A stretch of 64,000 nucleotides of DNA from Escherichia phage PNJ-9. The stretch is from the sequence record PQ100635.1; one strand, written 5' to 3'. The position numbers were made by a program, and so were the translations under genes. Below, piece by piece: positions 1 to 64,000 of the stretch; within the stretch, counting starts at the first letter, position 1, and each line of letters begins with the position of its first letter. The notes under the pieces are model-generated. The model saw only the letters and a list, made by a program, of their open reading frames with translations. It ran no database searches and was not told the DNA's origin.

Positions 1-2
1 AA

Positions 3-434
3 AAACGTATTCGCGAACTTGTTATTGAAAAGAATAAGCAAGCCGCTTCTAAGGAACGTGAAATTCGTAAGCTCTTGGCTGAAGGACAAGATGTTACCAT
101 GCATGCTAAGCTTGGTCTTCTGTATCGTCGAACTGCCGAACAACTTAATACAAAAGCCGACGGGTACGCTGCTATGCGAATTGAAATTGCTCGTAAGGTG
201 GTTGAACTTGATGATGCTCGTCAGAACCTGGCAATCAAACTTGAATACATTCGTGAAACTCGAGCGGCCAATGCCCTTGGTATCTCTACGGCTGATGATG
301 TAATTGAAATCGCTGCACTGACTAAGGTTGATATCGAAGACACTCTGACTCGTGTTGAAACGTTCAATGGCACTCCAGCTGGTGTCGAAACCACTTCTGC
401 TGATGTACAAGAATATATTAACTCTTTGAAATAA
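3..434 (+). CDS. hypothetical protein, 5' end truncated by window edge
   Basis: Open frame from window start to TAA at 432-434; followed by stem-loop/T-run terminator. Confidence 0.55.
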
Positions 435-442
435 AATAATAC

Positions 443-464
443 GGAGGACTCCGGTCCTCCTTTT
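443..464 (+). terminator. intrinsic terminator
   Basis: GGAGGAC-TCCG-GTCCTCC stem-loop then TTTT. Confidence 0.65.
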
Positions 465-483
465 GGATAATAAAGGAGTTAAC

Positions 484-1080
484 ATGCGAAACCAAAATAA
501 TGATATTGACTCAATGTTCGAAGAGTTCCGAGATAAGGTAAATCCACCTACGTCTTTAGTTGATTCATTACGATATGTTGCAACTGGACGTAAATGGTAC
601 TGGTCGTCTTCTTATGAGACAACTGAATATGCAAATAACCGAAAATCTTTATTAGCCCCAGGTATTATGATTCATGATATCGGAGCTATTGCTAAACTAG
701 TTGCAGACCATGATATTAGATTCACTGATTTCGTTGCTCCTACGTGGTCTGTTTGTTGTTTAAACACTGAATGGGAATATATCAGCGAACGCTCTGAAGA
801 TTATTATGGTTTTAGAGACAAGCTTTTAAGGTCTAACATGTTTTATATTGATACAGAAGTTCTGGTCAATAATAAAAAATATTACTTTACGTTAATCGTC
901 GATTCTGAAACTATGTATGAAGGCAAGCCTTTGCTTAAAAGAGTTGATGCTTTAAGTGCTATTGATGCGCTTTATGAAACTATGGTTGTTAGTCCTAATT
1001 TCACTAACAATTTAATCCTTGAGCAATTTATTATGGAATGTAGAGAATATGTCAAAGCCAACCCTATACATGCCAAGTAA
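484..1080 (+). CDS. hypothetical protein
   Basis: ORF track 463-1080; first ATG at 484 preceded by AAGGAG. Confidence 0.6.
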   Translation: MRNQNNDIDSMFEEFRDKVNPPTSLVDSLRYVATGRKWYWSSSYETTEYANNRKSLLAPGIMIHDIGAIAKLVADHDIRFTDFVAPTWSVCCLNTEWEYISERSEDYYGFRDKLLRSNMFYIDTEVLVNNKKYYFTLIVDSETMYEGKPLLKRVDALSAIDALYETMVVSPNFTNNLILEQFIMECREYVKANPIHAK

Positions 1081-1444
1081 GCCCTGGGCGTATGAATACA
1101 AGCGTAAATTAATCCCAAATGAAGTACTATTTGGCCCTATTTTAGCTTTAGCGTTTTTAATCTTTATGATTATAGGAGCTATTTTAGATTCCAATAAAGT
1201 TATATCGTCTGATGCAGTGTTTTTACTTATTATACCCGGGTCGTTTATTGTACCATTTTTATTAATGCCTATTAACTGGGCAGGATATTGGTACCAAGGC
1301 CGTCATCACAGAGCTCGAGTTCGTGAGTGGAAAGTTCAGTGCGCAAAAGCCCAAGCTCAATATGATGAAGCTGTTAAAAAGTATGAATATGAAGAAGCTA
1401 TAGAATTCGTTAAGGAAATAAGATGCAAAAGCCTCAACTCTTAA
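1049..1444 (+). CDS. small membrane protein, C-terminal E-x-FhKEhRC tail family
   Basis: Hydrophobic helices; C-terminal EAIEFVKEIRCK resembles tails of ORFs at 1423, 4196, 5189; start ambiguous (1049 or 1070). Confidence 0.5.
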   Translation: MSKPTLYMPSKPWAYEYKRKLIPNEVLFGPILALAFLIFMIIGAILDSNKVISSDAVFLLIIPGSFIVPFLLMPINWAGYWYQGRHHRARVREWKVQCAKAQAQYDEAVKKYEYEEAIEFVKEIRCKSLNS

Positions 1445-1782
1445 CCGTATGGCCGTCTCTTGGTGAGAACATTCTAATTTTTATTATGAGTATTGGCATG
1501 GGATTTGCCTTTGGATTAGTTGGATTTCTTATTGACGGAGTTGTGTTAGGATTTATAGGGAATACAGGTGGATTCACAGACCAATGGCAGGACCTAAGAT
1601 ACACCCAAGCTTTTGCATCTATCGCATCATTTTGTACCGTAGTCTATTTTTACTACGATTTTATAAACCATAACAAGAAAAATAAAAAGGTTTACGCTTC
1701 TCAAATGATTAGTTATAATGAACTCCTAGCTAGACGTGAAAATGAAACAATAGAAAACTTTATTAAGGAATGTAGAAAATGA
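1423..1782 (+). CDS. small membrane protein, C-terminal ENFIKECR tail family
   Basis: Two predicted TM helices; C-terminus NETIENFIKECRK; AAGGA upstream of ATG. Confidence 0.6.
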   Translation: MQKPQLLTVWPSLGENILIFIMSIGMGFAFGLVGFLIDGVVLGFIGNTGGFTDQWQDLRYTQAFASIASFCTVVYFYYDFINHNKKNKKVYASQMISYNELLARRENETIENFIKECRK

Positions 1783-2084
1783 GTAAGATTATTGAAATTA
1801 AAGTACCAGAGTTTAATGATGCCAAATCCGCTTCAGATGCAATTTATAAACTTCTGAATCAAGCTGAACGCATCGAAGAAGAAGCAACAAAGATCGCAGA
1901 CCAATATGCTGTATCATTTTCTGTAGGTGATTATGGTAGCGGTCGTACTTATTATCCTAAGGGTGAAATTGTATCCCAGTGGATGAAAGATGAAATTGAA
2001 AATAATGGTGGTGATGTTAAACGTGAAGGTAATGGTTACGTTATTACTGAAGGTGCTTGGGTTTCTTCTTCTGCGATGTGCTAA
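1779..2084 (+). CDS. hypothetical protein, tandem paralog 1 (GWxSSxxC tail)
   Basis: ATGA overlap with upstream stop; C-terminus GAWVSSSAMC. Confidence 0.6.
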   Translation: MSKIIEIKVPEFNDAKSASDAIYKLLNQAERIEEEATKIADQYAVSFSVGDYGSGRTYYPKGEIVSQWMKDEIENNGGDVKREGNGYVITEGAWVSSSAMC

Positions 2085-2093
2085 GGAATCATT

Positions 2094-2366
2094 ATGTCTA
2101 AAGAACAAACCGAACTGGCTGAAGCCGTAGCAAAAATCTATGCAGCTATTGAGGCTGCCAAAGAAATTGCTGATAAACAAAACACAACATTCGACTTGTA
2201 TCCAGCTTATGGTATGGGTGGAACCTATCATTCACCCGGACAACTTAAAGCCGATCTTGAACGTTGTACAAAAAACGGCTATGCTGAATGGGCTGACGTT
2301 TACCAATACGACTACAACCTGAGCCTCGAAACTGGTGGTTGGATTGCATCTTCTCACACTTGCTAA
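2094..2366 (+). CDS. hypothetical protein, tandem paralog 2 (GWxSSxxC tail)
   Basis: C-terminus GGWIASSHTC; AAGGAA upstream. Confidence 0.6.
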   Translation: MSKEQTELAEAVAKIYAAIEAAKEIADKQNTTFDLYPAYGMGGTYHSPGQLKADLERCTKNGYAEWADVYQYDYNLSLETGGWIASSHTC

Positions 2367-2375
2367 GGAAACCAT

Positions 2376-2573
2376 ATGTCTCGTGAATTAGATTGTGCTG
2401 TACGTACGGCAGTAGCTGCTCTGGAAAACCTGTTCCAAATTGCAACAGAAGAACGCGAAGAAGTTACATTGTGGATTGAAGATAACGCAGGTCTGAATCT
2501 CCAGGACGCGATCTCATTATCCAATAATAGCATTACTGTTCAAGGCTGGGTATCATCTAGTTATTCTTGCTAA
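2376..2573 (+). CDS. hypothetical protein, tandem paralog 3 (GWxSSxxC tail)
   Basis: C-terminus QGWVSSSYSC; AAGGAA upstream. Confidence 0.55.
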   Translation: MSRELDCAVRTAVAALENLFQIATEEREEVTLWIEDNAGLNLQDAISLSNNSITVQGWVSSSYSC

Positions 2574-2577
2574 AACA

Positions 2578-2616
2578 GTTTACAACAAGATAGGGCTATG
2601 TTATAGTAGTCCTATC
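2578..2616 (+). promoter_or_regulatory. early-promoter-like cassette with flanking inverted repeat
   Basis: GTTTAC, 18 bp, TATAGT; IR GATAGGGCTA/TAGTCCTATC around -10. Confidence 0.5.
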
Positions 2617-2635
2617 AAATTAAATGGAGTCCACA

Positions 2636-2875
2636 ATGATTTATTACGAAAGTGTTGGAACTAAAGTGGTTGCTAAAACCATTACTCGTGAAAAGTTTGC
2701 AAAGATATTCGATATGCGTTATAAAAAATCTGAACACAAAGGCATCCGATTCGAAGATGCGCACTGTACAATTTGTCCTTATAATGAAGACATAAACGGT
2801 ACAATCGTTCCATTGGTAGAGGCTTCACATGACGACCTCTGGGATGAATATAATATCGCATGTCGCGAAATTTAA
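2636..2875 (+). CDS. hypothetical protein
   Basis: ORF track 2624-2875; ATG at 2636 with GGAG 6 nt upstream, just downstream of an early-promoter cassette. Confidence 0.55.
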   Translation: MIYYESVGTKVVAKTITREKFAKIFDMRYKKSEHKGIRFEDAHCTICPYNEDINGTIVPLVEASHDDLWDEYNIACREI

Positions 2876-2900
2876 GTAATCTAAATTCGAGGAAATTATT

Positions 2901-3857
2901 ATGATGTTAGTTATTGGTTCTCGTGCACTTCACTATCACAGTCTTATTGATTCTAACGCTATCAAAAATAGTGACTGGGACTTTATTGCAGACCAAGGTT
3001 CTTGGAATGCATTCAAAAATCAAATGATGGGTGTATATGTTCATCAAGATAACCCTGATGTCCAAGTTTTCAAATGCTTCCATAATGGACGCGAAACTCA
3101 TTTTGAAGCATATATTGTTCCGGCAATCACTAATGTCCGTGAATTAGTCGGTGAACTCACTCCTGAAGATTTCACGTCTTCTTATGACCTTTTAAAATAC
3201 GCCAAGAAAAATTTGACTAAAGACCGTTTGAACGGGTTTTACTGGGCAACTCCTGAGATATGTCTTGCAATTAAAATGTCTCATCGTTTCAAGAAAAATA
3301 ATCCATTCTTTTTAAAGACTATGAACCATATTCAGTATCTTCGTGGTAAAGGTGTTACACTGAACGATGAACTTACTGAAATTATGCTGAAACGCCAGAA
3401 AGAAACTTTGAACTATGCTCACCCAGTTCTTGACACTTCTAAAAGTGCGTTCTTTAAAGATGACATCTATACATATGACCATGATACTATTCACGAAGCC
3501 ATTGCACTAACAGACCGTCCGGCTTATACGTTTTACATGAAAGACGGTTCTGAAGTCATGACCTCACGCGAGAAGTTCGAATCGTTACCAGAAATGGTCA
3601 AATTGGCCGGCGTATATGAAGAATCATGTGTACTAGCGTTAGAACGTTCTCAGATTCCTAATAACTTTGAAATTAACCCTGAAGCCAGTTTCATGATGGC
3701 ATTAGAAAAAGTCTGCACAAGCATCACCTCCGGTTGGTTCCGTGAGTTCGCTTGGGAAAATTATAGCAAAGTAGTAAGTATGTATCAAAGCTTAGGACAC
3801 GACGATTACGTCAAGCGTTTCAAACAAAATTTTCATATGGTAAAACCTTTCAAATAA
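2901..3857 (+). CDS. hypothetical protein (318 aa)
   Basis: Long ORF with GAGGAAA upstream; no family assigned. Confidence 0.65.
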   Translation: MMLVIGSRALHYHSLIDSNAIKNSDWDFIADQGSWNAFKNQMMGVYVHQDNPDVQVFKCFHNGRETHFEAYIVPAITNVRELVGELTPEDFTSSYDLLKYAKKNLTKDRLNGFYWATPEICLAIKMSHRFKKNNPFFLKTMNHIQYLRGKGVTLNDELTEIMLKRQKETLNYAHPVLDTSKSAFFKDDIYTYDHDTIHEAIALTDRPAYTFYMKDGSEVMTSREKFESLPEMVKLAGVYEESCVLALERSQIPNNFEINPEASFMMALEKVCTSITSGWFREFAWENYSKVVSMYQSLGHDDYVKRFKQNFHMVKPFK

Positions 3858-3869
3858 TTTCACCAAACT

Positions 3870-3904
3870 GTTTACAAGGTCTGTAGTTGTTGATACTATA
3901 GACC
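3870..3904 (+). promoter_or_regulatory. early-promoter-like cassette with inverted repeat
   Basis: GTTTAC, 18 bp, TACTAT; IR GGTCTGTAG/CTATAGACC. Confidence 0.45.
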
Positions 3905-3936
3905 TATCAAAACAAATGAGTGAATGGAGATACAAA

Positions 3937-4137
3937 ATGACTACTTTGAATAAACGTTTCGGTAAAGCTAAACCTGGCTGTGCAGCAGAACGTCGTTACA
4001 TTTTCGCTCAGTTAGAAGATGTAGAGTATCAGATTAATCAAGTTCACATTACTGGCATCGAGCCTATGTGTGGCCTTGAAGCTCTTCGTGAAGTTCGTGA
4101 CGGGTATCGTCGTGATATCGAAGAAATGTCAAAATAA
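3937..4137 (+). CDS. hypothetical small protein
   Basis: ORF track 3916-4137; ATG at 3937 has better spacing to GGAG. Confidence 0.5.
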   Translation: MTTLNKRFGKAKPGCAAERRYIFAQLEDVEYQINQVHITGIEPMCGLEALREVRDGYRRDIEEMSK

Positions 4138-4176
4138 GTGTACAAACTGATAGGGCTATGTTATAGTAGTCCTATT
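4138..4176 (+). promoter_or_regulatory. early-promoter-like cassette with inverted repeat
   Basis: GTGTAC, 18 bp, TATAGT; same GATAGGGCTA...TAGTCCTAT module as at 2589. Confidence 0.45.
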
Positions 4177-4195
4177 AAAACATGAGGAGAATATT

Positions 4196-4501
4196 ATGAA
4201 ATTAACAGAAACCAACCGAATTGGTCTTTTAACAATACTTGCATCACCTTTTTACGCAGCCCTTTCTGTTGCAGTATTACAAAAGGCTTACGATATGGAT
4301 GGTGTTCCTGGTTTTATATTCTTATCGCCGTTTTTGCTATTCGTTGGAGCATTGTTATTATATGCCACGACTGGTTTCGACCATAATGTCTGGGTCAATT
4401 ATAAATGTAAATTGTCTGAAGAAGAACACGCAGAAGCTCGTAAAAAAGCTATTGAATCTACCAATCTAGAAAATTTCATTAAAGAATGTCGAGGAAAATA
4501 A
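4196..4501 (+). CDS. small membrane protein, C-terminal ENFIKECR tail family
   Basis: TM helices; C-terminus STNLENFIKECRGK; GAGGAG upstream. Confidence 0.6.
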   Translation: MKLTETNRIGLLTILASPFYAALSVAVLQKAYDMDGVPGFIFLSPFLLFVGALLLYATTGFDHNVWVNYKCKLSEEEHAEARKKAIESTNLENFIKECRGK

Positions 4502-4502
4502 T

Positions 4503-5189
4503 ATGAATAGTTCTAAAGTGTTTAATAGTCAAGCTCGTGCAGTAGGTGGTTTTGCCGGCGGTATTTCTAATGATAAAATCAAGAACGAGCCTATGTTCTT
4601 CAACTGTAGTTTAGAATTTGCTTATAATAATGGCGGTCCTATTACTCGCTCTTTCATTATGAACTTGCCGGATGATTGGAACACCGACCAGGTTGTATTT
4701 GATTCACGAGTCCACATGCTGATGCCTGGTTGGTATCCTGCTATTCCTGGATATCACCATGATGACGTACCACGCCCAGATATTCCAACAGGACAACATT
4801 TTATTACTGCAGGACAACCTGATTATGACAACCCTCGTTACCATTCTGAACATATTCTTGGTCTTGTTAACGCTGATGTGTGTCCTACTCATTTTGCAAC
4901 AGGAACTGCAGAGTTCAGTCAGATTCCTGATGGCGAACTTATCTATCGCCAGTGGCACAAAGAAGTCCTCGAAAAAATCGAAAAAGGCGAACTAGAGAAA
5001 TGGGAAGCTCCGGACCGTACTCTTCTTCAGTTTGATTGGCAAACATGGCACACTGGTTCTCGTGCAATTAGTAATGGATGGCGGTGGTTCGGACGTGTAT
5101 CTCGTAATACAGACCGAGTTAAAAAGATTACCAATGAAATTCGTGTCAACGCCCAAGTTTATCTGGAATTCCCTATGGAAGGCTGGTAA
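4503..5189 (+). CDS. hypothetical protein (228 aa)
   Basis: ORF track; starts 2 nt after upstream stop. Confidence 0.6.
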   Translation: MNSSKVFNSQARAVGGFAGGISNDKIKNEPMFFNCSLEFAYNNGGPITRSFIMNLPDDWNTDQVVFDSRVHMLMPGWYPAIPGYHHDDVPRPDIPTGQHFITAGQPDYDNPRYHSEHILGLVNADVCPTHFATGTAEFSQIPDGELIYRQWHKEVLEKIEKGELEKWEAPDRTLLQFDWQTWHTGSRAISNGWRWFGRVSRNTDRVKKITNEIRVNAQVYLEFPMEGW

Positions 5190-5668
5190 TGATTAACAAT
5201 AATATAGACGATGGCAATGAAGGTATTTCATACTATTCAGTAGATTGGACAGGATGTCCATCCTACTTAGTGAAACATATTTGCCAAGAATTTAAAATCG
5301 ACCAGCCAGCAGGTATTATCGTGAACAGATACATTAATGGATATCAACCTATCGATGAAGTAATACGAACAACTCAAGCTGAGCTTGAAAAGTTTTTCAA
5401 TAAGTGCCAATGGATAACAGGATGGATTATATTTGTACCGTCAGTGTGGTTTTTTAGTACTAAGGTGAGTTCTTTCGGTTTTGTTGATATTATTGCTATC
5501 TTATTAGCATCTAGTATCATAAGTGTTGTTGGTGGCATCATTGGCGGCGGTACCGCCGCCATCATTATTAATCTTGTTAAAAGTAGTTTACAGGAACGTA
5601 AAGACAAGATAAAGGCCAAGAATAATGAAGTTGAACGTTTTATTACCGAATGCAGGAATTTGAGATGA
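5189..5668 (+). CDS. membrane protein, C-terminal ERFITECR tail family
   Basis: TAATG overlap; Gly-rich TM segment; C-terminus NNEVERFITECRNLR. Confidence 0.6.
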   Translation: MINNNIDDGNEGISYYSVDWTGCPSYLVKHICQEFKIDQPAGIIVNRYINGYQPIDEVIRTTQAELEKFFNKCQWITGWIIFVPSVWFFSTKVSSFGFVDIIAILLASSIISVVGGIIGGGTAAIIINLVKSSLQERKDKIKAKNNEVERFITECRNLR

Positions 5669-5901
5669 GTATAGCAATTTACATTAAATCGGAATCGTGT
5701 GATAGTTATCTGTACACATACGATAAAGATGTGTCAGAAGAAAAAATCAAAGACGACCTTAATATGGACCTTGATATGTTCCGTCCTATTGCAGATTACA
5801 AACTTGCGGTCTCTAATAGTGAAAGTCCATCTAAAGAAACGCGCATTGAAGAATTTATGTCCGAATTAATGGCCAAATCATGGGACCGAGATGATGAGTA
5901 A
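5665..5901 (+). CDS. hypothetical acidic protein
   Basis: ATGA overlap with upstream stop; ORF track 5650-5901. Confidence 0.5.
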   Translation: MSIAIYIKSESCDSYLYTYDKDVSEEKIKDDLNMDLDMFRPIADYKLAVSNSESPSKETRIEEFMSELMAKSWDRDDE

Positions 5902-6349
5902 GAAAAATAAAGTGAAAGAACTATCAGCAGGTATTATTTTCCTTACCGAAGATAAAGAATTATTCATGGGGCGTGTAACTGGTTCTCGTCCTAAAGGTGC
6001 ATTAGCTCATCGGTGGGATATTCCTAAAGGTCGTGTCGAGCCCGGTGAATCTCCTATCGAAGCCGCTATTCGTGAATGCGAAGAAGAAACTGGGTTTACA
6101 CAATATGACCCTGCCTTCCTGAAAGACCTAGGTGAACATCATTACTCAGACAATAAGAATATTCATCTGTTCCTATATACCATCCCTGTAGAGCACGAGC
6201 AATTCAGAAACAGTGTTTGTAATTCCTATCATACGTTCCCAGACGGACGACAGATTCCTGAATTTGATGCATTCGCTTTAATTAAACCTTCTCAGTGGGA
6301 ATATGTAATGGGCAAATCATTATATAAGGTGCTCACTACCATCCTATAA
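5891..6349 (+). CDS. nudE: Nudix hydrolase NudE
   Basis: Nudix box GRVEPGESPIEAAIRECEEETG; matches T4 NudE (e.1) position next to lysozyme. Confidence 0.9.
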   Translation: MMSKKNKVKELSAGIIFLTEDKELFMGRVTGSRPKGALAHRWDIPKGRVEPGESPIEAAIRECEEETGFTQYDPAFLKDLGEHHYSDNKNIHLFLYTIPVEHEQFRNSVCNSYHTFPDGRQIPEFDAFALIKPSQWEYVMGKSLYKVLTTIL

Positions 6350-6351
6350 GT

Positions 6352-6382
6352 AATAAATACCTCCTATAAACGTGGGAGGTAT
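6352..6382 (+). promoter_or_regulatory. RBS-sequestering hairpin with late-promoter-like TATAAA in loop, upstream of e
   Basis: ATACCTCC (6357-6364) pairs with GGAGGTAT (6375-6382) covering the SD; loop TATAAACG. Confidence 0.5.
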
Positions 6383-6383
6383 T

Positions 6384-6872
6384 ATGAATATATTTGAAAT
6401 GCTTCGTAATGACGAAGGTCTTAGACTGACTTTATACAAAGACACTGAAGGCTTTTGGACAATTGGCATAGGTCATTTAGTAACAAAGAACCCGTCTTTA
6501 GCTGTAGCTAAAGCTGAACTTGACAGAATGATCGGGCGTAAATGCAACGGTACAATTACCCTTGATGAGGCTGAAAAGTTATTTAATGAAGACGTTGATA
6601 AAGCTGTTCGCGGAATCTTGGGTAATGCTAAACTTAAACCGGTATATGATTCTTTAGATGCGGTTCGTCGATGTGCATTGGTCAATATGGTCTTCCAAAT
6701 GGGTGTAGCAGGCGTCGCTGGTTTTACTAATTCTCTTCGTATGCTTCAACAGAAACGTTGGGATGAAGCGGCAGTAAATCTAGCACAATCTAAATGGTAT
6801 CGTCAGACACCTAATCGCGCGAAACGCGTAATCTCAACATTTAAAACAGGAACTTGGAAAGCGTATATATGA
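6384..6872 (+). CDS. e: endolysin (T4 lysozyme)
   Basis: [31 protein letters not shown]... near-identical to T4 lysozyme incl. catalytic E11/D20/T26 region; GGGAGG SD. Confidence 0.95.
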
Positions 6873-7150
6873 AAACATATAGCGAATTTTTATCAGAATC
6901 TATTCTTAACGAAGCTACTGACACATTTGCAACTAAGCTAGGTGCAGCTTTGGTTGAAGCTGAAAGTCTATTAGCACGTATTTCTGAACTTGCTAGTAAG
7001 ATAGATACTCGCAAATTTGAACGTACCAGCGATATCGTTAAGCTTGAAGCCTTGTTGCGTATGTGCGATAAACCGGAAGAAATCGCTAAGAACGGCTCGC
7101 TGATGAAACAACGTCTTGAAAAATATATTTCAGGCGCTTCAGAAAAATAG
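6869..7150 (+). CDS. capsid-targeting-sequence (CTS) protein, internal-protein-like
   Basis: N-terminus [10 protein letters not shown] resembles T4 internal-protein CTS MKTYQEFIAEA; ATGA overlap with e. Confidence 0.55.
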
Positions 7151-7151
7151 T

Positions 7152-7203
7152 GTTTACTTCCTCCAAGGACTTTGATACTATACATTCATCAACTACTTGG
7201 AGG
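7152..7203 (+). promoter_or_regulatory. early-promoter-like cassette; inverted repeat includes denV SD
   Basis: GTTTAC, 18 bp, TACTAT; IR CCTCCAAG/CTTGGAGG. Confidence 0.5.
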
Positions 7204-7208
7204 AAATT

Positions 7209-7622
7209 ATGACCCGTATCAATTTAACACTTGTTTCTGAACTGACCGACCAACATCTTATGGCTGAGTATCGTGAATTACCACGCGTATTTGGTGCAGT
7301 CCGTAAACATGTTCAAAACGGTAAACGTGTAAAGGATTTTAAAATCTCTCCAACATTTATCTTAGGCACAGGTCATGTAACATTCTTTTACGACAAACTC
7401 GAATTTTTACGTTTACGTCAAATCGAGCTAATCGCCGAATGCTTGAAACGTGGTTTCAAAATCAAGGACACGACTGTCCAAGATATTTCCGACATCCCTG
7501 CCGAATTTCGTAATAATTATGTCCCGTCCGAAGCGTCCATTGCGATAAGTCAAGCACGCTTAGATGAAAAAATTGCTCAGCGCCCGACTTGGTACAAATA
7601 CTATGGTAAATCAATTTACTAA
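7209..7622 (+). CDS. denV: endonuclease V, pyrimidine-dimer DNA glycosylase
   Basis: [31 protein letters not shown] matches T4 DenV N-terminus; 138 aa. Confidence 0.93.
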
Positions 7623-7628
7623 GGAAAA

Positions 7629-7889
7629 ATGAAAATGTATCAAGAATTTATCGCTGAAGCAGATGCCAAAGGTCATAAATTTAAAGTTAAAGCTTTCATT
7701 GGTGATGCGGAAGACTTTGGCTCATTAAAACGTAATGGGTATTTTTTCTTAGGTGGCGATGGTAAAGAAATCAACACCTATGCAAAACGTAGTGAAATTG
7801 CTTATGTTGTAGCAAGCCCTAAAGTAGATGTTGACGATATTGGATACGATTTTAACAACTTCGGAATTATTTCTGGCGGTAAAGCTTAA
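7629..7889 (+). CDS. internal protein (CTS-bearing head cargo)
   Basis: N-terminal MKMYQEFIAEA CTS motif. Confidence 0.7.
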   Translation: MKMYQEFIAEADAKGHKFKVKAFIGDAEDFGSLKRNGYFFLGGDGKEINTYAKRSEIAYVVASPKVDVDDIGYDFNNFGIISGGKA

Positions 7890-7892
7890 ACG

Positions 7893-7922
7893 GTTTACGC
7901 TTAAGTATTAATATGGTATAAT
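7893..7922 (+). promoter_or_regulatory. early-promoter-like element
   Basis: GTTTAC, 18 bp, TATAAT. Confidence 0.45.
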
Positions 7923-7952
7923 TACTCTATCAAAACAAACAAGGAAACAAAA

Positions 7953-8255
7953 ATGAAAACTTATCAAGAATTTATCACCGAAGCGCGAGTAAGTGCAGGT
8001 AAATTAGAAGCCGCTATAAATAAAAAGGCCCATTCATTTCATGATTTGTCCGATAAAGACCGTAAGAAACTTGTAAGCCTTTATATTGACAAAGAGCGTA
8101 TTCTCGCTCTTCCTGGCGCTAATGAAGGTAAACAGGCCAAGCCTTTGAATGCTGTCGAAAAGAAAATTGATAACTTTGCTTCTAAATTCGGTATGTCTAT
8201 GGATGACCTTCAGCAAGCGGCTATCGAAGCAGCTAAAGTAATTAAAGGTAAATAA
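7953..8255 (+). CDS. internal protein (CTS-bearing head cargo)
   Basis: N-terminal MKTYQEFITEAR CTS motif; 100 aa, lysine-rich. Confidence 0.75.
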   Translation: MKTYQEFITEARVSAGKLEAAINKKAHSFHDLSDKDRKKLVSLYIDKERILALPGANEGKQAKPLNAVEKKIDNFASKFGMSMDDLQQAAIEAAKVIKGK

Positions 8256-8257
8256 CA

Positions 8258-8287
8258 GTTTACTTTCTCCTAGAATTGTGATAGTAT
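8258..8287 (+). promoter_or_regulatory. early-promoter-like element
   Basis: GTTTAC, 18 bp, TAGTAT. Confidence 0.4.
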
Positions 8288-8345
8288 ATTCATAATTACT
8301 TGGAGTGGTAAATACAGAAATGGACAATTCATAGGTCATTCCATA

Positions 8346-8364
8346 GCCCCAACCTTAAGAGAAA
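8346..8364 (+). repeat. repeated leader motif GCCCCAACCTTAAGAGAAA (copy 1)
   Basis: Immediately upstream of ATG 8369; second copy at 8848-8868. Confidence 0.5.
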
Positions 8365-8368
8365 CTAA

Positions 8369-8698
8369 ATGAAAACATATCAAGAGTTTATCACTGAAGT
8401 TACATTATCTGCGGAACAGAAAGCTGCTATCGAAGAAGCTAAAAATCCCAAAGTAACATATAAAGTAAATAGTAAAGGCGTTTTTGATGGCTTGGTTCAA
8501 GACCCTGAATTGAAAAAAGCTCTTTCTAAAACTAATGCGTACTTTGCTCCTAAATTTAACACAGCCGGCGTACTTATTGGATTGGATGTATTCAACTCTA
8601 AAGGTGTTCTATCTAATGCCTTTGGTTATGCCGCTAACAAAATTACCAAAGCCGCATGGGAATCCAATACCAAACAAGCTCAAAAGCCTAGAGTATAA
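8369..8698 (+). CDS. internal protein (CTS-bearing head cargo)
   Basis: N-terminal MKTYQEFITEV CTS motif. Confidence 0.7.
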   Translation: MKTYQEFITEVTLSAEQKAAIEEAKNPKVTYKVNSKGVFDGLVQDPELKKALSKTNAYFAPKFNTAGVLIGLDVFNSKGVLSNAFGYAANKITKAAWESNTKQAQKPRV

Positions 8699-8847
8699 TT
8701 CTTGCCTAATAAAGGGAAACGCAACCTCTCCTTATGAACGTCGAGTCCTCTGAGTGATGTACCTTTTCCAACCTGTAATAAGGTCGAGCCCAAGTGCGGT
8801 AATGGGTTTACATAGCGAGTCGAAGGACCTAACATGTGCCACGGAAT

Positions 8848-8868
8848 GGCCCCAAACCTTAAGAGAAA
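8848..8868 (+). repeat. repeated leader motif GCCCCAAACCTTAAGAGAAA (copy 2)
   Basis: Immediately upstream of ATG 8873. Confidence 0.5.
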
Positions 8869-8872
8869 TAAT

Positions 8873-9412
8873 ATGAGAACATTTTTAACTGGACCTTATC
8901 TATCCCTGATGAATGCTTTTACACACCATTCTGATGCTAGAGTAGAAGAAATTTGTAAGAACGGTTATGTCCCACCATTTGAAGACGTACTCAAGCAGTA
9001 CTGTACACTTCGTTTAGACGGTGGCAGACAATCAGGTAAATCGACCGCAGTAACTAATTTTGCTGCTAATTGGCTGTATGACGGTGGAACAGTTATTGTT
9101 CTTTCTAATACTTCAGCTTATGCTAAAATTTCTGCTGGCAACATTGAAAAAGAATTTTCTCGTTATTCTAGCGACGATATTCGATTCCGTTTATTTACTG
9201 ATTCTGTCCGTAGTTTTATTGGCAATGAAGGTTCTAAATTCCGTGGATTAACGCTTTCTCGTATTCTGTATATAATTGACGAGCCTATTAAAGCTCCTGA
9301 TATGGATAAGATTTACAACATACATATTAAAACAGTCCAACACTGTTGCAAAAGCAAATATTGCATCGGCGGTATTGCTCGTCCTCAATTTTTTGTGATT
9401 GGAATGCAATGA
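8873..9412 (+). CDS. hypothetical protein with Walker-A-like GGRQSGKST
   Basis: ORF track 8834-9412; ATG 8873 follows repeated GCCCCAAACCTTAAGAGAAA element. Confidence 0.5.
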   Translation: MRTFLTGPYLSLMNAFTHHSDARVEEICKNGYVPPFEDVLKQYCTLRLDGGRQSGKSTAVTNFAANWLYDGGTVIVLSNTSAYAKISAGNIEKEFSRYSSDDIRFRLFTDSVRSFIGNEGSKFRGLTLSRILYIIDEPIKAPDMDKIYNIHIKTVQHCCKSKYCIGGIARPQFFVIGMQ

Positions 9413-9717
9413 TGACCACTATTGAAGTTTTTGAGTATTGTTATAACAGCCCAGTATGCAATAAAAGGGCTCTTGTAGAAAATTACGAGATTTACCATTT
9501 TAAACCTAAACGATATCGTTTGACTAAAGGTCCGTTCGCAGGGCAGCAGGTTCTTTGTACTGCTCCTAATGCACGGTTGATGACTAGTATTCCGCATTTC
9601 AAAATGGAATTTACTGATGGGCCATTTAAGGGATTAATCACTCAAAGTTTAATGGCGTTTAATTCCGACCCATTTTTGATTAAAGAAAAATCTTGGATAA
9701 ATTTATTTTCTAATTGA
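9409..9717 (+). CDS. hypothetical protein
   Basis: ATGATGA overlap with upstream stop. Confidence 0.5.
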   Translation: MMTTIEVFEYCYNSPVCNKRALVENYEIYHFKPKRYRLTKGPFAGQQVLCTAPNARLMTSIPHFKMEFTDGPFKGLITQSLMAFNSDPFLIKEKSWINLFSN

Positions 9718-9723
9718 GGTTAT

Positions 9724-10086
9724 ATGAAAGCATATCAAATTCTTGAAGGTGAACATAAAGGCACTATTTATTTTGAAGACGGTACTCAAGCCCGGATTAT
9801 TGTCTCTAAGACTTTTAAAGAAGACGCTATTGTAGATCCAGAAATTTTCTACGGTTTGAATGCTCGTGAAATTGAAATTGAACATCAACCTAAAGTTAAA
9901 ATTGAAGGTGGTCAGCACCTGAACGTTAACGTTCTGCGTCGTGAAACTCTGGAAGATGCAGTTAAGCATCCGGAAAAATATCCGCAGCTGACCATCCGTG
10001 TATCCGGATATGCAGTTCGCTTTAACTCTCTGACTCCGGAACAGCAGCGCGACGTTATCGCTCGTACCTTTACTGAGAGTCTATAA
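9724..10086 (+). CDS. hypothetical protein
   Basis: ORF track; GAGG upstream. Confidence 0.6.
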
Positions 10087-10310
10087 TGGCTAAATTGATT
10101 ATAGAAGGGTCTGAAGATGTTTTAAAATGTTTTGCCGCCTGGTTTAGTTGCTCAGGCGAGCAATCATTCATTGAAGCATTTAGAATGGGTGATATTACTG
10201 GAAACTATCCGGCAACTGATATCACTGTACGTGGATATGGTATTAATGAGCCTATCCAATTGGTCGAATATGACCTTGCCACCGATGAGGAAATTCCTTA
10301 TGTCGATTGA
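10086..10310 (+). CDS. hypothetical protein
   Basis: TAATG overlap. Confidence 0.55.
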   Translation: MAKLIIEGSEDVLKCFAAWFSCSGEQSFIEAFRMGDITGNYPATDITVRGYGINEPIQLVEYDLATDEEIPYVD

Positions 10311-10545
10311 AGACATCAAAGGCTACAAGCCACATACCGATGATAAAATCAGTAAAGTGAACGCTATTAAAGACGCAGAAGTTCGTTTAGGACTTATTCT
10401 GGACGCCCTGGCAGAAGAAGCATTATCAGCAAATACTCCTGAAGCTCTGACGGCTTTGTCCCAATTGAACTGTGCTAAAGAACGCCTAAAGGAAGCTAGT
10501 ATGTGGGCTTGTCGTGCGGTATTTCGACCAGAGGAAAAATACTAA
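10300..10545 (+). CDS. hypothetical protein
   Basis: Internal ATG of ORF 10132-10545 overlapping upstream stop. Confidence 0.5.
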
Positions 10546-10844
10546 TGGCTCAAATCCTATCAGGCTTTGGAACTCATTATGAAGCATCTCGACGCATAAC
10601 TGAAAGCAATCCTTTTGGCCTTGTTCCGAAGCACAAGAAAATTCAAAGCCTTGATGACTTTGAGAATCGCCTATGGGCCCTCTTTAATGAGTACAAGGCA
10701 TATCTGAAAGAAGACGCTGACGATTGTCTTGAAGAAGATGAGATTGCGTATTACGAACAACGCCTTGAACAGCTCAAGAACTTCCACCAGGTTCGTGACG
10801 AAGTATCTAAAGCAGTTAAAAAGTTAATTCCTTTCAAAGAGTAG
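10545..10844 (+). CDS. hypothetical protein
   Basis: TAATG overlap; ORF track 10503-10844. Confidence 0.5.
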
Positions 10845-10894
10845 TTTACTTCTCCTCTAGTTGTGTTACTATAGACCTGTCAACTAGAGGAGAA
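10844..10894 (+). promoter_or_regulatory. early-promoter-like cassette; 14-bp inverted repeat includes regB SD
   Basis: GTTTAC, 17 bp, TACTAT; IR TTCTCCTCTAGTTG/CAACTAGAGGAGAA. Confidence 0.5.
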
Positions 10895-10901
10895 ATCAAA
10901 A

Positions 10902-11360
10902 ATGACTATCAATTCTGACGTTTTTATCCGCCGTAATAAACTCCGTCGAATCTTTGAAACGGAGTTCCGCAAAATAAATGCCGGTATAAAAGATGCTGCA
11001 AAGTCTCTTGGACTACCAGGCTTTCATATCAAGTATTCTCAACATCTCTTAGATCGTGCTATCCAGAGAGAAATAGATGAGAACTACGTTTTTGAATTAT
11101 TTCGTAAAGTAAAAAATCATGTTAAAGAAGTTGCAGAATTTTTATCAATGCCGGCACGTCCAGATGTTGATGAAGATTTTGTCGAAGGTGTCGAATATCG
11201 CCCAGGCCGTTTAGAAATAACTGATGGAAATCTTTGGTTAGGACTTACAGTTTGTCGCGAAAATCCAGCATTCAAAATGAAGACTCTTCAATGCAGAATG
11301 GCTATTATTAACAATAAACGACTACCAGGAAAAGCTTCTAAAGCAGTGATTAAAATCTAG
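10902..11360 (+). CDS. regB: endoribonuclease RegB
   Basis: MTINSDVFIRRNKLRR...SQHLLDRAIQREIDE...RPGRLEITDGNLWLG matches T4 RegB along whole length. Confidence 0.93.
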   Translation: MTINSDVFIRRNKLRRIFETEFRKINAGIKDAAKSLGLPGFHIKYSQHLLDRAIQREIDENYVFELFRKVKNHVKEVAEFLSMPARPDVDEDFVEGVEYRPGRLEITDGNLWLGLTVCRENPAFKMKTLQCRMAIINNKRLPGKASKAVIKI

Positions 11361-11368
11361 AGGTAAAC

Positions 11369-11911
11369 ATGAGAAAAGCACTACTCGCTGGTCTATTTGC
11401 TCTTTCATTATCAGCACATAGCTCCGAGCATACTTTTAGTAATGTCCAACTCGATAACTTGAATTATGCTTATCAGTTTGGGGAACAGTTTTCTAAGGAT
11501 GGAAAATTTAAAACGCATGAAAATATGCATAAGAAAGGACTTGGATACATAATGGCCGCAATACTATGGCAGGAATCATCTGCCGGTATTAATCTTAAAG
11601 ATAAGAAAGGTCACCATGCGTATGGAATGTTCCAAAACTATCTACCAACAATGAGGGCAAGAATTAACCAGCTTGGTTATAATATGACTGATGCCCAAAT
11701 TAAGAAAATGCTATCTAAGCGGTCTAATTCAACCAGATGGGCTTATATCGAATTTTCTTATTGGTTAAATATACATAACGGGGATATAAGAAAAGCTATA
11801 TCCTCATATAATGCGGGATGGAAGACAAGTGCTGGAAGTAAATATGCTTCTGAAGTCCTAGAAAAGGCTAATTACCTTAAATCAAATAAACTACTGGAAA
11901 TAAAAGAATGA
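11369..11911 (+). CDS. secreted lytic-transglycosylase-like (SLT-domain) protein
   Basis: Signal peptide MRKALLAGLFALSLSA; SLT-like motif WQESSAG...AYGMFQ. Confidence 0.6.
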   Translation: MRKALLAGLFALSLSAHSSEHTFSNVQLDNLNYAYQFGEQFSKDGKFKTHENMHKKGLGYIMAAILWQESSAGINLKDKKGHHAYGMFQNYLPTMRARINQLGYNMTDAQIKKMLSKRSNSTRWAYIEFSYWLNIHNGDIRKAISSYNAGWKTSAGSKYASEVLEKANYLKSNKLLEIKE

Positions 11912-12255
11912 CCAAAGTGTTGGCTTTAATAGTTGGCTTGGTTTCATTTAACGCTCTTGCTAATACTACATATACTGATGTAACGGAGTATACAAATAGA
12001 ACGGCGTCTGATTATTGTGGTAAAAGTCAAGAGTGTAAAGTAGATTTTTCACAAAAATTGTTATATGCGTATAAAGACGGAGAAAAAGATGGGGCGTCTA
12101 GTAGGTTCAAGGCGTCTACCTTAATTAAAAGATACTATAAAAAATGGCAAATATTAGAATGCTCGGTGGCGGAACCTAAAGATAAGGCAGCATGCAATTC
12201 TATGGTGGACCGTCTAGTTGACTCTTATAATAGAGGACTTGCAGCAAGTGATTAA
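11908..12255 (+). CDS. secreted/periplasmic hypothetical protein
   Basis: Signal peptide MTKVLALIVGLVSFNALA; ATGA overlap. Confidence 0.6.
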   Translation: MTKVLALIVGLVSFNALANTTYTDVTEYTNRTASDYCGKSQECKVDFSQKLLYAYKDGEKDGASSRFKASTLIKRYYKKWQILECSVAEPKDKAACNSMVDRLVDSYNRGLAASD

Positions 12256-12715
12256 AAACTATATCAAGGGCGATATTGTCGCCCTGTTTTCTAAAGGTAA
12301 TAATATTGCTCATGGGTGTAATTGTTTTCATACAATGGGCGCTGGTGTGGCAGGACAATTAGCAAAGGCTTATCCAAAAATTTTAGAAGCCGATAAACTT
12401 CAAACCGAATTCGGTGATGAGACTAAACTCGGGACTTATTCGGTTTATGAAAAATATTTTAAGACCCATAAAGCTTATTGCTTTAATCTTTATACACAGT
12501 TTGAGCCGGGACCTAATTTTGAGTACTCTGCTTTAATGAATTGTATAATAGAATTAAATGAATTCGGAAAGAATAAGATAACAAAGCCTGTAATTTATAT
12601 GCCAAGAATTGGTGCAGGTATCGGTGGTGGAAACTGGGATGTCATCGAAGAGATTTTAGATACGTATTCCACTAAACTAGAAATTGTGATTGTTGATTGG
12701 GAACCGTTATTATGA
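12218..12715 (+). CDS. macro-domain protein (ADP-ribose binding/processing)
   Basis: Macro signature NIAHGCNCFHTMGAGVAGQLAKAYP and GAGIGGG; non-ATG (TTG) start on track, true start uncertain. Confidence 0.6.
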   Translation: MTLIIEDLQQVIKNYIKGDIVALFSKGNNIAHGCNCFHTMGAGVAGQLAKAYPKILEADKLQTEFGDETKLGTYSVYEKYFKTHKAYCFNLYTQFEPGPNFEYSALMNCIIELNEFGKNKITKPVIYMPRIGAGIGGGNWDVIEEILDTYSTKLEIVIVDWEPLL

Positions 12716-12924
12716 ATATACATTATCCACATCCATATGACCCAAAGAATAAGGTAGTAATTATTCGTCAATGGGAACGCATTTGTCGTACCAAATGTCC
12801 AATTAATAGTCCACATGATGTAGATAAAGACTACATCGGAACATTCGTTGAATATACCTTTATTGATAAGAAAGGTCGTAAACAGCATGTAGAAGAATAC
12901 TGCTTAAAGGTGACATGGTTATGA
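12712..12924 (+). CDS. hypothetical protein
   Basis: ATGA overlap. Confidence 0.5.
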   Translation: MNIHYPHPYDPKNKVVIIRQWERICRTKCPINSPHDVDKDYIGTFVEYTFIDKKGRKQHVEEYCLKVTWL

Positions 12925-13106
12925 GTTTAAGTAAAGAACAAAAAGACAAACTCTTTTCTCTTATCCACGAAGTTATGGATAAAAATAGTGAATTGGAAAA
13001 AGTTTGTAATGAATGCGGTCCTTTTAGTGCAAACGAGTACGAAGAACTTTCTAAAGAATTCGATAATAAAGAACAAGAACTTATTAATTATATAAATTCC
13101 TTATGA
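12915..13106 (+). CDS. hypothetical small acidic protein (paralog pair)
   Basis: ORF track; resembles next ORF (EQK..LF.L..E pattern). Confidence 0.5.
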   Translation: MVMSLSKEQKDKLFSLIHEVMDKNSELEKVCNECGPFSANEYEELSKEFDNKEQELINYINSL

Positions 13107-13291
13107 TTACTCGCGAACAAAAGAACGAAATATTATTTTTAGTTGGTGAAATTATTAGTTTAGAAAAGGATTTGTCTTTTGAAATATCTTCTGAATATGG
13201 AGATGCCGAAACATATTACGAATTAGTAAAATCTATCGATAAAGCTGAAAATGATTTAAAAACATATTTAGAAAATTTAACTAAGGATTAA
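13103..13291 (+). CDS. hypothetical small acidic protein (paralog pair)
   Basis: ORF track; ATGA overlap. Confidence 0.5.
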   Translation: MITREQKNEILFLVGEIISLEKDLSFEISSEYGDAETYYELVKSIDKAENDLKTYLENLTKD

Positions 13292-13292
13292 A

Positions 13293-13874
13293 ATGGCTAG
13301 TTTAATTTTTACATATGCCGCTATGAACGCTGGTAAGTCTGCTTCATTACTTACAGCCGCACATAACTATAAAGAACGTGGCATGGGTGTATTAGTTCTT
13401 AAACCGGCTATTGATACTCGCGATTCAAAAGGTGAAATAGTCTCTCGTATTGGTATTCGTCAGGACGCCAATATAATTACAAAAGACATGGATATCTTTG
13501 AATTCTATAAATGGGCTGCAGCACAAAAGGATATTCATTGTGTATTTGTTGACGAAGCTCAATTCTTAACTACTGAAAAGGTGTATCAACTTAGTCGTAT
13601 TGTTGACGTATACAATGTGCCGGTAATGGCATATGGACTACGAACAGATTTTAAAGGTAATCTATTTGAAGGTTCTCAAGCATTAATGGCTATTGCCGAT
13701 AAGCTTGTTGAACTTAAAGGTGTCTGTCATTGCGGTAAAAAGGCCACAATGGTAGCTAGAGTCACGGAAGACGGACTTCCAATTACAGATGGCAGTCAAA
13801 TTGAAATTGGTGATACTGATAGATATGTGTCATTATGCCGGAAGCATTGGAATGATTTGACAGGGTTGTTATAA
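13293..13874 (+). CDS. tk: thymidine kinase
   Basis: P-loop AAMNAGKS, FVDEAQF Walker B, C-terminal CxCG...C zinc site; 193 aa as T4 Tk. Confidence 0.93.
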   Translation: MASLIFTYAAMNAGKSASLLTAAHNYKERGMGVLVLKPAIDTRDSKGEIVSRIGIRQDANIITKDMDIFEFYKWAAAQKDIHCVFVDEAQFLTTEKVYQLSRIVDVYNVPVMAYGLRTDFKGNLFEGSQALMAIADKLVELKGVCHCGKKATMVARVTEDGLPITDGSQIEIGDTDRYVSLCRKHWNDLTGLL

Positions 13875-13901
13875 ATACTAATATCTAACCAAGAGGTATA
13901 T

Positions 13902-14114
13902 ATGCAGCAATTAAACGAAAGACAACTTCGTAATCTTACTGTAACCCAACTGGATGAAATCCGAAGAGAATTAGGACATTCTATTTCTCATTTAAACGAG
14001 GATATCCGTCAAACTGGTTCTAAAGCTGATTATACACGCAAGCGCAAGCTGGAAAAATACCTCACAGATGTTAAGGCCGTCCAAAGGCGAAAAATAAATA
14101 CTGGCCAAAATTAA
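13902..14114 (+). CDS. hypothetical protein
   Basis: ORF track; GAGG upstream. Confidence 0.55.
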
Positions 14115-14126
14115 CAGGAGGCCTAT

Positions 14127-14429
14127 ATGGCCTTAAGAGCGATAGCTGTCATGGCGATGCTGGGGTTTTTTGCAGCAACAACTCCTATCGTTGGTACTGC
14201 GTACACTGACCCATATTTTGATAACTTTATGGAATCAGGGATTAAAAACGTATATACTTTGTTTGAAATTCAAAATGTCGAGAATTCTGAAAAATTCTAT
14301 AAGTATATGGTAAAGCATTACAAAAATAGCCCCTGTGATGATGCATTTGAATGTCATGAACAAGGCATAAAAACTGCCAGACAATTTGCCGAGTTCATGA
14401 AAATAAAATTAGAGCCTACATCTATCTAA
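14127..14429 (+). CDS. rI: lysis inhibition regulator RI
   Basis: MALRAIAVMAMLGFFAATT...DPYFDNFMESGIKNVYTLFE matches T4 RI; signal-anchor; AGGAGG SD; terminator downstream. Confidence 0.9.
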   Translation: MALRAIAVMAMLGFFAATTPIVGTAYTDPYFDNFMESGIKNVYTLFEIQNVENSEKFYKYMVKHYKNSPCDDAFECHEQGIKTARQFAEFMKIKLEPTSI

Positions 14430-14436
14430 TTTACTA

Positions 14437-14463
14437 GCCCCTTCCTTATGGTTGGGGCTTTTT
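14437..14463 (+). terminator. intrinsic terminator-like hairpin after rI
   Basis: GCCCC ... GGGGC stem then TTTTT. Confidence 0.5.
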
Positions 14464-14474
14464 GGCATCTATCA

Positions 14475-14526
14475 GTTTACTTCTCCTCAGGTTGTGTTAT
14501 AGTAGTCCTTACTTACTAGAGGAGAA
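14475..14526 (+). promoter_or_regulatory. early-promoter-like cassette with inverted repeat
   Basis: GTTTAC, 17 bp, TATAGT; IR TCTCCTC/GAGGAGA. Confidence 0.45.
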
Positions 14527-14530
14527 CGTT

Positions 14531-14710
14531 ATGTCACGTAAAGAAAAAATTTCTAAGTTAATGTTTTTGATTGAAGAGTACGCTAATGCGGTATCTGATT
14601 GGGAAAATGCTCATGGTTGCGAAGATGGAGACATCGACATTAACAGAGCTATGAAAAAGATGGCCGAAGCCCACTCCGAATTGCAAATGTATGTTAACGA
14701 GATTATGTGA
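14531..14710 (+). CDS. hypothetical protein
   Basis: ATG at 14531 after GAGGAG inside promoter cassette. Confidence 0.5.
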   Translation: MSRKEKISKLMFLIEEYANAVSDWENAHGCEDGDIDINRAMKKMAEAHSELQMYVNEIM

Positions 14711-14717
14711 GGATATT

Positions 14718-14927
14718 ATGCTTTACGATTATACTGGAAAATCTGAAGACGGTGTACTTGAACTTTTACCTGAAAGCGCTGAAGATGACGATATGACGAC
14801 GGTGATGTTTTGTAAAAATGGTCCTGGGGATAAGGGATGGATTTATCTTCGTCAAGAAAATGACCTAATTGTTTTGGACCCTAAACAAGTTGAAGAACTT
14901 TATCAACATTTAAAACACAATCGGTAG
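14718..14927 (+). CDS. hypothetical protein
   Basis: ATG after GAGGA; ORF track 14691-14927. Confidence 0.5.
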   Translation: MLYDYTGKSEDGVLELLPESAEDDDMTTVMFCKNGPGDKGWIYLRQENDLIVLDPKQVEELYQHLKHNR

Positions 14928-14961
14928 TTTACATCTTGGTAGGACTATGTTATAGTAGTCC
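14927..14961 (+). promoter_or_regulatory. early-promoter-like cassette with inverted repeat
   Basis: GTTTAC, 18 bp, TATAGT; IR TAGGACTA/TAGTCCTA. Confidence 0.45.
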
Positions 14962-14984
14962 TATCAAAACAAACGGAGAACAAA

Positions 14985-15095
14985 ATGAAACTTTTGCTTA
15001 TCGCTTATGTTGTAGTACAATACAATTATCCGATGTTTACTTATAACATGGTAAACGGCATAGTGAATCTTATTGAAACGAGTATGGTAAAATGA
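14985..15095 (+). CDS. small hydrophobic peptide (36 aa), not on ORF track
   Basis: ATG preceded by GGAG (7 nt), downstream of promoter cassette; ATGA-coupled to next small ORF. Confidence 0.35.
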   Translation: MKLLLIAYVVVQYNYPMFTYNMVNGIVNLIETSMVK

Positions 15096-15271
15096 CCCGT
15101 GAACAAGCTAATAAATTGATGGACCTTATCCATGACTTACGTGAAGCTGATTCAGATTTAAATGATGTAGCTTATCATGCAGTAAATGACTGTGGAGACT
15201 TTTATGAAAAACAAGTTGATTCTCGTCAGAATGATTTGGTGAATTTTGTTGAAACTTTAATTGGTGAATAA
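15092..15271 (+). CDS. small acidic protein (59 aa), not on ORF track
   Basis: Fills gap between promoter and 15273 ORF; stop 1 nt before next ATG. Confidence 0.4.
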   Translation: MTREQANKLMDLIHDLREADSDLNDVAYHAVNDCGDFYEKQVDSRQNDLVNFVETLIGE

Positions 15272-15272
15272 T

Positions 15273-15803
15273 ATGAAAACTGTAATTGAAACAACCGAAC
15301 TGTTCGGTGATTTGACTATCGAAAAACGTGGTAATGTATACGTTCTGACTCAGGAAGATGATGGTATTACTATTTGTCCTATGGAACTAGACGAGATTTT
15401 GAAACTCAATCCGCCTGGTCATGCATCGGCAATTAATATTGGTGGAGACCTTCAGGCTCGTTTTTATCATGGGCTTTATAACGGTGCTAATATCGAAACT
15501 GAAGACAAATGCCTTTCTATCGATAACTGGAAAACATTCGTTGCTAAGGTGAAAGAATTCTTGGAATCCGAACCACCTGAAAAGGCTAAACTTAAATGGG
15601 GTATCAGTCGTGGTGCTTACATTATTAATCCAATAGCTCCAAACTATACCACGACTTTGGCAGTCATGAATTCTTATGAAGATGGTGATGTCGTAACTAT
15701 TCGCCAAAATGATGATTTACGTTCACATGTTACTACATTTACCAAAGACGAAGCTGTAGCTCTTAAAGCTTATCTTGATTCTATTATCCCGACTTTGAAA
15801 TAA
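15273..15803 (+). CDS. hypothetical protein
   Basis: ORF track 15261-15803; ATG at 15273. Confidence 0.6.
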   Translation: MKTVIETTELFGDLTIEKRGNVYVLTQEDDGITICPMELDEILKLNPPGHASAINIGGDLQARFYHGLYNGANIETEDKCLSIDNWKTFVAKVKEFLESEPPEKAKLKWGISRGAYIINPIAPNYTTTLAVMNSYEDGDVVTIRQNDDLRSHVTTFTKDEAVALKAYLDSIIPTLK

Positions 15804-15812
15804 GGAATTATT

Positions 15813-16286
15813 ATGATTATCAATGAAAACTCTTGGCACTTTAAAATTTATGCCGCGTTCAATAGTACATGGAATCGCCCTAAAACGTTGTGTGCTTATT
15901 TTTGGAAAACGTTAATCCCGGTATTGTCTGTTTCAATTATCGGATTTGCGATTTTAGCAGCAGTAACAATCATTGGCCAGGAAATTTTAACTAGATTCTT
16001 TGTTTTTAGCAGTCTATGGACATTAGTTCCAGCCTCAATTGGCGTAGGCATTTTAATGGTAGCAGTCATGGCTTTTATTTCTGCCGGGTTGGTAATTGGT
16101 CCGTCTTGGTTGTTAGACAAATATAACGACAGAAAATATTATAAAGAAATTGAGTTCATTGCACAAAACCAAGAACGAATTAAAAATGGACTTGAACCTA
16201 TTGAACGTAAGAAATCATTAATAGGTGAATACATTAAAGCTCGTAAAGAAAAAGTCTGTCCTACTCTTGAATATAAGGCTAAATGA
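15813..16286 (+). CDS. membrane protein
   Basis: Multiple hydrophobic helices. Confidence 0.6.
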   Translation: MIINENSWHFKIYAAFNSTWNRPKTLCAYFWKTLIPVLSVSIIGFAILAAVTIIGQEILTRFFVFSSLWTLVPASIGVGILMVAVMAFISAGLVIGPSWLLDKYNDRKYYKEIEFIAQNQERIKNGLEPIERKKSLIGEYIKARKEKVCPTLEYKAK

Positions 16287-17272
16287 TGAAAACAATTATG
16301 AAAGGCTACTTTGGTAGCCACCTTTATGGAACGTCTACTCCTGAATCTGACGTCGATTTTAAAGAAATTTATGTCCCTCATGCTCGTGATATCTTGACCG
16401 GTAACGTTAAAGAACACATGAGCAAGAACACGAATAACACATCTTCTAAGAACACAAAAGACGACGTGGACCATGAGTTGTATAGTCTCAAATATTTCTT
16501 TAAACTAGCTGCGGACGGTGAAACAGTCGCATTAGATATGCTTCACACTCCACCAAGTTTAGTAGTTAAATCTGATTTGCCTGATGTATGGAAGTATATT
16601 CAAGATAACAGGTCTCGTTTCTATACCACTAACATGAAATCTTATTTAGGGTATGTCCGTAAGCAAGCTTCTAAATATGGTGTCAAGGGTTCTCGACTAG
16701 CTGTTCTTCGTCAAGCCCTTAAACGTTCTAATGAATGGGGACAATACTTTGATAATGGTGCAGTAATTCGTTTATCACATATGAAGAATGTTCTGCCTGT
16801 AGGTGAATTTGCTTCGTGGGTTGAAACTGAAAACGAGAAAACAGGTAAGCAAACATTCTATAATCTGTTAGACCGTAAATTCCAAGACACGTTAACCAAT
16901 AAAGAGTTCAATGCCATCCTTGTTAAACTGGAAGAGAACTATGGCGAACGTGCTCGTAAGGCAGAAGCTAACGAAGGTATTGACTGGAAAGCATTGAGTC
17001 ATGCATGTCGTGGTGGACTTCAATTATTGGAAATTTACAAAACAGGCGACCTGGTTTACCCACTTCAGGATGCTCCATTTATTCTCGATGTTAAGCTTGG
17101 TAAACATACGTTTAAAACTGTACAAGAATTCCTAGAAGATATCGTTGACCAAGTTGAACATGCGTCAGAACAAGCTGCCAAGAACGGTATGCAACAAAAA
17201 GTAGATATGAGTTTCTGGGATGATTTCCTTGAGCAAGTCTATCTCGAAAATCATAATTCTTACTATAAATAA
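16283..17272 (+). CDS. Pol-beta-superfamily nucleotidyltransferase-fold protein
   Basis: GS-x9-DVD motif in YFGSHLYGTSTPESDVDF near N-terminus. Confidence 0.6.
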   Translation: MMKTIMKGYFGSHLYGTSTPESDVDFKEIYVPHARDILTGNVKEHMSKNTNNTSSKNTKDDVDHELYSLKYFFKLAADGETVALDMLHTPPSLVVKSDLPDVWKYIQDNRSRFYTTNMKSYLGYVRKQASKYGVKGSRLAVLRQALKRSNEWGQYFDNGAVIRLSHMKNVLPVGEFASWVETENEKTGKQTFYNLLDRKFQDTLTNKEFNAILVKLEENYGERARKAEANEGIDWKALSHACRGGLQLLEIYKTGDLVYPLQDAPFILDVKLGKHTFKTVQEFLEDIVDQVEHASEQAAKNGMQQKVDMSFWDDFLEQVYLENHNSYYK

Positions 17273-17303
17273 ATAGATAAATAACCATTCACTTGAGGTA
17301 AAT

Positions 17304-17573
17304 ATGAAAAAATTAGTAATTGGTTTATTCGCAGTAATGATTGCGTTCTCTGTTGGTGCAGCCAGCGGTAGTGCAGGAGCTGGTGGTAACCAAACTTCTG
17401 GGCCTTCTAATGGTTCGGTAAATGCATCACATTCTCAGGGTATTGAGAACATTAAATCAAGCTATATTAATAGCACGGCCGGACAAGCAACTGAAGCATG
17501 GTCAAAGGGACGAGTAGTTACTCGCTCCGTATTCTGTGATATGCCTAATTATGTTGCTAAGTGCGATAAGTAA
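17304..17573 (+). CDS. secreted small protein
   Basis: Signal peptide MKKLVIGLFAVMIAFSVGAA; terminator downstream. Confidence 0.6.
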   Translation: MKKLVIGLFAVMIAFSVGAASGSAGAGGNQTSGPSNGSVNASHSQGIENIKSSYINSTAGQATEAWSKGRVVTRSVFCDMPNYVAKCDK

Positions 17574-17576
17574 ATG

Positions 17577-17597
17577 TGGGGACCTTCGGGTCCCTTT
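17577..17597 (+). terminator. intrinsic terminator-like hairpin
   Basis: GGGACC-TTCG-GGTCCC then TTT. Confidence 0.5.
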
Positions 17598-17624
17598 AGG
17601 GGGTTAAAATATTTTTAAAAAGTA

Positions 17625-17656
17625 GTGTACATGCTTTTAGGATATGTTATTATAGA
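17625..17656 (+). promoter_or_regulatory. early-promoter-like element
   Basis: GTGTAC then TATTATAGA. Confidence 0.4.
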
Positions 17657-17691
17657 CCTATCAAAACGAAATGAGTAAATTGGAGAATAAA

Positions 17692-18672
17692 ATGTTCAAC
17701 GTTCAAATCAAAAAAGGTATCTATCGTAATAACGAAATCTCTGGTTCTTATGTTGCCACAAAGACCTGGTTCCCAGCAAAGCTTAATCCTGAATGTTCCC
17801 ACTTAGGTGATGGTAAAATTTTCGTTATGATTGATGGTTCTGAACGCGGAGTATGGGTCTTCAAATCAGACATCGTAATGGAAGGAGTTGAGACGTCACC
17901 AGTTGCAGTTGTTGAAAGCACTGAAGATATGAAAACTCGTATCAACAAACGTTTTAAAGTAATGAACATGATGACGAATGGCATTATCGATGGCAAAATT
18001 CGTTCACTCATTATTTCAGGTGCAGCTGGTATTGGTAAGACGTATTCTCTGGATAAAGCACTTAATAATGCTAATGATAACGGTTTCATCAAATACAAAA
18101 GCATTAATGGTAAAATCTCTGGTATTGGCCTTTACGAACAACTTTGGCTCAACCGTGATGCGGACAGCGTTCTCTTAATCGACGACGTTGACGTATTCTC
18201 AGATATGGACATCTTGAACCTTCTTAAAGCAGCATTAGATACTGGAGATAAACGCAAAGTTTGCTGGAGCACTGCGTCATCTTATCTCGATGATAAGGGT
18301 ATTGATAAAGAATTTGAGTTTGAAGGTACTATCGTTTTCATTACAAACGTTGATATCGATAAAGAGTTAGAACGCGGTTCGAAACTTGCCCCACACCTTC
18401 AAGCTTTAGTATCTCGTTCAGTGTATCTCGACCTTGGAGTACACTCTAATGAAGAGATTATGGTTCGAGTTGAAGATGTAATATTATCTACTGACATGAT
18501 GCAGAAACGTGGTCTGACAGATGCAGAAACGTATAAAGCCTTGTCCTGGATGAAGGCTAACGTATCTCGTCTTCGCAATGTATCATTACGTACGGCTCTT
18601 TACGTAGCAGATTTTATTTCAACTGATAAAGATGGTTGGGAAGAAATCTCGGAAGTTACTTTACTGAAATAA
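17692..18672 (+). CDS. P-loop ATPase (AAA-like)
   Basis: Walker A GAAGIGKT, Walker B LLIDDVD; ATG 17692 with GGAG upstream. Confidence 0.65.
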   Translation: MFNVQIKKGIYRNNEISGSYVATKTWFPAKLNPECSHLGDGKIFVMIDGSERGVWVFKSDIVMEGVETSPVAVVESTEDMKTRINKRFKVMNMMTNGIIDGKIRSLIISGAAGIGKTYSLDKALNNANDNGFIKYKSINGKISGIGLYEQLWLNRDADSVLLIDDVDVFSDMDILNLLKAALDTGDKRKVCWSTASSYLDDKGIDKEFEFEGTIVFITNVDIDKELERGSKLAPHLQALVSRSVYLDLGVHSNEEIMVRVEDVILSTDMMQKRGLTDAETYKALSWMKANVSRLRNVSLRTALYVADFISTDKDGWEEISEVTLLK

Positions 18673-18810
18673 GCTTATAGGAAGTTCTGAGGTAACAAAA
18701 GCCATAAAGATGAATAATCATATGGCTTACCTCAAAGAAGGACACCAGGAACCTACTGAGGGCATAGAAATATTTAAAAATAATGATGTACAAATCAAAG
18801 AGGATATGTT

Positions 18811-19098
18811 ATGGATTTTATGCAAAAAATTAAAGCCGCAGTAGAACTCTATGCTCATCGTATGGTTAGTTCTACGATGCAATATAGCGAGGAGGTTCGC
18901 CAGGACTCTTCCTTGAAAGGAAAAACTAAAGCCTTAATTACCTTAGACCGTCTACAAAAGAATGCCCTAGAGTTGTTCCAGTACGACAAGGATGCATATA
19001 AGAAAGAACAGGAAGAGAAACTTAAATCCGAAAAATTACAGAAAATTCCGAAGTCGGTTTGGTTCAGTGGAAAAAATACCGAAAAAAGTTTCTTTTAG
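18811..19098 (+). CDS. hypothetical protein
   Basis: ORF track. Confidence 0.55.
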   Translation: MDFMQKIKAAVELYAHRMVSSTMQYSEEVRQDSSLKGKTKALITLDRLQKNALELFQYDKDAYKKEQEEKLKSEKLQKIPKSVWFSGKNTEKSFF

Positions 19099-19100
19099 TT

Positions 19101-19136
19101 GTTTACAAGGTCTATGGTTGTGTTATTATAGACCTA
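19101..19136 (+). promoter_or_regulatory. early-promoter-like cassette with inverted repeat
   Basis: GTTTAC, 17 bp, TATTAT; IR AGGTCTAT/ATAGACCT. Confidence 0.45.
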
Positions 19137-19156
19137 TCAACTACTGGAGGTAAAAC

Positions 19157-19684
19157 ATGAACGCTAAAGATATTTTCAACCTGGTAAATTATAACGACGG
19201 TAAATTTAAATCTGAAGCACAAAGCAAGTTCTTTAATGACGTTGCTTATGGTAACGAGATTACCGTGGACGGAGGTCAGATTTTCAAATCTCGCTGGAAT
19301 TGGATTGCTATCATCGATTCAGTTGGAATTGTGGAAGTCTACAAAAACACTAACAAAAAACGTACATTATTCTGGTCTCGTGAAACTAACGAGCAGTACA
19401 AAAAGGATAAAGCATCTCGTTTATCTAAAGTAACCCAGGAAGATATCGAGTTTATCAAGAAAGATATCGAGATGTACGAAAATTTAATCGCTGAAGACCA
19501 GGCAGTACTCGATAAGTTTGATGAAATTAAAGCTTCTCGTGAAATCCCTGACTTCATGAAAGAAACAGTAAATGAACGATACGCTCTCACTTCAGAACGT
19601 ATTGCAAACTATACAAAACAGAAAGCAGAACGTATTAGTACTCTTCGGAAATTTGAAGAACGTTTAAAGACGGTTCACGCATAA
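19157..19684 (+). CDS. hypothetical protein
   Basis: GGAGG upstream. Confidence 0.6.
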   Translation: MNAKDIFNLVNYNDGKFKSEAQSKFFNDVAYGNEITVDGGQIFKSRWNWIAIIDSVGIVEVYKNTNKKRTLFWSRETNEQYKKDKASRLSKVTQEDIEFIKKDIEMYENLIAEDQAVLDKFDEIKASREIPDFMKETVNERYALTSERIANYTKQKAERISTLRKFEERLKTVHA

Positions 19685-19711
19685 ACGCTTTACCCAAGGA
19701 CGGGTTATAAT
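19684..19711 (+). promoter_or_regulatory. middle-promoter-like element (MotA box + -10)
   Basis: AACGCTTTA, 13 bp, TATAAT upstream of 19747 ORF. Confidence 0.45.
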
Positions 19712-19746
19712 GGTTTTGAGTTCCAATTCAATCTGAGGAAATAGTT

Positions 19747-20742
19747 ATGAGCATTACATCTGATGCGGTAAAACATGAAATTAACGGTTTATGTGCTTCA
19801 CAGATTAAAGTGTGGTTTAAAGACCATAATGATCGCAGAGCACTTAATTATGAGCAAATTGCTATCCAAGTTCATCAATTACTGACTAGTAAATTTGATT
19901 TTCATATGCCGTCTGAAATCTATACTAATCTACCGCGAGCGCTTATTAAAGCGTGTAAAGGTTACGGAAAATCAATGGCCGATGGAATCTTCAGCGCGCT
20001 GAATAAACTTAACGTTCTGTCGATGATTAACTCTAACAACATCCTGCGTAATCTAGGACGTACTGATTTGTTCGGTCGGGAACAGTGTAAAATGCCTTTG
20101 AAATGGATTGTTGCTCATCTTAACGAGAACCAAACACGTTTTATGGCCGTATCAGCACGCTTACAAATGGGCCTAGATCGTCAGATGAACTTTAAAACTC
20201 ATCCACGTTATTCAGGTTCAACAGACTTTTATAAATGTGAGCTTCAAAAGGTTGCAGGTAAAACTGTCTTAGTAGTTCGTGTAACGTTTGAAGGACGACG
20301 ACAAGGATATTTTGACCTAATCGGCTCTGGTCTTAAACATTGCGGATTTATTGACGAAGTTGATATCAAGCGAGACAGCATTGGATACCGTATTGGATAT
20401 GTTTGTACTCTTAAAGAAGAGATTTCAGGACCAGTACCAGGACTAAAAGACGTTAGATATAAAGACGAGCTCGTTGAAGAAATAAAAGAAGTTGAATATG
20501 ATATCAACCAAGAAGATGCTCTTAAAGACCTTATTGATGAACTGAACCAAGACGTTATTCCGGTTCAGAAATTTGAATCAAAACATGCTGAGCAAATCAA
20601 ATACTTTGAAGCTTTGATTAACGAACTTAATGTAACTATTCAACAGACTGACGATGAAATCTCGCGATTAGCAGGCTTAAACGGTAAAAATAAAACAGAA
20701 CGAGCTAATCTTATTCAGGTAGTAAAACTTCTTAAGGAATGA
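19747..20742 (+). CDS. hypothetical protein with C-terminal coiled coil
   Basis: 331 aa; predicted coiled-coil tail; MotA-box middle promoter upstream. Confidence 0.6.
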   Translation: MSITSDAVKHEINGLCASQIKVWFKDHNDRRALNYEQIAIQVHQLLTSKFDFHMPSEIYTNLPRALIKACKGYGKSMADGIFSALNKLNVLSMINSNNILRNLGRTDLFGREQCKMPLKWIVAHLNENQTRFMAVSARLQMGLDRQMNFKTHPRYSGSTDFYKCELQKVAGKTVLVVRVTFEGRRQGYFDLIGSGLKHCGFIDEVDIKRDSIGYRIGYVCTLKEEISGPVPGLKDVRYKDELVEEIKEVEYDINQEDALKDLIDELNQDVIPVQKFESKHAEQIKYFEALINELNVTIQQTDDEISRLAGLNGKNKTERANLIQVVKLLKE

Positions 20743-20771
20743 TGTACAACCAAGGATGGTTGGAGTATAAT
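20742..20771 (+). promoter_or_regulatory. early-promoter-like cassette (duplicate of 21762)
   Basis: TGTACAACCAAGGATGGTTGGAGTATAAT. Confidence 0.45.
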
Positions 20772-20797
20772 AAATTTTTCAACATGAGGAATATAAA

Positions 20798-21757
20798 ATG
20801 GCTTCTATTACACGTAGAGAACTTATCAAAGAATTTACCTCGAACGCATATACCCCAGGACCTAATCCTATCCGTATGCCTGTAAAGACTCCTGAAGAGA
20901 TTGAGGAAATCTGTTCATATTATGGGATTAATTCTCGTAAGTTTACTCAATTTGAATGCGTTACTAACACACCCGTTAAAGAGTTCATTAAAAATGGTGA
21001 GTTCAGCCGTTTATTGGCCAAACAGAAACTTCGTAATTTTTGTATCGGCGGCAACGGACAATATTTTGCTAAACAGTTCAGAAATAACCTTAACAATCTG
21101 ATGGCCATTGCTTCTCGTATTCGTCCTCAAGCAATTAACATGAAACATTTGAAATATACTTACGATAAGTTAGAAATCATGGTTATCAGTGAGAACGAGT
21201 TCACTCTTACGTATAAACCTAAGAATGATAACGTTGCTCGTGTATTCCACCAAGCGTTGGAAGTTTTAGGTGATAATATCCACCAGATTAAAGCAATTTA
21301 TTCTCGTGAGCTTAATATTATCAACCCTATCAAGAATAAGGGCCATATCGCTATCCAGGCTCGTGTATCTGTTGGTAAAAAGGTTCCTGCGCCATGGTGG
21401 CACAAAGACTCTGAATACTATCAAAATCTTAAAAAGGAAAATGCAACGTTCGAAGCATCGCTTACTGGGACCCCAATTGAACAGGCCGAAGTCCTAAGTG
21501 CTTATTCTACTTCGGGTAAATCAATGTTTAAAGGTTTGCCAAATGTGTGCAAACTGTCTGCAGTAAAACTAAATGTTTCTAATGACCTTCTTCCGGCCGA
21601 AGATTACCATTACAATCAAATCAAGGCCACTATGGACCAACTGTCTGTTGAACTTGACAAAGCACAAGCTAAGCTTCGTGATGCTCAAAGTGTTGTAACG
21701 AATCTCCAGTTGCAGTATTCTAAACTTTTTAACGCAATGAATGCATTAAAATCATAA
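20798..21757 (+). CDS. hypothetical protein with C-terminal coiled coil
   Basis: 319 aa; near-identical promoter cassette to next gene. Confidence 0.6.
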   Translation: MASITRRELIKEFTSNAYTPGPNPIRMPVKTPEEIEEICSYYGINSRKFTQFECVTNTPVKEFIKNGEFSRLLAKQKLRNFCIGGNGQYFAKQFRNNLNNLMAIASRIRPQAINMKHLKYTYDKLEIMVISENEFTLTYKPKNDNVARVFHQALEVLGDNIHQIKAIYSRELNIINPIKNKGHIAIQARVSVGKKVPAPWWHKDSEYYQNLKKENATFEASLTGTPIEQAEVLSAYSTSGKSMFKGLPNVCKLSAVKLNVSNDLLPAEDYHYNQIKATMDQLSVELDKAQAKLRDAQSVVTNLQLQYSKLFNAMNALKS

Positions 21758-21761
21758 ATCA

Positions 21762-21791
21762 GTTTACAACCAAGGATGGTTGGAGTATAAT
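21762..21791 (+). promoter_or_regulatory. early-promoter-like cassette (duplicate of 20742)
   Basis: GTTTACAACCAAGGATGGTTGGAGTATAAT. Confidence 0.5.
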
Positions 21792-21819
21792 GAATCTATC
21801 TTAACGAGAGGAAAATATT

Positions 21820-22770
21820 ATGACACGTTCACATTACATTGATTATTTTGCAGGTCTTATCGCTAATGTTCATGCCCAACGTGCTTCTGGTTCATTAGGA
21901 TTTGATGTTCCACACCGAGATGTAGTAAGTGGTATTCTTCGCGATTTTGGTACATATACCGGCCAAGAAAATCATATCTGTAAAGATACTCAAAATGCGT
22001 ATTCTCATTCATTAGGGACACTGCTTCAATGGTTCAAACGTTCTCGTTTATTATCTTCTACTGTAGCTCGCGATAACATTAAAAACTTTATGAAGCCGAG
22101 CTTTATTAAATCTGTGACATCTAAAACCGATTTGGTTGAATTCACTATTGTTAATGATGTTAAAAAGACTCATTTGGCTGATTGGTTATCTACCATTCCT
22201 GAAACTAAATTTGCTGATAAATTTGCTTGTGAATTCAATAACCAAGTGAATATGCTTTTTAAACATTCTCGTAAATTATTCACAGGTGGCGATGATCGTA
22301 CAAATACAGTTCATGTTAAAGATTGGGTTACTGCAGTATTCAAACCAACCGGTAATGGTAACGCATCATTATCAATTGATATCCAGGTTCCTTATTACTA
22401 CTCACGTAATCTCGGTACCATGAAAGCCGAAGAAATTAATAAGCACAACAAAACCATTCGTTCGCTGTCTTATAAACTTCGCATGATGTTAAGAATCATG
22501 GACGTGGTAGAAATGTATGATGAAACCGAAGATAACGGTTCGATGTTATTCAGTTCTCGTATTCAAATTAAGCTGAAGAATCCTAACGAGTATAAGCCTA
22601 AGCCTATTAAAGAACCTAAAGCAGAAAAGGTTGATATCATGGCTGAAGAACGTGAGTACCTCAAATCTCGTCTGAAAGAAGTCGAAGCCCAGATTGCAGA
22701 ACAAACTAAATCGTTAAAAGCTCTGAATGCGAAAGCGGACGGTTTACGAAATGCCATTGAGGTTTTATAA
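21820..22770 (+). CDS. hypothetical protein with C-terminal coiled coil
   Basis: 316 aa; coiled-coil tail. Confidence 0.6.
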   Translation: MTRSHYIDYFAGLIANVHAQRASGSLGFDVPHRDVVSGILRDFGTYTGQENHICKDTQNAYSHSLGTLLQWFKRSRLLSSTVARDNIKNFMKPSFIKSVTSKTDLVEFTIVNDVKKTHLADWLSTIPETKFADKFACEFNNQVNMLFKHSRKLFTGGDDRTNTVHVKDWVTAVFKPTGNGNASLSIDIQVPYYYSRNLGTMKAEEINKHNKTIRSLSYKLRMMLRIMDVVEMYDETEDNGSMLFSSRIQIKLKNPNEYKPKPIKEPKAEKVDIMAEEREYLKSRLKEVEAQIAEQTKSLKALNAKADGLRNAIEVL

Positions 22771-23075
22771 TGAAACTACGTCTTTTAGAGGATATTGATA
22801 TGAGCACTAATCACGGCTTGGTTAAGTTTATTGACGATAGTTCAAAGATTGAATTTGTTCAGCGAGATAAAATCCACGGTGAAGAAGAGTTCGTTCCTCC
22901 AGCATGGAACGAAATCATGAAAATGGTTGAACGACGTGAAAATGCTGCCAAATCGGCAGCAAAACATCCATGTCCGGAATGTGGAACTATCCAAGTCCAA
23001 CTGGTTAACTGGACCACTGATAACTTGAAATTGAAATGCCGTAAATGCTTCCACAAATTTGAGAGAACATTATAA
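22770..23075 (+). CDS. zinc-ribbon protein
   Basis: CPECG...CRKC four-Cys motif; TAATG overlap. Confidence 0.55.
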   Translation: MKLRLLEDIDMSTNHGLVKFIDDSSKIEFVQRDKIHGEEEFVPPAWNEIMKMVERRENAAKSAAKHPCPECGTIQVQLVNWTTDNLKLKCRKCFHKFERTL

Positions 23076-23488
23076 TGAGATATAGCCTTCGTTGTTTTAT
23101 CGCAGCTTTAGTTTTTGCTATTATTCCATTCATTTGGAACAGCCAGAATACTTACATGGAAACTAAAGTAATTCCTGTGGAGGTAGTGGAATTAATCTCA
23201 GGCCAATCTACAGGAAAATATTCTAAATTGGAATTTATTGCAGTTTATAAAGATGAACAAGGTCGAGTTTTTGACAGGCATGTATCACCGTCGTTTTATA
23301 CGCTTCTGAATAAAGGTGATACGATAGCTATAGAAATTCGTGAGATGGATATCAAACAAACTACTAAAGATAACTTGATTTGGTTCTTTGGTACAGTGTT
23401 GTTGGTTTCTATCTGTATCACAGGTTTTATTACATGTATTGTATTTGGCATTGCATATTTAATCGATGAAAGGAAAAATAATGTTTAA
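23075..23488 (+). CDS. membrane protein
   Basis: N- and C-terminal TM helices. Confidence 0.55.
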   Translation: MRYSLRCFIAALVFAIIPFIWNSQNTYMETKVIPVEVVELISGQSTGKYSKLEFIAVYKDEQGRVFDRHVSPSFYTLLNKGDTIAIEIREMDIKQTTKDNLIWFFGTVLLVSICITGFITCIVFGIAYLIDERKNNV

Positions 23489-23744
23489 AGTGTACGGGTA
23501 CGACTCTACTATTCATAAATGCATTTATTGCGATAATGCGAAACGATTGCTGACTGTTAAGAAACAGCCATTCGAATTCATTAATGTTATGCCAGAAAAA
23601 GGTGTTTTTGATGATGAGAAAATTGCTGAGCTTCTGGTTAAGCTTGGACGTGAATCACAAGTCGGATTGACTATGCCTCAAGTGTTTGCTCCTGATGGAA
23701 CTTCGATCGGTGGCTTTGACCAACTACGAGAATATTTTAAATGA
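23481..23744 (+). CDS. nrdC: glutaredoxin/thioredoxin NrdC
   Basis: MFKVYGYDSTIHKCIYCDNAKRLL... near-identical to T4 NrdC; CxxC active site. Confidence 0.93.
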   Translation: MFKVYGYDSTIHKCIYCDNAKRLLTVKKQPFEFINVMPEKGVFDDEKIAELLVKLGRESQVGLTMPQVFAPDGTSIGGFDQLREYFK

Positions 23745-24097
23745 CATATTCATTAAATCTTAAAGATTTCCAAGATGTATACGAAGTTTGTGCCAATGAA
23801 CTTGGTCCTGATGCTCCAACTATTATTGAAGTTTTAAATGTGCTCCCTTCATCATTAGCTTACGAAGCCAAATCATGGGGTTGGAACGACACTGTCGTTC
23901 GTGATGACCTTTACGTCCTGATGAACGATATGATGCTTAAAAAGGCAGAACCGGTTGCACCAATGGTTACCATTACCGTTGAAGAATATAATCGCCTGCA
24001 AGCCATTGAAGAGCTTCTGTGGAACATTGAATGTGACCTGCCATCCGGACTAGAATCCTGGATTGATTATGAAGAGCTCAATAAACTCCGGGGTTAA
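23741..24097 (+). CDS. hypothetical protein
   Basis: ATGA overlap. Confidence 0.55.
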   Translation: MTYSLNLKDFQDVYEVCANELGPDAPTIIEVLNVLPSSLAYEAKSWGWNDTVVRDDLYVLMNDMMLKKAEPVAPMVTITVEEYNRLQAIEELLWNIECDLPSGLESWIDYEELNKLRG

Positions 24098-24146
24098 ACC
24101 GTGGTATTCGGCTCGATGGGAGACAGTCGAGCCAGACGTCGAAACA

Positions 24147-24176
24147 GTTTACAATGACGAAGAAACGTGTTATGAT
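24147..24176 (+). promoter_or_regulatory. early-promoter-like element
   Basis: GTTTAC, 18 bp, TATGAT. Confidence 0.4.
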
Positions 24177-24225
24177 GAACCTTCAATAAATGAATTAATT
24201 GATATGGAAATGGGAAGAGATTATT

Positions 24226-24396
24226 ATGCAAGTTAAATTATTGTACCGTTTATTAAAAAATGGCAAGCATGATTGGTATTTGCTTATTAAAACCGATCCG
24301 AATTTTTTCTCTGGACAACCATTTACAGTTCGTCCTACTAAACGTCAGCTTCGCAAAGCTAAACGTTCCCATCGTAACTTTTATAGAGAATATTGA
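24226..24396 (+). CDS. small basic protein, RPTKRQ-tail family
   Basis: C-terminus VRPTKRQLRKAKRSHRNFYREY. Confidence 0.45.
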   Translation: MQVKLLYRLLKNGKHDWYLLIKTDPNFFSGQPFTVRPTKRQLRKAKRSHRNFYREY

Positions 24397-24397
24397 T

Positions 24398-24811
24398 ATG
24401 AATATTTCTGAAACTCGCGGTAAATGGTTCAAGATTGTTAAAGAAGACGAAGAACTCCAAGATAAGTTTCCTGAATTAAAGAAAGATACGATCATCAAGG
24501 TAATTGGTACTACTACCGAAGATGGTTATGGCGACCATGGCATTATCGAAGTGATGTTGAACACAGGTGAGAAACTTTGCATCTATGACCGTGATACTTC
24601 TCTTTGGTGCTTCTGGGAATCCCATTCAATAGATGAACTCGAAGAAATTGACCAAGTAGTTTGTGATGGTGGACTTGGCGAATTCGAAGGTGAACGTATT
24701 TCTTATGCTTTAGCTAAATTAGCCGCCCAAGAAAATAATGACGGTTATGAAGGTAATCTGATGCAAGCCGCAGCGGAATACATTGAATATTTAGAAAGAC
24801 GTTTAAGTTAA
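24398..24811 (+). CDS. hypothetical acidic protein
   Basis: ORF track 24260-24811; ATG at 24398. Confidence 0.55.
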   Translation: MNISETRGKWFKIVKEDEELQDKFPELKKDTIIKVIGTTTEDGYGDHGIIEVMLNTGEKLCIYDRDTSLWCFWESHSIDELEEIDQVVCDGGLGEFEGERISYALAKLAAQENNDGYEGNLMQAAAEYIEYLERRLS

Positions 24812-24820
24812 GGGCTTATT

Positions 24821-25000
24821 ATGAAAACTGCATTATTTTTTGGCGAAAGAACAAACGGTCAAAAATCTTGGAAATTTGTTATAATTGGTGCTCCAAACAA
24901 TCCGAACATGAGGACTTCAATCATTTCGGTAACACGTCCTACTAAAAGAATGATTCGCCAATACAAACGTTTCCATCGTGACTTTTATAACATTTATTAA
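24821..25000 (+). CDS. small basic protein, RPTKR-tail family (59 aa), not on ORF track
   Basis: C-terminus TRPTKRMIRQYKRFHRDFYNIY paralogous to 24226 ORF. Confidence 0.4.
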   Translation: MKTALFFGERTNGQKSWKFVIIGAPNNPNMRTSIISVTRPTKRMIRQYKRFHRDFYNIY

Positions 25001-25002
25001 AT

Positions 25003-25034
25003 TATAAATACCCTTATCTAATATGGTAAGGGTT
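25003..25034 (+). promoter_or_regulatory. late promoter TATAAATA plus RBS-sequestering hairpin upstream of gene 49
   Basis: TATAAATA at 25003-25010; CCCTTA/TAAGGG inverted repeat with 3' arm overlapping the SD. Confidence 0.55.
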
Positions 25035-25038
25035 TATT

Positions 25039-25512
25039 ATGTTATTATCTGGCAAATTATACAAAGAAGAAAAACAAAAATTTTATGATGCACAGAATGG
25101 TAAGTGTCCTATTTGCCACCGTGAATTAGACCCTGATGTTCAAGGTAACCATCTTGACCACGACCACGAATTAAACGGGCCAAAAGCAGGTAGAGTTCGT
25201 GGGTTACTCTGTAATCTGTGCAACGCAGCAGAAGGCCAAATGAAGCATAAGTTCAACCGTTCCGGTCTTAAAGGACGTGATGTCGACTACCTCGAATGGC
25301 TTGAAGCTCTTCTTGCTTATTTGAAACAAGATTATTCTGATAATAATATCCATCCTAATTTTGTTCCAGACAAAACTAAAGAGTTCTCAAGACTAGGTAA
25401 AGAGGAAATGATGGCTGAGATGCTTCAAAGAGGATTTGAATATAATGAATCTGATACCAAAACACAATTAATAGCTTCATTCAAAAAGCAGCTTAGAAAG
25501 AGTTTAAAATGA
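25039..25512 (+). CDS. 49: endonuclease VII (Holliday junction resolvase)
   Basis: MLLSGKLYKEEKQKFYDAQNGKCPIC...HLDHDHELNG matches T4 gp49; 157 aa. Confidence 0.95.
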   Translation: MLLSGKLYKEEKQKFYDAQNGKCPICHRELDPDVQGNHLDHDHELNGPKAGRVRGLLCNLCNAAEGQMKHKFNRSGLKGRDVDYLEWLEALLAYLKQDYSDNNIHPNFVPDKTKEFSRLGKEEMMAEMLQRGFEYNESDTKTQLIASFKKQLRKSLK

Positions 25513-26046
25513 AAATTGAAAAAGAAATTGAAGGATTAATTCATAAAACTAATAAAGATCTTTTGAACGAGAATGCTAATAAAGATTCTCGTGTTTTTCC
25601 AACTCAACGGGACCTTATGGCTGGTATTGTGTCTAAGCACATTGCCAAAAATACGGTCCCGTCTTTTATTATGAAAGCACATGAAAGCGGAATTATCCAT
25701 TTCCATGATATTGATTATTCTCCTGCTCTTCCATTTACTAATTGCTGTTTAGTCGATTTAAAGGGGATGCTTGAGAATGGATTTAAATTAGGCAATGCTC
25801 AAATTGAAACGCCTAAATCGATTGGTGTTGCTACTGCAATTATGGCACAAATTACTGCGCAGGTTGCTTCCCATCAATACGGTGGAACTACATTTGCGAA
25901 TGTAGATAAAGTCCTTTCTCCTTATGTTAAACGCACCTACGCAAAACATATTGAAGATGCAGAAAAATGGCAAATCTCTGATGCGTTGAATTATGCCCAA
26001 TCTAAAACAGAAAAAGATGTCTATGACGCGTTCCAGGCGTATGAGT
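25509..26046 (+). CDS. nrdD: anaerobic ribonucleotide reductase NrdD, exon 1
   Basis: Class III RNR N-terminal region; frame interrupted at 26046 by group I intron. Confidence 0.85.
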
Positions 26047-27079
26047 TAATTTAATTCAGGCTCATGTAAAACCGGTCTAAACGGGGAACCTCTCTAGTAG
26101 ACAATCCCGTGCTAAATGTTCTTTTGAACTAAATGCCTAACGACTAACCGTGATGAATGTAGCGGTGTAGAATAGAAGCTAATGCTATTCGAAACGGCCG
26201 GCATCGAAAGATGAAGATATAGTCTAATCTGCATGGCGACATGCAGCAGTCATCTTGTATAAATAAGATTATCTTATGAATACGAGGTGAAACAATGAAA
26301 TGGATAAAAAGACGTTGTACTAAAATAAAAGATAAAGACGCATTTACATACTTAGTTAAGTTTTCTAATGGTGACATTTATATCGGTTATAAAAAATTTA
26401 GAACAATTAAAAACAAGCCCACAAACTGGAAAACTTACACAACGTCATCTAAGTATATAAATGAACGCTTAAAAACTGATACACCTACTAAATGGATAAT
26501 TTTAAAAACATTTGATAGTTATAAAGATGCATTAAAACATGAAGAAGAGGTCATACGTAAATATTTTTATAGCAAAAAATGTTTAAATAAATCCATAGGC
26601 GGTAAAAAGTTTTATAAGCATCCGGATACTGAAGAACATATTCAAAAATTAAGAGATGCTCATAAGGGTAAAGTGTTATCCGAATCTCATAAAAACAATA
26701 TAAAATCTTCTGTAGCTGAATATTATGCTAAAAACGGAAGATCTAAGGAACATGTGCAAAATAATATCAATAGTCGAAAAAGTAAAAAACAAGTATCGAT
26801 AAAGCTTAAAAATAAAACTTTTAGAAGTTTTAAAAAAGCAGCGGAATATTTAAATTGCACTGAAAGTGAAGTCGAAACTCATCCTCTTGTTTTGAGTATT
26901 AAGACTACTATTCATAAAGTTCCTGAATATGTGGTTGTTGACGGTATTAAGTATACGTCTTATATAGAAGCAGCTAAAGCGCTAAATTTTCATCCTAGCA
27001 CTATAAAAGAACGTTGCATATCTATGGACTATCCAAATTTTGTTGTTTCATATAAACGGGCATGAATTTGCGACTCATG
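26047..27079 (+). mobile_element. group I self-splicing intron in nrdD (T4 sunY/nrdD-type), 1033 nt
   Basis: P1: exon UAUGAGU pairs with GCUCAUG with U.G at splice site; conserved core CTAAACGGGGAACCTCTCTAGTAGACAATCCCGTGCTAAAT; P10 CUGAAU pairs with AUUCAG; omega G at 27079. Confidence 0.85.
26295..27065 (+). CDS. intron-encoded GIY-YIG homing endonuclease (I-TevII-like)
   Basis: GIY-YIG-like FTYLVKFSNGDIYIGY; lysine-rich, AT-rich; located 3' of intron core. Confidence 0.8.
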   Translation: MKWIKRRCTKIKDKDAFTYLVKFSNGDIYIGYKKFRTIKNKPTNWKTYTTSSKYINERLKTDTPTKWIILKTFDSYKDALKHEEEVIRKYFYSKKCLNKSIGGKKFYKHPDTEEHIQKLRDAHKGKVLSESHKNNIKSSVAEYYAKNGRSKEHVQNNINSRKSKKQVSIKLKNKTFRSFKKAAEYLNCTESEVETHPLVLSIKTTIHKVPEYVVVDGIKYTSYIEAAKALNFHPSTIKERCISMDYPNFVVSYKRA

Positions 27080-28371
27080 CTGAATATAATGATGAAGTAA
27101 ATACACTTTTCAGCTCTAATGGACAAACGCCTTTTGTAACAATTACATTTGGCACGGGAACTGACTGGACTGAACGAATGATTCAGAAAGCAATTCTGAA
27201 AAATCGTATTAAAGGTCTTGGCCGTGACGGGATAACTCCTATTTTCCCTAAACTTGTTATGTTCGTTGAAGAGGGTGTCAATCTTTATAAAGACGACCCG
27301 AACTACGATATTAAGCAGCTTGCTTTAGAATGCGCAAGCAAAAGAATGTATCCTGATATTATTTCAGTTAAGAACAATAAAGCTATTACTGGTTCTTCAG
27401 TTCCTGTTTCTCCGATGGGCTGTCGTAGTTTCTTGAGCGTATGGAAAGATTCGACTGGTAATGAAATTCTTGATGGACGTAATAATCTTGGTGTTGTAAC
27501 ACTGAATCTTCCTCGTATTGCATTAGATTCTTATATTGGAACACAATTCAATGAACAGAAATTTGTTGAGCTATTTAATGAACGAATGGATCTGTGTTTT
27601 GAAGCTTTGATGTGTAGAATTAGTTCTTTAAAGGGTGTTAAAGCAACTGTAGCTCCTATTCTTTACCAAGAAGGTGCATTCGGGGTTCGTCTTAAACCTG
27701 ATGACGATATAATTGAGTTATTTAAAAATGGTAGAAGTTCAGTGTCCCTAGGATACATTGGTATTCACGAATTGAATATTCTTGTCGGACGTGATATTGG
27801 ACAGGAAATTTTAACTAAAATGAATGCTCGTCTTAAGCAGTGGACTGAAAGAACCGGTTTTGCTTTTAGTTTATATTCTACTCCTGCTGAAAACCTTTGT
27901 TATCGCTTCTGTAAACTTGATACAGAAAAATATGGAAGTGTAAAAGATGTCACCGATAAAGGCTGGTACACTAACAGTTTCCACGTTTCAGTAGAAGAAA
28001 ATATTACTCCATTTGAAAAGATTTCTCGTGAAGCCCCATATCATTTCATTGCAACAGGCGGTCACATTTCTTATGTTGAACTTCCAGATATGAAAAATAA
28101 CTTAAAAGGTCTTGAGGCTGTCTGGGATTATGCTGCACAACATTTAGATTATTTTGGTGTTAATATGCCAGTAGATAAATGTTTTACATGTGGAAGTACT
28201 CATGAAATGACTCCTACTGAAAACGGATTTGTTTGTTCAGTTTGTGGAGAAAGTGATCCTAAAAAGATGAACACCATAAGAAGAACATGTGGTTATTTGG
28301 GAAATCCGAACGAACGCGGATTTAATCTCGGTAAAAATAAAGAAATCATGCATAGGGTTAAACACCAATGA
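27080..28371 (+). CDS. nrdD: anaerobic ribonucleotide reductase NrdD, exon 2
   Basis: Continues frame after intron; C-terminal Zn site CxxC...CxxC and glycyl-radical region RTCGYLG. Confidence 0.85.
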
Positions 28372-28838
28372 ATTATGATAGATTTTATCCTTGCGATTTT
28401 GTGAATGGCCCTGGTTGCAGGGTCGTTCTTTTCGTTACAGGTTGTTTGCATAAATGCGAAGGGTGTTATAATAAATCAACATGGAACGCTAGAAATGGTA
28501 TTCCATTCACTGGTGAAACACTAGAACAATTGATTGAATGTTTGAATAATGATTATATAGAAGGATTAACTATAACCGGAGGAGATCCTCTCTATCCTGA
28601 TAACCGAGATGTTATTCATCGCATTGCTCAAACAGTAAAAAATCTTTATCCCAATAAAAGCATTTGGTTGTGGACAGGATATAAGTTTGAAGATATTAAA
28701 CAACTAGAAATGCTTAAATATGTTGATGTTATTATTGATGGGAAGTATGAGAAAAATCTTCCGACTAAAAAGATGTGGCGAGGATCAGATAATCAGCGAC
28801 TTTGGTCAAATACCGATGGGGTGTGGAAACATGATTAA
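28368..28838 (+). CDS. nrdG: anaerobic RNR activating enzyme NrdG (radical SAM)
   Basis: CLHKCEGC radical-SAM cluster motif; ATGA overlap with nrdD. Confidence 0.92.
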   Translation: MNYDRFYPCDFVNGPGCRVVLFVTGCLHKCEGCYNKSTWNARNGIPFTGETLEQLIECLNNDYIEGLTITGGDPLYPDNRDVIHRIAQTVKNLYPNKSIWLWTGYKFEDIKQLEMLKYVDVIIDGKYEKNLPTKKMWRGSDNQRLWSNTDGVWKHD

Positions 28839-28948
28839 ATTGAATTACATTATGGATACTATAAATGATATGATTTTTCGTTTTGGTCCAGAATTTTATT
28901 CGCAGTATAGTTTGGTGTTTATCAATGCTTAGTTAATTAAGGGTAAAT

Positions 28949-29164
28949 ATGTATAAATTTCGTAAAGGTTTAGCTGATTTTCTTACAACTGTAACGTTCT
29001 TTTTGTTTATGGCAGTTGGAGCTATTTTTCTTATTCCTTTTACTGTTGTATTTTTCTTGATTAGTTTAATTTCTCCGGAAAAGGGTTTATCCTCCAGCGA
29101 ATTCAATGAACGTTTGGACAAAATTACTAATAAACTGAATTCTGTTCTTGATAAAAAGGCTTAA
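28949..29164 (+). CDS. small membrane protein
   Basis: Hydrophobic core FFLFMAVGAIFLIPFTVVFFLISLI. Confidence 0.55.
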   Translation: MYKFRKGLADFLTTVTFFLFMAVGAIFLIPFTVVFFLISLISPEKGLSSSEFNERLDKITNKLNSVLDKKA

Positions 29165-29166
29165 TT

Positions 29167-29484
29167 ATGATTAGTTTTGAGCGGTATGTGGTAGAGAGTT
29201 GGAAAGGTTTTGATATGTTCGGTAATGACTATTATTTTTACGAATGTAATCTAAATCCTAGTTTTTGGGCTGGACGTGAACGAGATCTCGAAGAAATTAG
29301 TGTTCGCGCCGAATTGTTAGGTGAACTGCCTACGGTTTATTTTACCTTTGATGAATCTGGATTTGTTATCCAGGTTTATTTTCCTGAAGAAAACTCTGGT
29401 GAGGATTCTGTTAATCCTCCTTATTGGGCTTACCAAGGAATTATTTCTCGTGGAACAAAACTCGAACTTAAAGAACAAGATTGA
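29167..29484 (+). CDS. hypothetical protein
   Basis: ORF track. Confidence 0.55.
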   Translation: MISFERYVVESWKGFDMFGNDYYFYECNLNPSFWAGRERDLEEISVRAELLGELPTVYFTFDESGFVIQVYFPEENSGEDSVNPPYWAYQGIISRGTKLELKEQD

Positions 29485-29773
29485 AATTTATGGCATCCCT
29501 GAAGAAGTAGGACGTTGTCCCGGATGTTATACTGTTACAAAACTTTTAAAGGAGCTCAATGCTCCTTATACATTTTATAAAGTCCTCACTAATAATGGTA
29601 AGATTGAATATGACCGTCCTTTAATCGTATCTCTTGCTAAACGTGCAGGATTCACTTCACTTAATATTCGTTATCCTGTCATATTTTTAAATGATAAGAA
29701 ACAAAGGAATATTGCAGAGTTTAAAAAGTCCTTGATTTCATTAGGATACGACTCTGATATCATAGAAGATTGA
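29450..29773 (+). CDS. glutaredoxin/NrdH-like redoxin
   Basis: KIEIYGIPEEVGRCPGCY with CPGC active site; in-frame GTG at 29450; terminator downstream. Confidence 0.5.
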   Translation: MEQNSNLKNKIEIYGIPEEVGRCPGCYTVTKLLKELNAPYTFYKVLTNNGKIEYDRPLIVSLAKRAGFTSLNIRYPVIFLNDKKQRNIAEFKKSLISLGYDSDIIED

Positions 29774-29796
29774 CCAGGTGCCGCCTGGTCTTCTTT
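29772..29796 (+). terminator. intrinsic terminator-like hairpin
   Basis: GACCAGG-TGCCG-CCTGGTC then TTCTTT. Confidence 0.5.
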
Positions 29797-29882
29797 ATCT
29801 CATTTCTAATATAATCCATTGGAATCTTCACTTCACTATCTCCTTGTGCCCCTCTCAAATCGAAAATATTTTCATAAAACAG

Positions 29883-29910
29883 TTTACATCCTCAATAGAT
29901 GTGTTAAGAT
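29883..29910 (+). promoter_or_regulatory. early-promoter-like element
   Basis: GTTTAC then GTGTTAAGAT; similar to element at 59292. Confidence 0.4.
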
Positions 29911-29938
29911 TAAACCATCTACTATAGAGGAAAATAAA

Positions 29939-30121
29939 ATGACAATTGAAGATAAAGAAATTAAGGTCGACCAGTACTATTCTGTCAATGGTAATGCAAT
30001 ACAGATAACCAGAGTTTCAAGCCTGGATGTTTGGTACCGTTCAATCAAATATCCAGAAATTGGTGAAATGCTTTGTGACCGTGGTATCTTCTGTTCAATT
30101 GCGAAGGAAATTAAGCCATGA
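29939..30121 (+). CDS. hypothetical protein
   Basis: ATG after AGAGGAAAA; ORF track 29819-30121. Confidence 0.5.
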   Translation: MTIEDKEIKVDQYYSVNGNAIQITRVSSLDVWYRSIKYPEIGEMLCDRGIFCSIAKEIKP

Positions 30122-30366
30122 TTAGTTTAGATTCAAAGAAAGTTGTTCTAACTCTTAATGTAAACAACGAACGTCCAGTATTCGTTACCATTTCCGATTT
30201 GCATGTTGAAATTGCTAATGGCGTCCGTACTTATCAAACGTCTAAAACACATTGGGACTATATCCCAATGTTGACGCTTACTCAGCGTTTAGAATCAATC
30301 GGTCTTAAAGACCTTTCAGTAAGTGAAATGAATTTTATCAAACGCATTGTATCAATCAACCTCTGA
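30118..30366 (+). CDS. hypothetical protein
   Basis: ATGA overlap. Confidence 0.55.
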   Translation: MISLDSKKVVLTLNVNNERPVFVTISDLHVEIANGVRTYQTSKTHWDYIPMLTLTQRLESIGLKDLSVSEMNFIKRIVSINL

Positions 30367-30373
30367 GGTACTT

Positions 30374-30667
30374 ATGGGTAAAACGTATCGTCGTAAAGAT
30401 TTGAAAGTTCGTGATTACGACTATTTTGGTAAACGTAAAGCTCCTGACGGTGTTAGCCACAAAGACATGGTTGAAAACATTTTCCGCTCAGATAAATGGA
30501 AACGTATGAAAGGCGTTGATTCTGAAGTCAAGAACGAAATGAATCGACAACTCCGCAAAGAAGTTCGTAAGTTGAAAAAAGATGTTTACAGTAAAGAAGA
30601 TTATGATTATAATACTTCTCATACTGAAGCCAAACGTAAAGCTAATGAATGTTATCGTTACAGTTGA
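30374..30667 (+). CDS. hypothetical basic protein
   Basis: ATG after GAGG; Lys/Arg-rich. Confidence 0.5.
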   Translation: MGKTYRRKDLKVRDYDYFGKRKAPDGVSHKDMVENIFRSDKWKRMKGVDSEVKNEMNRQLRKEVRKLKKDVYSKEDYDYNTSHTEAKRKANECYRYS

Positions 30668-30674
30668 GGAAATT

Positions 30675-30809
30675 ATGAATATCAAACGAATGCTTTTTAA
30701 GCAGGGATTATATACTTTAAATGCTAATCCAAAGGGTGATACAACTAAATGGTCTGTAAATGACTGGATTAAGTTCATCGATGAAAATGGGGCGTGGAAC
30801 ACAAAATGA
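30675..30809 (+). CDS. hypothetical small protein (44 aa)
   Basis: ATG after GAGGAAA. Confidence 0.35.
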   Translation: MNIKRMLFKQGLYTLNANPKGDTTKWSVNDWIKFIDENGAWNTK

Positions 30810-31006
30810 ATCCTGAAAATATTGTGTCATGGCAACTTCGTGAAGAACGTGCCGAATTCTTTGCCAATATGAAACTCAACGGCGTTGAGGATGAAGACTT
30901 TTTACGTTGGTTCTGGATTTACAAATACAAAGAATGTCAACATGCTGTGCTATTGACTTGCGCAACTATGTACGAAGGCTGGAAAGGCGCTAAAAAGTTC
31001 GGTTAA
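30806..31006 (+). CDS. hypothetical protein
   Basis: ATGA overlap. Confidence 0.5.
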   Translation: MNPENIVSWQLREERAEFFANMKLNGVEDEDFLRWFWIYKYKECQHAVLLTCATMYEGWKGAKKFG

Positions 31007-31017
31007 TAATATACAAC

Positions 31018-31051
31018 GATAGGAAGACGAATGTTATTATCTTCCTATCGT
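31018..31051 (+). promoter_or_regulatory. perfect 12-bp inverted repeat (hairpin) upstream of 31072 ORF
   Basis: ACGATAGGAAGA ... TCTTCCTATCGT, 10-nt loop containing TGTTATTAT; no T-run. Confidence 0.4.
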
Positions 31052-31071
31052 CTTAAAATGAGGAAAATATC

Positions 31072-31311
31072 ATGGCCCAAGAATTAGATTTTATCAAATT
31101 CAAAAAACACCTCGACGTTAAAATTGGGGATTCAATTGTTAGGATTGAGTATGACATTTTAACAGATGCTATTACTGTTAGTTGTGATGGAAATAGTTTC
31201 AGCTTCGATACAACCGAAAATAAATACCCAATCTATAAAGGCATCTTTGATATGGGTGTTGATATTACTCCACGTGATACAAATTACTTACTTTTCATGC
31301 TTAAAAAATAG
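31072..31311 (+). CDS. hypothetical protein
   Basis: GAGGAAAA upstream. Confidence 0.55.
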   Translation: MAQELDFIKFKKHLDVKIGDSIVRIEYDILTDAITVSCDGNSFSFDTTENKYPIYKGIFDMGVDITPRDTNYLLFMLKK

Positions 31312-31377
31312 TATATAAACTCTTGAGAGCAGAGTATAATTCTCTCATTGGATAATAAAATAACCGAGGAAAATAAT

Positions 31378-31710
31378 ATGTCTACTAAAATCAAAAACGT
31401 AGTTAATTCTTTCGCTTTCGATAAAGTTGTTGCTCTTCTGGAATCCGGCAATATTGTTACTCCTCAAGTCCTTGACGCGTGGGAATTCCGTCTTTATGAA
31501 ATTATGCAAAAACACGACCAGAAAATTGGACGTAATTCTATTCGTGAAATTCTAGTACAATATATTCTTTCTGAATTTGACGTTGCTGCATTTGGTGTTG
31601 AATCTAAAGCTTATCAGAAACATGAAATCTCTGAAAAGACTATCCGTCGTATGAAAAATCAACGTAAGAAAAAATTCGTTGACCTGAAAATTGTTAAGGC
31701 GGTAAAATGA
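31378..31710 (+). CDS. hypothetical protein
   Basis: GAGGAAAA upstream. Confidence 0.55.
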   Translation: MSTKIKNVVNSFAFDKVVALLESGNIVTPQVLDAWEFRLYEIMQKHDQKIGRNSIREILVQYILSEFDVAAFGVESKAYQKHEISEKTIRRMKNQRKKKFVDLKIVKAVK

Positions 31711-31934
31711 GCGTATTAACAGAAACTTTGATTAATGACCTGCGTCTAGCTGGTTATGAAGTTGGTACAAATAGTCTAGGTCTTTCTCAGATTGAAGGGC
31801 TTGGATTTATCCTAGAATATGAATTCAAACAATGGTGGCTATATACTACGGCTGACGATGCGTTGAATATCGATTTCGTTGACCAATTTGATTCGTTGGA
31901 TGATGCTCTTGAAGCAGCAAAGGAACTAGAATGA
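31707..31934 (+). CDS. hypothetical acidic protein
   Basis: ATGA overlap. Confidence 0.55.
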   Translation: MSVLTETLINDLRLAGYEVGTNSLGLSQIEGLGFILEYEFKQWWLYTTADDALNIDFVDQFDSLDDALEAAKELE

Positions 31935-32200
31935 AATTAACTCGAATCAGTATAACTGAAGAAAAGCTGGGCGAATTTTATGTTGACGAATATATGAAAG
32001 TCACGTATTTTCCATTCGTTAAAGGTGTTGGTTTTTGGGAAACTCATGTATCTCAATTAAACGAAGGCGACTATAACGAAACACATGAGAACTTTTTAGA
32101 TTTTCTTTATAATGCCGGTCTTACTGAGCTTTATATCGATATCCATGAGTTCAAACGTTTAATGGAAAAAGTGTTTCAGGCTTATTGTTTGCTCCGATAG
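31931..32200 (+). CDS. hypothetical protein
   Basis: ATGA overlap. Confidence 0.55.
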   Translation: MKLTRISITEEKLGEFYVDEYMKVTYFPFVKGVGFWETHVSQLNEGDYNETHENFLDFLYNAGLTELYIDIHEFKRLMEKVFQAYCLLR

Positions 32201-32207
32201 TATCTCG

Positions 32208-32251
32208 TGCTTTAAGATAGGTCTCTAAATATTATGATATAATAGACCTAT
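32208..32251 (+). promoter_or_regulatory. promoter-like region upstream of gene 55
   Basis: TGCTTTA MotA-box-like, TGATATAAT -10, IR ATAGGTCT/AGACCTAT; box to -10 spacing long. Confidence 0.35.
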
Positions 32252-32272
32252 GAATTGAGCTAAGAGGTACTT

Positions 32273-32830
32273 ATGACTGAACAAAAACCTAAAAATAACT
32301 ATGTGAATAATAAAGAGCTTCTCGCCGCTATAATCGAGTGGAAAAAGGAGCTCTTAAATAATAAAGACCCAAACAAAATTATTCGTCAGAATGATACCAT
32401 CGGTTTAGCAATTATGCTTATCGCCGAAGGCCTGTCCAAACGTTTCAACTTTTCAGGATATACCCAGTCTTGGAAGCAGGAGATGATTGCAGATGGGATT
32501 GAAGCCTCTATTAAGGGACTTCATAATTTCGACGAAACTAAGTACAATAACCCACATGCATACATAACTCGAGCTTGTTTTAATGCTTTTGTCCAACGTA
32601 TCAAAAAAGAGCGTAAGGAAGTTGCAAAGAAATATAGTTACTTCGTTCATAACGTCTACGACAGTCATGACGATGATATGGTAGCGTTGGTAGATGAAAC
32701 GTTTATTCAAGACATCTACGATAAAATGACGCATTATGAAGAATCCGCTTATAAAGCTCCTGGGGCTGAAAAGAAGGAAGTTGTTAGCGATTCGCCTAGT
32801 TTGGATTTTTTATATGAGGATGACAATTGA
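32273..32830 (+). CDS. 55: late-transcription sigma factor gp55
   Basis: [35 protein letters not shown]...[29 protein letters not shown] matches T4 gp55; 185 aa. Confidence 0.93.
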
Positions 32831-33029
32831 CATCTCTAACTACTTAGAAGAACCTTTTGACGAAGCAATCCCTTATTTGGTAAAACTGTTGGGTCGTGAA
32901 TTTAAAATTAATTTTGACATCGACCCTTTGAACCCACATGACGTGTCATTTTCGATAAATGGGACTCCGGTTGAGTATGAGTTCTGTATTGAAGAGGATG
33001 GACGTTTTTATTTTAATTTAATGAGATAA
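32814..33029 (+). CDS. hypothetical protein
   Basis: Internal ATG of ORF 32736-33029 overlapping end of 55. Confidence 0.45.
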
Positions 33030-33030
33030 T

Positions 33031-33354
33031 ATGACTACCGAGATTATTGAAAATAAAGAAGCAGAAGATGCAGTAGCTAAAATGCTACAAGAAATCCAAA
33101 AGAAAAATGAAGCTGAAGCACGTAAAAAATCCGAAAAGATTCTTAAAAAGAATCGTTTTGAGCTAAACCGTCTTTATGCTCATGCTCAAGAAGCAGCAAT
33201 TCAAAACAACTTCGAAGCTTACGAATATGCTATTAAGAAATCTCGGGATATTCTACGACAACCATATAATGACAAGTTAATTAAAATCCAGTGGGTTACT
33301 ACTCGTCAGGCTATTGAGGACATCATTAATGGCGCTAGTTCAAACAAAGTTTAA
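33031..33354 (+). CDS. hypothetical coiled-coil protein
   Basis: Lys/Glu-rich. Confidence 0.5.
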   Translation: MTTEIIENKEAEDAVAKMLQEIQKKNEAEARKKSEKILKKNRFELNRLYAHAQEAAIQNNFEAYEYAIKKSRDILRQPYNDKLIKIQWVTTRQAIEDIINGASSNKV

Positions 33355-33535
33355 ACGTCTTAATCTGAACGCAGGATTCACCCTTAAATTGGGAGGTCCT
33401 CTTTGTGTTAAAATTTCCGAAAAGGAATATCACGACGGTTCTATTACAGAAATTTGTCCGCCTATTGTAAAGGCAGACCCAAAACAACTCGTGTGGGTCG
33501 ATTCATTTCAAGTTAAGAAATGGTGGAAACGATGA
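33329..33535 (+). CDS. hypothetical protein
   Basis: ATG 33329 with GAGGA upstream; ORF track 33314-33535. Confidence 0.4.
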   Translation: MALVQTKFKRLNLNAGFTLKLGGPLCVKISEKEYHDGSITEICPPIVKADPKQLVWVDSFQVKKWWKR

Positions 33536-33574
33536 GAGAAATCGATTTAGGCATTTTCTGAGAGGTGCTTATGC

Positions 33575-33748
33575 ATGACGAACATCCCGACTTCTGAAAA
33601 TTTCGATAAAATCCGTAAAGGCAAAGCAGAAAGAATGAGACGTTTTAAAGAGTCTTATGATAAAGCTAAAGCCGAAGGAACTATTACATACAAGCCCATT
33701 CGATTTAAAAGTTCAAATGAGCCTCTGTACGGTGTACTATGTGGATAG
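33575..33748 (+). CDS. small basic protein (57 aa), not on ORF track
   Basis: ORF ends at the stem of a strong intrinsic terminator. Confidence 0.35.
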   Translation: MTNIPTSENFDKIRKGKAERMRRFKESYDKAKAEGTITYKPIRFKSSNEPLYGVLCG

Positions 33749-33771
33749 GAACTCTTCGGAGTTCCTTTTTT
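33748..33771 (+). terminator. intrinsic terminator
   Basis: GGAACTC-TTCG-GAGTTCC then TTTTTT. Confidence 0.7.
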
Positions 33772-33817
33772 GCTTTATAAACGGATGATAGAATGAATTA
33801 ACTAATGAGGAAATAAT

Positions 33818-34837
33818 ATGAAAATTTTAAATTTAGGTGATTGGCATTTAGGCGTTAAAGCTGATGATGAGTGGGTTCAATCAATCCAGTTGGATGGAAT
33901 TAAGCAGGCGATAGAATATTCTAAGAAAAATGGAATTACTACATGGATTCAATACGGCGATATTTTTGATGTGCGAAAAGCAATCACGCATAAAACTATG
34001 GAGTTCGCACGTGAAATAGTTCAAATGCTTGATGATGCTGGTATTACCCTACATACTGTTGTAGGAAACCATGATATGCACTTTAAAAATACTTTAACTC
34101 CAAACGCTTCTACTGAGCTTTTAGCTAAATATCCTAATGTTAAAGTATATGATAAGCCTACTACAGTAGATTTTGACGGATGTTTGATTGATTTAATTCC
34201 TTGGATGTGCGAAGAAAATACTGGTGAAATTCTTGAACATATCAAAACTTCATCTGCTTCTTTTTGTGTTGGGCACTGGGAACTGAATGGTTTTTATTTC
34301 TATAAAGGAATGAAGTCTCATGGGCTTGAACCTGATTTTTTAAAGACCTATAAACAAGTCTGGTCCGGCCACTTCCACACAATCTCTGAAGCTGCTAACG
34401 TCAAGTATATTGGGACACCATGGACCCTTACTGCAGGTGATGAAAACGACCCGCGCGGATTCTGGGTATTTGACACTGATGTTGAACGTATGGAATTTAT
34501 TCCTAATGAAACAACATGGCATCGACGAATCACTTATCCGTTTAAAGGCAAAATCAATTATTCTGATTATACTAATCTAGCCTTACGTGTTATAGTATCA
34601 GAAATTGATTCAGAGTTGACTAAGTTTGAATCTGAACTTGAAAAAGTAGTTCACTCTCTTCGTATGGTTTCTAAAGTTGATAACAGTGTTGAATCTGATG
34701 ACGACCAGGAAATCGAGATTAAATCACTTCAAGATATCATTAAAGAATATATTGACGCGATTCCAGATATCTCAGACGAAGACAGAGAAGCGCTGGTCAA
34801 ATATTCCAACGAACTTTATATTGAGGCAACACAATGA
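33818..34837 (+). CDS. 47: recombination nuclease subunit gp47 (Mre11-like)
   Basis: Calcineurin-like phosphoesterase motifs LGDWHLG, GDIFD, GNHD; 339 aa as T4 gp47. Confidence 0.92.
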   Translation: MKILNLGDWHLGVKADDEWVQSIQLDGIKQAIEYSKKNGITTWIQYGDIFDVRKAITHKTMEFAREIVQMLDDAGITLHTVVGNHDMHFKNTLTPNASTELLAKYPNVKVYDKPTTVDFDGCLIDLIPWMCEENTGEILEHIKTSSASFCVGHWELNGFYFYKGMKSHGLEPDFLKTYKQVWSGHFHTISEAANVKYIGTPWTLTAGDENDPRGFWVFDTDVERMEFIPNETTWHRRITYPFKGKINYSDYTNLALRVIVSEIDSELTKFESELEKVVHSLRMVSKVDNSVESDDDQEIEIKSLQDIIKEYIDAIPDISDEDREALVKYSNELYIEATQ

Positions 34838-35085
34838 CTTTAGATGAATTTAACAATGCTGGACTCAGGCTTGAAGTTGAAATGGACGTTAAAGATGATG
34901 ATGGATTCGAGAACACTATCAAGTATTGGATTGAGCCATTACGCGTTGAAGGCAATGAAGTTAAAGCAGTTCATGTCTGCACTGACTGGGCTATTGAATT
35001 TAGCTTTAATATAATGGACAACGATACTCCTGGCTCTATTCTTAAAATGGCTGAAGCGTGTATTGAGGATGCATATAATGACTAA
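34834..35085 (+). CDS. hypothetical acidic protein
   Basis: ATGA overlap. Confidence 0.55.
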   Translation: MTLDEFNNAGLRLEVEMDVKDDDGFENTIKYWIEPLRVEGNEVKAVHVCTDWAIEFSFNIMDNDTPGSILKMAEACIEDAYND

Positions 35086-35938
35086 GACTGATTATGAAAC
35101 TCAAATTTATAAAATTCTTAAAACCTCCTTCCCTTCGTGGGAAGGACTTGATGAGTATTTAAACTTTATAAAAACTAATTCCACTAATAAAGTAAAAGGA
35201 CTGACTCAGGTTCACCATATACTACCAAAATCTATTTTTCCAGATTTTAAAACATGTAAATGGAACTTGTGTCATTTAAGTCATTATAACCATTTTATTG
35301 CACATAGCATTTTGGCAAAAACTGGCAACCACAAGATGATTAACGCGCTTCAAAGAATGTATACCGGGCGATTTAATTTAAATTGTACAACGCATGAACT
35401 AAATAATATAGCCGAGGCGTATTCTTTAGAATTCGAAAATGTTTGTAAAGTTAATTCTATAAAAATGACATTATACTATTCCAATCAGGATAATAGAATT
35501 AAGATTAGTCAAGCTTTAAAAGCATGGTTTAAAAATCCGGAAAATTTAAAGAAACACAGAATTATGACAAGTTCAAAGGAATTTAAAGAAACCGTCTCTA
35601 TTATGACCCAAAAGTGGTTTAGTGACCCTATTAATAAACAAAAACATTTGGATGCTTGTCGTAAAATATCTAAAACAGCCGAATATAGAGAATCATTATC
35701 GGCTGGAGTTTCACGCAGTTGGAAAAATCCTAAAGTTAGAGACACTCATTTGAAATCTAGAAGAAAAGGATATCATTGGGAAAATTTTGATATGCTTTAC
35801 GTTGAATGGGTTAAAATGAACAAACCTAAATATGTGACTTTTTCTAAAAATTTAGTCAATTTAGGATATCCTATACAAAGTTCTTTACAGGCTTTAGTTT
35901 CTGAATTCATGAGGAAAAATTTAAGTGAAAACATTTAA
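35078..35938 (+). CDS. freestanding HNH homing endonuclease (Mob-like)
   Basis: HNH motif VHHILPKS...N...H..H; repeated W-x-NP-x-K modules; AT-rich; inserted between 47 and 46. Confidence 0.75.
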   Translation: MTKTDYETQIYKILKTSFPSWEGLDEYLNFIKTNSTNKVKGLTQVHHILPKSIFPDFKTCKWNLCHLSHYNHFIAHSILAKTGNHKMINALQRMYTGRFNLNCTTHELNNIAEAYSLEFENVCKVNSIKMTLYYSNQDNRIKISQALKAWFKNPENLKKHRIMTSSKEFKETVSIMTQKWFSDPINKQKHLDACRKISKTAEYRESLSAGVSRSWKNPKVRDTHLKSRRKGYHWENFDMLYVEWVKMNKPKYVTFSKNLVNLGYPIQSSLQALVSEFMRKNLSENI

Positions 35939-37613
35939 ATTAAATCGTGTTCGTTATAAAAATATAATGTCTGTTGGGCAAAATTTTATCGATATCCAAT
36001 TAGATAAAGTCCAAAAGACCTTAATCACAGGTAAAAATGGTGGTGGTAAATCTACGATGTTAGAAGCCATTACTTTCGGACTTTTCGGTAAACCATTTCG
36101 TGATGTTAAGAAAGGGCAAATCGTTAACAGCACGAACAAGAAAGAGCTCTTAGTTGAGCTTTGGATGGAATTCGATGGTAAAAAATACTTCATTAAACGT
36201 GGCCAAAAGCCCAATATTTTCGAAATCTCCGTTGACGGTGTTCGTCTTGATGAATCTGCCAGCAGTCGTGACTTCCAAGAAGAATTTGAACGCAGCATCG
36301 GAATGTCATACGCGTCTTTTAAACAAATCGTTGTGCTTGGGACGGCAGGGTATACCCCTTTCATGGCTCTTAGCACCCCTGCTCGTAGAAAACTTGTCGA
36401 AGACCTTTTAGAAGTCGGCACACTCGCTGAAATGGATAAAATCAATAAGTCTCAAGTTCGAGAACTTAATTCCCAGGGACAAGTTCTCGATGCCAAGAAA
36501 GATGGCGTTATCCAACAAATTAAGATTTATAACGAGAATATCGAACGTCAAAAGAAATTATCTGGTGATAATGTAGCGCGCCTACAGAATATGTATGACG
36601 ACCTAGCCAAAGAAGCTCGTTCATTAAAAGCAGAAATCGAAGAAGCTAATGAGCGACTACTTAATATCGTTCTTGATGAAGACCCTACTGAGGCATTCAA
36701 CAAGATAGGACAAGAAGCATTCTTGATTAAATCTAAAATTGACTCGTATAACAAAGTTATTAAGATGTATCATGACGGTGGTACATGTCCTACTTGTGCG
36801 TCGCAATTGCACCAGGGTGATCCTATTGTCTCTAAGATTACCGATAAGCTTCACGAATGTAATCACTCATTCGAGCAACTTACATGTCACAGAGATAATC
36901 TGAGTGTCCTAGTGGACGAATATAGAGCTAATGTTAAGACTAAACAGGACCTTGCATCTGATATTCGTACCAAGAAACAAGCAATGATTGCCACTATTGA
37001 TAAAGCTAAGAAAGTTAAAGCTGCAATAGAGCAAGCCTCAGCAGAATTTATCGACCATGCCGATGAGATAGCTTTGCTTCAAAAAGAACTTGATAAAATC
37101 ATTAAAACAAAATCTGATATCGTTCTTGAAAAATACCATCGTGGTATTATCACAGATATGTTAAAAGATTCTGGTATTAAAGGTGCTATCATTAAAAAAT
37201 ATGTGCCTCTGTTCAACAAGCAGATTAACTATTATCTTAAAATCATGGAAGCTGATTACGTGTTTTCTATTGACGAAGAATTCAATGAATCTATAAAATC
37301 ACGTGGTCGTGAAGATTTTAGTTATGCTTCATTTAGTCAAGGTGAAAAGGCACGTATCGATATCGCATTGTTGTTTACATGGCGAGATATTGCTGAAAAA
37401 GTCTCCGGTGTTAAAATCAACACTCTGATTCTTGATGAGGTTTTTGATGGTGCTGTCGATTCTGAGGCTGTTAAGGCTATAGATACCATTCTTGGAAGTT
37501 TACAAAATACTAATGTGTTCATTATCTCTCATCGAGACCATGACCCTCAGCGGTATGGACAACATCTTCAGATGAGCAAAGTTGGACGATTTACGGTAAT
37601 GACTGTTTCATAA
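35925..37613 (+). CDS. 46: recombination ATPase gp46 (Rad50/SbcC-like)
   Basis: Walker A GKNGGGKST, long coiled coil with CPTC zinc hook, Walker B LILDEVFD; N-terminus as T4 gp46. Confidence 0.93.
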   Translation: MKTFKLNRVRYKNIMSVGQNFIDIQLDKVQKTLITGKNGGGKSTMLEAITFGLFGKPFRDVKKGQIVNSTNKKELLVELWMEFDGKKYFIKRGQKPNIFEISVDGVRLDESASSRDFQEEFERSIGMSYASFKQIVVLGTAGYTPFMALSTPARRKLVEDLLEVGTLAEMDKINKSQVRELNSQGQVLDAKKDGVIQQIKIYNENIERQKKLSGDNVARLQNMYDDLAKEARSLKAEIEEANERLLNIVLDEDPTEAFNKIGQEAFLIKSKIDSYNKVIKMYHDGGTCPTCASQLHQGDPIVSKITDKLHECNHSFEQLTCHRDNLSVLVDEYRANVKTKQDLASDIRTKKQAMIATIDKAKKVKAAIEQASAEFIDHADEIALLQKELDKIIKTKSDIVLEKYHRGIITDMLKDSGIKGAIIKKYVPLFNKQINYYLKIMEADYVFSIDEEFNESIKSRGREDFSYASFSQGEKARIDIALLFTWRDIAEKVSGVKINTLILDEVFDGAVDSEAVKAIDTILGSLQNTNVFIISHRDHDPQRYGQHLQMSKVGRFTVMTVS

Positions 37614-37650
37614 ACGCTTTAACATGATGTGGTTATAATGACCACATCAA
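37613..37650 (+). promoter_or_regulatory. middle-promoter-like element (MotA box + -10) with inverted repeat
   Basis: AACGCTTTA, 12 bp, TATAAT; IR GATGTGGT/ACCACATC. Confidence 0.5.
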
Positions 37651-37667
37651 ATTAAATGGAGAACAAC

Positions 37668-37856
37668 ATGGAGTATTCAACCGGGCAACATCTTCTCGTT
37701 GTCCCTGAAATTAAAAAATATGTTTTGACCAATACGTTTTCAGGTGAAGAACATATTGTTACCGAACAAATGCTCAAATCTGCTTTTAAAGATGAGTATA
37801 ATAAAATAATGTCTAATCGCAATTCCGCATGGACAGTTACCGACTTCTACGAATAA
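37668..37856 (+). CDS. hypothetical protein (T4 45.2 position, 62 aa)
   Basis: ATG after GGAG; size and position fit T4 45.2. Confidence 0.55.
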   Translation: MEYSTGQHLLVVPEIKKYVLTNTFSGEEHIVTEQMLKSAFKDEYNKIMSNRNSAWTVTDFYE

Positions 37857-37868
37857 GAGAGAAATAAT

Positions 37869-38285
37869 ATGTTTACTACTGCTAAAGGTTTCACTGCTGC
37901 TGATCTGAAAGTTACTTCTATCCGTACTGACGCTAACCCACATAACCATAATCGTGTTCGTAAAGCATGGGTCCTGCATTGTGATGACGCAAGTGCTAAA
38001 AAACTCCAATCTTTGCCACAAGAAACTCGTTTTATGATTTATGGTTTTATTGATAATGATGTATCTGATATGTGGATTCATCTGATGCGTAAGCACTATA
38101 AAGATTCTATTGAAGCCGGCGGAAAAATCGTTCTTGATAAAGATGGTTCTGAACGTCTGGAAGATTTCTATTGTGTTGATGCCGACGAACAACTAATTGC
38201 AGCTGGCGAAATTGTTGCTTCTAAAATTCCAGAATATATTGAATCACTGCCTGAAGCTATTAAAAAGCAAATGGTTGCTGCATAA
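37869..38285 (+). CDS. hypothetical protein (position of T4 rpbA)
   Basis: GAGAGAAA upstream; function assigned by synteny only. Confidence 0.5.
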   Translation: MFTTAKGFTAADLKVTSIRTDANPHNHNRVRKAWVLHCDDASAKKLQSLPQETRFMIYGFIDNDVSDMWIHLMRKHYKDSIEAGGKIVLDKDGSERLEDFYCVDADEQLIAAGEIVASKIPEYIESLPEAIKKQMVAA

Positions 38286-38325
38286 TAAATTTGTTAAACT
38301 TTGAATTGTCTTGAAAGGAAATAAA

Positions 38326-39012
38326 ATGAAACTGTCTAAAGATACTATCGCTATTCTGAAAAACTTTGCCTCTATTAACTCTGGCATTCTGCTGAGTCAA
38401 GGTAAATTTATTATGACTCGTGCAGTTAATGGTACCACTTATGCGGAAGCAAATATCTCTGATGAAATTGATTTTGACGTAGCACTTTATGATTTGAATA
38501 GCTTCTTAAGCATTTTGAGTCTAGTGTCTGATGATGCTGAAATTTCAATGCACACCGATGGCAATATTAAAATTGCAGATACACGTTCCACGGTTTATTG
38601 GCCTGCCGCTGACAAGAGCACCATTGTTTTTCCTAATAAGCCAATTCAATTCCCAGTGGCTTCTGTGATTACTGAAATTAAAGCTGAAGACCTTCAACAA
38701 TTGCTTCGAGTTTCACGTGGTCTTCAGATTGATACAATTGCTATTACAAATAAAGATGGTAAAATTGTTATCAATGGCTATAATAAAGTTGAAGATTCCG
38801 GACTAACTCGTCCTAAGTATTCTTTGACTCTTACCGATTATGATGGTTCTAACAACTTTAACTTCGTAATCAATATGGCTAATATGAAAATTCAGCCGGG
38901 TAATTATAAAGTAATGTTGTGGGGAGCTGGTGATAAAGTTGCAGCCAAGTTTGAAAGCCCTCAAGTAAGTTATGTTATTGCGATGGAAGCCGATTCTACT
39001 CACGACTTCTAA
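38326..39012 (+). CDS. 45: sliding clamp gp45
   Basis: MKLSKDTIAILKNFASINSGILL... near-identical to T4 gp45. Confidence 0.95.
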   Translation: MKLSKDTIAILKNFASINSGILLSQGKFIMTRAVNGTTYAEANISDEIDFDVALYDLNSFLSILSLVSDDAEISMHTDGNIKIADTRSTVYWPAADKSTIVFPNKPIQFPVASVITEIKAEDLQQLLRVSRGLQIDTIAITNKDGKIVINGYNKVEDSGLTRPKYSLTLTDYDGSNNFNFVINMANMKIQPGNYKVMLWGAGDKVAAKFESPQVSYVIAMEADSTHDF

Positions 39013-39015
39013 GTC

Positions 39016-39042
39016 AAAGCTTTACGTTTATTGTGATACGAT
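39016..39042 (+). promoter_or_regulatory. middle-promoter-like element upstream of gene 44
   Basis: AAAGCTTTA MotA-box-like, 12 bp, TACGAT. Confidence 0.35.
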
Positions 39043-39087
39043 TATGGAGGAGAAATCCTCCAGTTTAATGATAATGAGGAAAATTAC

Positions 39088-40050
39088 ATGATTACTATCA
39101 ATCCCAAAGAACACATTCTAGAACAGAAATATCGTCCTTCTTCCATTGACGAATGTATTCTGCCTGCGTATGACCATGAAACATTCAAGTCTTTAGTATC
39201 TAAAGGAAAACTTCCTCATATTATTTTGCACTCTCCTTCTCCTGGTACAGGTAAAACAACTGTAGCAAAAGCATTATGTAATGATATCAACGCTGAAATG
39301 ATGTTCGTCAACGGTTCCGATTGTAAAATTGATTTTGTACGCGGTCCGTTAACCGCATTCGCTCGTTCAGTCTCAATGGAAGGCAAGCCTAAAGTTATTG
39401 TTATTGATGAATTTGACCGTAGTGGTCTCGCCGAATCACAACGTCACCTTCGTACGTTTATGGAAGAATTCTCTAGTAACTGTTCTATTATTATTACTGC
39501 TAACAACATCGATGGAATTATTGAACCATTACGTAGTCGTTGTCGAGTTATCGAATTCGGACGTCCAACCGAAGAAGATAAAATCTCGATGATGAAGAAA
39601 ATGATTCATCGTATGGTTGAAATCTGTAAGAACGAAAATATCGAAATCGCTGATATGAAAGTTGTTGCAGCTCTGGTTAAAAAGAACTTCCCGGACTTTC
39701 GTCGTACAATTGGTCAATTAGACCAGTACTCGTCTAAAGGTGTTCTTGATGCGGGTATTTTGTCTATCGTAACTAATGACCGTGGCACAGTCTCTGATGT
39801 TATTGAAGCAATGAAGAACAAAGATATCAAACAGCTTCGTGCATTAGCTCCAAAATATGCTGCTGATTATTCATGGTTCATCGATAAATTAGTTTCAGAA
39901 TGTTATGACCAAGTTGCACCTGGTAAAAGTATTATTTCGCTTTATGAAATTGCAGGCGAAAACAATAAGTTTCATGGATTAGCAAGTAATATTGAATTAC
40001 ATGTTATGTATATGCTTCTTCAACTGACCTGCGAACTGACTTGGAAATAA
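39088..40050 (+). CDS. 44: clamp loader large subunit gp44
   Basis: [18 protein letters not shown]...[10 protein letters not shown] Walker A; matches T4 gp44. Confidence 0.95.
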
Positions 40051-40051
40051 T

Positions 40052-40615
40052 ATGAACTTATTCGATGATGACGTCCGGCTTAACGAGCACCAAATTGCAT
40101 GGAAGTCTAATGACGCTGATGCGATTCAAAAATGTGCTGATATGTTTAAAGAAAAACCTGAGAATGAATTCTTTAAAATCATTAATGCTATTAATGAAAA
40201 GAAATCTATGTCAATTGCTCAGGTCGACTACTCAAAATTTATGGTTGAGAACTCATTATCCCAGTTCCCAGAATGTATGCCAGCTGTTTACATGATGAAC
40301 TTAGTCGGTTCTGAATTAAGTGATGAAGCGCACTTCAACTATATGATGGCGGCAATTCCGCGTGGTCGTCGATTCTCTAAATGGGCTAAACTAGTCGAAG
40401 ACACTTCAGAGTTACTAGTTATCAAACTGTTGATGAAACATTACACAATCAACATGAATGATGCTACTGAGTATAAGCGGCTCCTTGAAAAAAATAACAA
40501 GTTGCCAATAGTCCTTAAAGAACTGAAGGCCATGGTCACTGATGAGTTTCTCAAAGAAGTTACAAAAAATGTGAAAGAACAAAAACAATTTAAAAAATTA
40601 GCATTGGAATGGTAA
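40052..40615 (+). CDS. 62: clamp loader small subunit gp62
   Basis: Position and size (187 aa) as T4 gp62. Confidence 0.88.
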
Positions 40616-40617
40616 AA

Positions 40618-40986
40618 ATGATTGAAATTAAATTGAAGAACCCTGAAGATTTTCTGAAAGTCAAAGAGACTTTGACCCGTATGGGCATCGCTAATAACAA
40701 GGATAAAGTCCTTTACCAGTCTTGTCATATCCTCCAAAAGCAGGGTAAATATTACATCGTCCACTTTAAAGAAATGTTGCGTATGGACGGACGTCAGGTT
40801 GATATTGATGGTGAAGACTATCAGCGACGTGATTCGATTGCTCAGTTGCTTGAAGACTGGGGATTGATTGTTATTGAAGACTCTGCTCGTGAAGATCTGT
40901 TTGGCCTGACTAATAACTTCCGTGTTATCTCTTTTAAACAGAAAGATGACTGGACTTTGAAAGCAAAATATACAATTGGTAATTAA
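40618..40986 (+). CDS. regA: translational repressor RegA
   Basis: MIEIKLKNPEDFLKVKETLTRMGIANNKDKVLYQSCHILQK matches T4 RegA. Confidence 0.93.
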   Translation: MIEIKLKNPEDFLKVKETLTRMGIANNKDKVLYQSCHILQKQGKYYIVHFKEMLRMDGRQVDIDGEDYQRRDSIAQLLEDWGLIVIEDSAREDLFGLTNNFRVISFKQKDDWTLKAKYTIGN

Positions 40987-40990
40987 AGCA

Positions 40991-41010
40991 ATGGGACTTC
41001 GGTCCCATTT
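40991..41010 (+). terminator. intrinsic terminator-like hairpin between regA and 43
   Basis: ATGGGAC-TTCG-GTCCCAT then TTT. Confidence 0.5.
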
Positions 41011-41067
41011 GGAGTATAATAAGTTCATCAACAAACAAAAGACAATAACTCGTCTAAAGGAAATTAA

Positions 41068-43779
41068 ATGAAAGAATTTTACTTAACGGTTGAACAGATT
41101 GGTGATTCAATTTTTGAACGTTACATCGATTCTAACGGCCGTGAACGTACTCGTGAAGTAGAATATAAACCATCACTGTTTGCTCATTGTCCAGAAAGTC
41201 AGGCCACGAAATATTTTGATATCTATGGTAAGCCGTGCACTCGTAAGTTGTTCGCTAATATGCGTGATGCCTCCCAATGGATTAAACGCATGGAAGATAT
41301 CGGACTTGAAGCACTTGGCATGGACGATTTCAAATTGGCGTATTTGTCTGACACTTATAACTATGAAATCAAATACGACCATACAAAAATTCGTGTGGCT
41401 AACTTCGACATCGAAGTAACATCTCCGGACGGGTTCCCTGAGCCGTCACAAGCAAAACATCCGATTGATGCTATCACCCATTATGACTCAATTGATGACA
41501 GGTTTTATGTATTTGACCTTTTGAATTCTCCATATGGTAATGTAGAAGAATGGTCTATTGAAATCGCTGCTAAGCTTCAAGAACAAGGCGGTGATGAAGT
41601 TCCATCCGAAATTATCGATAAAATCATTTATATGCCGTTCGATAACGAAAAAGAATTGTTGATGGAATATCTCAACTTCTGGCAGCAGAAAACTCCTGTC
41701 ATTTTGACTGGATGGAACGTTGAGTCATTTGATATTCCATATGTGTATAACCGAATCAAGAATATTTTTGGCGAATCTACTGCGAAACGTTTATCACCAC
41801 ATCGCAAGACTCGTGTTAAAGTTATCGAAAACATGTATGGTTCTCGTGAAATCATTACATTGTTCGGTATCTCTGTTCTTGATTACATTGACCTTTACAA
41901 AAAATTCTCTTTTACCAATCAACCATCGTATTCTCTGGATTATATTTCAGAATTTGAATTGAACGTTGGTAAACTGAAATATGACGGCCCTATTTCTAAG
42001 CTTCGTGAAAGCAATCATCAACGATATATTTCTTATAACATCATCGACGTATATCGGGTATTGCAAATTGATGCTAAACGTCAGTTCATCAACTTGAGTT
42101 TAGACATGGGTTATTATGCTAAGATACAGATTCAATCTGTGTTTAGCCCAATTAAAACATGGGATGCTATTATTTTTAATAGCCTTAAAGAGCAGAACAA
42201 GGTGATTCCACAAGGTCGTTCTCATCCGGTTCAACCTTATCCCGGCGCTTTTGTTAAGGAACCTATTCCAAATCGATACAAATATGTAATGAGTTTCGAC
42301 CTTACATCTCTGTATCCAAGTATTATTCGCCAAGTGAATATTAGCCCAGAAACAATAGCAGGAACGTTTAAAGTAGCTCCATTGCATGATTATATTAACG
42401 CTGTTGCTGAACGTCCTTCTGATGTGTACAGTTGTTCTCCTAACGGCATGATGTATTATAAAGACCGTGACGGTGTTGTTCCAACTGAAATCACTAAAGT
42501 CTTTAATCAACGTAAAGAACATAAAGGTTACATGCTTGCAGCTCAACGTAACGGTGAAATAATTAAAGAGGCATTGCATAATCCTAATCTTTCTGTTGAT
42601 GAACCATTAGATGTTGATTATCGTTTCGACTTCAGTGATGAGATTAAAGAAAAGATTAAAAAGTTGTCTGCTAAATCTCTTAATGAAATGTTGTTTAGAG
42701 CTCAACGTACTGAAGTTGCAGGTATGACTGCCCAAATTAACCGTAAATTGCTTATCAACTCACTTTATGGTGCGCTTGGCAACGTTTGGTTCCGTTATTA
42801 TGATTTGCGTAATGCTACTGCAATCACAACATTTGGTCAAATGGCTTTACAGTGGATTGAACGTAAAGTTAATGAATATCTGAATGAAGTTTGTGGTACA
42901 GAAGGTGAAGCTTTCGTTCTTTATGGTGATACAGACTCTATTTACGTATCTGCTGATAAAATTATCGATAAGGTTGGTGAATCTAAATTCCGTGATACCA
43001 ACCATTGGGTAGACTTCTTAGATAAGTTTGCACGTGAACGTATGGAACCAGCTATTGATAGGGGTTTCCGTGAAATGTGTGAATACATGAACAATAAACA
43101 ACACTTAATGTTCATGGACCGAGAAGCTATCGCTGGGCCTCCACTCGGTTCTAAAGGTATTGGTGGATTCTGGACTGGTAAGAAACGTTATGCATTAAAC
43201 GTGTGGGATATGGAAGGTACTCGTTACGCTGAGCCTAAACTCAAAATTATGGGTCTAGAGACTCAGAAATCTTCGACTCCTAAAGCAGTACAGAAAGCTC
43301 TTAAAGAATGTATTCGTCGTATGCTTCAAGAAGGTGAAGAATCATTACAAGAATATTTTAAAGAGTTTGAAAAAGAATTCCGTCAATTGAATTATATTAG
43401 CATCGCGTCGGTATCTTCTGCGAATAACATTGCTAAATATGATGTAGGTGGATTCCCTGGTCCCAAATGCCCGTTCCATATTCGTGGAATTCTGACGTAT
43501 AACCGGGCTATCAAAGGTAATATCGATGCACCGCAAGTTGTAGAAGGTGAAAAAGTATATGTTCTGCCTTTACGTGAAGGAAACCCATTCGGTGATAAAT
43601 GTATCGCATGGCCTTCTGGTACTGAAATCACAGATTTAATTAAAGACGACGTACTTCATTGGATGGACTACACTGTTCTCCTTGAGAAGACATTTATTAA
43701 ACCACTTGAAGGATTCACATCAGCAGCGAAACTCGATTACGAGAAGAAAGCATCTCTTTTCGATATGTTCGATTTTTGA
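41068..43779 (+). CDS. 43: DNA polymerase gp43 (family B)
   Basis: 903 aa; exo motifs FDIE, YNIIDV; pol motifs DxxSLYPS, YGDTDS. Confidence 0.96.
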   Translation: MKEFYLTVEQIGDSIFERYIDSNGRERTREVEYKPSLFAHCPESQATKYFDIYGKPCTRKLFANMRDASQWIKRMEDIGLEALGMDDFKLAYLSDTYNYEIKYDHTKIRVANFDIEVTSPDGFPEPSQAKHPIDAITHYDSIDDRFYVFDLLNSPYGNVEEWSIEIAAKLQEQGGDEVPSEIIDKIIYMPFDNEKELLMEYLNFWQQKTPVILTGWNVESFDIPYVYNRIKNIFGESTAKRLSPHRKTRVKVIENMYGSREIITLFGISVLDYIDLYKKFSFTNQPSYSLDYISEFELNVGKLKYDGPISKLRESNHQRYISYNIIDVYRVLQIDAKRQFINLSLDMGYYAKIQIQSVFSPIKTWDAIIFNSLKEQNKVIPQGRSHPVQPYPGAFVKEPIPNRYKYVMSFDLTSLYPSIIRQVNISPETIAGTFKVAPLHDYINAVAERPSDVYSCSPNGMMYYKDRDGVVPTEITKVFNQRKEHKGYMLAAQRNGEIIKEALHNPNLSVDEPLDVDYRFDFSDEIKEKIKKLSAKSLNEMLFRAQRTEVAGMTAQINRKLLINSLYGALGNVWFRYYDLRNATAITTFGQMALQWIERKVNEYLNEVCGTEGEAFVLYGDTDSIYVSADKIIDKVGESKFRDTNHWVDFLDKFARERMEPAIDRGFREMCEYMNNKQHLMFMDREAIAGPPLGSKGIGGFWTGKKRYALNVWDMEGTRYAEPKLKIMGLETQKSSTPKAVQKALKECIRRMLQEGEESLQEYFKEFEKEFRQLNYISIASVSSANNIAKYDVGGFPGPKCPFHIRGILTYNRAIKGNIDAPQVVEGEKVYVLPLREGNPFGDKCIAWPSGTEITDLIKDDVLHWMDYTVLLEKTFIKPLEGFTSAAKLDYEKKASLFDMFDF

Positions 43780-43819
43780 TATAATGTCATGGACGGTAAA
43801 CTAATTAAACGAGAGAAAT

Positions 43820-44455
43820 ATGAAAACTACTCCTATTACTATCGCTATTGACGCAATCATAAAACAATCTTCTTCTTTGGCCGCTATGGCCAAAGTAATT
43901 AGTCAAAACCCTGCTCGTTATAATGCTATTCTAGAAACTCTTCGACGCCCGGGACTTAGTAATTATGAAAGCCGAGTAATTATTACAGGTGTTGGTAAGA
44001 ATGCTAATATTGCAACTAAAGCTTCTGAGACATTTGCTTCACTCGGTATCCCGAGTATGTACTTGAACACTGGGCATTATTCTCACGGTGATGCAGGATT
44101 CATTGCGCCTAATGATGTGTTGATTCATATTAGTCGTTCTGGTAAAACTGAAGAAATGATAGGCGTGGCTAAGCATCTTAAAATGATTCGTCCGAACGTC
44201 AAACAGATTCTGTTGCATTGTAACCCAGACATTCCACAAGAATACGAAGCTCTTTTTGATTATACGTTCTGTACAGGCATCGCAGTAGAGGTTGATGAGA
44301 ATTCTCTGGCTCCGACCATGTCCACTACATTGTTGTTAGCGCTTATCGATACGTTTGCTATCAACCTTTCGTCTGAACGTGGATTTACCTCTAATGACTT
44401 CCTTAAGTTCCACCCTGGCGGTGCACTAGGTGCCATGTTACGAGGCGAACAATGA
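43820..44455 (+). CDS. SIS-domain sugar-phosphate isomerase (KdsD/GmhA-like; arabinose-5-phosphate isomerase candidate)
   Basis: GVGKNANIATKASETFASLGIPS...HGDAGFI...DVLIHISRSGKTEE follows KdsD-type SIS pattern; single SIS domain, 211 aa. Confidence 0.7.
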   Translation: MKTTPITIAIDAIIKQSSSLAAMAKVISQNPARYNAILETLRRPGLSNYESRVIITGVGKNANIATKASETFASLGIPSMYLNTGHYSHGDAGFIAPNDVLIHISRSGKTEEMIGVAKHLKMIRPNVKQILLHCNPDIPQEYEALFDYTFCTGIAVEVDENSLAPTMSTTLLLALIDTFAINLSSERGFTSNDFLKFHPGGALGAMLRGEQ

Positions 44456-44595
44456 AAGCAATAACAATAGGACTTTTACTATTGATGCTTGTCATGACTA
44501 TCTACTGGAGCTTAACGGCTCCAGTAATGATTCCGACTCTTATAATCGGATGGATTATGATTGGACTACAAGCAAAGTATGAATGCTTTAACTAG
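44452..44595 (+). CDS. small membrane peptide (47 aa), not on ORF track
   Basis: ATGA overlap with SIS gene stop; hydrophobic. Confidence 0.4.
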   Translation: MKAITIGLLLLMLVMTIYWSLTAPVMIPTLIIGWIMIGLQAKYECFN

Positions 44596-44636
44596 AATAG
44601 TGTACAATACTCCTACTTACCAATGAGGACCACAAC

Positions 44637-46325
44637 ATGAAAAAAGCTGTTATTCTTGGTGCTGGACTGGCAACTCGTTTGTATCCAATAACGCATCATA
44701 TTCCTAAGGTGCTTGTTAACTATAAACAAGACACTATTCTGAGCAATTTGTATACAATTTATTCTGACCTTGGCGCAGATGAAATTATTGTAGTAGTTCA
44801 TTCAAAATTTGCTGAAACTGTTCGAGCTTATTGTGAGCAAGAAGGGTTCAATGTGACTATTCGTACAGTTGATGAAGCGTATGGTTCTGCTTATGCTCTT
44901 GCTAAATTGCACAAAGATTTAGACGGCCATAATGTAATTGTTAACTGGTGTGATATTATTCCTGATTTTGGTTCGTGGTCTTGGAATGTTAACGCAATCT
45001 ATGTTAAGGGTGACGAATGTCGATATAATTTCGACGGTGAAAATATCACTAATGTAGGTTCAACAGGTGGTAATGTTGTAGGAATTTATCAGTTCAAAGA
45101 CTGGGAATTCTATATGGGTTCTACTGATGAGGAAATTCATGAATACTGCAAAGGACGTGATTTCGTAGAATTCCTTTACGGCAGCGCATTCAATAAATCA
45201 GAGCTTATGAATATCATCGACCTTGGTGATATGCCTAAACTTGAAAAAGCTCATGAAGTTCGTGAACTTAATCGTAGTTTTAATGCAGTTGAAATTGGCG
45301 AAGAAACGGTAACAAAGATTGCTTTAACAGAACAGGGCGTTGCACTTCAAAAAGATGAAGTCAATTGGTATAAGAAAGTTAAATCAGATTCAGTTCCACG
45401 GATTGTAAGTTATCATCCTGGCGGCCACTTTATTATGGAACGTATTAAAGGTAAGCCAGCATTTGAATATATTAAATCCAAATCAAGTCTTGCTCGTCCA
45501 CAAATTGTTGATGCAATTTTAGATGCACTGAAATTCAGCACAGACACTTATTTTGTAAGTCCTGAAACTGTTCGTCGTGATTTCACTAAAGAATTCTATA
45601 CTAAAGTTATTGATCGTTGTGAAAGTATTCAACCATTGATTGATTCATTTGGTAAAATCACACATGTGAACTACACTAAGATTGGGCGTCTGAAGCCAAT
45701 GTTGAAACAAGCTTTAGAACACCTTATTCGTTATCATAACCGTTCTCAGGGACAGTACTCTGTTATTCATGGTGACCCGAACTTCAGTAATACTATGATT
45801 ACTGATAATGGTGAAGTCAAGTTTATCGACCCTCGTGGATATTTTGGTGAAACCAAGATTTATGGGCCAAAATTGTATGATGAAGCTAAAGTGCTTTACG
45901 CTGTTTCAGGTTATGATGAATTCAACGCTAATCCGACTTGGGGACAGTTTACTATTGATGAAACAACTTGTAATGTGACTATTAACATCAATCCGTTAGT
46001 TTACAAATATGGAAAGATGAGTTCGTTTAATGAGTATCATCATTTGGCTGTAGCAATTATCTGGATTGCATTAGGTGGTTATTTCAAGAATAATCCACTT
46101 AAAGCGGTAGCCGCATATTATAAAGGTATGGAACTTCTGACTAAGCAATTACGTAATATGGGCCGTGTACTTCAAGACGGCTCTATTAGTTATGATGTAG
46201 CAGAACCTGTAACGGCTACTCTGATTACAAAAAATCCTGGTAAATGGGTACTAACTGATAAAGAAACTGGTGTTTCTTATCGTCCAATCGGTGGCGATAT
46301 CACTCATCAATGGGAACGAATCTAA
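44637..46325 (+). CDS. bifunctional sugar-1-phosphate nucleotidyltransferase / APH-type kinase
   Basis: N-terminal NTase motif ILGAGLATRLYP; C-terminal kinase motifs IHGDPNFSN and FIDPRG (Brenner motif). Confidence 0.7.
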   Translation: MKKAVILGAGLATRLYPITHHIPKVLVNYKQDTILSNLYTIYSDLGADEIIVVVHSKFAETVRAYCEQEGFNVTIRTVDEAYGSAYALAKLHKDLDGHNVIVNWCDIIPDFGSWSWNVNAIYVKGDECRYNFDGENITNVGSTGGNVVGIYQFKDWEFYMGSTDEEIHEYCKGRDFVEFLYGSAFNKSELMNIIDLGDMPKLEKAHEVRELNRSFNAVEIGEETVTKIALTEQGVALQKDEVNWYKKVKSDSVPRIVSYHPGGHFIMERIKGKPAFEYIKSKSSLARPQIVDAILDALKFSTDTYFVSPETVRRDFTKEFYTKVIDRCESIQPLIDSFGKITHVNYTKIGRLKPMLKQALEHLIRYHNRSQGQYSVIHGDPNFSNTMITDNGEVKFIDPRGYFGETKIYGPKLYDEAKVLYAVSGYDEFNANPTWGQFTIDETTCNVTININPLVYKYGKMSSFNEYHHLAVAIIWIALGGYFKNNPLKAVAAYYKGMELLTKQLRNMGRVLQDGSISYDVAEPVTATLITKNPGKWVLTDKETGVSYRPIGGDITHQWERI

Positions 46326-46711
46326 TGCACCGTGTAAAAAACATGCTTAATCTTTGTTTTGATGTCGATGATTGCATCACGGAATGGAATAACAATCGTG
46401 ATTACGTGAACTTCAAACCAGACGTCGAAATGGTGTCTGCCATTAATGCCCTATATGATGCAGGGCATACAATAACGCTTTACACTGCTCGCGGTATGAA
46501 GTCAGTCGGTCCTGGTCGTATAGCAATTGACATTCTCCCAAGTCTGATTCAGAACTTGGCAAACATTGGATTGAAGTACCATAATTTGCTAACACATAAA
46601 CCAGTATATGATTGGATTATCGACGACAAAGCTATGCGTCCTGACGAATTCAAAGCTCTTATGAATAAAGGCGAATTCGAAACATTTAAATCATATAAAC
46701 CGAATCTATAA
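46325..46711 (+). CDS. HAD-superfamily phosphatase
   Basis: HAD motif I FDVDDCIT near N-terminus, motif IV WIIDDK; TAATG overlap. Confidence 0.65.
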   Translation: MHRVKNMLNLCFDVDDCITEWNNNRDYVNFKPDVEMVSAINALYDAGHTITLYTARGMKSVGPGRIAIDILPSLIQNLANIGLKYHNLLTHKPVYDWIIDDKAMRPDEFKALMNKGEFETFKSYKPNL

Positions 46712-46765
46712 TAATTTAAGTAAGACCTGCAAAAACCATCGCAACAATTAACGCGAGATGCAAAA

Positions 46766-47926
46766 ATGAATACCTTTAAAATCGGAACGAATTTTGATTT
46801 AGCTCTTCTTGATAAAATCGTAGAGCTCAATAAAACTTATCCTAATAGCTTGATAAACGAAGTATACGGCTCTACCAGAGAAATGGCTTTTGTAGCAGCC
46901 AGACCTGATTTTAGGCTTCCTGACGTTGACAAAAAGATGTTAGAAGATTACGTTAAACGTTGTAACGAATTAGGTATTTGCTTTAACTATACACTCAACA
47001 CGATAAATCCTGGTTCAAAAAGAGAACTAGTTGAGTGGAAGAAGAAAGCTATTCAGGATTATGTTCAGTATCTTTGGTCAATAGGCGTATGGCGTATTAC
47101 TATCGCTAACCCTGTTGTTATGGAAATTGTTCGTGAAGTCAATAAAGACATTGAGATTGAAGTTTCAACAATTCTACATGTCGATGCTGTAACTCAAATC
47201 AAATACTTGCATGACCAATATAATATCAAAAAGGTCTGCTGTGGAATTCATAAGAACCGTTCAGTTTCTTTCCTGAAGCGTGCAGCAGAGTTTTGTAATA
47301 AGAACAATATAATATTTGAAGTTCTTGTAAATGAGTTCTGTTCTAATGCTGGTAAAGGGTATACAACACATTGTAGCTATCGTGACTCTTGCTATATTTT
47401 CCATAGCACCGATGTTACAGTAGATGATGCTAAATCCTTAAACGGATATCCAATGCAGCACTGTATTAAAGCTCGTGATACAGACCCATTTAACTGGTTG
47501 AGAACTCGTTTTGTTCGTCCTCAAGATTTGAAACTTTATAATGATATTGGTATCACTCAATTCAAAGTTTCAGGACGTACAGGTAGCACAGACTACATTT
47601 TGAAAGTTCTTGAAGCTTATGCTTCCGAAAAATTTGAAGGTAATTTGTTGGAATTGTGGAAGCCTTTAGAGACCATTTTCACTCTTGAAAATGAGACCGA
47701 GTTTTCACATACGGTAAATATTGAAACCTCTTTGTTAGATGGCTTTTTAGAAAAAAGGTGGTTCAGACATCCAGATTTCGATTGTGCTAATGAAATCTGC
47801 GGGACGACGTGTACATATTGTGAAAGATATTATAAACGTCAATTATCTAAAAACGGGTTAGCAGAAAACTCTATATCTATTATTGATATAACTAACTCTG
47901 ATGACGCTTTGAGGTACCCGGAATGA
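46766..47926 (+). CDS. Cys-rich protein of unknown function (candidate metal/Fe-S enzyme)
   Basis: 386 aa; C-terminal CANEICGTTCTYC (Cx4Cx3Cx2C) plus Cys pairs; no family assigned. Confidence 0.6.
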   Translation: MNTFKIGTNFDLALLDKIVELNKTYPNSLINEVYGSTREMAFVAARPDFRLPDVDKKMLEDYVKRCNELGICFNYTLNTINPGSKRELVEWKKKAIQDYVQYLWSIGVWRITIANPVVMEIVREVNKDIEIEVSTILHVDAVTQIKYLHDQYNIKKVCCGIHKNRSVSFLKRAAEFCNKNNIIFEVLVNEFCSNAGKGYTTHCSYRDSCYIFHSTDVTVDDAKSLNGYPMQHCIKARDTDPFNWLRTRFVRPQDLKLYNDIGITQFKVSGRTGSTDYILKVLEAYASEKFEGNLLELWKPLETIFTLENETEFSHTVNIETSLLDGFLEKRWFRHPDFDCANEICGTTCTYCERYYKRQLSKNGLAENSISIIDITNSDDALRYPE

Positions 47927-48066
47927 TTTCTAGAAAAACTTTTAACCACCAACTTAACGAAGAGATTTTGACTATGAAAATTAACAGCAACGAACAAATT
48001 CTTAAAAAGGCCCTGATGGGCCTTTTTAAAACTAAAGCGGCTAAAGTGATTAAAGAACCTGTTTAA
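47923..48066 (+). CDS. possible small ORF (47 aa), not on ORF track
   Basis: ATGA overlap with upstream stop; contains a terminator-like hairpin, so may be non-coding. Confidence 0.25.
   Translation: MISRKTFNHQLNEEILTMKINSNEQILKKALMGLFKTKAAKVIKEPV
48009..48027 (+). terminator. terminator-like hairpin in 47927-48204 gap
   Basis: GGCCC-TGAT-GGGCC flanked by A-run and T-run. Confidence 0.45.
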
Positions 48067-48160
48067 TTGGAATACTACGCTGATGCATTTCTTCATAGTG
48101 TTCTTGGAAGTATCGATGCTGAAGCTTTACGTTATATCAACATTGTCAAGAAATTCAAAT

Positions 48161-48185
48161 AAGCTTTACGAATTGAGTATATAAT
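48161..48185 (+). promoter_or_regulatory. middle-promoter-like element upstream of 42-like gene
   Basis: AAGCTTTA, 11 bp, TATAAT. Confidence 0.45.
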
Positions 48186-48204
48186 AAATTGTATTGAGGT
48201 AAAC

Positions 48205-48921
48205 ATGGGAAAACATAACACAATGAAATATATCAAAGCCGCAGATTTTCAAACCGCATTTAAAGCAGTCAATCGTGAAATTTTAGAAAACCCGGAATTC
48301 GTAACTGATTCTCGTATTGGACGTTGTAATGAAATTGGGTCTATGACAGTAGTTGTTGATACCCCTTCATCATTCAAAATGACCGACCCACGTATTAACC
48401 GCATCTCTTATGAATATGCCGAAGACTTCTGGAAATTTATGATTTCTGGTGGTACTGATGCAGAAGAAGCATTTAAGGCATATCCTAATGTCGCTAAATT
48501 TATTTCTAAACCAAAATCAGATGCTTTGCCTGCGAACTTCAACACTTTCTATGGTCCTCGCATTGCGGCCCAATTACCAACTCTTCTAAAAGAACTTAAA
48601 GAGAAACCTAACTCTCGAAGAGTTGTGTTCCAAATTCTAGAAAGTTCTGATCAGGCTTTGCTTGATTCGGATGAAACGCTTGAATATCCATGTACTGACT
48701 CAGTGACTTATTATATTCGTGATGGTAAGCTTTATACCCACTGTCATATGCGTTCTCAGAACTGTGCTGTTGTTATGCAGTTGGATTTTTATCTCCAAGG
48801 AAAATTACTTCATTATATCGCTAACGAATGTGGTGTAGAAGTTGGTGATTATACTCATACCATGGTAAGTGCCCATGTGTTTGAACGTGATTTTGATTAT
48901 GTTAAAGGATTCCTTGACTAA
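48205..48921 (+). CDS. 42: thymidylate-synthase-fold pyrimidine hydroxymethylase (divergent gp42-like)
   Basis: PNSRRVVFQI, catalytic-Cys segment PCTDSVTYYIRD, MRSQN...DFY align to T4 gp42; much more divergent than neighbours. Confidence 0.65.
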   Translation: MGKHNTMKYIKAADFQTAFKAVNREILENPEFVTDSRIGRCNEIGSMTVVVDTPSSFKMTDPRINRISYEYAEDFWKFMISGGTDAEEAFKAYPNVAKFISKPKSDALPANFNTFYGPRIAAQLPTLLKELKEKPNSRRVVFQILESSDQALLDSDETLEYPCTDSVTYYIRDGKLYTHCHMRSQNCAVVMQLDFYLQGKLLHYIANECGVEVGDYTHTMVSAHVFERDFDYVKGFLD

Positions 48922-49820
48922 TGGCTATTTTCCGCGTACCTATCTTGAGTATGCGGTCTTATGAAACTGGTCAGTATGCTATCCTTAAGGATGGCAACTT
49001 CCAACTTCATTTGCACCGTGCTAATCCAGGTGATGTAATTACATATCCACGTAATGCATCTGATATTAAAGAATGTGAACGTCTTTTCCCAGAATTTAAG
49101 TTTGTTCCATTATGGTATAAAGATAACGCATATAACACTCGTAAATATTTCTGGTCTGAAAATGAATTTGTGGTTGATTCATTAATTGCTTATTATGATT
49201 GTGATTTTCTAATCACAGATATCACTGGATATGACGGCGCTTTTGATGTGGAATTCAATTTCAATATCACTGCAGACCCTAATAAACCACGTTTTTATAT
49301 TGACGAATTCTTAAAAACCGATATGTTGTCGGTTAATCGTTCACTTCAAACTACTGTGTTGAATAAACGTCAAAAGGAAGTGCTGGTTAACGCTGGTGCC
49401 GATGGTAATAAGATTATCGTAACCCAGAAAGTTATACGTCCTTCCATCATGCAGCGTCTTGTAGGTGATTTGGCTCCTATTCATCTAGATGGTATTTTTC
49501 ATCCATTTCGAATTAGTGACCCGTGCTATCGTTTTGAACAAGTGGTTGAATGTGCAATTCAATTAGGTCAACCGCTTTATATAACCGATCCAAATAATAG
49601 CTTCGACAGAAATAAGTATCCTGAAGAAGCGCTGATTCGAATTTTTAAACCAACTAAAACTGAGTACTATCAAATTCTTAAAGGACGTCCGAAGATTCAA
49701 TATTTCGAAAATCCTGAAGAAGTATTTCATCCAGGTCTTGGCGAGTTCATCTACTTTAACGCTTTAATTTCTTCGCCGTATAATATACCTAAATATGAAG
49801 ATGTTGTAATCGAGGAATAA
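48921..49820 (+). CDS. hypothetical protein at beta-gt locus (candidate DNA sugar transferase)
   Basis: 299 aa; TAATG overlap with 42-like; no similarity to T4 beta-gt noted. Confidence 0.55.
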   Translation: MAIFRVPILSMRSYETGQYAILKDGNFQLHLHRANPGDVITYPRNASDIKECERLFPEFKFVPLWYKDNAYNTRKYFWSENEFVVDSLIAYYDCDFLITDITGYDGAFDVEFNFNITADPNKPRFYIDEFLKTDMLSVNRSLQTTVLNKRQKEVLVNAGADGNKIIVTQKVIRPSIMQRLVGDLAPIHLDGIFHPFRISDPCYRFEQVVECAIQLGQPLYITDPNNSFDRNKYPEEALIRIFKPTKTEYYQILKGRPKIQYFENPEEVFHPGLGEFIYFNALISSPYNIPKYEDVVIEE

Positions 49821-49821
49821 A

Positions 49822-50370
49822 ATGGCTAAAATTATTTTAGTAGATGGCCCGGATAATGCTGGTAAAACAACTTTCATTAATGACATAATGGAAATTAGTG
49901 AAAGATATGTAAAGATTGATTTCCCTAAACGAACAGTTGATGGACGTTTCGATGTTAAGTCTCGAAATGAAGTTGGCTGTTTCGAAACGATGTTGAATTA
50001 TTTAGACCCTACTAAGATTTATCTGTTAGACCGTGGATATATTAGTAACTGGGTTTATGGACGTATTCGACAAGATGCGGACTCGGTTCTTGACGTTTAT
50101 GAACAGGATTATGTTCGTCTTTGCCAAAACCATGATGTGTTCACAATTATTTTAACACGTAACGAAATGACTGAAAGTTTTGAAGACGACCTTATTACTT
50201 TGTCTTCGTTCGGTTTTAATACAGTCATTTCATATTTTGAAGAGTTTGCAATTCATAACGAAATCCAAACGTATCAATTACTTAATCATGATGGTGCTAA
50301 CAAAGTTATAGGATTTAATGCAAGCGAACGTAATAATTTGATTACAGAAATTATCAAATGGGCTCGTTAA
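49822..50370 (+). CDS. thymidylate-kinase-like P-loop nucleotide kinase
   Basis: P-loop VDGPDNAGKTT and DRGY (DRY-like) motif. Confidence 0.6.
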   Translation: MAKIILVDGPDNAGKTTFINDIMEISERYVKIDFPKRTVDGRFDVKSRNEVGCFETMLNYLDPTKIYLLDRGYISNWVYGRIRQDADSVLDVYEQDYVRLCQNHDVFTIILTRNEMTESFEDDLITLSSFGFNTVISYFEEFAIHNEIQTYQLLNHDGANKVIGFNASERNNLITEIIKWAR

Positions 50371-50469
50371 GAGCCTGTTTAAAGTTTTAAATGCTGTATA
50401 ACCCTTAGTATATAATCGTCTTATCTTTTAAACATGAGTAAAATATAATGATGCCTATGGAAAAATACA

Positions 50470-51642
50470 ATGTCTGATTTAAAATCTCGTCTGATTAAAG
50501 CTTCTACTTCTAAAATGACTGCAGACTTGACTAAGTCTAAGCTGTTTAATAATCGTGATGAAGTCCCTACTCGTATTCCGATGTTGAATATTGCATTAGG
50601 TGGTGCACTGAATGCCGGGTTGCAATCAGGCTTAACTATTTTTGCTGCTCCTTCTAAACACTTTAAAACGTTGTTTGGACTGACCATGGTTGCAGCATAT
50701 ATGAAGAAATATAAAGATGCAATCTGTTTGTTCTATGATTCAGAATTTGGTGCTTCAGAATCTTATTTTCGTTCAATGGGTGTTGATTTAGACCGTGTAG
50801 TTCATACACCAATTCAGTCAGTCGAACAACTTAAAGTTGATATGACTAATCAGCTTGACGCGATTGAACGCGGTGATAAAGTTATTATCTTTATCGATTC
50901 AATCGGTAATACTGCATCTAAGAAAGAAACTGAAGATGCATTGAACGAGAAAGTTGTAGGTGATATGTCTCGTGCTAAGGCACTTAAATCTCTTTTCCGT
51001 ATTGTGACCCCGTATCTGACTATTAAAGATATTCCGTGTGTTGCAATTAACCATACCGCAATGGAAATTGGCGGATTGTATCCTAAAGAGATTATGGGCG
51101 GTGGTACAGGTATTCTTTATTCTGCTAACACTGTATTCTTTATCTCTAAACGTCAGGTTAAAGAAGGTACAGAATTGACCGGTTACGACTTCACGTTGAA
51201 AGCAGAAAAATCTCGTACAGTTAAAGAGAAATCTACTTTCCCGATCACGGTTAATTTCGATGGTGGTATCGACCCATTCAGTGGCTTGTTAGAAATGGCA
51301 ACTGAAATTGGTTTTGTAGTTAAGCCTAAAGCTGGTTGGTATGCTCGTGAATTCCTTGACGAAGAAACAGGTGAAATGATTCGTGAAGAAAAATCATGGC
51401 GTGCTAAAGCTACTGATTGTGTAGAATTCTGGGGACCGTTGTTTAAACACAAACCTTTCCGAGATGCAATTGAAACTAAATATAAACTAGGTGCTATCTC
51501 TTCTATTAAAGAAGTTGATGACGCTGTTAACGACCTTATTAATTGCAAAGCAACAACTAAAGTTCCGGTTAAAACTTCTGATGCTCCGTCTGCAGCAGAT
51601 ATAGAAAACGACCTTGACGAAATGGAAGATTTCGATGAATAA
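50470..51642 (+). CDS. uvsX: recombinase UvsX (RecA-like)
   Basis: 390 aa; MSDLKSRLIKAST...; RecA-fold P-loop; acidic C-terminus. Confidence 0.95.
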   Translation: MSDLKSRLIKASTSKMTADLTKSKLFNNRDEVPTRIPMLNIALGGALNAGLQSGLTIFAAPSKHFKTLFGLTMVAAYMKKYKDAICLFYDSEFGASESYFRSMGVDLDRVVHTPIQSVEQLKVDMTNQLDAIERGDKVIIFIDSIGNTASKKETEDALNEKVVGDMSRAKALKSLFRIVTPYLTIKDIPCVAINHTAMEIGGLYPKEIMGGGTGILYSANTVFFISKRQVKEGTELTGYDFTLKAEKSRTVKEKSTFPITVNFDGGIDPFSGLLEMATEIGFVVKPKAGWYAREFLDEETGEMIREEKSWRAKATDCVEFWGPLFKHKPFRDAIETKYKLGAISSIKEVDDAVNDLINCKATTKVPVKTSDAPSAADIENDLDEMEDFDE

Positions 51643-51976
51643 TCTCGATGATTTAAATCTAGAAATCGTTGATGAATCCCCTTCTTCGGAAGGGGAAGAC
51701 ATTCGCAAAGAACGAGTGTTTAATGAATCTCTTAAAATTATCCGTTCAGCAATGGAAAATGTCATTCAAGAGATTCTGATTACGCTTGAAGATGGTTCTC
51801 ATCATATAGTCTATATTACAAAACTAGACTGGGTTGATGGTAAAATCGTAATGGACTTTGCAGTTCTTGACCAGGACAGAAAAGCAGAACTTGCACCGCA
51901 TGTTGAAAAATGTGTTACAATGCAAGTACAACAAGCTTTTAATGAACGGACCAAGAAAAAATTTAAATTCTTTTAA
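51635..51976 (+). CDS. 40: gp40-like protein
   Basis: ATGAATAA overlap with uvsX stop; position between uvsX and 41 as in T4. Confidence 0.55.
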   Translation: MNNLDDLNLEIVDESPSSEGEDIRKERVFNESLKIIRSAMENVIQEILITLEDGSHHIVYITKLDWVDGKIVMDFAVLDQDRKAELAPHVEKCVTMQVQQAFNERTKKKFKFF

Positions 51977-51985
51977 GGAGTTATC

Positions 51986-53428
51986 GTGGTAGAAATTATT
52001 TTGTCTCATCTAGTATATGACCAGGCTTATTTTTCTAAGGTCTGGCCTTATATGGATTCTGAGTATTTTGAGCGTGGACCGGCAAAAAACGTCTTTAAAA
52101 TTATAAAGAGCCACGTTAACGAATATAATGCAATGCCGTCTATCAACGCATTAAAGGTGGCTTTAGATAACAGTTCTTTAACTGAAGCCGAATATAAAGG
52201 AACTTCAGATCTAATTGAAAAATTGGCTGATACTCCTGAAGACCACGAATGGTTGGTTAAAGAAACTGAGAAATATGTCCAGCAAAAAGCGATGTATAAT
52301 GCTACATCCAAAATCATTGAGATTCAGTCTAATGCTGAACTACCTCCAGAACAACGTAACAAGAAAATGCCTGACGTAGGAGCTATTCCTGATATTATGC
52401 GTCAAGCACTTTCAATTTCGTTTGATAGTTATGTTGGGCATGACTGGATGGAAGACTATGAAGCACGCTGGCTTTCTTATCTGAACAAAGCACGTAAGGT
52501 CCCGTTCAAATTAAACATTCTGAATAAAATCACTAAAGGTGGTGCTGAAACCGGTACACTGAATGTTTTAATGGCTGGTGTTAACGTTGGTAAATCTTTA
52601 GGCCTTTGTTCACTTGCTGCAGATTATCTTCAAACAGGTCATAATGTTCTTTATATTTCCATGGAAATGGCTGAAGAAGTTTGTGCTAAGCGTATAGATG
52701 CAAACATGCTTGACGTATCACTTGATGATATCGATGATGGTAACGTATCTTATGCCGAATATAAAGCCAAGATGGAAAAATGGCGTTCAAAATCCACATT
52801 AGGACGTTTAGTAGTTAAACAGTATCCTACTGGTGGAGCTAATGCTAATACATTCCGTGCATTGCTTAATGAATTGAAACTCAAGAAGAACTTTGTGCCA
52901 TCTGTAATCATGGTTGATTACTTAGGTATTTGTGGGTCTTGTCGTATCAGAGTTTACACTGAAAATAGCTACACATTAGTTAAAGCTATCGCAGAAGAAC
53001 TTCGTGCATTAGCAGTAGAATCTGAAACAGTTCTATGGACTGCAGCTCAAGTAGGACGTGCAGCATGGGATGCTTCGGATATGAACATGAGCGATATTGC
53101 AGAATCAGCAGGTTTACCAGCAACGGCAGATTTCATGTTGGCCGTAATTGAAACCGAAGAACTTGCACAAGCTGAACAACAACTTATCAAACAAATCAAA
53201 TCACGATACGGTGATAAGAATAAGTGGAATAAATTCCTGATGGGTGTACGTAAAGGCAACCAGAAATGGGTTGAGATTGAGCAAGAAGGCATGAACACAC
53301 CTAACACAGTAAATGAAAACGCAGGTGCTCAGATGCGTCAGGCAGAGGTGAATCGTACGGAACGCGTAGGTAAAGCCAAAACAACCCGTGCTGACCTAGA
53401 TAGCTTAGCCAATGAGTTAAAATTTTAA
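51986..53428 (+). CDS. 41: replicative helicase gp41 (DnaB-like)
   Basis: MVEIILSHLVYDQAYFSKVWPYMDSEYFE...; Walker A GVNVGKS; apparent GTG start after AAGGAG. Confidence 0.95.
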   Translation: MVEIILSHLVYDQAYFSKVWPYMDSEYFERGPAKNVFKIIKSHVNEYNAMPSINALKVALDNSSLTEAEYKGTSDLIEKLADTPEDHEWLVKETEKYVQQKAMYNATSKIIEIQSNAELPPEQRNKKMPDVGAIPDIMRQALSISFDSYVGHDWMEDYEARWLSYLNKARKVPFKLNILNKITKGGAETGTLNVLMAGVNVGKSLGLCSLAADYLQTGHNVLYISMEMAEEVCAKRIDANMLDVSLDDIDDGNVSYAEYKAKMEKWRSKSTLGRLVVKQYPTGGANANTFRALLNELKLKKNFVPSVIMVDYLGICGSCRIRVYTENSYTLVKAIAEELRALAVESETVLWTAAQVGRAAWDASDMNMSDIAESAGLPATADFMLAVIETEELAQAEQQLIKQIKSRYGDKNKWNKFLMGVRKGNQKWVEIEQEGMNTPNTVNENAGAQMRQAEVNRTERVGKAKTTRADLDSLANELKF

Positions 53429-53433
53429 TAAAA

Positions 53434-53453
53434 AGGAGACTTCGGTCTCCTTT
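53434..53453 (+). terminator. intrinsic terminator after gene 41
   Basis: GGAGAC-TTCG-GTCTCC then TTTCGGGGTTT. Confidence 0.55.
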
Positions 53454-53516
53454 CGGGGTTTACATCTCCCTCTAGGCATGATATGATGTACTTACACTAA
53501 CCGAGAGGAAAACATT

Positions 53517-53891
53517 ATGAATATGTCTCAAGCAATTTTTACTGCAATCACCGAAAACACAACTGTTGAAGTAGTTTCTCCGCTGGCAACCTACGTTATT
53601 CTTGCTCCTAAAACTATTGTATCTCGTATGGAAAACATGGGCAAACGTATCGTACAAATTGTTGGAGCCGGAAATCAAAAACTTGATTATCTGCGAACCA
53701 TCAAAGCTTATGAACATTTCCAACTCGAAAAAGGTTCTCCTATCCAGGTAGAACTCGTAAATGGTGATATCGTTCGAGCAATGTTCCATCATTTCTATGC
53801 ATTGAATGACCCATCTAAAGCAGTTCGTTTAATTGCATACGACGCAAACCAAAACGAAATCAACGCAGATGTATCTAAATTACGTTTTTAA
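53517..53891 (+). CDS. hypothetical protein
   Basis: GAGAGGAAA upstream. Confidence 0.6.
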   Translation: MNMSQAIFTAITENTTVEVVSPLATYVILAPKTIVSRMENMGKRIVQIVGAGNQKLDYLRTIKAYEHFQLEKGSPIQVELVNGDIVRAMFHHFYALNDPSKAVRLIAYDANQNEINADVSKLRF

Positions 53892-53941
53892 GTTTACTTC
53901 TCCAGTAGTTGTGTTATTATAGACTTATCAACTACTGGAGA
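53892..53941 (+). promoter_or_regulatory. early-promoter-like cassette with 13-bp inverted repeat
   Basis: GTTTAC, 17 bp, TATTAT; IR TCTCCAGTAGTTG/CAACTACTGGAGA. Confidence 0.5.
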
Positions 53942-53946
53942 ACAAA

Positions 53947-54264
53947 ATGAAAACCATCGATTGTAAAGCAGAATTTAAGATTTTTTATCACGGTTCAAGT
54001 AGTTCAGCTAACATCGAAAACATGCTTTGTCCTCCTGAGGAAACAGGAGTTCTGTCTGAAACTGGACGTAAGAAAAACTTGGATCGTGTATTCTTTACTG
54101 AAGATATCGGTTTAGCAAAGATTTATGCAGGACGAGCAGCACGCTCTTATGGAGGTGAACCACGTCTCTATCGAGTAATTTCTCCGGTAGACGTAGTTCA
54201 AATGAATAATACTAAAGGTGCTACAGTTTATCACGCTGAATGGGCATTTTGCGAGGAAATATGA
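53947..54264 (+). CDS. hypothetical protein
   Basis: ORF track; downstream of promoter cassette. Confidence 0.6.
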   Translation: MKTIDCKAEFKIFYHGSSSSANIENMLCPPEETGVLSETGRKKNLDRVFFTEDIGLAKIYAGRAARSYGGEPRLYRVISPVDVVQMNNTKGATVYHAEWAFCEEI

Positions 54265-54452
54265 GCAAATTAACTAAAGTTACTTTTATCGGTTGGTTTA
54301 AAAGCGGCGAGATGTTCACTAAAGATATCATGTTATCAGGTGACCGTGAAGAAATCGAGTGGGTTACGGTACAACTTGCTGAAGTGAACAAAGCATTAGT
54401 TAAAGCATTTGTTAATGACGAGAAAGTTTTTGAAGCTGATTTCAGAGGATAA
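54261..54452 (+). CDS. hypothetical protein
   Basis: ATGA overlap. Confidence 0.5.
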   Translation: MSKLTKVTFIGWFKSGEMFTKDIMLSGDREEIEWVTVQLAEVNKALVKAFVNDEKVFEADFRG

Positions 54453-54453
54453 T

Positions 54454-54666
54454 ATGTATTCAACTGTGTTTAAACCATCAACATACGAATTTGCATCAAC
54501 TACACAATGGAAAGCTCTTATTCTGGAAGGATGGGAACTAATGATGGACTGTGAAGCATCTGAAAAGTTTCCACACGGCAAAGTGGACTTCGTTAAATTT
54601 GCTGTACGTCCGACTAAACGACAGATTCGTCAAGAAAAACGCAAATTTCGCAAAAGTTTAAAATAG
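54454..54666 (+). CDS. small basic protein, RPTKRQ-tail family
   Basis: C-terminus VRPTKRQIRQEKRKFRKSLK. Confidence 0.5.
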   Translation: MYSTVFKPSTYEFASTTQWKALILEGWELMMDCEASEKFPHGKVDFVKFAVRPTKRQIRQEKRKFRKSLK

Positions 54667-54668
54667 AT

Positions 54669-54698
54669 GTTTACAAGCATCGCATACTGTGTTACTAT
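54669..54698 (+). promoter_or_regulatory. early-promoter-like element
   Basis: GTTTAC, 18 bp, TACTAT. Confidence 0.45.
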
Positions 54699-54726
54699 CT
54701 TTCTATCAACTACAGAGGAAATTGAA

Positions 54727-55095
54727 ATGAAAAAATTAATCGCTTTAGCAATGGTATTTGGATTAACCGGATGTGGTGCCCACGGCTTTATCCCTAATAA
54801 CGTTGGCCAACTGATTTACAATCCGAATGTTAAACAGTATGACCAACCTAAAGTTGAAGTGGAAGACCCGGTTACTGTAGGTAATCGAATGATTCAAGCT
54901 GATGCCCATGCTCAACGTTATCGTGACTCTGATACTGTAGCATTATCAAAAGAACAACGCGTTAAAGAACATTGTCTACAGGCTACTGAAATCGCATTCA
55001 TTCGCTATGTTGAAACAACTGGTAAAGAGCCTACCCAGAAACAAATCGCGAATAACTACGTCCGGTGTATTGAACGTTTAAACAAATTTAATTAA
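54727..55095 (+). CDS. lipoprotein
   Basis: Signal peptide with lipobox LTGC. Confidence 0.6.
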   Translation: MKKLIALAMVFGLTGCGAHGFIPNNVGQLIYNPNVKQYDQPKVEVEDPVTVGNRMIQADAHAQRYRDSDTVALSKEQRVKEHCLQATEIAFIRYVETTGKEPTQKQIANNYVRCIERLNKFN

Positions 55096-55155
55096 TTGGT
55101 TACACCAAAGTTAAAACAAGATATTATAAACATAACAAATCAAGAGGAAATTAAC

Positions 55156-55404
55156 ATGGAATTATTCGTAGCTAGTTCAGTAGCAGTTTTAATCGCAGGT
55201 ATTGGTTCAATCGTCATTTATATGTTGCCTTGGGTAATCGCACTTATTCGTGGCACAAAAAGCACAACAGCAATCTTCTTTGTATCTTTACTCTTTAACT
55301 GGACGATGATTGGTTGGATTGGAACTTTAATTTGGTCTATCGTTGCCGAAAAGAAATCTGCTCAGCAGCCTCAACAAGTAATTATTATTCGCGAAAAAGA
55401 ATAA
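55156..55404 (+). CDS. small membrane protein
   Basis: Two TM helices. Confidence 0.55.
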   Translation: MELFVASSVAVLIAGIGSIVIYMLPWVIALIRGTKSTTAIFFVSLLFNWTMIGWIGTLIWSIVAEKKSAQQPQQVIIIREKE

Positions 55405-55407
55405 AGT

Positions 55408-55441
55408 TGTTTACATTATAGATGGACTATGGTATAGTAGT
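55408..55441 (+). promoter_or_regulatory. early-promoter-like cassette with inverted repeat
   Basis: GTTTAC, 19 bp, TATAGT; IR GGACTA/TAGTCC. Confidence 0.45.
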
Positions 55442-55467
55442 CCTATCAAATCAACTAAGGAGTTAAA

Positions 55468-55761
55468 ATGAAAAAGTTATCATTGGCAGCAATCTTACTT
55501 GCGGTATCATGTGCACCAGCTCCAGTTACAGCAGGTTATGATAAAGACCTCTGTGAGTGGTCAATGACTGCAAATCAAGAAGATGTTGAACAACAAATCT
55601 TCTCTGATATCATGAACATCACTAAACGAGACCGTCCTAATATGGTTAATAAAGTTGTTGAACAACTTAAGTCTGGTGGTATTATGCAGTACAATTATGT
55701 TTTGTATTGTGACCCTAATTTCGATAACAAAGATATCGTAACCGAAATCACAGGTGAATAA
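55468..55761 (+). CDS. periplasmic protein, spackle (Sp)-like by size and synteny
   Basis: 97 aa with signal peptide MKKLSLAAILLAVSCAPAPVTAG; between 41 and 61 as T4 sp. Confidence 0.5.
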   Translation: MKKLSLAAILLAVSCAPAPVTAGYDKDLCEWSMTANQEDVEQQIFSDIMNITKRDRPNMVNKVVEQLKSGGIMQYNYVLYCDPNFDNKDIVTEITGE

Positions 55762-55762
55762 T

Positions 55763-56413
55763 ATGATTTATTACATGCACAAAAACGCACCATTTAAATA
55801 TGGTAAATTTCCTAATGCACAATGTTATAATATAACGCCGAATGAAAATAATAACGGATACCATATTGGTGTAATTTTTGTAATTGTTAAAGATAACGAA
55901 ATCGTTGCCTGGGCAGATTTTAAAGGTACAACATATGATGTTAATCCTGTGCCTTTCACATATTACAATATAATGGATTTGGCATATGATTATAATTGGT
56001 TTACTCATGACACGTTGGCTCATATTGAAGGTGTAGGATTTGACATCTCTTATTCTAGCTATTCATTATGTCCTATGAGCCGAGCTCACGGTAAAGATGT
56101 ATCATATCTTTCAATTCGGAAACGTGTAAACTTCAAACGTAGTACAGAGTATGTTGGTGGACTCTTTGTTAAAGATAATAAAATAACCCGTATTAGTTAT
56201 CCTTTAAGTGTAGGTCAAAAAGATGTTGATGTTGATTTAGACTTAACTGAAAGTAACATTAATCGTATTGCTTCTGTATATTTTGATATCGATGAAAAAA
56301 TTGTAGTGTGTGGATACGAATTACCACCTGAAGAAAAGGCTGAAACAATTGAAGTCGAATTAGAAATTTCTGTTGATGACCAAATATTTAATGCATTTAT
56401 GAATCGAGGTTAA
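55763..56413 (+). CDS. hypothetical protein
   Basis: ORF track 55754-56413. Confidence 0.55.
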   Translation: MIYYMHKNAPFKYGKFPNAQCYNITPNENNNGYHIGVIFVIVKDNEIVAWADFKGTTYDVNPVPFTYYNIMDLAYDYNWFTHDTLAHIEGVGFDISYSSYSLCPMSRAHGKDVSYLSIRKRVNFKRSTEYVGGLFVKDNKITRISYPLSVGQKDVDVDLDLTESNINRIASVYFDIDEKIVVCGYELPPEEKAETIEVELEISVDDQIFNAFMNRG

Positions 56414-56414
56414 A

Positions 56415-56612
56415 ATGACTACTGCAATTTGCACTGGTTCTAAAATTAGTGTTTTTACAAGTTTTGAAGATTATGAAGTTGTTTCAAAACACCAATGCCA
56501 TATTAGCGTAAAAGCTAATGATGGTGTAATTTGGAATATTCCACAGTATGAAGGCACTACATATGAAGTCACAGATGTAAATGGTGACAAAGCAATCTTT
56601 GTAATTGATTAA
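56415..56612 (+). CDS. hypothetical small protein
   Basis: ORF track. Confidence 0.5.
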   Translation: MTTAICTGSKISVFTSFEDYEVVSKHQCHISVKANDGVIWNIPQYEGTTYEVTDVNGDKAIFVID

Positions 56613-56631
56613 ATATACTCAGGAGGTACCT

Positions 56632-57099
56632 ATGGGTATTATTAACACTGCAATAGATTCTGTTTACGCATATAAGTTTATTCGACTAATGCAAAAACCT
56701 TTTACCGAATGGAAAGCATACGAAGCCAAAATCATCGATGAACGTGGAAGTGTTCTTAAACGTCCTTCTACTCCCGAAGAGAAAGCTGCGTATACACCTT
56801 TTCATGCTTCAGTTCGTTCAATGAAGCGAATGATGAGCACCGTTCCAGGTCTTAATGGAATGGCCTCAATGATGTCTGCCTGGAGTGCTGTAGCTTCACG
56901 CTATAACATTACTGAAGAACAACAGAAAGAAATATTTAAAGAACTCCCTTTATTTGAGGATATGGTTGCTGGTGATTCAGGCGGTAGTCCTCAAGCTATT
57001 GCATCAGGAACAACTACAGGTGCAGTCGTAAATAAAGGTCCAGAACAAATTCCTTCCAAGAAAAGAAAGCGAATTAAAGTAAATATTAATAAGTTGTGA
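56632..57099 (+). CDS. hypothetical protein
   Basis: ATG after AGGAGG. Confidence 0.55.
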   Translation: MGIINTAIDSVYAYKFIRLMQKPFTEWKAYEAKIIDERGSVLKRPSTPEEKAAYTPFHASVRSMKRMMSTVPGLNGMASMMSAWSAVASRYNITEEQQKEIFKELPLFEDMVAGDSGGSPQAIASGTTTGAVVNKGPEQIPSKKRKRIKVNINKL

Positions 57100-57138
57100 T
57101 ATGATGGCCTTATTAATTTAAGGCCTCTGGAGAATACT

Positions 57139-58161
57139 ATGGCTGAATGGATAGATAATGAATTTGCTTATCGTGCGTTTTCTCACCTACCTCGTTTTAG
57201 ACAAATCAATAATTCAAGCACATTTAAATTAACATTTCGTTGTCCAGTTTGTGGCGACTCCCAGACAGATGCAATGAAAGCTCGCGGTTGGTATTATGGC
57301 GGTACTCCTGGTAATGTACATTGCTATAACTGCCAATACCACAATACAATTTCCGGATACTTAAAAGAGTATGATGAAGAGCTTTACCGCGAATATCTAA
57401 TGGAAGTTCGTAAAGAAAAAGCTAGAATGGAACCAAAGATTGAAAAGGTTCCTGAAGCTAAGCCGGAGCCAGAGAAAAAGACTATAAATTCTTTGCCGTC
57501 TTGTTCTCGTCTGGACAAGCTGCCTGAAGAGCATCCTATTGTGAAATATGTTAAGTCTCGATGCATTCCTAAAGAATCATGGAACAGATTATGGTTCACA
57601 TTAGAATGGCCTAAATTGGTCAACAAGATTCAACCTGGTACGTATAAGAAAGAGATTCCCGAACCACGTTTAGTGATTCCTATTTTTAATAAAGACGGGA
57701 AGGCTGAGTCATTCCAAGGACGTGCACTTCGTAAAGATGCTCCTCAGAAATATATCACTATTAAAGCGTTTGAGTCTGCAACAAAAATTTATGGTGTTGA
57801 ACGTGTTAAGGAAGGAGACGTCTGGGTAATGGAAGGCCCTATTGATAGTTTATTCATACCCAATGCAATCGCTATTACAGGCGGCTCAATAGATTTAGAT
57901 GTGGTACCATTTAAAGAACGTCGGGTATGGGTAATGGATAATGAACCTAGGCATCCGGATACTATAGCTCGCATGAAGCGATTAGTTGATGCAGGCGAAC
58001 GTGTCATGTTCTGGGACCGAGCTCCATGGAGATCAAAGGATGTGAATGATATGGTAATGAAAGAAAATGCAACACCACAAGAAATTTTAGAATATATGAA
58101 ACAGAATATTTCAAGTGGGTTGCATGCTAAAATGAGATTATCTCGTTATTCTAAGATTTAA
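57139..58161 (+). CDS. 61: DNA primase gp61
   Basis: Zinc ribbon CPVCGDS...CYNC; 340 aa; T4 gp61-like. Confidence 0.92.
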   Translation: MAEWIDNEFAYRAFSHLPRFRQINNSSTFKLTFRCPVCGDSQTDAMKARGWYYGGTPGNVHCYNCQYHNTISGYLKEYDEELYREYLMEVRKEKARMEPKIEKVPEAKPEPEKKTINSLPSCSRLDKLPEEHPIVKYVKSRCIPKESWNRLWFTLEWPKLVNKIQPGTYKKEIPEPRLVIPIFNKDGKAESFQGRALRKDAPQKYITIKAFESATKIYGVERVKEGDVWVMEGPIDSLFIPNAIAITGGSIDLDVVPFKERRVWVMDNEPRHPDTIARMKRLVDAGERVMFWDRAPWRSKDVNDMVMKENATPQEILEYMKQNISSGLHAKMRLSRYSKI

Positions 58162-58355
58162 ACAAGCCCTATAATAGCAAAGGCCAAATCAACTACAGTA
58201 TCTAATGGAACAGAAGGAACCATAACACCATGGGCAACTAACAATGGCGCAATACCGAAGTTCCATGAAATAATGCCACCTACAACTATTGCAGCGATAG
58301 CAGTTTTCTTTTTATTGCCTTTAATAGCGTTGATTAACGATGGAAGTTTAAACAT
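58158..58355 (-). CDS. small membrane protein on minus strand
   Basis: AAGGAG 6 nt upstream of ATG on minus strand; two hydrophobic segments; only convincing minus-strand gene. Confidence 0.55.
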   Translation of the reverse strand: MFKLPSLINAIKGNKKKTAIAAIVVGGIISWNFGIAPLLVAHGVMVPSVPLDTVVDLAFAIIGLV

Positions 58356-58445
58356 AATATCTCCTTAGTTACCTTATTATTTATTACGCTTTATAAAATT
58401 AATGTTAGAATTAACTTCTCTTATACTGAATTGAAAGGAAAAATA

Positions 58446-58967
58446 ATGGCACACTTTAACGAATGTTCACAACTTATTTCTGGTGTTGATAAAGCAGAAG
58501 AAGCTTATTTTAATGCTCTGATTCACGAAGATAAAGACCCTCTGCAGGTAATGCTTGATATGCAGAAATCTTTACAGGTTCGTCTGGCAAATGACAAGCC
58601 TGAACATAACAAACATCCTGATGAATTGGCTACTGCTGGTGATGTTGTTGATTGGCTGCGTAATCAGAAAGATTATATTGATGATGAATTCCGTGAACTG
58701 CTGACTTCACTTGGTGGTATGAGCAATGGTGAAAAAGCCGCTAGCTCTGTATGGAAGCCGTGGAAGGCACAACATGCTGAATATCGAAATCGTCGTATCG
58801 ATGAACTGTCTCCTGAAGACCAGCTTGAAATTAAATTTGAAATGATTGATATTCTGCATTTCGTTCTAAATATGTTCCAAGGTCTAGGACTTTCTGCTGA
58901 AGAAATCTTCAAACTGTATTACCTGAAAAACCAACACAACTTTGAACGCCAGGATAATGGTTACTAA
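58446..58967 (+). CDS. 56: dCTP pyrophosphatase gp56
   Basis: MAHFNECSQLISGVDKAEEAYFNALIHEDKDPLQVMLDMQ matches T4 gp56. Confidence 0.93.
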   Translation: MAHFNECSQLISGVDKAEEAYFNALIHEDKDPLQVMLDMQKSLQVRLANDKPEHNKHPDELATAGDVVDWLRNQKDYIDDEFRELLTSLGGMSNGEKAASSVWKPWKAQHAEYRNRRIDELSPEDQLEIKFEMIDILHFVLNMFQGLGLSAEEIFKLYYLKNQHNFERQDNGY

Positions 58968-58973
58968 TTAAGT

Positions 58974-58981
58974 TATAAATA
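58974..58981 (+). promoter_or_regulatory. late promoter TATAAATA upstream of soc
   Basis: Exact TATAAATA about 30 nt upstream of soc ATG. Confidence 0.55.
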
Positions 58982-59012
58982 CACCTGTAATTAAACAACA
59001 AAGGAGTTAATT

Positions 59013-59249
59013 ATGGGTGGTTATGTAAACATCAAAACCTTTACGCATCCTGCAGGTGAAGGCAAAGAAGTTAAAGGTATGGAAGTTTCTGTACCGTTTG
59101 AGATTTATTCAAACGAACATCGGATTGCAGATTCTCATTATCAGACTTTCCCGTCTGAAAAAGCTGCTTATACAACGGTAGTAACTGATGCCGCTGATTG
59201 GAAAACTAAGAACGCTGCAATGTTTACCCCTACACCAGTAAGTGGTTAA
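59013..59249 (+). CDS. soc: small outer capsid protein Soc
   Basis: GYVNIKTF...HYQTFPSEKAAYTTV matches T4 Soc; TATAAATA late promoter upstream; strong terminator downstream. Confidence 0.85.
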   Translation: MGGYVNIKTFTHPAGEGKEVKGMEVSVPFEIYSNEHRIADSHYQTFPSEKAAYTTVVTDAADWKTKNAAMFTPTPVSG

Positions 59250-59257
59250 TAATTCAA

Positions 59258-59282
59258 GGAATCCTTCGGGATTCCTTTTTTT
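59258..59282 (+). terminator. intrinsic terminator after soc
   Basis: GGAATCC-TTCG-GGATTCC then TTTTTTT. Confidence 0.75.
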
Positions 59283-59291
59283 GTTTCTACA

Positions 59292-59321
59292 GTTTACAAC
59301 CACTAAAAACTGTGTTAAGAT
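59292..59321 (+). promoter_or_regulatory. early-promoter-like element
   Basis: GTTTAC then TGTGTTAAGATA. Confidence 0.4.
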
Positions 59322-59349
59322 ATTCTTACTTACTCAAGAGGAGAACAAT

Positions 59350-59577
59350 ATGTTAAATCGTTGGATTAAACCTAATAACACATTAGGTGCTTTGATTGCT
59401 CAAGAAGTTTCATTGAAATACGGCCTTGGATATTATGATGATGTAGTCGTACACTCGTTCATGATGGATGGTGAAGACGTCAAATTTAATGCCGAAATCC
59501 GTTGGGATGACGGTGGTGTTCGTTTTGTTCGAGGAACAATTAATGCTTACGATGCTGAAGAAGTTGTTTGCTGTTAA
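59350..59577 (+). CDS. hypothetical protein
   Basis: ATG after AGAGGAGAA. Confidence 0.55.
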   Translation: MLNRWIKPNNTLGALIAQEVSLKYGLGYYDDVVVHSFMMDGEDVKFNAEIRWDDGGVRFVRGTINAYDAEEVVCC

Positions 59578-59590
59578 ACCAGGCGAAGGT

Positions 59591-59791
59591 ATGATGCCTA
59601 TTCCTGATACACACGAAAAAAGTTGGGAATATATCGGTGATGGAATGATGGAAGAAGTTGTTCGTCCAAAAACAAAACAGGTTAATGCTTCAAGCTCTTC
59701 CGATTATAATCATTCATACGTATCGTCTTGGCCTGGTGATTCCGGGTCAAGTTATTCTGATTGTGGTTCAAGCTCAGGGAGCTGTGAATGA
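59591..59791 (+). CDS. hypothetical Ser-rich protein
   Basis: Internal ATG of ORF 59468-59791; start uncertain. Confidence 0.4.
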   Translation: MMPIPDTHEKSWEYIGDGMMEEVVRPKTKQVNASSSSDYNHSYVSSWPGDSGSSYSDCGSSSGSCE

Positions 59792-59967
59792 ACAAAATAG
59801 TAAAATGGTTTAAAAGCTTGAATGATGGAGTCGAACCAGAAGATTGGCTGGATGTTCTTGAAGAGAATATGGCTAAAGAATTCCAGAAACACGAAGAGAA
59901 ACTCATCGAAGATGAAGGCGAACGTATTGTAAAACTTTATATGGGTGAACCATCGAGGAAATTATAA
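59788..59967 (+). CDS. small acidic protein (59 aa), not on ORF track
   Basis: ATGA overlap upstream and TAATG overlap downstream. Confidence 0.4.
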   Translation: MNKIVKWFKSLNDGVEPEDWLDVLEENMAKEFQKHEEKLIEDEGERIVKLYMGEPSRKL

Positions 59968-60431
59968 TGGATGCTATGTTATTTAAAATGTATTTGCTTG
60001 AAGCCAAATCGTTTAAACATATACCAGTAGAAGATAAGACTCCACTAGAAATAGCTATTCTCATTAACAAAAGTCTAAATAATCCGCAATATATCGTAGA
60101 AGAATTCTGTAAATTGCAGATTCCTAAAGGTTACAAAATTCGTGTAGAGCGAGTTGGAGCTATTACTCATTCTAAAAATTCTCCGTTTAGTCTTGAAGAA
60201 GGCATAAAGGACTTAGGTTATGAATCTACGGAAAATGCAGTTTATGTGAATCCTGAAAAGCGTTTAGACTTGTTTGAAAAGCGAGACCATAAGTATTTTG
60301 CCAAAAAATACTTTATTACATCATTAGCAGATTTAACCCATTTGCAACGAGCTATTTGGAAATTTTTTAAGACAAAAGGTGTAGCGCTAGAAACATTCTC
60401 TGAACCTGCTAGTTTTTATCTCGGTGAATAA
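59967..60431 (+). CDS. hypothetical protein
   Basis: ORF track. Confidence 0.6.
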   Translation: MDAMLFKMYLLEAKSFKHIPVEDKTPLEIAILINKSLNNPQYIVEEFCKLQIPKGYKIRVERVGAITHSKNSPFSLEEGIKDLGYESTENAVYVNPEKRLDLFEKRDHKYFAKKYFITSLADLTHLQRAIWKFFKTKGVALETFSEPASFYLGE

Positions 60432-60432
60432 T

Positions 60433-60612
60433 ATGGACTTGATGAGTATGTTTGATGAGCCTGAAGTTGAGGCTCCTAAAGTGCATCGTAGTGAACTTGT
60501 TGATGAACTAGATAGTATTATACAACGACACGGCTTTAGTTTACCTGTTGAAGCCCTGAAAGACCTTGCCTCTTATTATGACGACCCTCCACCATGGAGT
60601 CCTTGGAAATGA
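60433..60612 (+). CDS. hypothetical acidic protein
   Basis: ORF track 60424-60612. Confidence 0.45.
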   Translation: MDLMSMFDEPEVEAPKVHRSELVDELDSIIQRHGFSLPVEALKDLASYYDDPPPWSPWK

Positions 60613-60773
60613 AAGAGAAATTTAAAGAGAAATTCTTACTAGAAATCAAGGAAAAAGACTTTGAGACATGGTATCGAATGGTGAAAGGGTTGACGTTGCT
60701 TTTTAAAGCATCCTTATTCATGTTAGAACAACCTGGCCCTGATGGTCCTTTAGTAGGAAAGCTTAAAAAGTAG
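60609..60773 (+). CDS. possible small ORF (54 aa), not on ORF track
   Basis: ATGA overlap with upstream stop; reading not fully verified. Confidence 0.25.
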   Translation: MKEKFKEKFLLEIKEKDFETWYRMVKGLTLLFKASLFMLEQPGPDGPLVGKLKK

Positions 60774-60801
60774 TTTACATTCCCTCCTCTCGTGTTATGA
60801 T
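60774..60801 (+). promoter_or_regulatory. early-promoter-like element
   Basis: GTTTAC, 16 bp, TATGAT. Confidence 0.4.
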
Positions 60802-60901
60802 AGGCTTATCTTTAAATGGAGGTCTATCATGACATGTCAATCTGAACTTCAAGAACGCGAATACCTAACAAAATCATTCATTTAAAAATGTTGAATTTTT
60901 A

Positions 60902-60931
60902 GTGTACAAACTCTTCCGATGATGATACTAT
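60902..60931 (+). promoter_or_regulatory. early-promoter-like element
   Basis: GTGTAC, 18 bp, TACTAT. Confidence 0.4.
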
Positions 60932-60959
60932 ACCTTTATCAACCACAGGAGAAACCTAA

Positions 60960-61568
60960 ATGTTTATGCCGTATAACGAGTGTGAAATTGAAGAAATGGT
61001 TCGTCGTGCTCAATGCCCAGACTATCAGGATGAACTTCAGTACAAAATCGATGAGCAATTCAGCGACATTGAACAAAGTGTACTATGGCAATGTATGGAA
61101 AACAAGCCAGACAGCATCCAACAAGATTTAAGTGCAATTGTTCGTAGAAATTGGACGTCTTCTGTTCCTGAGACAATGTATCGTGGAATCTCTAAGAAAA
61201 CTATGGCCACACTCGATGATAAAGGCGTTGGTAGTATTATTAAATTTGATAGAGTAATGAGCTTTAGTCCGGTGTTTGGTGTAGCACGTAACTTCGCTTC
61301 GTATAATTTTTACGGAACATTTAATATGTTCTGCATCAAAGATGCACCATTTGCTTTCAACTTCCGTGAACATATGCTTAACATGATTCTGGCTGCGCCA
61401 TCTTGTGAGTTCAATGGAGCTTTCCCTGAAGCGACAAGACGGTCTAATGCTAGACTTATATCTGACGAATGTGAATTTATGCTCCCTATAGGGACTACAC
61501 TGCGTGTAGATTCTATTATTCAAGATGGACGTTATACAATCTGGAATCTGACTATTGTCAGTTACTGA
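60960..61568 (+). CDS. mono-ADP-ribosyltransferase (ModA/ModB-like)
   Basis: R-S-ExE order: YRG, SFSPV, ECEF; 202 aa; near srd/dda as T4 mod genes. Confidence 0.55.
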   Translation: MFMPYNECEIEEMVRRAQCPDYQDELQYKIDEQFSDIEQSVLWQCMENKPDSIQQDLSAIVRRNWTSSVPETMYRGISKKTMATLDDKGVGSIIKFDRVMSFSPVFGVARNFASYNFYGTFNMFCIKDAPFAFNFREHMLNMILAAPSCEFNGAFPEATRRSNARLISDECEFMLPIGTTLRVDSIIQDGRYTIWNLTIVSY

Positions 61569-61642
61569 CTGAATTGGAATAACCGGATGGAACTCAGAAC
61601 CATTATAACACATAAAAAATTAAAGCATTTTATGAAAAAGAG

Positions 61643-61670
61643 TGTACACTACCTGAGGGCATGATATTAT
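61643..61670 (+). promoter_or_regulatory. early-promoter-like element
   Basis: GTGTAC then GATATTATAGG. Confidence 0.4.
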
Positions 61671-61720
61671 AGGACATATCAGCTAAATGACCTAACGTCC
61701 GTAAGACAGAGGAAAATATT

Positions 61721-62467
61721 ATGTTATCAAATAATAAAATTAACAAAATCAATCGTCGTCTTGACCACACCAGAGCTTCTGCGAAGAGACGCTCTAAGGA
61801 TTTTAACTTAGACTTTAATTACCTTAAAAACATTCTTGATCAAAAGGTCTGCGCTTACTCAGGTGAATCTTTCAATAACTCTGTTGAAGGTGAGAAATTA
61901 TCCTTAGAACGTTTTAATAACGATATCGGCTACATTAAAGGTAATGTTATCCCAGTTAAGAAAAAATATAACACAGCTCGTTCTGATTTAACATTAGAAG
62001 AACTTATTGAGAAACGTGATGCCATTGCAAGACGTATCGCTAATCCTTCTGCTCGTAAAGTAGAGAAACTTAATCTCGACGAGAAGAAATGGGCCCAAAT
62101 TAAAAAGGTTTATGATACTATTTTAAAAATCCGAGCAAAACGTGAAAATCGTGTTAAGCATATGGCGAACATGATGAAAAATCAACCTTTATCTGACGAA
62201 GCTAAACTTAGAATTGTTGCTTTGAAAGCACGCATTAATGGCTCGCATCAAGCAGAAGGCCATGAACTTACTAAACTCAACGTTCTTCTTAAAGGCTCTG
62301 ACTGGAAAACTAAAACTAAATTAACTGACGCTGAATCGCTTTTCGATACATATGATAAAGTTATCAAAGGTCTGCAACGGTTTGAAAAGATTGGTTTCAT
62401 TGGTAAATTAAAATTGAAACGTGGCTTACCACTTAGCGCATCATTATTCCAACTGATTAAAGGTTAA
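61721..62467 (+). CDS. hypothetical basic protein (position of T4 srd)
   Basis: 248 aa; synteny only. Confidence 0.55.
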   Translation: MLSNNKINKINRRLDHTRASAKRRSKDFNLDFNYLKNILDQKVCAYSGESFNNSVEGEKLSLERFNNDIGYIKGNVIPVKKKYNTARSDLTLEELIEKRDAIARRIANPSARKVEKLNLDEKKWAQIKKVYDTILKIRAKRENRVKHMANMMKNQPLSDEAKLRIVALKARINGSHQAEGHELTKLNVLLKGSDWKTKTKLTDAESLFDTYDKVIKGLQRFEKIGFIGKLKLKRGLPLSASLFQLIKG

Positions 62468-62469
62468 TT

Positions 62470-62781
62470 ATGGTTTATGTATATGCAATAGTTTATCGAG
62501 ATATGGAAGGATTTACTGTCCCGGTTCCACTTGATGAGCATCGTCCTGCAGTATTTTTTAGAAAGGATATTGCAGATAAAGTTTTCGATACTTTGAAAAC
62601 ACAGTATAAAACAGATTTAAAAATGGGAGTTCTAAGAATGGTCGAAACTCCGCGTAAGTTCTGGTTTAATAAGCTTGAAATGAAACACGTTAAACTAGAT
62701 GCGGAGACGCAAAAATTGTATCAACGAATCCTGGACACAGGCCGTATTGTTAGTATTCCAATTGCAGGGACTTTACGATGA
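62470..62781 (+). CDS. hypothetical protein (dda.1 position)
   Basis: ORF track; ATGA overlap with dda. Confidence 0.55.
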   Translation: MVYVYAIVYRDMEGFTVPVPLDEHRPAVFFRKDIADKVFDTLKTQYKTDLKMGVLRMVETPRKFWFNKLEMKHVKLDAETQKLYQRILDTGRIVSIPIAGTLR

Positions 62782-64000
62782 CATTTGATGATTTGACTGA
62801 AGGCCAGAAAAACGCCTTCAACGTTGTTATGAACGCTATTAAAGAAAAGAAACATCACGTAACTATTAATGGGCCTGCCGGTACAGGTAAAACAACCCTT
62901 ACTAGATTCATCGTTGAAGCCCTTATTTCTTCTGGAGAATCAGGTATTATTTTAGCAGCCCCTACACATGCTGCTAAAAAGGTTCTAAGCAAACTTGCCG
63001 GTCAAGAAGCATCGACTATTCATAGCATTCTTAAAATCAACCCAACTACATACGAAGAAAACGTATTGTTTGAACAGAAAAAGGTTCCCGACTTAGCCTT
63101 GTGTCGTGTACTGTTATTTGATGAAGCGTCAATGTGCGACCGTTCTCTGTTTAAAATAATGTTAGCTAGTATCCCTAAATGGTGTACAGTAATTGGAATC
63201 GGCGACCGTTGCCAGATTCGTCCGGTAGACCCAGGCGAATCAACTGCGTATCTAAGTCCTTTCTTCACTCACAAAGACTTCGTGCAATGCAACCTTACAG
63301 AAGTTAAACGTAGCAATGCACCAATTATTGATGTTGCGACTGATATTCGTAATGGCAAATGGATTTATGATAAAGTAGTTGATGGACATGGTGTTCACGG
63401 ATATACAGACCTTAAATCGTATATGATGAACTATTTTAACGTCGTTAAAACTCCTGAAGACCTTTTCGAAAATCGAATGATGGCATTCACAAATAAGTCG
63501 GTGGACAAGTTAAATTCAATTATTCGCCGAAAACTTCTTGAAACAGAAAAACCATTTATTAAAGACGAAGTCATTGTTCTACAAGAGCCGTTTACTAAGA
63601 CATATAAGCTAGATGGTAAAAATATGACCGAAATGCTTTTCAATAACGGTCAATTCGTTCGTATTCGAGATGCTGTAGAAACGTCTACATTCGTTAAAGC
63701 ACGTGGTGTTTCAGGCGAATATATGATACGATACTGGAATCTTACAGTAGAAACGTATGGGGATGATGAAGAATACATCCGCGAAGATATAAAGGTTATT
63801 TCTTCTGAAGAAGAGCTTTATAAATTCAATTTGTTTTTGGCTAAGACCGCAGAAACATACAAATTTTGGAATAAAGGTGGTAAAGCTCCATGGAGCGAAT
63901 TCTGGGATGCTAAACGTATGTTCACTAAGGTGAAGGCACTACCAGTATCAACCTTCCATAAGGCCCAGGGTATGTCTGTTGACACGGCCTTTGTTTATAC
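62778..64000 (+). CDS. dda: DNA helicase Dda (SF1B), 3' end truncated by window edge
   Basis: MTFDDLTEGQKNAFNVVMNAIKEKKHHVTINGPAGTGKTT matches T4 Dda. Confidence 0.93.
   Translation, partial: MTFDDLTEGQKNAFNVVMNAIKEKKHHVTINGPAGTGKTTLTRFIVEALISSGESGIILAAPTHAAKKVLSKLAGQEASTIHSILKINPTTYEENVLFEQKKVPDLALCRVLLFDEASMCDRSLFKIMLASIPKWCTVIGIGDRCQIRPVDPGESTAYLSPFFTHKDFVQCNLTEVKRSNAPIIDVATDIRNGKWIYDKVVDGHGVHGYTDLKSYMMNYFNVVKTPEDLFENRMMAFTNKSVDKLNSIIRRKLLETEKPFIKDEVIVLQEPFTKTYKLDGKNMTEMLFNNGQFVRIRDAVETSTFVKARGVSGEYMIRYWNLTVETYGDDEEYIREDIKVISSEEELYKFNLFLAKTAETYKFWNKGGKAPWSEFWDAKRMFTKVKALPVSTFHKAQGMSVDTAFVY

Follow-up and report, generated by a model that had tools for sequence, protein, structure and literature searches.

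Escherichia phage PNJ-9 most probably shares with other RB69-like phages the published system for arabinosyl-5-hydroxycytosine hypermodification of DNA, and the genes described here would form its sugar-activation half, a reading to which we give a probability of about 0.9. These genes occupy positions 43820-47926 of the 64,000-nucleotide stretch analysed here (sequence record PQ100635.1; the window), and individual pathway steps are assigned to PNJ-9 from the 98-100% identity between its proteins and their counterparts in phages HY126 and RB69. The original prediction for this locus proposed isomerase, kinase, phosphatase and nucleotidyltransferase logic along a heptose-like 1,5-bisphosphate route, with D-arabinose-5-phosphate as the entry point, arabinose as the likely sugar and phage DNA as its target. 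All of this agrees with published work on near-identical proteins, hence the sugar logic and the arabinose inference are correct but not new. The acceptor was misjudged, as the base is not a hydroxymethyl-pyrimidine but arabinosyl-5-hydroxycytosine, with the sugar ether-linked to 5-hydroxycytosine.

Gene content and setting of the island

ORF coordinates bear out a run of four consecutive, co-oriented plus-strand genes at 43820-47926, between the DNA polymerase gene and a thymidylate-synthase (TS) homologue, and all of the motifs originally quoted were found. The features of the region are as follows.

41068-43779, DNA polymerase gene, upstream flank of the island
43820-44455, + strand, SIS-only D-arabinose-5-phosphate isomerase, RB69 gp55 homologue (211 aa; predicted to convert ribulose-5-P to arabinose-5-P)
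44452-44595, + strand, hydrophobic membrane-type peptide (47 aa; phrog_3610, E 4.5e-27)
44637-46325, + strand, bifunctional enzyme, homologue of HY126 AfhE and RB69 gp52:53 (562 aa)
46325-46711, + strand, HAD-type phosphatase, homologue of HY126 AfhF and RB69 gp51 (predicted to convert Ara-1,5-bisP to Ara-1-P)
46766-47926, + strand, Peptidase_U32-family protein, RB69 gp50 homologue (386 aa; Pfam PF01136, E 6.3e-11)
47923-48162, + strand, RB69 ORF049c homologue (79 codons, broken by an in-frame TAA at 48064-48066)
48205-48921, + strand, TS-fold protein assigned as a 5-hydroxy-dCMP synthase (100% identity to RB69 gp48)
48921-49820, + strand, glycosyltransferase, RB69 gp46:47 homologue (299 aa; phrog_3891, E 3e-156; 99% identity to HY126)
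49822-50370, + strand, P-loop thymidylate-kinase-like nucleotide kinase, RB69 gp45 homologue (phrog_761, E 5e-45)
54727-55092, imm.1
55156-55401, imm
58446-58964, + strand, gp56 dCTPase homologue, assigned to the same modification pathway but outside the island

The window belongs to an RB69-like Mosigvirus. Over 6.7 kb its DNA is 98.4% identical to HY126 and 97.0% to RB69, and the island proteins match their HY126 and RB69 counterparts at 98-100% (98-100% per protein for HY126 alone). The interval 43700-50400 is at least 80% covered by 151 phage records, and 155 records match at 95-99% identity, which rules out a chance run of ORFs. The island had been thought to take the place of imm and imm.1; both genes are present in the window, relocated and not replaced. 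Of the two T4 glucosyltransferases, neither alpha-gt nor beta-gt is in its usual slot: the beta-gt slot (TS homologue to uvsX) holds the 299-aa glycosyltransferase and the 182-aa kinase, while the alpha-gt slot (gp55 to gp47) keeps a-gt.2 and is too short to have room for alpha-gt.

Profile and structure searches placed the proteins in the expected families. The isomerase matches Pfam SIS (E 1.7e-10), NCBIfam KpsF/GutQ (E 2e-32) and KdsD (E 1e-30), both under the full-length cut-offs, and the PDB entries 3etn (E 5.6e-25), 2xhz (E 6.5e-19) and 5uqi; it is 99.5% identical to its HY126 counterpart. The 562-aa protein (99.6% identical to HY126 AfhE) has an NTP_transferase match (Pfam, E 9.6e-10) and, over residues ~240-410, weak APH, fructosamine-kinase and EcKL matches, with GAGLATRLYP at aa 8, HGDPNFSN at aa 378 and FIDPRG at aa 396. 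The HAD protein, 99.2% identical to AfhF, had no match in a Pfam search, but is recovered by the NCBIfam capsule-biosynthesis phosphatase model TIGR01689 (E 3.7e-13) and by the PDB entries 9iqw (E 6.3e-87, a near-identical solved structure) and 1xpj (E 4.8e-10). It may start at ATG 46325 (128 aa) or at the upstream ATG 46310 (133 aa); the annotated HY126 start corresponds to 46325, from which FDVDDCIT lies at aa 12 and IIDDK at aa 98.

The 47-aa ORF between the first two of these genes was absent from the original gene list. It overlaps RB69 ORF054c, whose annotated start is shorter, and is 100% identical in HY126 and 39-64% identical in Entb_45, LC53, JS98 and phiR1-RT. The ORF049c homologue is left by its stop codon with an open ORF of only 47 aa (47923-48066), and phrog_8601 is matched at positions 1-47 of 79. 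RB69 has Q at the stop codon position, and HY126 stops earlier, after codon 40, and does not keep the frame beyond that point. The ORF049c protein is related to phiR1-RT g049 and does not belong to the chorismate mutases.

A proposed route to arabinosylated DNA

Arabinose was reported in RB69 DNA by Thomas 2018, who nominated ORF055c and ORF53_52c as the genes (PMC6024577). HY126 AfhE has since been described as an A5P kinase and UDP-arabinose pyrophosphorylase, and AfhF as a phosphatase (He 2026, as related in Lee 2026, PMC13326640). Each step below has either been demonstrated with proteins of HY126, RB69 or DLP3 or been put forward in the papers on them, and nothing in the PNJ-9 sequence contradicts these steps. 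[quoted passage not shown] The HAD phosphatase would take off the 5-phosphate, and the N-terminal nucleotidyltransferase domain of the 562-aa protein would join the resulting arabinose-1-P to UTP, yielding UDP-arabinofuranose. Both activities of the bifunctional enzyme are assigned by transfer from its HY126 homologue.

On the base side, dCMP would come from gp56, be hydroxylated at C5 by the TS homologue with flavin and O2, and enter DNA as 5-hydroxy-dC via kinases and the polymerase. The role of the dCTPase is to supply dCMP and to exclude dCTP. A tblastn search with RB69 gp56 found the PNJ-9 homologue at 97% identity over 173/173 aa. Table 1 of Lee 2026 lists gp56 as the pathway dCTPase and gives a structural assignment for the RB69 gp45 kinase (PMC13326640), to whose HY126 counterpart the PNJ-9 kinase (182 aa) is 100% identical. 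The 299-aa glycosyltransferase, which the same paper assigns as the proposed first arabinosyltransferase, would place arabinose on the C5 oxygen, and further arabinose would be added by a second glycosyltransferase encoded outside the window.

The TS homologue had been called a hydroxymethylase; on that reading it would be a gp42-type dCMP hydroxymethylase, and the hydroxymethylcytosine that it provides would receive arabinose from UDP-arabinose to give ara-hmC. Its TS fold does resemble CMP and dCMP hydroxymethylases, and the RB69 base was called ara-hmC by Thomas 2018 (PMC6024577), but we consider this version very improbable. The PNJ-9 protein has the same sequence as RB69 gp48 (100% identity), which forms 5-hydroxy-dCMP from O2 and flavin; the nucleoside (243 Da) co-elutes with the 5-hydroxy-dC standard, is labelled by 18O2 and is not 5hmdC, and NMR and MS of RB69 DNA place the ether link on 5-hydroxycytosine (PMC13326640). 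These results contradict ara-hmC, and by this identity the PNJ-9 protein is assigned as a flavin/O2-dependent 5-hydroxy-dCMP synthase. Solved structures of near-identical proteins (9iqc, 9ir2, 9iqu) match it at E about 1e-160. It is extremely unlikely that the island is instead an auxiliary metabolic module altering host surface polysaccharide (Kdo, capsule or LPS), even though the best family names are of capsule or Kdo type (KpsF/GutQ/KdsD isomerase, EcbF-BcbF capsule phosphatase). It sits in a block of DNA-replication and nucleotide-metabolism genes, clustered with the 5-hydroxy-dCMP synthase, DNA glycosyltransferase and nucleotide kinase; the island has neither a Kdo-8-P synthase nor a lipid-linked transferase, and arabinose is present in RB69 DNA.

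The U32 protein

A Cys-rich protein was originally listed as the product of the fourth gene of the island. The gene is there, but it encodes a Peptidase_U32-family protein that is dispensable for UDP-arabinose synthesis. Its PF01136 match exceeds the gathering score, hhalign against E. coli UbiU/UbiV/RlhA/TrhP gives a probability of 95.9% (E 6e-9), and an AF2 model (pLDDT 89) has the U32 protein 5d88 as its best PDB match. No other protein of the cluster is as conserved (79-87% identity across genera), and the U32 protein has 10 subfamily-invariant Cys. Like the E. coli proteins it has the U32 domain, with invariant Cys in the Fe-S region. UbiU C169, C176 and C232 are the partners of three of these in the alignment, and the cysteine correspondence given by MAFFT is not that given by hhalign. 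It is only 17-22% identical to UbiU/UbiV, RlhA and TrhP and lacks the C-terminal extensions of the latter two. The canonical CX6CX15CX3/4C is not kept (the spacing is C192-x10-C203-x5-C209-x23-C233), an extra invariant CX4CX3CX2C lies at the C-terminus, and the protein is presumed to act on a deoxynucleotide or on DNA.

We suggest that this Fe-S-type protein may be a back-up, O2-independent pyrimidine C5 hydroxylase, making the same 5-hydroxypyrimidine product as the TS homologue with prephenate as oxygen donor. RlhA and TrhP are U32 proteins required for ho5C and ho5U in RNA, and UbiU/V take their oxygen from prephenate under anoxia (PMC10990095, PMC6747719). In 56 phage records the interval from U32 to the TS homologue includes a chorismate mutase gene (Pfam CM_2, E 2.4e-10), which usually comes straight after U32 and is still its neighbour in the rearranged cluster of Thanatos; neither the PNJ-9 window nor the other Mosigviruses have one. 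Other viral contigs have a DAHP synthase-chorismate mutase fusion, or a lone DAHP synthase, in the same cluster, 1-2 genes from U32. These associations point to prephenate, as used by the E. coli proteins. The fusions are Bacteroidota-like, and Bacteroidota include both aerobic and anaerobic members. The presence of both U32 and the O2-dependent TS homologue, for one and the same inferred product, would parallel the pairs UbiI/H/F and UbiU/V, TrhO and TrhP, and the phage's own NrdAB and NrdDG (the anaerobic RNR genes nrdD and nrdG are encoded within the window). If so, DNA modification would be possible when the facultatively anaerobic host grows without oxygen.

U32 and the TS homologue occur together in 15/15 T4-like loci. 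Within 10-kb flanks of 32 other viral U32 loci no clear TS-like ORF was found (0/32), and a homologue of the 299-aa glycosyltransferase accompanies 22, a Tmk-like kinase 23 and an AfhE-like enzyme 16. In Acinetobacter phage DLP1 the cluster is the same except that TS comes directly after HAD and there is no U32, and U32 is present in at most two Acinetobacter phage records as against 57 with an AfhE homologue. JS98-like coliphages also lack U32 while keeping the TS homologue, kinase, glycosyltransferase, AfhE and HAD, so any link of U32 to host physiology is imperfect. From DLP1/DLP3 and JS98 it follows that U32 is not needed for UDP-arabinose synthesis.

A role other than hydroxylation, as a sugar or heterocycle reductase, a step of UDP-arabinose synthesis or a true peptidase, is possible but doubtful. 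Table 1 of Lee 2026 lists RB69 gp50 as a 'sugar or heterocycle reductase' (PMC13326640), and a deoxypentose reported in the Thanatos paper could suit a reductive step; the chorismate mutase and DAHP synthase neighbours favour prephenate instead. BASEL phage records annotate a 'putative enzyme involved in UDP-arabinose biosynthesis', but AfhE and AfhF account for UDP-arabinose in the work of He 2026 as relayed by Lee 2026, tri-arabinosylated 5hoC is made by DLP3, which has no U32, and U32 also occurs in compact modules (dUTPase-like, kinase, glycosyltransferase, U32) without sugar-synthesis genes. Peptidase is the legacy name of the family, whose studied members are tied to hydroxylation and not to proteolysis.

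Comparison with known systems

The closest systems are the RB69 (gp45-gp55) and HY126 (Afh) clusters, with the same genes in the same order and proteins 98-100% identical. Differences are at strain level only, namely the ORF049c nonsense codon of PNJ-9, where RB69 is intact and HY126 stops earlier. In the RB69 record gp52/53 and gp46/47 are split by sequencing errors, whereas both are intact in PNJ-9.

NDP-heptose synthesis (GmhA, HddA, GmhB, HddC) follows the same order of ketose-P, aldose-P, bisphosphate, distal phosphate removal and nucleotidyl transfer, and likewise uses a SIS isomerase and a HAD phosphatase. The phage substrate would be a pentose and not a heptose, and the product would be attached to DNA, where the heptose goes into LPS or S-layer glycan. 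The phage kinase has an APH/choline-kinase fold and forms one protein with the nucleotidyltransferase; searches found no GHMP kinase, and the HddC model scores 22 bits (cut-off 300).

The T4 glucosyl-hydroxymethylcytosine system (gp56, gp42, gp1, alpha- and beta-glucosyltransferases) uses the same genomic slots, and both systems comprise a dCTPase, a TS-fold enzyme acting on dCMP, a kinase and DNA glycosyltransferases. The T4 enzyme hydroxymethylates with folate, whereas the PNJ-9 enzyme would hydroxylate with flavin and O2, and T4 draws on host UDP-glucose, where PNJ-9, with neither alpha-gt nor beta-gt in the usual slot, would use arabinofuranose made by its own enzymes.

The arabinosyl-5-hydroxycytosine cluster

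The region from the DNA polymerase gene to uvsX, together with the dCTPase gene further downstream, comprises the following features.

41068-43779, DNA polymerase gene, left border of the island
43820-44455, + strand, 211-aa ORF, SIS isomerase (ORF call)
44452-44595, + strand, 47-aa hydrophobic ORF (ORF call)
44637-46325, + strand, 562-aa ORF, nucleotidyltransferase and kinase (ORF call)
46325-46711, + strand, 128-aa ORF, HAD phosphatase (133 aa if translation starts at the upstream ATG, 46310)
46766-47926, + strand, 386-aa ORF, Peptidase_U32 family protein, hereafter U32 (ORF call)
47923-48066, + strand, 47-aa ORF, remnant of ORF049c (ORF call)
48205-48921, + strand, thymidylate synthase (TS) homolog, right border of the island
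48921-49820, 299-aa ORF, glycosyltransferase, downstream of the TS homolog
49822-50370, 182-aa ORF, kinase, followed by uvsX
58446-58964, gp56 dCTPase

In a nucleotide search, 43700-50400 (6.7 kb) matched 241 phage records, the best being vB_EcoM-ZQ3 (98.5%) and HY126 (98.4%), with RB69 at 97.0% among many others. Protein by protein, the window is 98–100% identical to HY126: the SIS isomerase, the AfhE-like 562-aa enzyme and the HAD phosphatase (AfhF in HY126) share 99.5%, 99.6% and 99.2% identity and the same gene order, the TS homolog shares 100% identity with RB69 gp48, and the glycosyltransferase and kinase match their RB69 and HY126 counterparts at 98–100%. These identities place the window in an RB69-like Mosigvirus. 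Near-identical chains are present in the PDB for the TS homolog (9iqc, E 1.6e-161; 9ir2; 9iqu) and for the HAD protein (9iqw, E 6e-87).

Arabinose has been detected in RB69 DNA, and ORF055c and the re-sequenced fusion ORF53_52c, within an eight-gene module running from polymerase to uvsX, were proposed as UDP-arabinose genes (Thomas et al., 2018; PMC6024577). In RB69 and other phages the base is a 5-hydroxycytosine that bears one or two arabosyl residues through an ether link; RB69 gp48, which binds flavin, produces 5-hydroxy-dCMP with oxygen from 18O2, and UDP-arabinofuranose is used by DLP3 glycosyltransferases (Lee et al., 2026; PMC13326640). As He et al., 2026 is summarised in that paper, HY126 AfhE is an arabinose-5-P kinase and UDP-arabinose pyrophosphorylase, and AfhF is a Mg-dependent phosphatase with a 1,5-bisphosphate as substrate. 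The window holds the RB69/HY126-type cluster, with isomerase, AfhE and HAD genes together and the TS hydroxylase beside the glycosyltransferase and kinase, and the island is a further member of this already known DNA hypermodification system. The original prediction of heptose-like enzyme logic, arabinose as the sugar and phage DNA as the target is borne out by this published work on 98–100% identical HY126 and RB69 proteins. Its acceptor, a hydroxymethyl-pyrimidine supplied by a hydroxymethylase, was mistaken, the acceptor expected from RB69 gp48 (100% identical) being 5-hydroxycytosine from a hydroxylase. Genes of this kind named 'dCMP hydroxymethylase/thymidylate synthase' are 5-hydroxy-dCMP synthases, and the base is arabosyl-5-hydroxycytosine. 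Such hypermodification matters for restriction and CRISPR evasion, phage therapy and engineering.

Every sequence motif quoted in the original prediction was found at its place, and family searches refine the assignments. The 211-aa protein is a SIS sugar-phosphate isomerase of the KpsF/GutQ/KdsD type (Pfam SIS, E 1.7e-10), and the solved structures nearest to it are those of the arabinose-5-phosphate isomerases 3etn, 5uqi and 2xhz, the last being the KdsD SIS domain (E 6.5e-19). It has no CBS domains, which full-length KdsD and GutQ carry in tandem besides SIS; it stays below the equivalog cut-offs, covers about 47-202 of the 328 positions of the KdsD model (107 bits, where the cut-off is 505), and resembles the SIS-only isomerase 3etn rather than full-length KdsD. 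The N-terminus of the 562-aa protein is a sugar-1-phosphate nucleotidyltransferase domain (Pfam E 9.6e-10; PDB 1jyk), while its C-terminal region gave weak APH, fructosamine-kinase and EcKL matches and nothing else. The 128-aa protein has no Pfam match and matches TIGR01689 (capsule-biosynthesis HAD phosphatase) and PDB 1xpj. The island works like the NDP-heptose enzymes HddA, HddC and GmhB but is not orthologous to them: the HddC model reached 22 bits where the cut-off is 300, the kinase region has no GHMP-type match, and the phosphatase belongs to TIGR01689, not GmhB. With T4 gp42 the TS homolog shares the TS fold acting on dCMP (Pfam Thymidylat_synt, E 1.9e-15; MilA, a CMP hydroxymethylase in the PDB, E 1e-11), but by its identity to RB69 gp48, which yields 5-hydroxy-dC (PMC13326640), it is predicted not to carry out folate-dependent hydroxymethyl transfer.

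In line with the predicted lack of both T4 glucosyltransferases, alpha-gt is absent from its slot, and that of beta-gt is occupied by two other genes, for the 299-aa glycosyltransferase and the 182-aa kinase. The alpha-gt slot (32827-33818), between gp55 (32273-32827) and gp47 (33818-34834), keeps a-gt.2 and is too short for an alpha-glucosyltransferase; in RB69 it is also annotated with a-gt.3 to a-gt.5. The island was further noted to stand where T4 carries imm and imm.1; both are still in the genome (imm 55156-55401; imm.1 54727-55092), where they (54727-55401) adjoin the primase/spackle region as in RB69, whereas in T4 they lie between genes 42 and 43. Phage JS98 keeps imm between its polymerase gene and its modification cluster. 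Base composition over the island region is flat (GC 0.34–0.42) and so bears no mark of recent foreign insertion, and a promoter and terminator scan of the island gave counts not above those in shuffled sequence.

Two small ORFs accompany these genes. The strongly hydrophobic one at 44452-44595 (phrog_3610) overlaps the end of the isomerase gene and is conserved across genera, sharing 39–64% identity with its homologs in phages of Enterobacter, Serratia and Yersinia and in JS98 phages; the pathway papers examined do not mention it. The ORF049c homolog (47923-48162) has an in-frame TAA at 48064-48066, at a codon that specifies Gln in RB69, and the HY126 homolog stops earlier, after codon 40. Among close relatives the gene seems either dispensable or in decay. 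Its 79-codon slot, equal to the length of the Entb_45 chorismate mutase, had suggested a decayed mutase. This idea was rejected, as the ORF matches phrog_8601, RB69 ORF049c and phiR1-RT g049 with no CM_2 match, and phiR1-RT g049 sits between U32 and a separate chorismate mutase; the ORF at 47923-48066 is a different small gene, cut short here by a nonsense codon. Within the remnant, 48000-48031 forms a GC-cored hairpin with a 14-bp stem, AAAAAGGCCC-TGAT-GGGCCTTTTT, scored as terminator-like on the minus strand only.

Family and conservation of the U32 protein

The 386-aa protein is a member of Peptidase_U32 (PF01136, 42.4 bits, with the gathering score at 22.4). A profile built from 26 members of its subfamily aligned by hhalign with E. 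coli UbiU/UbiV/RlhA/TrhP at 95.9% probability (E 6e-9). The AF2 model of the protein is confident (pLDDT 89.1, pTM 0.89) and has the U32 protein 5d88 as top Foldseek match in the PDB, followed by generic TIM barrels, which gives no functional clue beyond the family, and a sequence search against the PDB returned no match. Within the family, ho5C in rRNA depends on RlhA and ho5U in tRNA on TrhP, and UbiU/V, which carry [4Fe-4S] clusters, take oxygen from prephenate to hydroxylate ubiquinone precursors in an O2-independent reaction (PMC10990095; PMC6747719).

Ten cysteines (C158, C177, C192, C203, C209, C233, C340, C345, C349 and C352) are invariant down to 47% identity. C192, C203, C209 and C233 lie in the region of the family's Fe-S ligands, with a spacing unlike the [4Fe-4S] motif CX6CX15CX3/4C or its UbiU variant CX6CX16CX38C; hhalign places C203, C209 and C233 on the UbiU ligands C169, C176 and C232, whereas MAFFT maps them differently. 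The C-terminal CX4CX3CX2C is an extra feature of the phage subfamily. Across phages of other genera, U32 is the most conserved protein of the modification cluster.

Table. Amino acid identity of cluster proteins across Enterobacter, Serratia, Klebsiella, Yersinia, Shewanella and Morganella phages.
Protein: identity
U32: 79–87%
TS homolog: 72–82%
SIS isomerase: 72–74%
HAD phosphatase: 61–89%
Glycosyltransferase: 47–68%
AfhE-like enzyme: 43–72%
Kinase: 38–72%

Database records name U32 a peptidase, a collagenase or a 'putative enzyme involved in UDP-arabinose biosynthesis', and RB69 gp50, its homolog, appears as a 'sugar or heterocycle reductase' in a table of PMC13326640, with no discussion.

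Phylogenetic distribution and gene neighbours of U32

Several arabinosylation clusters do without U32. In Acinetobacter phage DLP1 the order is SIS, AfhE-like, HAD, TS, glycosyltransferase and kinase, the TS gene directly following HAD, and the DLP3 cluster as described in PMC13326640 also has no U32. JS98 (L003, 5062-10175) has the AfhE, HAD, kinase, TS and glycosyltransferase genes but neither SIS isomerase nor U32, and presumably draws arabinose-5-P from host KdsD or GutQ. Given these three clusters, neither UDP-arabinose formation nor arabinosylation as such requires U32. An AfhE homolog occurs in 57 records of phages of Acinetobacter, a strict aerobe, and at most two Acinetobacter records can have U32. 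A strict rule, with U32 in phages of facultative anaerobes and in no others, fits the Acinetobacter phages and is broken by the JS98-like coliphages without U32; as supporting evidence only, the host-physiology pattern is consistent with an O2-independent role.

A chorismate mutase gene (75–79 aa; CM_2, E 2.4e-10) lies between U32 and the TS homolog in 56 phage records, usually directly after U32. The hosts of mutase-bearing phages include Klebsiella, Serratia, Yersinia, Enterobacter, Edwardsiella, Erwinia, Proteus, Pectobacterium, Shewanella, Providencia, Morganella and Kosakonia, and coliphage EcS1 is also among these phages. In Thanatos-1 the cluster is rearranged, yet U32 and mutase are still adjacent. 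Mosigviruses, the window included, have no chorismate mutase; in E. coli, prephenate is made via PheA and TyrA. An alternative reason for a phage mutase would be carboxy-SAM synthesis by CmoA (PMC12783734), and no CmoA-like gene was seen in the annotated clusters viewed.

U32 homologs at 40–58% identity are common in metagenomes. On large phage contigs a dCMP deaminase gene is followed by U32, with genes for thymidylate kinase, UDG, a MazG-like protein and DnaE-type polymerase nearby. A scan of IMG/VR gave 47 U32 loci, 15 T4-like and 32 others, whose 10-kb flanks were searched for TS on both strands. A TS homolog lies just downstream of U32 in all 15 T4-like loci (hmmsearch E 1e-131 to 1e-150), and the 10-kb flanks of the other 32 held no clear TS-like ORF, whichever strand was read. 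L034 (5491-6357) is the sole non-T4-like locus with a marginal TS-profile match (E 0.013). The non-T4-like loci retain much of the rest of the pathway: a Tmk-like kinase in 23 of 32, a homolog of the 299-aa glycosyltransferase in 22, an AfhE-like enzyme in 16, a KdsC-like HAD phosphatase in 15, a SIS isomerase in nine, and a chorismate mutase, DAHP synthase or fusion of both in 11. In uncultivated phages (L048, 8332-9387; L032, 9384-10130; L064, 10968-11423) a DAHP synthase-chorismate mutase fusion, a stand-alone DAHP synthase or a chorismate mutase is encoded one or two genes from U32, as phage-borne genes of the shikimate pathway. The fusions of phages with U32 only are Bacteroidota-like; since Bacteroidota include aerobes, the hosts need not be anaerobic.

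A U32 homolog (48% identical) is also encoded on L014 (7135-17428), a bacterial-looking 86-kb scaffold from an ENA metagenome. It is accompanied there by a second, faint U32, by a radical SAM/SPASM protein and an NMN transporter, and by NT5C deoxyribonucleotidase, a deoxynucleoside kinase and a nucleoside deoxyribosyltransferase, a set that may make up a cellular modified-nucleoside pathway.

A candidate O2-independent hydroxylase

Family membership and gene neighbourhood together suggest that U32 (RB69 gp50) could be a phage O2-independent, prephenate-dependent pyrimidine C5 hydroxylase, a proposal to which we give a probability of about 0.45 of being both correct and unreported. The subfamily would make a 5-hydroxypyrimidine without O2, taking its oxygen from prephenate. 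For RB69-like phages the enzyme would serve as a back-up to the O2- and flavin-dependent 5-hydroxy-dCMP synthase during anaerobic growth of the host. Phages of enteric hosts would carry both U32 and the O2-dependent TS-fold hydroxylase, and many uncultivated phages would have U32 as their sole hydroxylase for glycosylated 5-hydroxypyrimidine DNA. Pairs of O2-dependent and O2-independent enzymes are found in E. coli for ubiquinone (UbiIHF and UbiUV) and tRNA ho5U (TrhO and TrhP), and ribonucleotide reduction in T-even phages has the same paired arrangement. The window carries the anaerobic ribonucleotide reductase genes nrdG (28368-28835) and nrdD (25509-28368). The nrdD region (25509-28371) is split into 25509-26045 and 27085-28368 by a group I intron (Rfam RF00028 at 26015-26246, 74 bits, E 1.3e-18) carrying a 256-aa homing endonuclease-like ORF (26295-27065), whereas nrdD of the RB69 reference is uninterrupted.

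A role for U32 as anaerobic back-up would explain why gp48 alone sufficed on aerobic heterologous expression (Lee et al., 2026; PMC13326640). That paper mentions the RlhA and TrhP pathways, not that gp50 is of the same family. Literature on U32, chorismate mutase or prephenate with phage, a coverage that leaves out He 2026 and Mahler 2025, held nothing on the RB69 gp50 protein, and U32 goes unmentioned in the Thanatos and Durham papers. If the proposal is true, it would explain how gut phages sustain an O2-requiring DNA modification under anoxia, and phages would rewire the shikimate pathway to supply the oxygen donor for DNA modification. The U32 family, still without an in vitro assay (PMC10990095), would also gain a soluble nucleotide substrate.

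In five of the non-T4-like IMG/VR loci a compact run joins dUTPase-like, kinase, glycosyltransferase, U32 and polymerase genes. Set against the T4 scheme, the place of gp42 is taken in these five by U32.

Follow-up and report, generated by a model that had tools for sequence, protein, structure and literature searches.

A U32-family protein in the DNA-modification island of Escherichia phage PNJ-9, with two conserved four-cysteine motifs, as a candidate oxygen-independent cytosine hydroxylase

The window analyzed here is a 64,000-nt stretch of DNA from Escherichia phage PNJ-9 (PQ100635.1), a T4-like phage of the RB69 group (Mosigvirus). The part of interest runs from the DNA polymerase gene to a thymidylate-kinase-like gene, after which uvsX is the next gene; the local order is entirely on the + strand. 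The genes and features are as follows.

41068-43779, +: DNA polymerase.
43820-44455, +: SIS-domain arabinose-5-phosphate isomerase, ortholog of RB69 gp55 (Pfam; PMC13326640).
44637-46325, +: bifunctional nucleotidyltransferase/kinase, AfhE-like (RB69 gp52:53), a single intact ORF.
46310-46711, +: HAD-type sugar phosphatase, AfhF-like (RB69 gp51).
46766-47926, +: U32-family gene, 386 aa.
47045-47623, +: Peptidase_U32 domain (Pfam), residues 94-286, including K267-x-x-G270-R271.
47339-47464, +: central four-Cys motif C192-X10-C203-X5-C209-X23-C233 (translation, hhalign, and conservation), predicted to be the canonical U32 [4Fe-4S] site.
47783-47821, +: C-terminal Cys cluster C340-X4-C345-X3-C349-X2-C352 (translation and conservation), predicted to be a second metal site (Fe-S or Zn).
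47923-48162, +: 240-nt slot between the U32 gene and the ThyA homolog, with a 47-aa ORF and an in-frame TAA.
48205-48921, +: ThyA homolog (Pfam Thymidylat_synt), ortholog of RB69 gp48, a flavin- and O2-dependent 5-hydroxy-dCMP synthase.
48921-49820, +: DNA arabinosyltransferase 1 (RB69 gp46:47), a single intact ORF.
49822-50370, +: thymidylate-kinase-like nucleotide kinase (RB69 gp45).

The U32-family gene starts with ATG, and this start is supported by the N-terminus of the protein, which lines up with the N-termini of its homologs. The opposite strand has stops throughout and no open frame. At the DNA level the gene is 98-99% identical to those of phages ST0, F2, and JS09; the protein matches its ST0 counterpart completely (100% identity) and is 99.2% identical to RB69ORF050c, and the gene is the ortholog of RB69 gp50/RB69ORF050c (phrog_5757). 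As the initial annotation of this DNA had stated, the gene belongs to a DNA-modification island, sitting among genes for both sugar and base modification. The co-transcription with the sugar genes that it also assumed is plausible from the layout, in which the genes share a strand and overlap or are tightly spaced, and no terminator-like sites were found by our scan of the + strand from 46711 to 48205; the promoter and terminator scans performed at chance level and gave no operon boundaries. The slot downstream of the U32 gene contains a hairpin with a 14-bp stem (48000-48031).

The protein had initially been left without a family. Pfam places it: Peptidase_U32 (PF01136) matched residues 94-286 with 42.4 bits against a gathering score of 22.4 (E = 6.3e-11), and the ortholog in Enterobacter phage Entb_45 reached 43.6 bits. 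When the profile of the phage clade was compared by hhalign with a profile of four E. coli U32 proteins (UbiU, UbiV, RlhA, and TrhP), the two aligned over 215 columns with a probability of 96% (E = 1.5e-9). In this alignment FKVSGRTGS of the phage pairs with vKIEGRqrS, placing a KIEGR-type motif near the end of the domain; K267-x-x-G270-R271 corresponds to KIEGR in the E. coli paralogs, and K267 and R271 are conserved in 100% of 128 wide-clade representatives. That the 386-aa protein is a member of the U32 family is, in our judgment, nearly certain, and its modeled fold is the U32 TIM barrel. A sequence search of the PDB with the protein returned no match. The clade itself is large, with 496 representatives at 50% identity (E <= 1e-30) and 1,158 at E <= 1e-10.

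TrhP and RlhA outscored UbiU and UbiV by both hhalign and HMMER, but the margins were small and the order of the paralogs depended on the method, with RlhA first by hhalign and TrhP first by HMMER; therefore, we assigned the protein to no subfamily. The combination of U32 with DUF3656 is unique to RlhA (PMC5727448), and DUF3656 was absent from the phage protein, in which PF01136 was the sole Pfam domain at E <= 0.1. The UbiU equivalog model (NCBIfam NF047963) scored 19.4 bits against a cut-off of 440. There was likewise no Thymidylat_synt match in the U32 protein, the ThyA-type family being represented by its neighbor at 48205-48921.

The characterized U32 proteins share a chemistry. UbiU and UbiV, each with one [4Fe-4S] cluster on mapped cysteines, carry out the O2-independent hydroxylation of ubiquinone precursors (PMC6747719), with prephenate as the oxygen donor (PMC10990095). 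Formation of 5-hydroxycytidine 2501 in 23S rRNA requires RlhA, which in turn needs Fe-S biogenesis and prephenate (PMC5727448). TrhP uses prephenate to make 5-hydroxyuridine 34 of tRNA independently of O2, alongside the O2-dependent TrhO, and organisms that live both with and without O2 retain both enzymes (PMC6599085). No U32 member has so far been reconstituted in vitro as a hydroxylase (PMC10990095). Most database records nevertheless follow the name of the family, calling these proteins "peptidase" (as phrog_5757 is called) or "collagenase-like protease". We find it highly improbable that the phage protein is such a protease: the peptidase label is historical, all genetically characterized members are linked to hydroxylation, and neither the invariant Cys4 motifs nor the nucleotide-metabolism context nor the linkage to chorismate mutase described below fits proteolysis.

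The initial annotation described a Cys-rich ORF of 386 aa with a C-terminal Cx4Cx3Cx2C cluster typical of an Fe-S or Zn site, and this description held. The segment CANEICGTTCTYC (residues 340-352, nt 47783-47821) carries C340, C345, C349, and C352, all four of which are invariant in 106 homologs with 46-87% identity to the query. Across the wide clade, these cysteines are kept in 84-88% of 128 full-length representatives, the exceptions being mostly gaps, and the cluster is an addition specific to this clade. A second conserved four-Cys motif, made up of C192, C203, C209, and C233, had been overlooked. In the 128 wide-clade representatives C192 is conserved in 98% and C233 in 100%, and the commonest form of the motif is CX6CX7CX21C. 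By hhalign, C203, C209, and C233 pair with UbiU C169, C176, and C232, with GYPMQHC set against GYPTLC at the last of these; the three UbiU residues are proven cluster ligands (PMC6747719). Three of the 4 cysteines of the canonical CX6CX15-16CX3/4(38)C [4Fe-4S] pattern thus align, and the position of UbiU C193 has no Cys in the phage protein. The invariant C192 is a candidate for the fourth ligand, which is a guess from the alignment.

As a whole, the conserved cysteines have the signature of metal sites, most likely Fe-S, and we hold Fe-S binding by the U32 protein to be probable on these patterns, with somewhat less confidence than its family. Two Cys4 metal centers are predicted on the one chain, of which the C-terminal site could hold Zn instead of Fe-S. 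The C-terminal motif had also raised the thought of a radical-SAM enzyme, and C345-X3-C349-X2-C352 does have the classical spacing. However, the spacing is not conserved in the clade, where CX4CX3CX2C, CX3CX3CX2C, CX3CX2CX2C, and CX4CX2CX2C all occur; CX3CX2C is found in 42 of the 128 representatives, and CX3CX2CX2C and CX4CX2CX2C are each about as common as that. This variability favors a Cys4 metal site and disfavors a radical-SAM CX3CX2C motif. With no Radical_SAM Pfam match in the protein, a U32 TIM-barrel fold, and four cysteines in the motif and not three, a radical-SAM-type enzyme is hardly credible.

The chemistry of the island is known from RB69, whose DNA carries beta-D-Araf-3-alpha-D-Araf-5-O-deoxycytidine, the modified base being 5-hydroxycytosine and not hydroxymethylcytosine (PMC13326640). 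The enzyme that forms 5-hydroxy-dCMP is gp48, a flavin-binding ThyA homolog that takes its oxygen from O2, as 18O incorporation showed; in aerobic E. coli, gp48 alone suffices (PMC13326640). The ThyA homolog of the window is 99.6% identical to that of RB69 and has the D169N and N177D signature. On the sugar side, the path from Ru5P to UDP-Araf is fully covered by the isomerase, AfhE, and AfhF (PMC13326640). Acinetobacter phage DLP3 has the same arabinosyl-5hoC core plus one extra arabinose, and arabinosylated 5hodC has been reported for Maestro (PMC13326640). DLP3 has no U32 gene, and the RB69 glycan has no feature that is missing from DLP3. The U32 protein is dispensable for the sugar chemistry. 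Acinetobacter phages without U32 keep the order of the cluster, and in Maestro AfhF directly abuts the ThyA homolog, so that U32, alone or together with chorismate mutase, amounts to an accessory cassette inserted at this junction. Because the island modifies 5-hydroxycytosine, the base and not the sugar is indicated as the likely substrate.

Three roles had been guessed for the protein at the outset: a redox step, a sugar rearrangement, or the transferase. The first of these fits the type of chemistry expected. The other two guesses are unlikely, the glycosyltransferase being a separate gene (48921-49820) and the RB69 sugar chain being a sub-structure of the chain found in DLP3 without U32. 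A related reading makes the protein a sugar or heterocycle reductase or modifier in NDP-arabinose biosynthesis. "Sugar or heterocycle reductase" is the sole published label of RB69p050 (gp50), a computed one from a table of fold matches (Table 1 of PMC13326640), the record of BASEL phage AlbertHofmann reads "putative enzyme involved in UDP-arabinose biosynthesis", and the gene does lie between the sugar-activation genes and the ThyA homolog. We consider this quite unlikely, since the Ru5P to UDP-Araf path is already complete and the RB69 glycan is contained in that of a phage lacking U32. Furthermore, U32 is also present in genomes without any arabinose genes, no known U32 member acts on sugars, and the linkage to chorismate mutase would have no role in sugar chemistry.

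Prephenate is the product of chorismate mutase. In Entb_45, a type II chorismate mutase of 79 aa (40.9 bits against a Pfam cut-off of 27) is encoded between U32 and the ThyA homolog; its ORF overlaps the U32 stop codon and is translationally coupled to U32. Relatives of this chorismate mutase were found in 51 phage records, which cover about 12 host genera, with phages infecting Klebsiella, Serratia, Yersinia, Enterobacter, Edwardsiella, Erwinia, Pectobacterium, Escherichia (EcS1), Shewanella, Providencia, Morganella, and Kosakonia, and the gene lay inside the U32/ThyA-homolog cluster in every record among the matches listed. In iterated HMM searches of 55 viral-contig loci, which had been chosen for carrying a U32 relative, chorismate mutase adjoined U32 in 25. 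The linked lineages include unrelated viral contigs whose U32 proteins are only 45-50% identical to that of the window. In contigs of 195-294 kb, a stand-alone CM_2 gene lies directly 3' of U32 (52 bits in L037), and in two loci (L033 and L043) a DAHP-synthase-chorismate-mutase fusion directly flanks it; the large contigs with both genes (L036-L046) were examined within 8 kb on either side of U32. Genes for prephenate supply are linked to the U32 clade in at least 3 architectures.

No chorismate mutase was found in the window, so the phage would rely on host PheA and TyrA. The slot at 47923-48162, which in phages of other genera is occupied by chorismate mutase, was considered as a decayed copy of that gene and gave no signal with Pfam or with a phage chorismate mutase HMM at maximum sensitivity.

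We compared the occurrence of U32 with that of the ThyA homolog in other viruses. In four loci with distant U32 genes (L048, L053, L054, and L056), a dCMP-type ThyA homolog with N177D and Ser at 169 lies immediately upstream of U32, and in another (L058) U32 lies about 6.5 kb from a ThyA homolog with the full 5hodCMP-synthase signature. A "ThyA-like" neighbor in a further locus (L022) was rejected as a 5hodCMP synthase; it is a canonical thymidylate synthase with D169 and N177.

The most informative pair was a complete viral genome of about 49 kb (48,944 nt) and a collinear sister contig of 45,159 nt, most of whose proteins are 85-99% identical to those of the former. Of the 48,944-nt genome, 98.6% was covered, and the uncovered 669 nt correspond to the N-terminal part of a UDP-galactopyranose mutase, whose gene spans the contig end. 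Beside its polymerase this genome carries a dUTPase_2/MazG-type dNTP pyrophosphohydrolase, a thymidylate-kinase-like gene, a glycosyltransferase, U32, and a GT47-like gene. The glycosyltransferase is a homolog of the DNA arabinosyltransferase of the window (E = 3e-18), and the U32 scores 577 bits. No ThyA-family gene (best E about 0.4), chorismate mutase, or arabinose genes were found in this genome; a ThyA-like match at the contig end (E = 0.077) proved to be the C-terminus of the UDP-galactopyranose mutase. In the same slot, the sister contig has a kinase-like gene, a dNTP pyrophosphohydrolase, an unknown gene, and a dCMP-type ThyA homolog (70.7 bits; N177D), and it has neither U32 nor a homolog of the arabinosyltransferase-like gene of the 48,944-nt genome. 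The polymerases beside the slot are 54% identical between the 2 genomes, compared to about 90% elsewhere. A ThyX-like gene is common to both and therefore cannot explain their difference. Thus, within a pre-replicative module of dNTPase, base-modifying enzyme, kinase, polymerase, and glycosyltransferase, U32 takes the place of the ThyA-type enzyme.

This arrangement bears on when a U32 hydroxylase would act. The substrates of RlhA and TrhP are polynucleotides, and the phage enzyme could by analogy be post-replicative, acting on cytosine in DNA (or on dCTP or dCDP) and not on dCMP. We think this unlikely, as the cassettes have the hallmarks of pre-replicative modification (dNTP pyrophosphohydrolase, dNMP kinase, and a co-varying polymerase), U32 occupies the place of a dCMP-type ThyA homolog, and full replacement of cytosine is easier at the nucleotide level. 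The relatives just named also suggest a prephenate-dependent RNA hydroxylase, a viral analog of TrhP or RlhA that would modify phage or host tRNA or rRNA and have nothing to do with DNA modification; TrhP and RlhA are the top-scoring characterized relatives, and T4-like phages encode tRNAs. This we regard as very doubtful. The accessory domains of RlhA and TrhP are missing from the phage protein, which has PF01136 only, and U32 is embedded in DNA-modification cassettes of many unrelated viral lineages and is swapped against the dCMP-type ThyA homolog.

U32 was present in 221 phage records, and the named host genera (about 220 records) are all Enterobacterales or Shewanella. The ThyA homolog was present in 373, including 57 from Acinetobacter, 20 from Rhizobium, and others from Agrobacterium phages. 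Enterobacterales and Shewanella hosts are facultative anaerobes, whereas Acinetobacter, Rhizobium, and Agrobacterium hosts are aerobes. This distribution fits, weakly, an enzyme that is useful only in hosts growing without O2, few clades being represented and phylogeny being a confounder. Dhakaviruses of E. coli (for example, WG01) carry the ThyA homolog and no U32, which shows that a phage of a facultative anaerobe can do without U32.

Taken together, these data lead us to favor, with modest confidence, a reading by analogy with characterized U32 proteins in which the phage protein is an O2-independent, prephenate-dependent cytosine-C5 hydroxylase that feeds DNA modification. The TIM barrel would hold the canonical [4Fe-4S] cluster on C203, C209, and C233, with C192 as the guessed fourth ligand, and the C-terminal CX4CX3CX2C center, probably Fe-S, may relay electrons, as in the cluster pair of UbiU-UbiV. 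The substrate would be a cytosine nucleotide, most likely dCMP. Decarboxylation of prephenate would be coupled to a two-electron oxidation of the ring with delivery of OH to C5, as proposed for UbiU/V, and prephenate would be released as phenylpyruvate and CO2. The hydroxylated nucleotide, probably 5-hydroxy-dCMP, would join the route of the ThyA homolog through kinase, polymerase, and arabinosyltransferases. The phage would then have two routes to 5-hydroxycytosine, one by flavin and O2 (the ThyA homolog) and one by Fe-S and prephenate (U32) for anoxic hosts such as E. coli in the gut. Such an arrangement would mirror TrhO/TrhP and UbiIHF/UbiUV, in which an enzyme for air is matched by one for anoxia.

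A fuller version of the proposal is possible, and we put it forward more tentatively. It describes a single-chain, two-cluster U32 enzyme that would convert dCMP to 5-hydroxy-dCMP with oxygen from prephenate, for which some phages would add their own chorismate mutase or DAHP-synthase-chorismate-mutase, and which could be the sole hydroxylase behind glycosylated 5-hydroxypyrimidine DNA in phages of anaerobes.

Among known systems, RlhA (YdcP) resembles the phage protein in its U32 domain and was the best single-sequence hhalign match (E = 5.8e-6, 206 columns). The CX5-6C start of its Fe-S motif aligns, HC-SYRDSCYIFHS pairing with LCVAYSGQCYISHA, and its product, 5-hydroxycytosine, is the base in RB69 DNA. 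Overall sequence similarity is low. RlhA has 653 aa and DUF3656 and acts on a 50S precursor, whereas the phage protein, at 386 aa, is without DUF3656, has no CX3C at the positions of the third and fourth RlhA ligands, and carries the extra C-terminal Cys4. TrhP (YegQ) gave the top HMMER score among the E. coli paralogs (15.3 bits), and with TrhO it sets the precedent of two redundant routes, by O2 or by U32 and prephenate, to one C5-hydroxypyrimidine; however, the substrate of TrhP is tRNA uridine, its C-terminal extension is missing from the phage protein, and TrhO is a rhodanese, whereas the aerobic partner in the phage is a flavin-dependent ThyA homolog.

UbiU and UbiV, the only U32 proteins with a proven [4Fe-4S] cluster and mapped ligands, are the anaerobic counterpart of flavin monooxygenases with two clusters per functional unit, both sites being putative in the phage protein. 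They differ in forming a two-chain heterodimer with one cluster each and a lipid substrate, compared to one phage chain with two putative sites. The phage 5-hydroxy-dCMP synthase (RB69 gp48, DLP3 gp80, and the HY126 enzyme) would share the proposed product and pathway position, and its gene lies 279 nt downstream of the U32 gene in the window and in the same cassette slot in the sister genomes; it differs in its unrelated fold, its flavin, and its use of oxygen from O2. Mk0906, the U32 "peptidase" of Methanopyrus kandleri (PDB 5D88), is 14% identical, has 247 aa, and has no counterpart of the region of the phage C-terminal Cys cluster.

The family is known and the gene has already been noticed in RB69. 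The literature that we searched held no link of the RB69 gp50-type gene to U32 hydroxylases, prephenate, or anaerobiosis, and our searches found no paper on U32 or chorismate mutase in the context of phage hydroxycytosine; the papers on the Thanatos and Durham phages do not mention either gene. The novelty of the hydroxylase proposal is provisional.

If the proposal is true, the protein would be a viral U32 hydroxylase with an additional metal site and a DNA precursor as its substrate, and the first U32 enzyme in DNA-precursor metabolism, the known U32 substrates being a ribosome precursor, tRNA, and polyprenyl-phenols. As a small soluble enzyme acting on a mononucleotide, it could be a tractable test of the chemistry of prephenate as oxygen donor. 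The presence of chorismate mutase and DAHP synthase genes in phages would be explained by an auxiliary role, that of supplying an enzyme of DNA modification. These phages infect enterobacteria of the gut, although the sole route to phage 5-hydroxycytosine published so far depends on O2; a second route independent of O2 would explain full DNA modification in anoxia. Such a route would further predict that sensitivity to restriction and CRISPR depends on oxygen and on the aromatic pathway, which is relevant to phage therapy. The linkage of the clade to glycosyltransferases in many uncultured viruses indicates undiscovered DNA hypermodifications, and, given about 500 clusters at 50% identity, glycosylated 5-hydroxypyrimidine DNA would be a common feature of anoxic viromes if the fuller version of the proposal is true.

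The U32 gene and the ThyA homolog are separated by a slot that matches in length the chorismate mutase gene occupying this place in other genera. In the window, this slot contains the following features:

47923-48162: the slot itself, exactly 240 nt
within 47923-48162: 47-aa ORF overlapping the stop of the U32 gene
48000-48031: GC-rich hairpin with a 14-bp stem
48064: in-frame TAA

No chorismate mutase homology was detectable in this slot, which suggests that the gene was lost or replaced in Mosigviruses.

Two further genes of the window were compared with the RB69 reference record, where they are split as gp52/53 and gp46/47, respectively, whereas each is unsplit here:

44637-46325: bifunctional nucleotidyltransferase/kinase, 562 aa, one intact ORF
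48921-49820: arabinosyltransferase, 299 aa, one intact ORF

Sequencing errors have been given as the cause of both RB69 splits (PMC13326640), and the intact ORFs of the window support that view.

Escherichia phage WG01, a Dhakavirus infecting E. coli, carries an AfhE-like gene, a HAD phosphatase, a kinase, a ThyA homolog (78% identity) and a glycosyltransferase. U32, chorismate mutase and a recognisable SIS isomerase were all absent from WG01, which therefore presumably takes arabinose-5-phosphate from host KdsD/GutQ and presumably depends on O2 for hydroxylation.

ThyA homologs were also located directly 5' of distant U32 genes at two loci:

L048, 6913-7944: ThyA homolog
L053, 6852-7871: ThyA homolog

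Both are approximately 340 aa long, with a C-terminal extension of about 100 aa, and both possess N177D together with Ser, rather than Asn or Asp, at the equivalent of E. coli D169. This variant is outside the published 5hodCMP-synthase signature. A U32 gene was also identified in a 466-kb JGI contig, near a PolIII-alpha-type polymerase, a UDG-family gene, a thymidylate kinase and a radical SAM/SPASM gene:

L001, 7447-9086: locus where a U32 gene (55% identical) and the end of a dCMP-deaminase-family gene overlap

The product at this locus could conceivably be of the 5-hydroxyuracil type.

Two collinear viral genomes of about 45-49 kb, IMGVR_UViG_3300045988_147269 (L023, L064, L066, L069, L071) and IMGVR_UViG_3300045988_098192 (L065, L067, L070, L072), differ through a swap of the cassette adjoining the polymerase. 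One cassette is kinase-GT-U32-GT47-like and the other comprises a kinase-like gene, an unknown gene and a dCMP-type ThyA, with a dNTP pyrophosphohydrolase in both slots. The polymerases beside the swapped cassette are only 54% identical, whereas most other proteins are 85-99% identical, which suggests co-evolution of the polymerase with the modified nucleotide. Genes for a UDP-galactopyranose mutase (Pfam GLF, 267 bits) and for a ThyX-like protein (Thy1, 30 bits) are present in both contigs:

contig 1, 48366-48944 and 4341-4940; contig 2, 16357-17547: UDP-galactopyranose mutase and ThyX-like genes of the two contigs

Galactofuranose decoration of DNA has been reported for Rhizobium phage RL38J1; in these two small phages it is hinted at by the Glf gene.

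Fusions of DAHP synthase with chorismate mutase adjoin the U32 gene in uncultured viral contigs L030, L032 and L034, and also at:

L033, 6321-7376: fusion, Pfam DAHP_synth_1 + CM_2
L043, 9079-10197: fusion, Pfam DAHP_synth_1 + CM_2

The fusion combines the first committed step of the shikimate pathway with the formation of prephenate. DAHP synthase and chorismate mutase constitute an auxiliary metabolic gene pair that is unusual in a virus.

Follow-up and report, generated by a model that had tools for sequence, protein, structure and literature searches.

In phage T4, the slot between the genes for DNA polymerase and UvsX holds gene 42 and beta-gt. The window analyzed here, a 64,000-nucleotide stretch from Escherichia phage PNJ-9 (PQ100635.1), belongs to a Mosigvirus (RB69-like) phage, and the same slot in it contained three adjoining open reading frames on the + strand that encode proteins of 238, 299 and 182 amino acids. 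The locus raises the question of what chemistry this block directs at the phage cytosine. A first-pass annotation of the window had described the three abutting genes, had suggested that a module had been exchanged in comparison with T4, and had proposed that the block and an island of genes upstream of it formed a DNA-modification cassette that begins with hydroxymethylation of the base. The layout, the exchange and the cassette were all borne out, but the proposed hydroxymethyl chemistry is superseded. The three genes are:

48205..48921, + strand: thymidylate-synthase-superfamily enzyme, predicted 5-hydroxy-dCMP synthase (RB69 gp48 equivalent; Pfam PF00303 match, 57 bits; 237 of 238 residues identical to RB69 gp48)
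48921..49820, + strand: compact GT-B glycosyltransferase by modelled fold, proposed first (alpha) arabinosyltransferase (RB69 gp46:47 equivalent)
49822..50370, + strand: thymidylate-kinase-like P-loop nucleotide kinase by fold (RB69 gp45 equivalent)

Jointly, these genes very probably form the central part of the pathway by which Mosigvirus (RB69-type) phages substitute arabinosylated 5-hydroxycytosine for cytosine, and the first enzyme would therefore be a cytosine hydroxylase rather than a T4-style hydroxymethylase. The three-gene system is already known: the RB69-type pathway, in which the cytosine of the phage DNA is replaced by sugar-decorated 5-hydroxycytosine, was published in 2025-2026.

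Analysis of the 238-residue protein showed that it was 98% identical (234/238) to the phage HY126 enzyme in PDB entries 9iqc, 9ir2 and 9iqu, with four substitutions and an E-value of 1.6e-161 for 9iqc. In alignment, Glu160, Cys163, Asn186 and Asp194 corresponded to L143, C146, D169 and N177 of E. coli ThyA. Cys163 and Asp194 are also the equivalents of Cys148 and Asp179 of T4 gp42, residues that are necessary but not sufficient for gp42 membership, and Asp194, at the position singled out for checking in the first-pass annotation, points to dCMP rather than dUMP. Asn186 aligned with D169 of E. coli and D171 of T4; this position was Asn in 43 of 44 related homologs and Ser in the remaining one, and the RSxD motif region around it read MRSQN, versus MRSND in T4 and QRSCD in E. 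coli. In the literature, D169N serves as the hallmark by which 5-hydroxy-dCMP synthases are recognized (PMC13326640). RB69 gp48 was found experimentally to be a flavin- and O2-dependent 5-hydroxy-dCMP synthase, with a product that was 5hodC (243 Da), not 5hmdC, and that incorporated 18O from O2 (PMC13326640); flavin and O2 have also been reported for the HY126 enzyme. NMR and mass spectrometry placed the sugar in an ether bond directly to C5, that is, on 5-hydroxycytosine, not hydroxymethylcytosine. [quoted passage not shown]

Both of those other identities have been attached to this gene. According to the earlier model, which is RB69 as it was described in 2018, a divergent dCMP hydroxymethylase produces hm-dCMP, the kinase phosphorylates it, and the 299-residue protein glycosylates hydroxymethylcytosine. 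Many GenBank records label the gene a dCMP hydroxymethylase, RB69 DNA was first reported as containing arabinosyl-hmC (PMC6024577), and T4 gp42 likewise has the thymidylate synthase fold, the equivalents of Cys163 and Asp194, and an acidic side chain where E. coli ThyA has L143. However, Asn186 replaces the Asp conserved in folate-dependent thymidylate synthases and T4 gp42, an enzyme one residue different makes 5-hydroxy-dCMP, the published ether bond leaves 5-hydroxycytosine as the sugar acceptor, and an independent paper has termed the 2018 assignment erroneous, so that hydroxymethylation is now highly improbable. An ordinary thymidylate synthase, against which the first-pass annotation had also weighed its proposal, is less probable still, to the point of being negligible: the gene carries the label thyA in many records and its product matches Pfam and NCBIfam thymidylate synthase models, but Asp194 takes the place of Asn177 at the specificity position, Glu160 that of Leu143 and Asn186 that of Asp169. 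The NCBIfam scores were all well under the curated cut-offs (best 69 bits, cut-off 174.55), and the experimental product of RB69 gp48 is 5hodCMP. The main value of the present analysis is this correction, as the databases, the 2018 literature and the first-pass annotation gave one or the other of these two names.

The first-pass annotation saw no resemblance between the 299-residue protein and T4 beta-gt, and a search for sequence similarity between the two likewise detected none. Nor was there a match to Pfam (Glycos_transf_1 or similar), NCBIfam or PDB sequences; the sole family match was to phrog_3891, which is of unknown function. The protein was nevertheless modelled confidently as a compact GT-B fold, and two Rossmann-like domains in the model matched GT-B enzymes of solved structure along the greater part of the protein. 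The EX7E motif of GT4-type enzymes was sought around the invariant HPG, where acidic residues were present (E/D263 and E/D275) with a spacing that does not fit. On the evidence of the modelled fold, the protein is classed as a glycosyltransferase equivalent to RB69 gp46:47, which, like DLP3 gp79, is the proposed first arabinosyltransferase, transferring from UDP-Araf to 5-hydroxycytosine.

The 182-residue protein was thymidylate-kinase-like, as first annotated, with a Tmk fold, a P-loop and a DR(Y/H) motif. It had no Pfam match (PF02223) and scored 15.6 bits against TIGR00041, for which the cut-off is 83.25. A profile of the kinase family run against PDB sequences gave only weak Tmk matches in the N-terminal 40 residues (E 0.006-0.07) and spurious matches to the RecA P-loop. 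The gene for this kinase was the most constant neighbor of the synthase family, present in 36 of 38 loci. In most loci the glycosyltransferase and kinase genes abutted or overlapped, while in several lineages (L006-8, L012-16, L026-27) the kinase was apart from the glycosyltransferase, beside a phosphatase gene. The kinase is kept in the Straboviridae although gp1 homologs phosphorylate 5hodCMP; the enzyme assayed for conversion of 5hodCMP to 5hodCDP in vitro was the gp1 homolog RB69 gp159 (PMC13326640). It is plausible, though unproven, that the 182-residue protein is a kinase for the modified dNMP, and the reason for its near-universal pairing with this synthase is a testable question of the pathway.

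The donor sugar of the proposed pathway would be provided by genes in the upstream island, and a further gene downstream would supply dCMP:

43820..44455, + strand: SIS-domain arabinose-5-phosphate isomerase (RB69 gp55 equivalent; Pfam SIS, phrog_5670, NCBIfam KpsF/GutQ and KdsD models; role from PMC13326640)
44637..46325, + strand: bifunctional sugar kinase/nucleotidyltransferase that makes UDP-arabinofuranose (HY126 AfhE-like; RB69 gp52:53 equivalent; function per PMC13326640)
46310..46711, + strand: HAD-like phosphatase (HY126 AfhF-like; RB69 gp51 equivalent; phrog_1238; NCBIfam TIGR01689 capsule biosynthesis phosphatase; PMC13326640)
46766..47926, + strand: probable U32-family Fe-S protein (RB69 gp50 equivalent; Pfam PF01136)
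47923..48066, + strand: small open reading frame (RB69 ORF049c-like; phrog_8601), shortened by a stop codon in the window
58431..58967, + strand: gene-56-like dCTP pyrophosphatase, which would supply dCMP (phrog_173 NTP pyrophosphohydrolase)

The bifunctional protein had an NTP_transferase match at its N-terminus, weak kinase-family matches at its C-terminus, and NCBIfam uridylyltransferase matches. Table 1 of PMC13326640 gives RB69 gp28 as a dCTPase. The translation of the ORF049c-like frame ended in KEPV and a stop codon, beyond which the window was still in frame with the 79-residue RB69 sequence. A scan of 43.5-50.7 kb for sigma-70 promoters and terminators gave no enrichment versus shuffled sequences.

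In the proposed pathway, 5-hydroxy-dCMP would be formed by the 238-residue enzyme, with its thymidylate synthase fold, catalytic Cys and loosely bound flavin, through O2-dependent hydroxylation of dCMP at C5 and with no folate one-carbon transfer, as was shown for RB69 gp48. The 182-residue kinase would then convert 5-hydroxy-dCMP to the diphosphate, a reaction open also to the T4 gp1-type dNMP kinase, whose gene lies elsewhere in the genome. The triphosphate would be formed by host NDP kinase and incorporated by the phage polymerase. Fold, synteny and the literature proposal suggest that the 299-residue GT-B enzyme would put the first arabinofuranose on the 5-hydroxyl, with UDP-arabinofuranose coming from the isomerase, kinase/uridylyltransferase and phosphatase encoded upstream, and a second arabinose would be added by another transferase encoded elsewhere.

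A rival reading has the first arabinose added ahead of replication. If the 299-residue glycosyltransferase acted on 5-hydroxy-dCMP before replication, and the polymerase incorporated glycosylated dCTP, the adjacent Tmk-like kinase could be explained, because gp1-type and host kinases would be unable to phosphorylate the bulky arabinosyl-5-hydroxy-dCMP. The abutting or overlapping glycosyltransferase and kinase genes and the retention of the kinase in the Straboviridae are in line with this order of events, as is the finding that the DLP3 transferases, tested singly, had no activity on 5hoC-containing DNA, after which the authors of that work allowed that the first sugar could go onto either the mononucleotide or the DNA. 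However, later arabinoses were added on DNA in vitro, the kinase is split from the glycosyltransferase in the lineages mentioned above, and the Thanatos homolog TH1_063 gave no product from dCMP or dCTP. All characterized phage DNA glycosylations known to us, such as those by T4 alpha-gt and beta-gt, act on DNA, and transfer of the first arabinose before replication is considered unlikely. TH1_063 gave no transfer to DNA either, and it has been credited with making UDP-xylose in vitro out of UTP and xylose-1-phosphate. If this activity extended to the window, the 299-residue protein would be a UDP-pentose pyrophosphorylase rather than a base transferase; this is considered very unlikely. The Thanatos-2 homolog is about 47% identical. 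Transfer of arabinofuranose to 5-hydroxycytosine is the preferred reading of the third step.

As published, the sugar pathway is already complete when the U32 protein of the island is left aside; this protein has been labelled a 'sugar or heterocycle reductase' (PMC13326640). The protein matched PF01136 with 42 bits (cut-off 22.4), and ten of its Cys residues were invariant in 19 homologs. When the phage U32 profile was aligned with a profile of E. coli UbiU/RlhA/TrhP using hhalign, the match was significant (probability 91.6%, E 8e-7), while hhalign matches of the same profile to single E. coli sequences were insignificant (probability ≤5%). The invariant Cys203, Cys209 and Cys233 aligned with Cys169, Cys176 and Cys193, three of the four Cys ligands of UbiU; the fourth ligand and the spacing differed. 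RlhA is required for 5-hydroxycytidine in rRNA, and U32 proteins have been tied to prephenate-dependent, O2-independent hydroxylation.

Genome context in related phages was consistent with such a function. Of the 18 U32-containing loci that were examined first, 13 had a gene for chorismate mutase (confirmed with Pfam), which produces prephenate, directly between the U32 and thymidylate-synthase-like genes; no locus lacking U32 had one. Three metagenomic contigs (IMGVR_UViG_3300035520_000516, 3300045988_171426 and 3300045988_181920) had dCTPase-like, Tmk-like kinase, glycosyltransferase and U32 genes in one block, in which U32 occupied the usual place of the thymidylate-synthase-like enzyme and no homolog of that enzyme was detected. 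Because of the link to chorismate mutase and the position of U32 on these contigs, a prephenate-dependent route to 5-hydroxycytosine that does without O2 is suggested. The cassette may, tentatively, hold two independent cytosine C5-hydroxylases, the O2- and flavin-dependent thymidylate-synthase-like enzyme and the U32 Fe-S protein as an O2-independent, prephenate-dependent hydroxylase for anoxic hosts, though the odds are somewhat against it. No mention of this idea was found in the accessible literature, a search to which two key papers were external. If it is true, DNA precursors would join RNA and quinones as targets of prephenate-dependent hydroxylation.

In further support of this idea, phages of Acinetobacter, a strict aerobe, carried the glycosyltransferase in 57 records, and Acinetobacter was outside the ten commonest host genera for U32 matches. 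The correlation of U32 with aerobic or anaerobic hosts was imperfect, as both U32 and the isomerase were missing from one E. coli phage clade (L012-L016, L021). RB69 ORF049c and its shortened copy in the window were considered as chorismate mutases and had no match to chorismate mutase models; the true gene is a different small open reading frame found in other genera and absent from Mosigvirus, and the window is therefore without a chorismate mutase gene.

Arabinosyl-5-hydroxycytosine DNA governs the resistance of common therapeutic-candidate coliphages to restriction and CRISPR, and also how type IV systems recognize them.

The known system closest to the block is that of RB69 and HY126, with which it shares near-identical synthase sequences, the E143/C146/N169/D177 signature (E. 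coli numbering), genomic position and neighboring genes, and from which its synthase differs by only one to four conservative substitutions. The best DNA match to the window was vB_EcoM-ZQ3 (98.5%), and the window represents a Mosigvirus isolate separate from RB69 and HY126. T4 gp42 and the 238-residue protein share the thymidylate synthase fold and dCMP as substrate; both have the catalytic Cys, Asp where pyrimidine specificity is set and an acidic side chain in the place of L143, and their genes occupy the same genomic slot beside a DNA glycosyltransferase gene. However, the two are only 25% identical, the window protein has Asn where gp42 has Asp (E. coli position 169) and Val where gp42 has Gly (173), and while gp42 uses methylene-tetrahydrofolate and gives a hydroxymethyl product, the published RB69 enzyme uses flavin and O2 and gives a hydroxyl product. 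Compared with the T4 alpha- and beta-glucosyltransferases, the 299-residue protein is about 50-100 residues shorter, and the donor and acceptor proposed for it in the literature are UDP-arabinofuranose and a ring hydroxyl. The 182-residue kinase is shorter than the thymidylate kinases of vaccinia (2v54) and S. aureus (4dwj), is below the Pfam and NCBIfam Tmk thresholds, and accompanies 5hodCMP synthase genes rather than genes of thymidylate synthesis; the function proposed for it is the step shown for the T4 gp1-type dNMP kinase RB69 gp159. The U32 protein resembles E. coli RlhA, TrhP and UbiU/UbiV in its match to the Pfam U32 domain, profile alignment and three aligned Fe-S cysteines, and differs from them in Cys spacing, in an additional C-terminal CX4CX3CX2C motif, and in scores far under the NCBIfam equivalog cut-offs. 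Two hydroxylases in one cassette would parallel the dual routes of E. coli TrhO and TrhP to 5-hydroxyuridine, and the 5-hydroxycytidine of RlhA.

The three ORFs in which the first-pass annotation saw a replacement of the T4 42/beta-gt module were recovered at the positions it had assigned, all on the + strand. They are listed here with other features of the region:

41068-43779, DNA polymerase, upstream of the modification genes
46766-47926, U32-family Fe-S protein (RB69 gp50), passing the Pfam U32 threshold
48205-48921, + strand, 238-aa ORF, thymidylate synthase (TS) homolog
48921-49820, + strand, 299-aa ORF, glycosyltransferase (GT)
49822-50370, + strand, 182-aa ORF, Tmk-like kinase
58431-58967, gene-56-like dCTPase

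The 238-aa and 299-aa ORFs overlap by 1 base and the 299-aa and 182-aa ORFs are 1 base apart, a spacing that makes the three look like a single translationally coupled unit. Five genes lie between the DNA polymerase and the TS homolog, encoding a SIS-domain isomerase, a 562-aa nucleotidyltransferase/kinase fusion, a HAD-like phosphatase, the U32-family protein and a short ORF, while uvsX, gene 40 and gene 41 are downstream of the three-ORF unit. On the T4 map, the TS homolog occupies the gene 42 slot, the 299-aa gene the beta-gt slot, and the kinase the segA slot. The proposed alignment of the 238-aa protein to T4 gp42 was recovered (25% identity, with the Cys and MRS...D segments in register), as was the lack of any sequence similarity between the 299-aa protein and T4 beta-gt. 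The 238-aa protein was indeed more divergent than its neighbors, but to call these near-identical to T4 was an overstatement, as UvsX is 68% and gp41 86% identical to the T4 counterpart.

Residue equivalences were taken from a three-way alignment of the 238-aa protein, E. coli ThyA and T4 gp42. Cys163 corresponds to C146 of ThyA and C148 of gp42, Asp194 to N177 and D179, Glu160 to L143 and D145, and Asn186 to D169 and D171. The specificity position is therefore Asp rather than Asn, so the protein is no ordinary thymidylate synthase, and every NCBIfam model for that enzyme scored far below its cut-off. With Asp194 at the position of T4 D179, the specificity for dCMP suggested earlier holds. What sets the protein apart from the hydroxymethylases is the Asn at E. 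coli position 169. The comparison was widened to viral contigs, with 44 distinct TS homologs that adjoin the GT family and share 34-99% identity with the protein of the window. E143, C146 and D177 (E. coli numbering) were present in all 44 and N169 in 43, the remaining one having Ser.

This substitution, D169N, has been described as diagnostic, and nine of nine diverse D169N homologs made 5hodC (Lee et al., Nucleic Acids Res 2026, PMC13326640). In the same study the DNA of RB69 and of Acinetobacter phage DLP3 contained mono- and poly-arabinosylated 5-hydroxycytosine (5hoC), the sugar being ether-linked directly to C5. Expression of RB69 gp48 in E. coli produced 5-hydroxy-dC, the product took up 18O from 18O2, and FMN co-purified with the enzyme. 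For the HY126 enzyme, that study cites a flavin-bound crystal structure (He et al., Nat Chem Biol 2026), and a second paper rejects as erroneous the arabosyl-hydroxymethylcytosine assigned to RB69 in 2018. PDB entries 9iqc, 9ir2 and 9iqu differ from the window protein at 4 positions. Asn at 169, together with the published product of RB69 gp48, indicates hydroxylation of the base and not the hydroxymethylation originally proposed.

Just 5' of the TS-homolog start, window positions 48161-48199 contain AAGCTTTA, 11 nt, TATAAT, and then GAGG 5 nt before the ATG, which we take to resemble a T4-type MotA-dependent middle promoter and a Shine-Dalgarno sequence. A generic sigma-70 promoter scan of the region gave no enrichment over shuffles.

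The 299-aa protein was named by none of the sequence searches (Pfam, NCBIfam and PDB), and the PHROG family it falls in has no known function. An AlphaFold2 model built with 57 homologs was confident (pLDDT 95.4, pTM 0.90), and BshA, PimA and WaaG are listed under it. The transferase fold predicted by this model keeps the earlier assignment of sugar transfer standing as a prediction. The Thanatos homolog is reported to produce UDP-xylose in vitro, and the 299-aa protein might likewise make a UDP-pentose instead of transferring a sugar; the probability of this is low, given the predicted transferase fold and the nucleotidyltransferase encoded upstream in the cluster, whose counterpart in HY126 makes UDP-arabinose. 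DLP3 transferases tested singly had no activity on 5hoC DNA, and whether the first sugar is accepted by the nucleotide or by DNA was left undecided by the authors (PMC13326640).

The Tmk-like fold of the 182-aa protein, also an earlier claim, is upheld. The protein matches phrog_761 (thymidylate kinase), but no Pfam or NCBIfam model reached threshold. The P-loop, an FPK(R) segment, D70-R71, S75-N76..Y79, R113 and D122-D123 were invariant in all 40 family members compared, with identities as low as 22%. Neighbors within 6 kb were counted for 38 distinct TS homologs flanked on each side by 4 kb of DNA or more: the Tmk-like kinase was found at 36 loci, the GT family at 31, the nucleotidyltransferase/kinase at 27, the phosphatase at 24, the isomerase at 21, and U32 at 14. 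The kinase was retained where the gene order of the cluster was rearranged, and in distant contigs where another gene occupies the GT slot, a pattern of gene retention that marks it as a core component of the pathway. The simplest reading is that it is a dedicated kinase for 5-hydroxy-dCMP (5hodCMP); a rival reading, compatible with the published negative results, is that it acts on an arabinosylated nucleotide. Lee et al. list the RB69 equivalent, gp45, merely as a nucleotide kinase and carried out the step from 5hodCMP to 5hodCDP with gp159, a gp1 homolog (PMC13326640).

The window isomerase, bifunctional kinase/uridylyltransferase and phosphatase are the counterparts of RB69 gp55, gp52:53 and gp51, which according to the literature convert ribulose-5-phosphate to UDP-arabinofuranose. 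One clade, seen at loci L012-L016 and L021 and assigned in the tblastn listing to E. coli phages (IME281 and NC-G among them), keeps the TS homolog, GT, kinase, nucleotidyltransferase/kinase and phosphatase and lacks the isomerase and U32; it presumably uses host KdsD/GutQ for arabinose-5-phosphate. Overlapping the isomerase gene at its end is a 47-aa hydrophobic ORF (44452-44595, phrog_3610), and the label of second "phosphosugar isomerase" given to its homolog in one GenBank record looks like annotation spill-over.

The U32 protein was labelled a "sugar or heterocycle reductase" by Lee et al., who never mention U32, prephenate or chorismate (PMC13326640). Three hydroxylation systems of E. 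coli belong to the U32 family: RlhA, needed for 5-hydroxycytidine 2501 in 23S rRNA, TrhP, needed for 5-hydroxyuridine in tRNA, and UbiU/UbiV. None of them needs O2; each either depends on prephenate or has had prephenate demonstrated as its oxygen donor. A UbiU/RlhA/TrhP profile matched the phage protein (E 8e-7), and its invariant Cys203, Cys209 and Cys233 align on UbiU Cys169, Cys176 and Cys193. A first scan gave 18 U32-containing loci, and in 13 of them the U32 and TS genes directly flank an ORF, about 80 aa long, that passed the Pfam threshold for chorismate mutase, the enzyme making prephenate (36-50 bits, cut-off 27; loci of this observation: L005, L006, L008-L011, L017-L019, L022, L023, L026, L027 and L056). 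It was absent from every U32-lacking locus scanned, and also from Mosigvirus. U32 occurs in phages of enterobacteria and Shewanella; Acinetobacter is not among its ten commonest host genera, as against 57 Acinetobacter phage records with the GT. Three metagenomic contigs (L050 8946-12051, L051 2685-6865 and L055 9113-11973), from a non-T4-like phage type unrelated to that of the window and with an adjoining DnaE-type polymerase, encode a dCTPase-like pyrophosphohydrolase, Tmk-like kinase, GT and U32 in a single block. No TS homolog was detected in the 15-20 kb examined of these incomplete contigs, which were also absent from the TS-family pattern scan; in their blocks U32 takes the place of the TS-like hydroxylase. 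The linkage to chorismate mutase, the host range, the TS-less blocks and the chemistry of the family suggest, from context only, that U32 is a second, O2-independent and prephenate-dependent cytosine hydroxylase. A counterpoint is that one E. coli phage clade is without U32.

At the C-terminus of the U32 protein (residues 340-352), outside the canonical U32 cysteine motif, is an invariant CX4CX3CX2C (C340, C345, C349 and C352), the last three Cys of which form CxxxCxYC, a pattern typical of radical-SAM cluster sites. A small ORF like RB69 ORF049c (79 aa in RB69) at 47923-48204 has TAA at RB69 Gln48, leaving a 47-aa ORF with the remainder still in frame; this could be a genuine nonsense mutation or a sequencing error.

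Taken together, the cassette, dCMP specificity, sugar transfer and Tmk-like fold of the first-pass annotation stand, and its chemistry is corrected to hydroxylation. The role of the Tmk-like kinase and the U32/chorismate mutase lead are still worth testing. The system itself is already known, from 2025-2026 publications on proteins 98-100% identical to those of the window. Identity to the 6.6-kb region is 97-98.5% in about 150 Mosigvirus genomes, HY126, ST0, JS09 and the O157 typing phages among them. The TS homolog is identical to RB69 gp48 at 237 of 238 residues and the kinase to gp45 at 180 of 182, and the 299-aa gene has 99% DNA identity to RB69 ORF046 plus ORF047. A single extra T in the RB69 reference record NC_004928 (L003 6598-7498, alignment column 545) splits the GT gene into these two ORFs, in agreement with the literature, which puts the split down to a sequencing error; unlike that record, the window carries the GT ORF intact at 299 aa.
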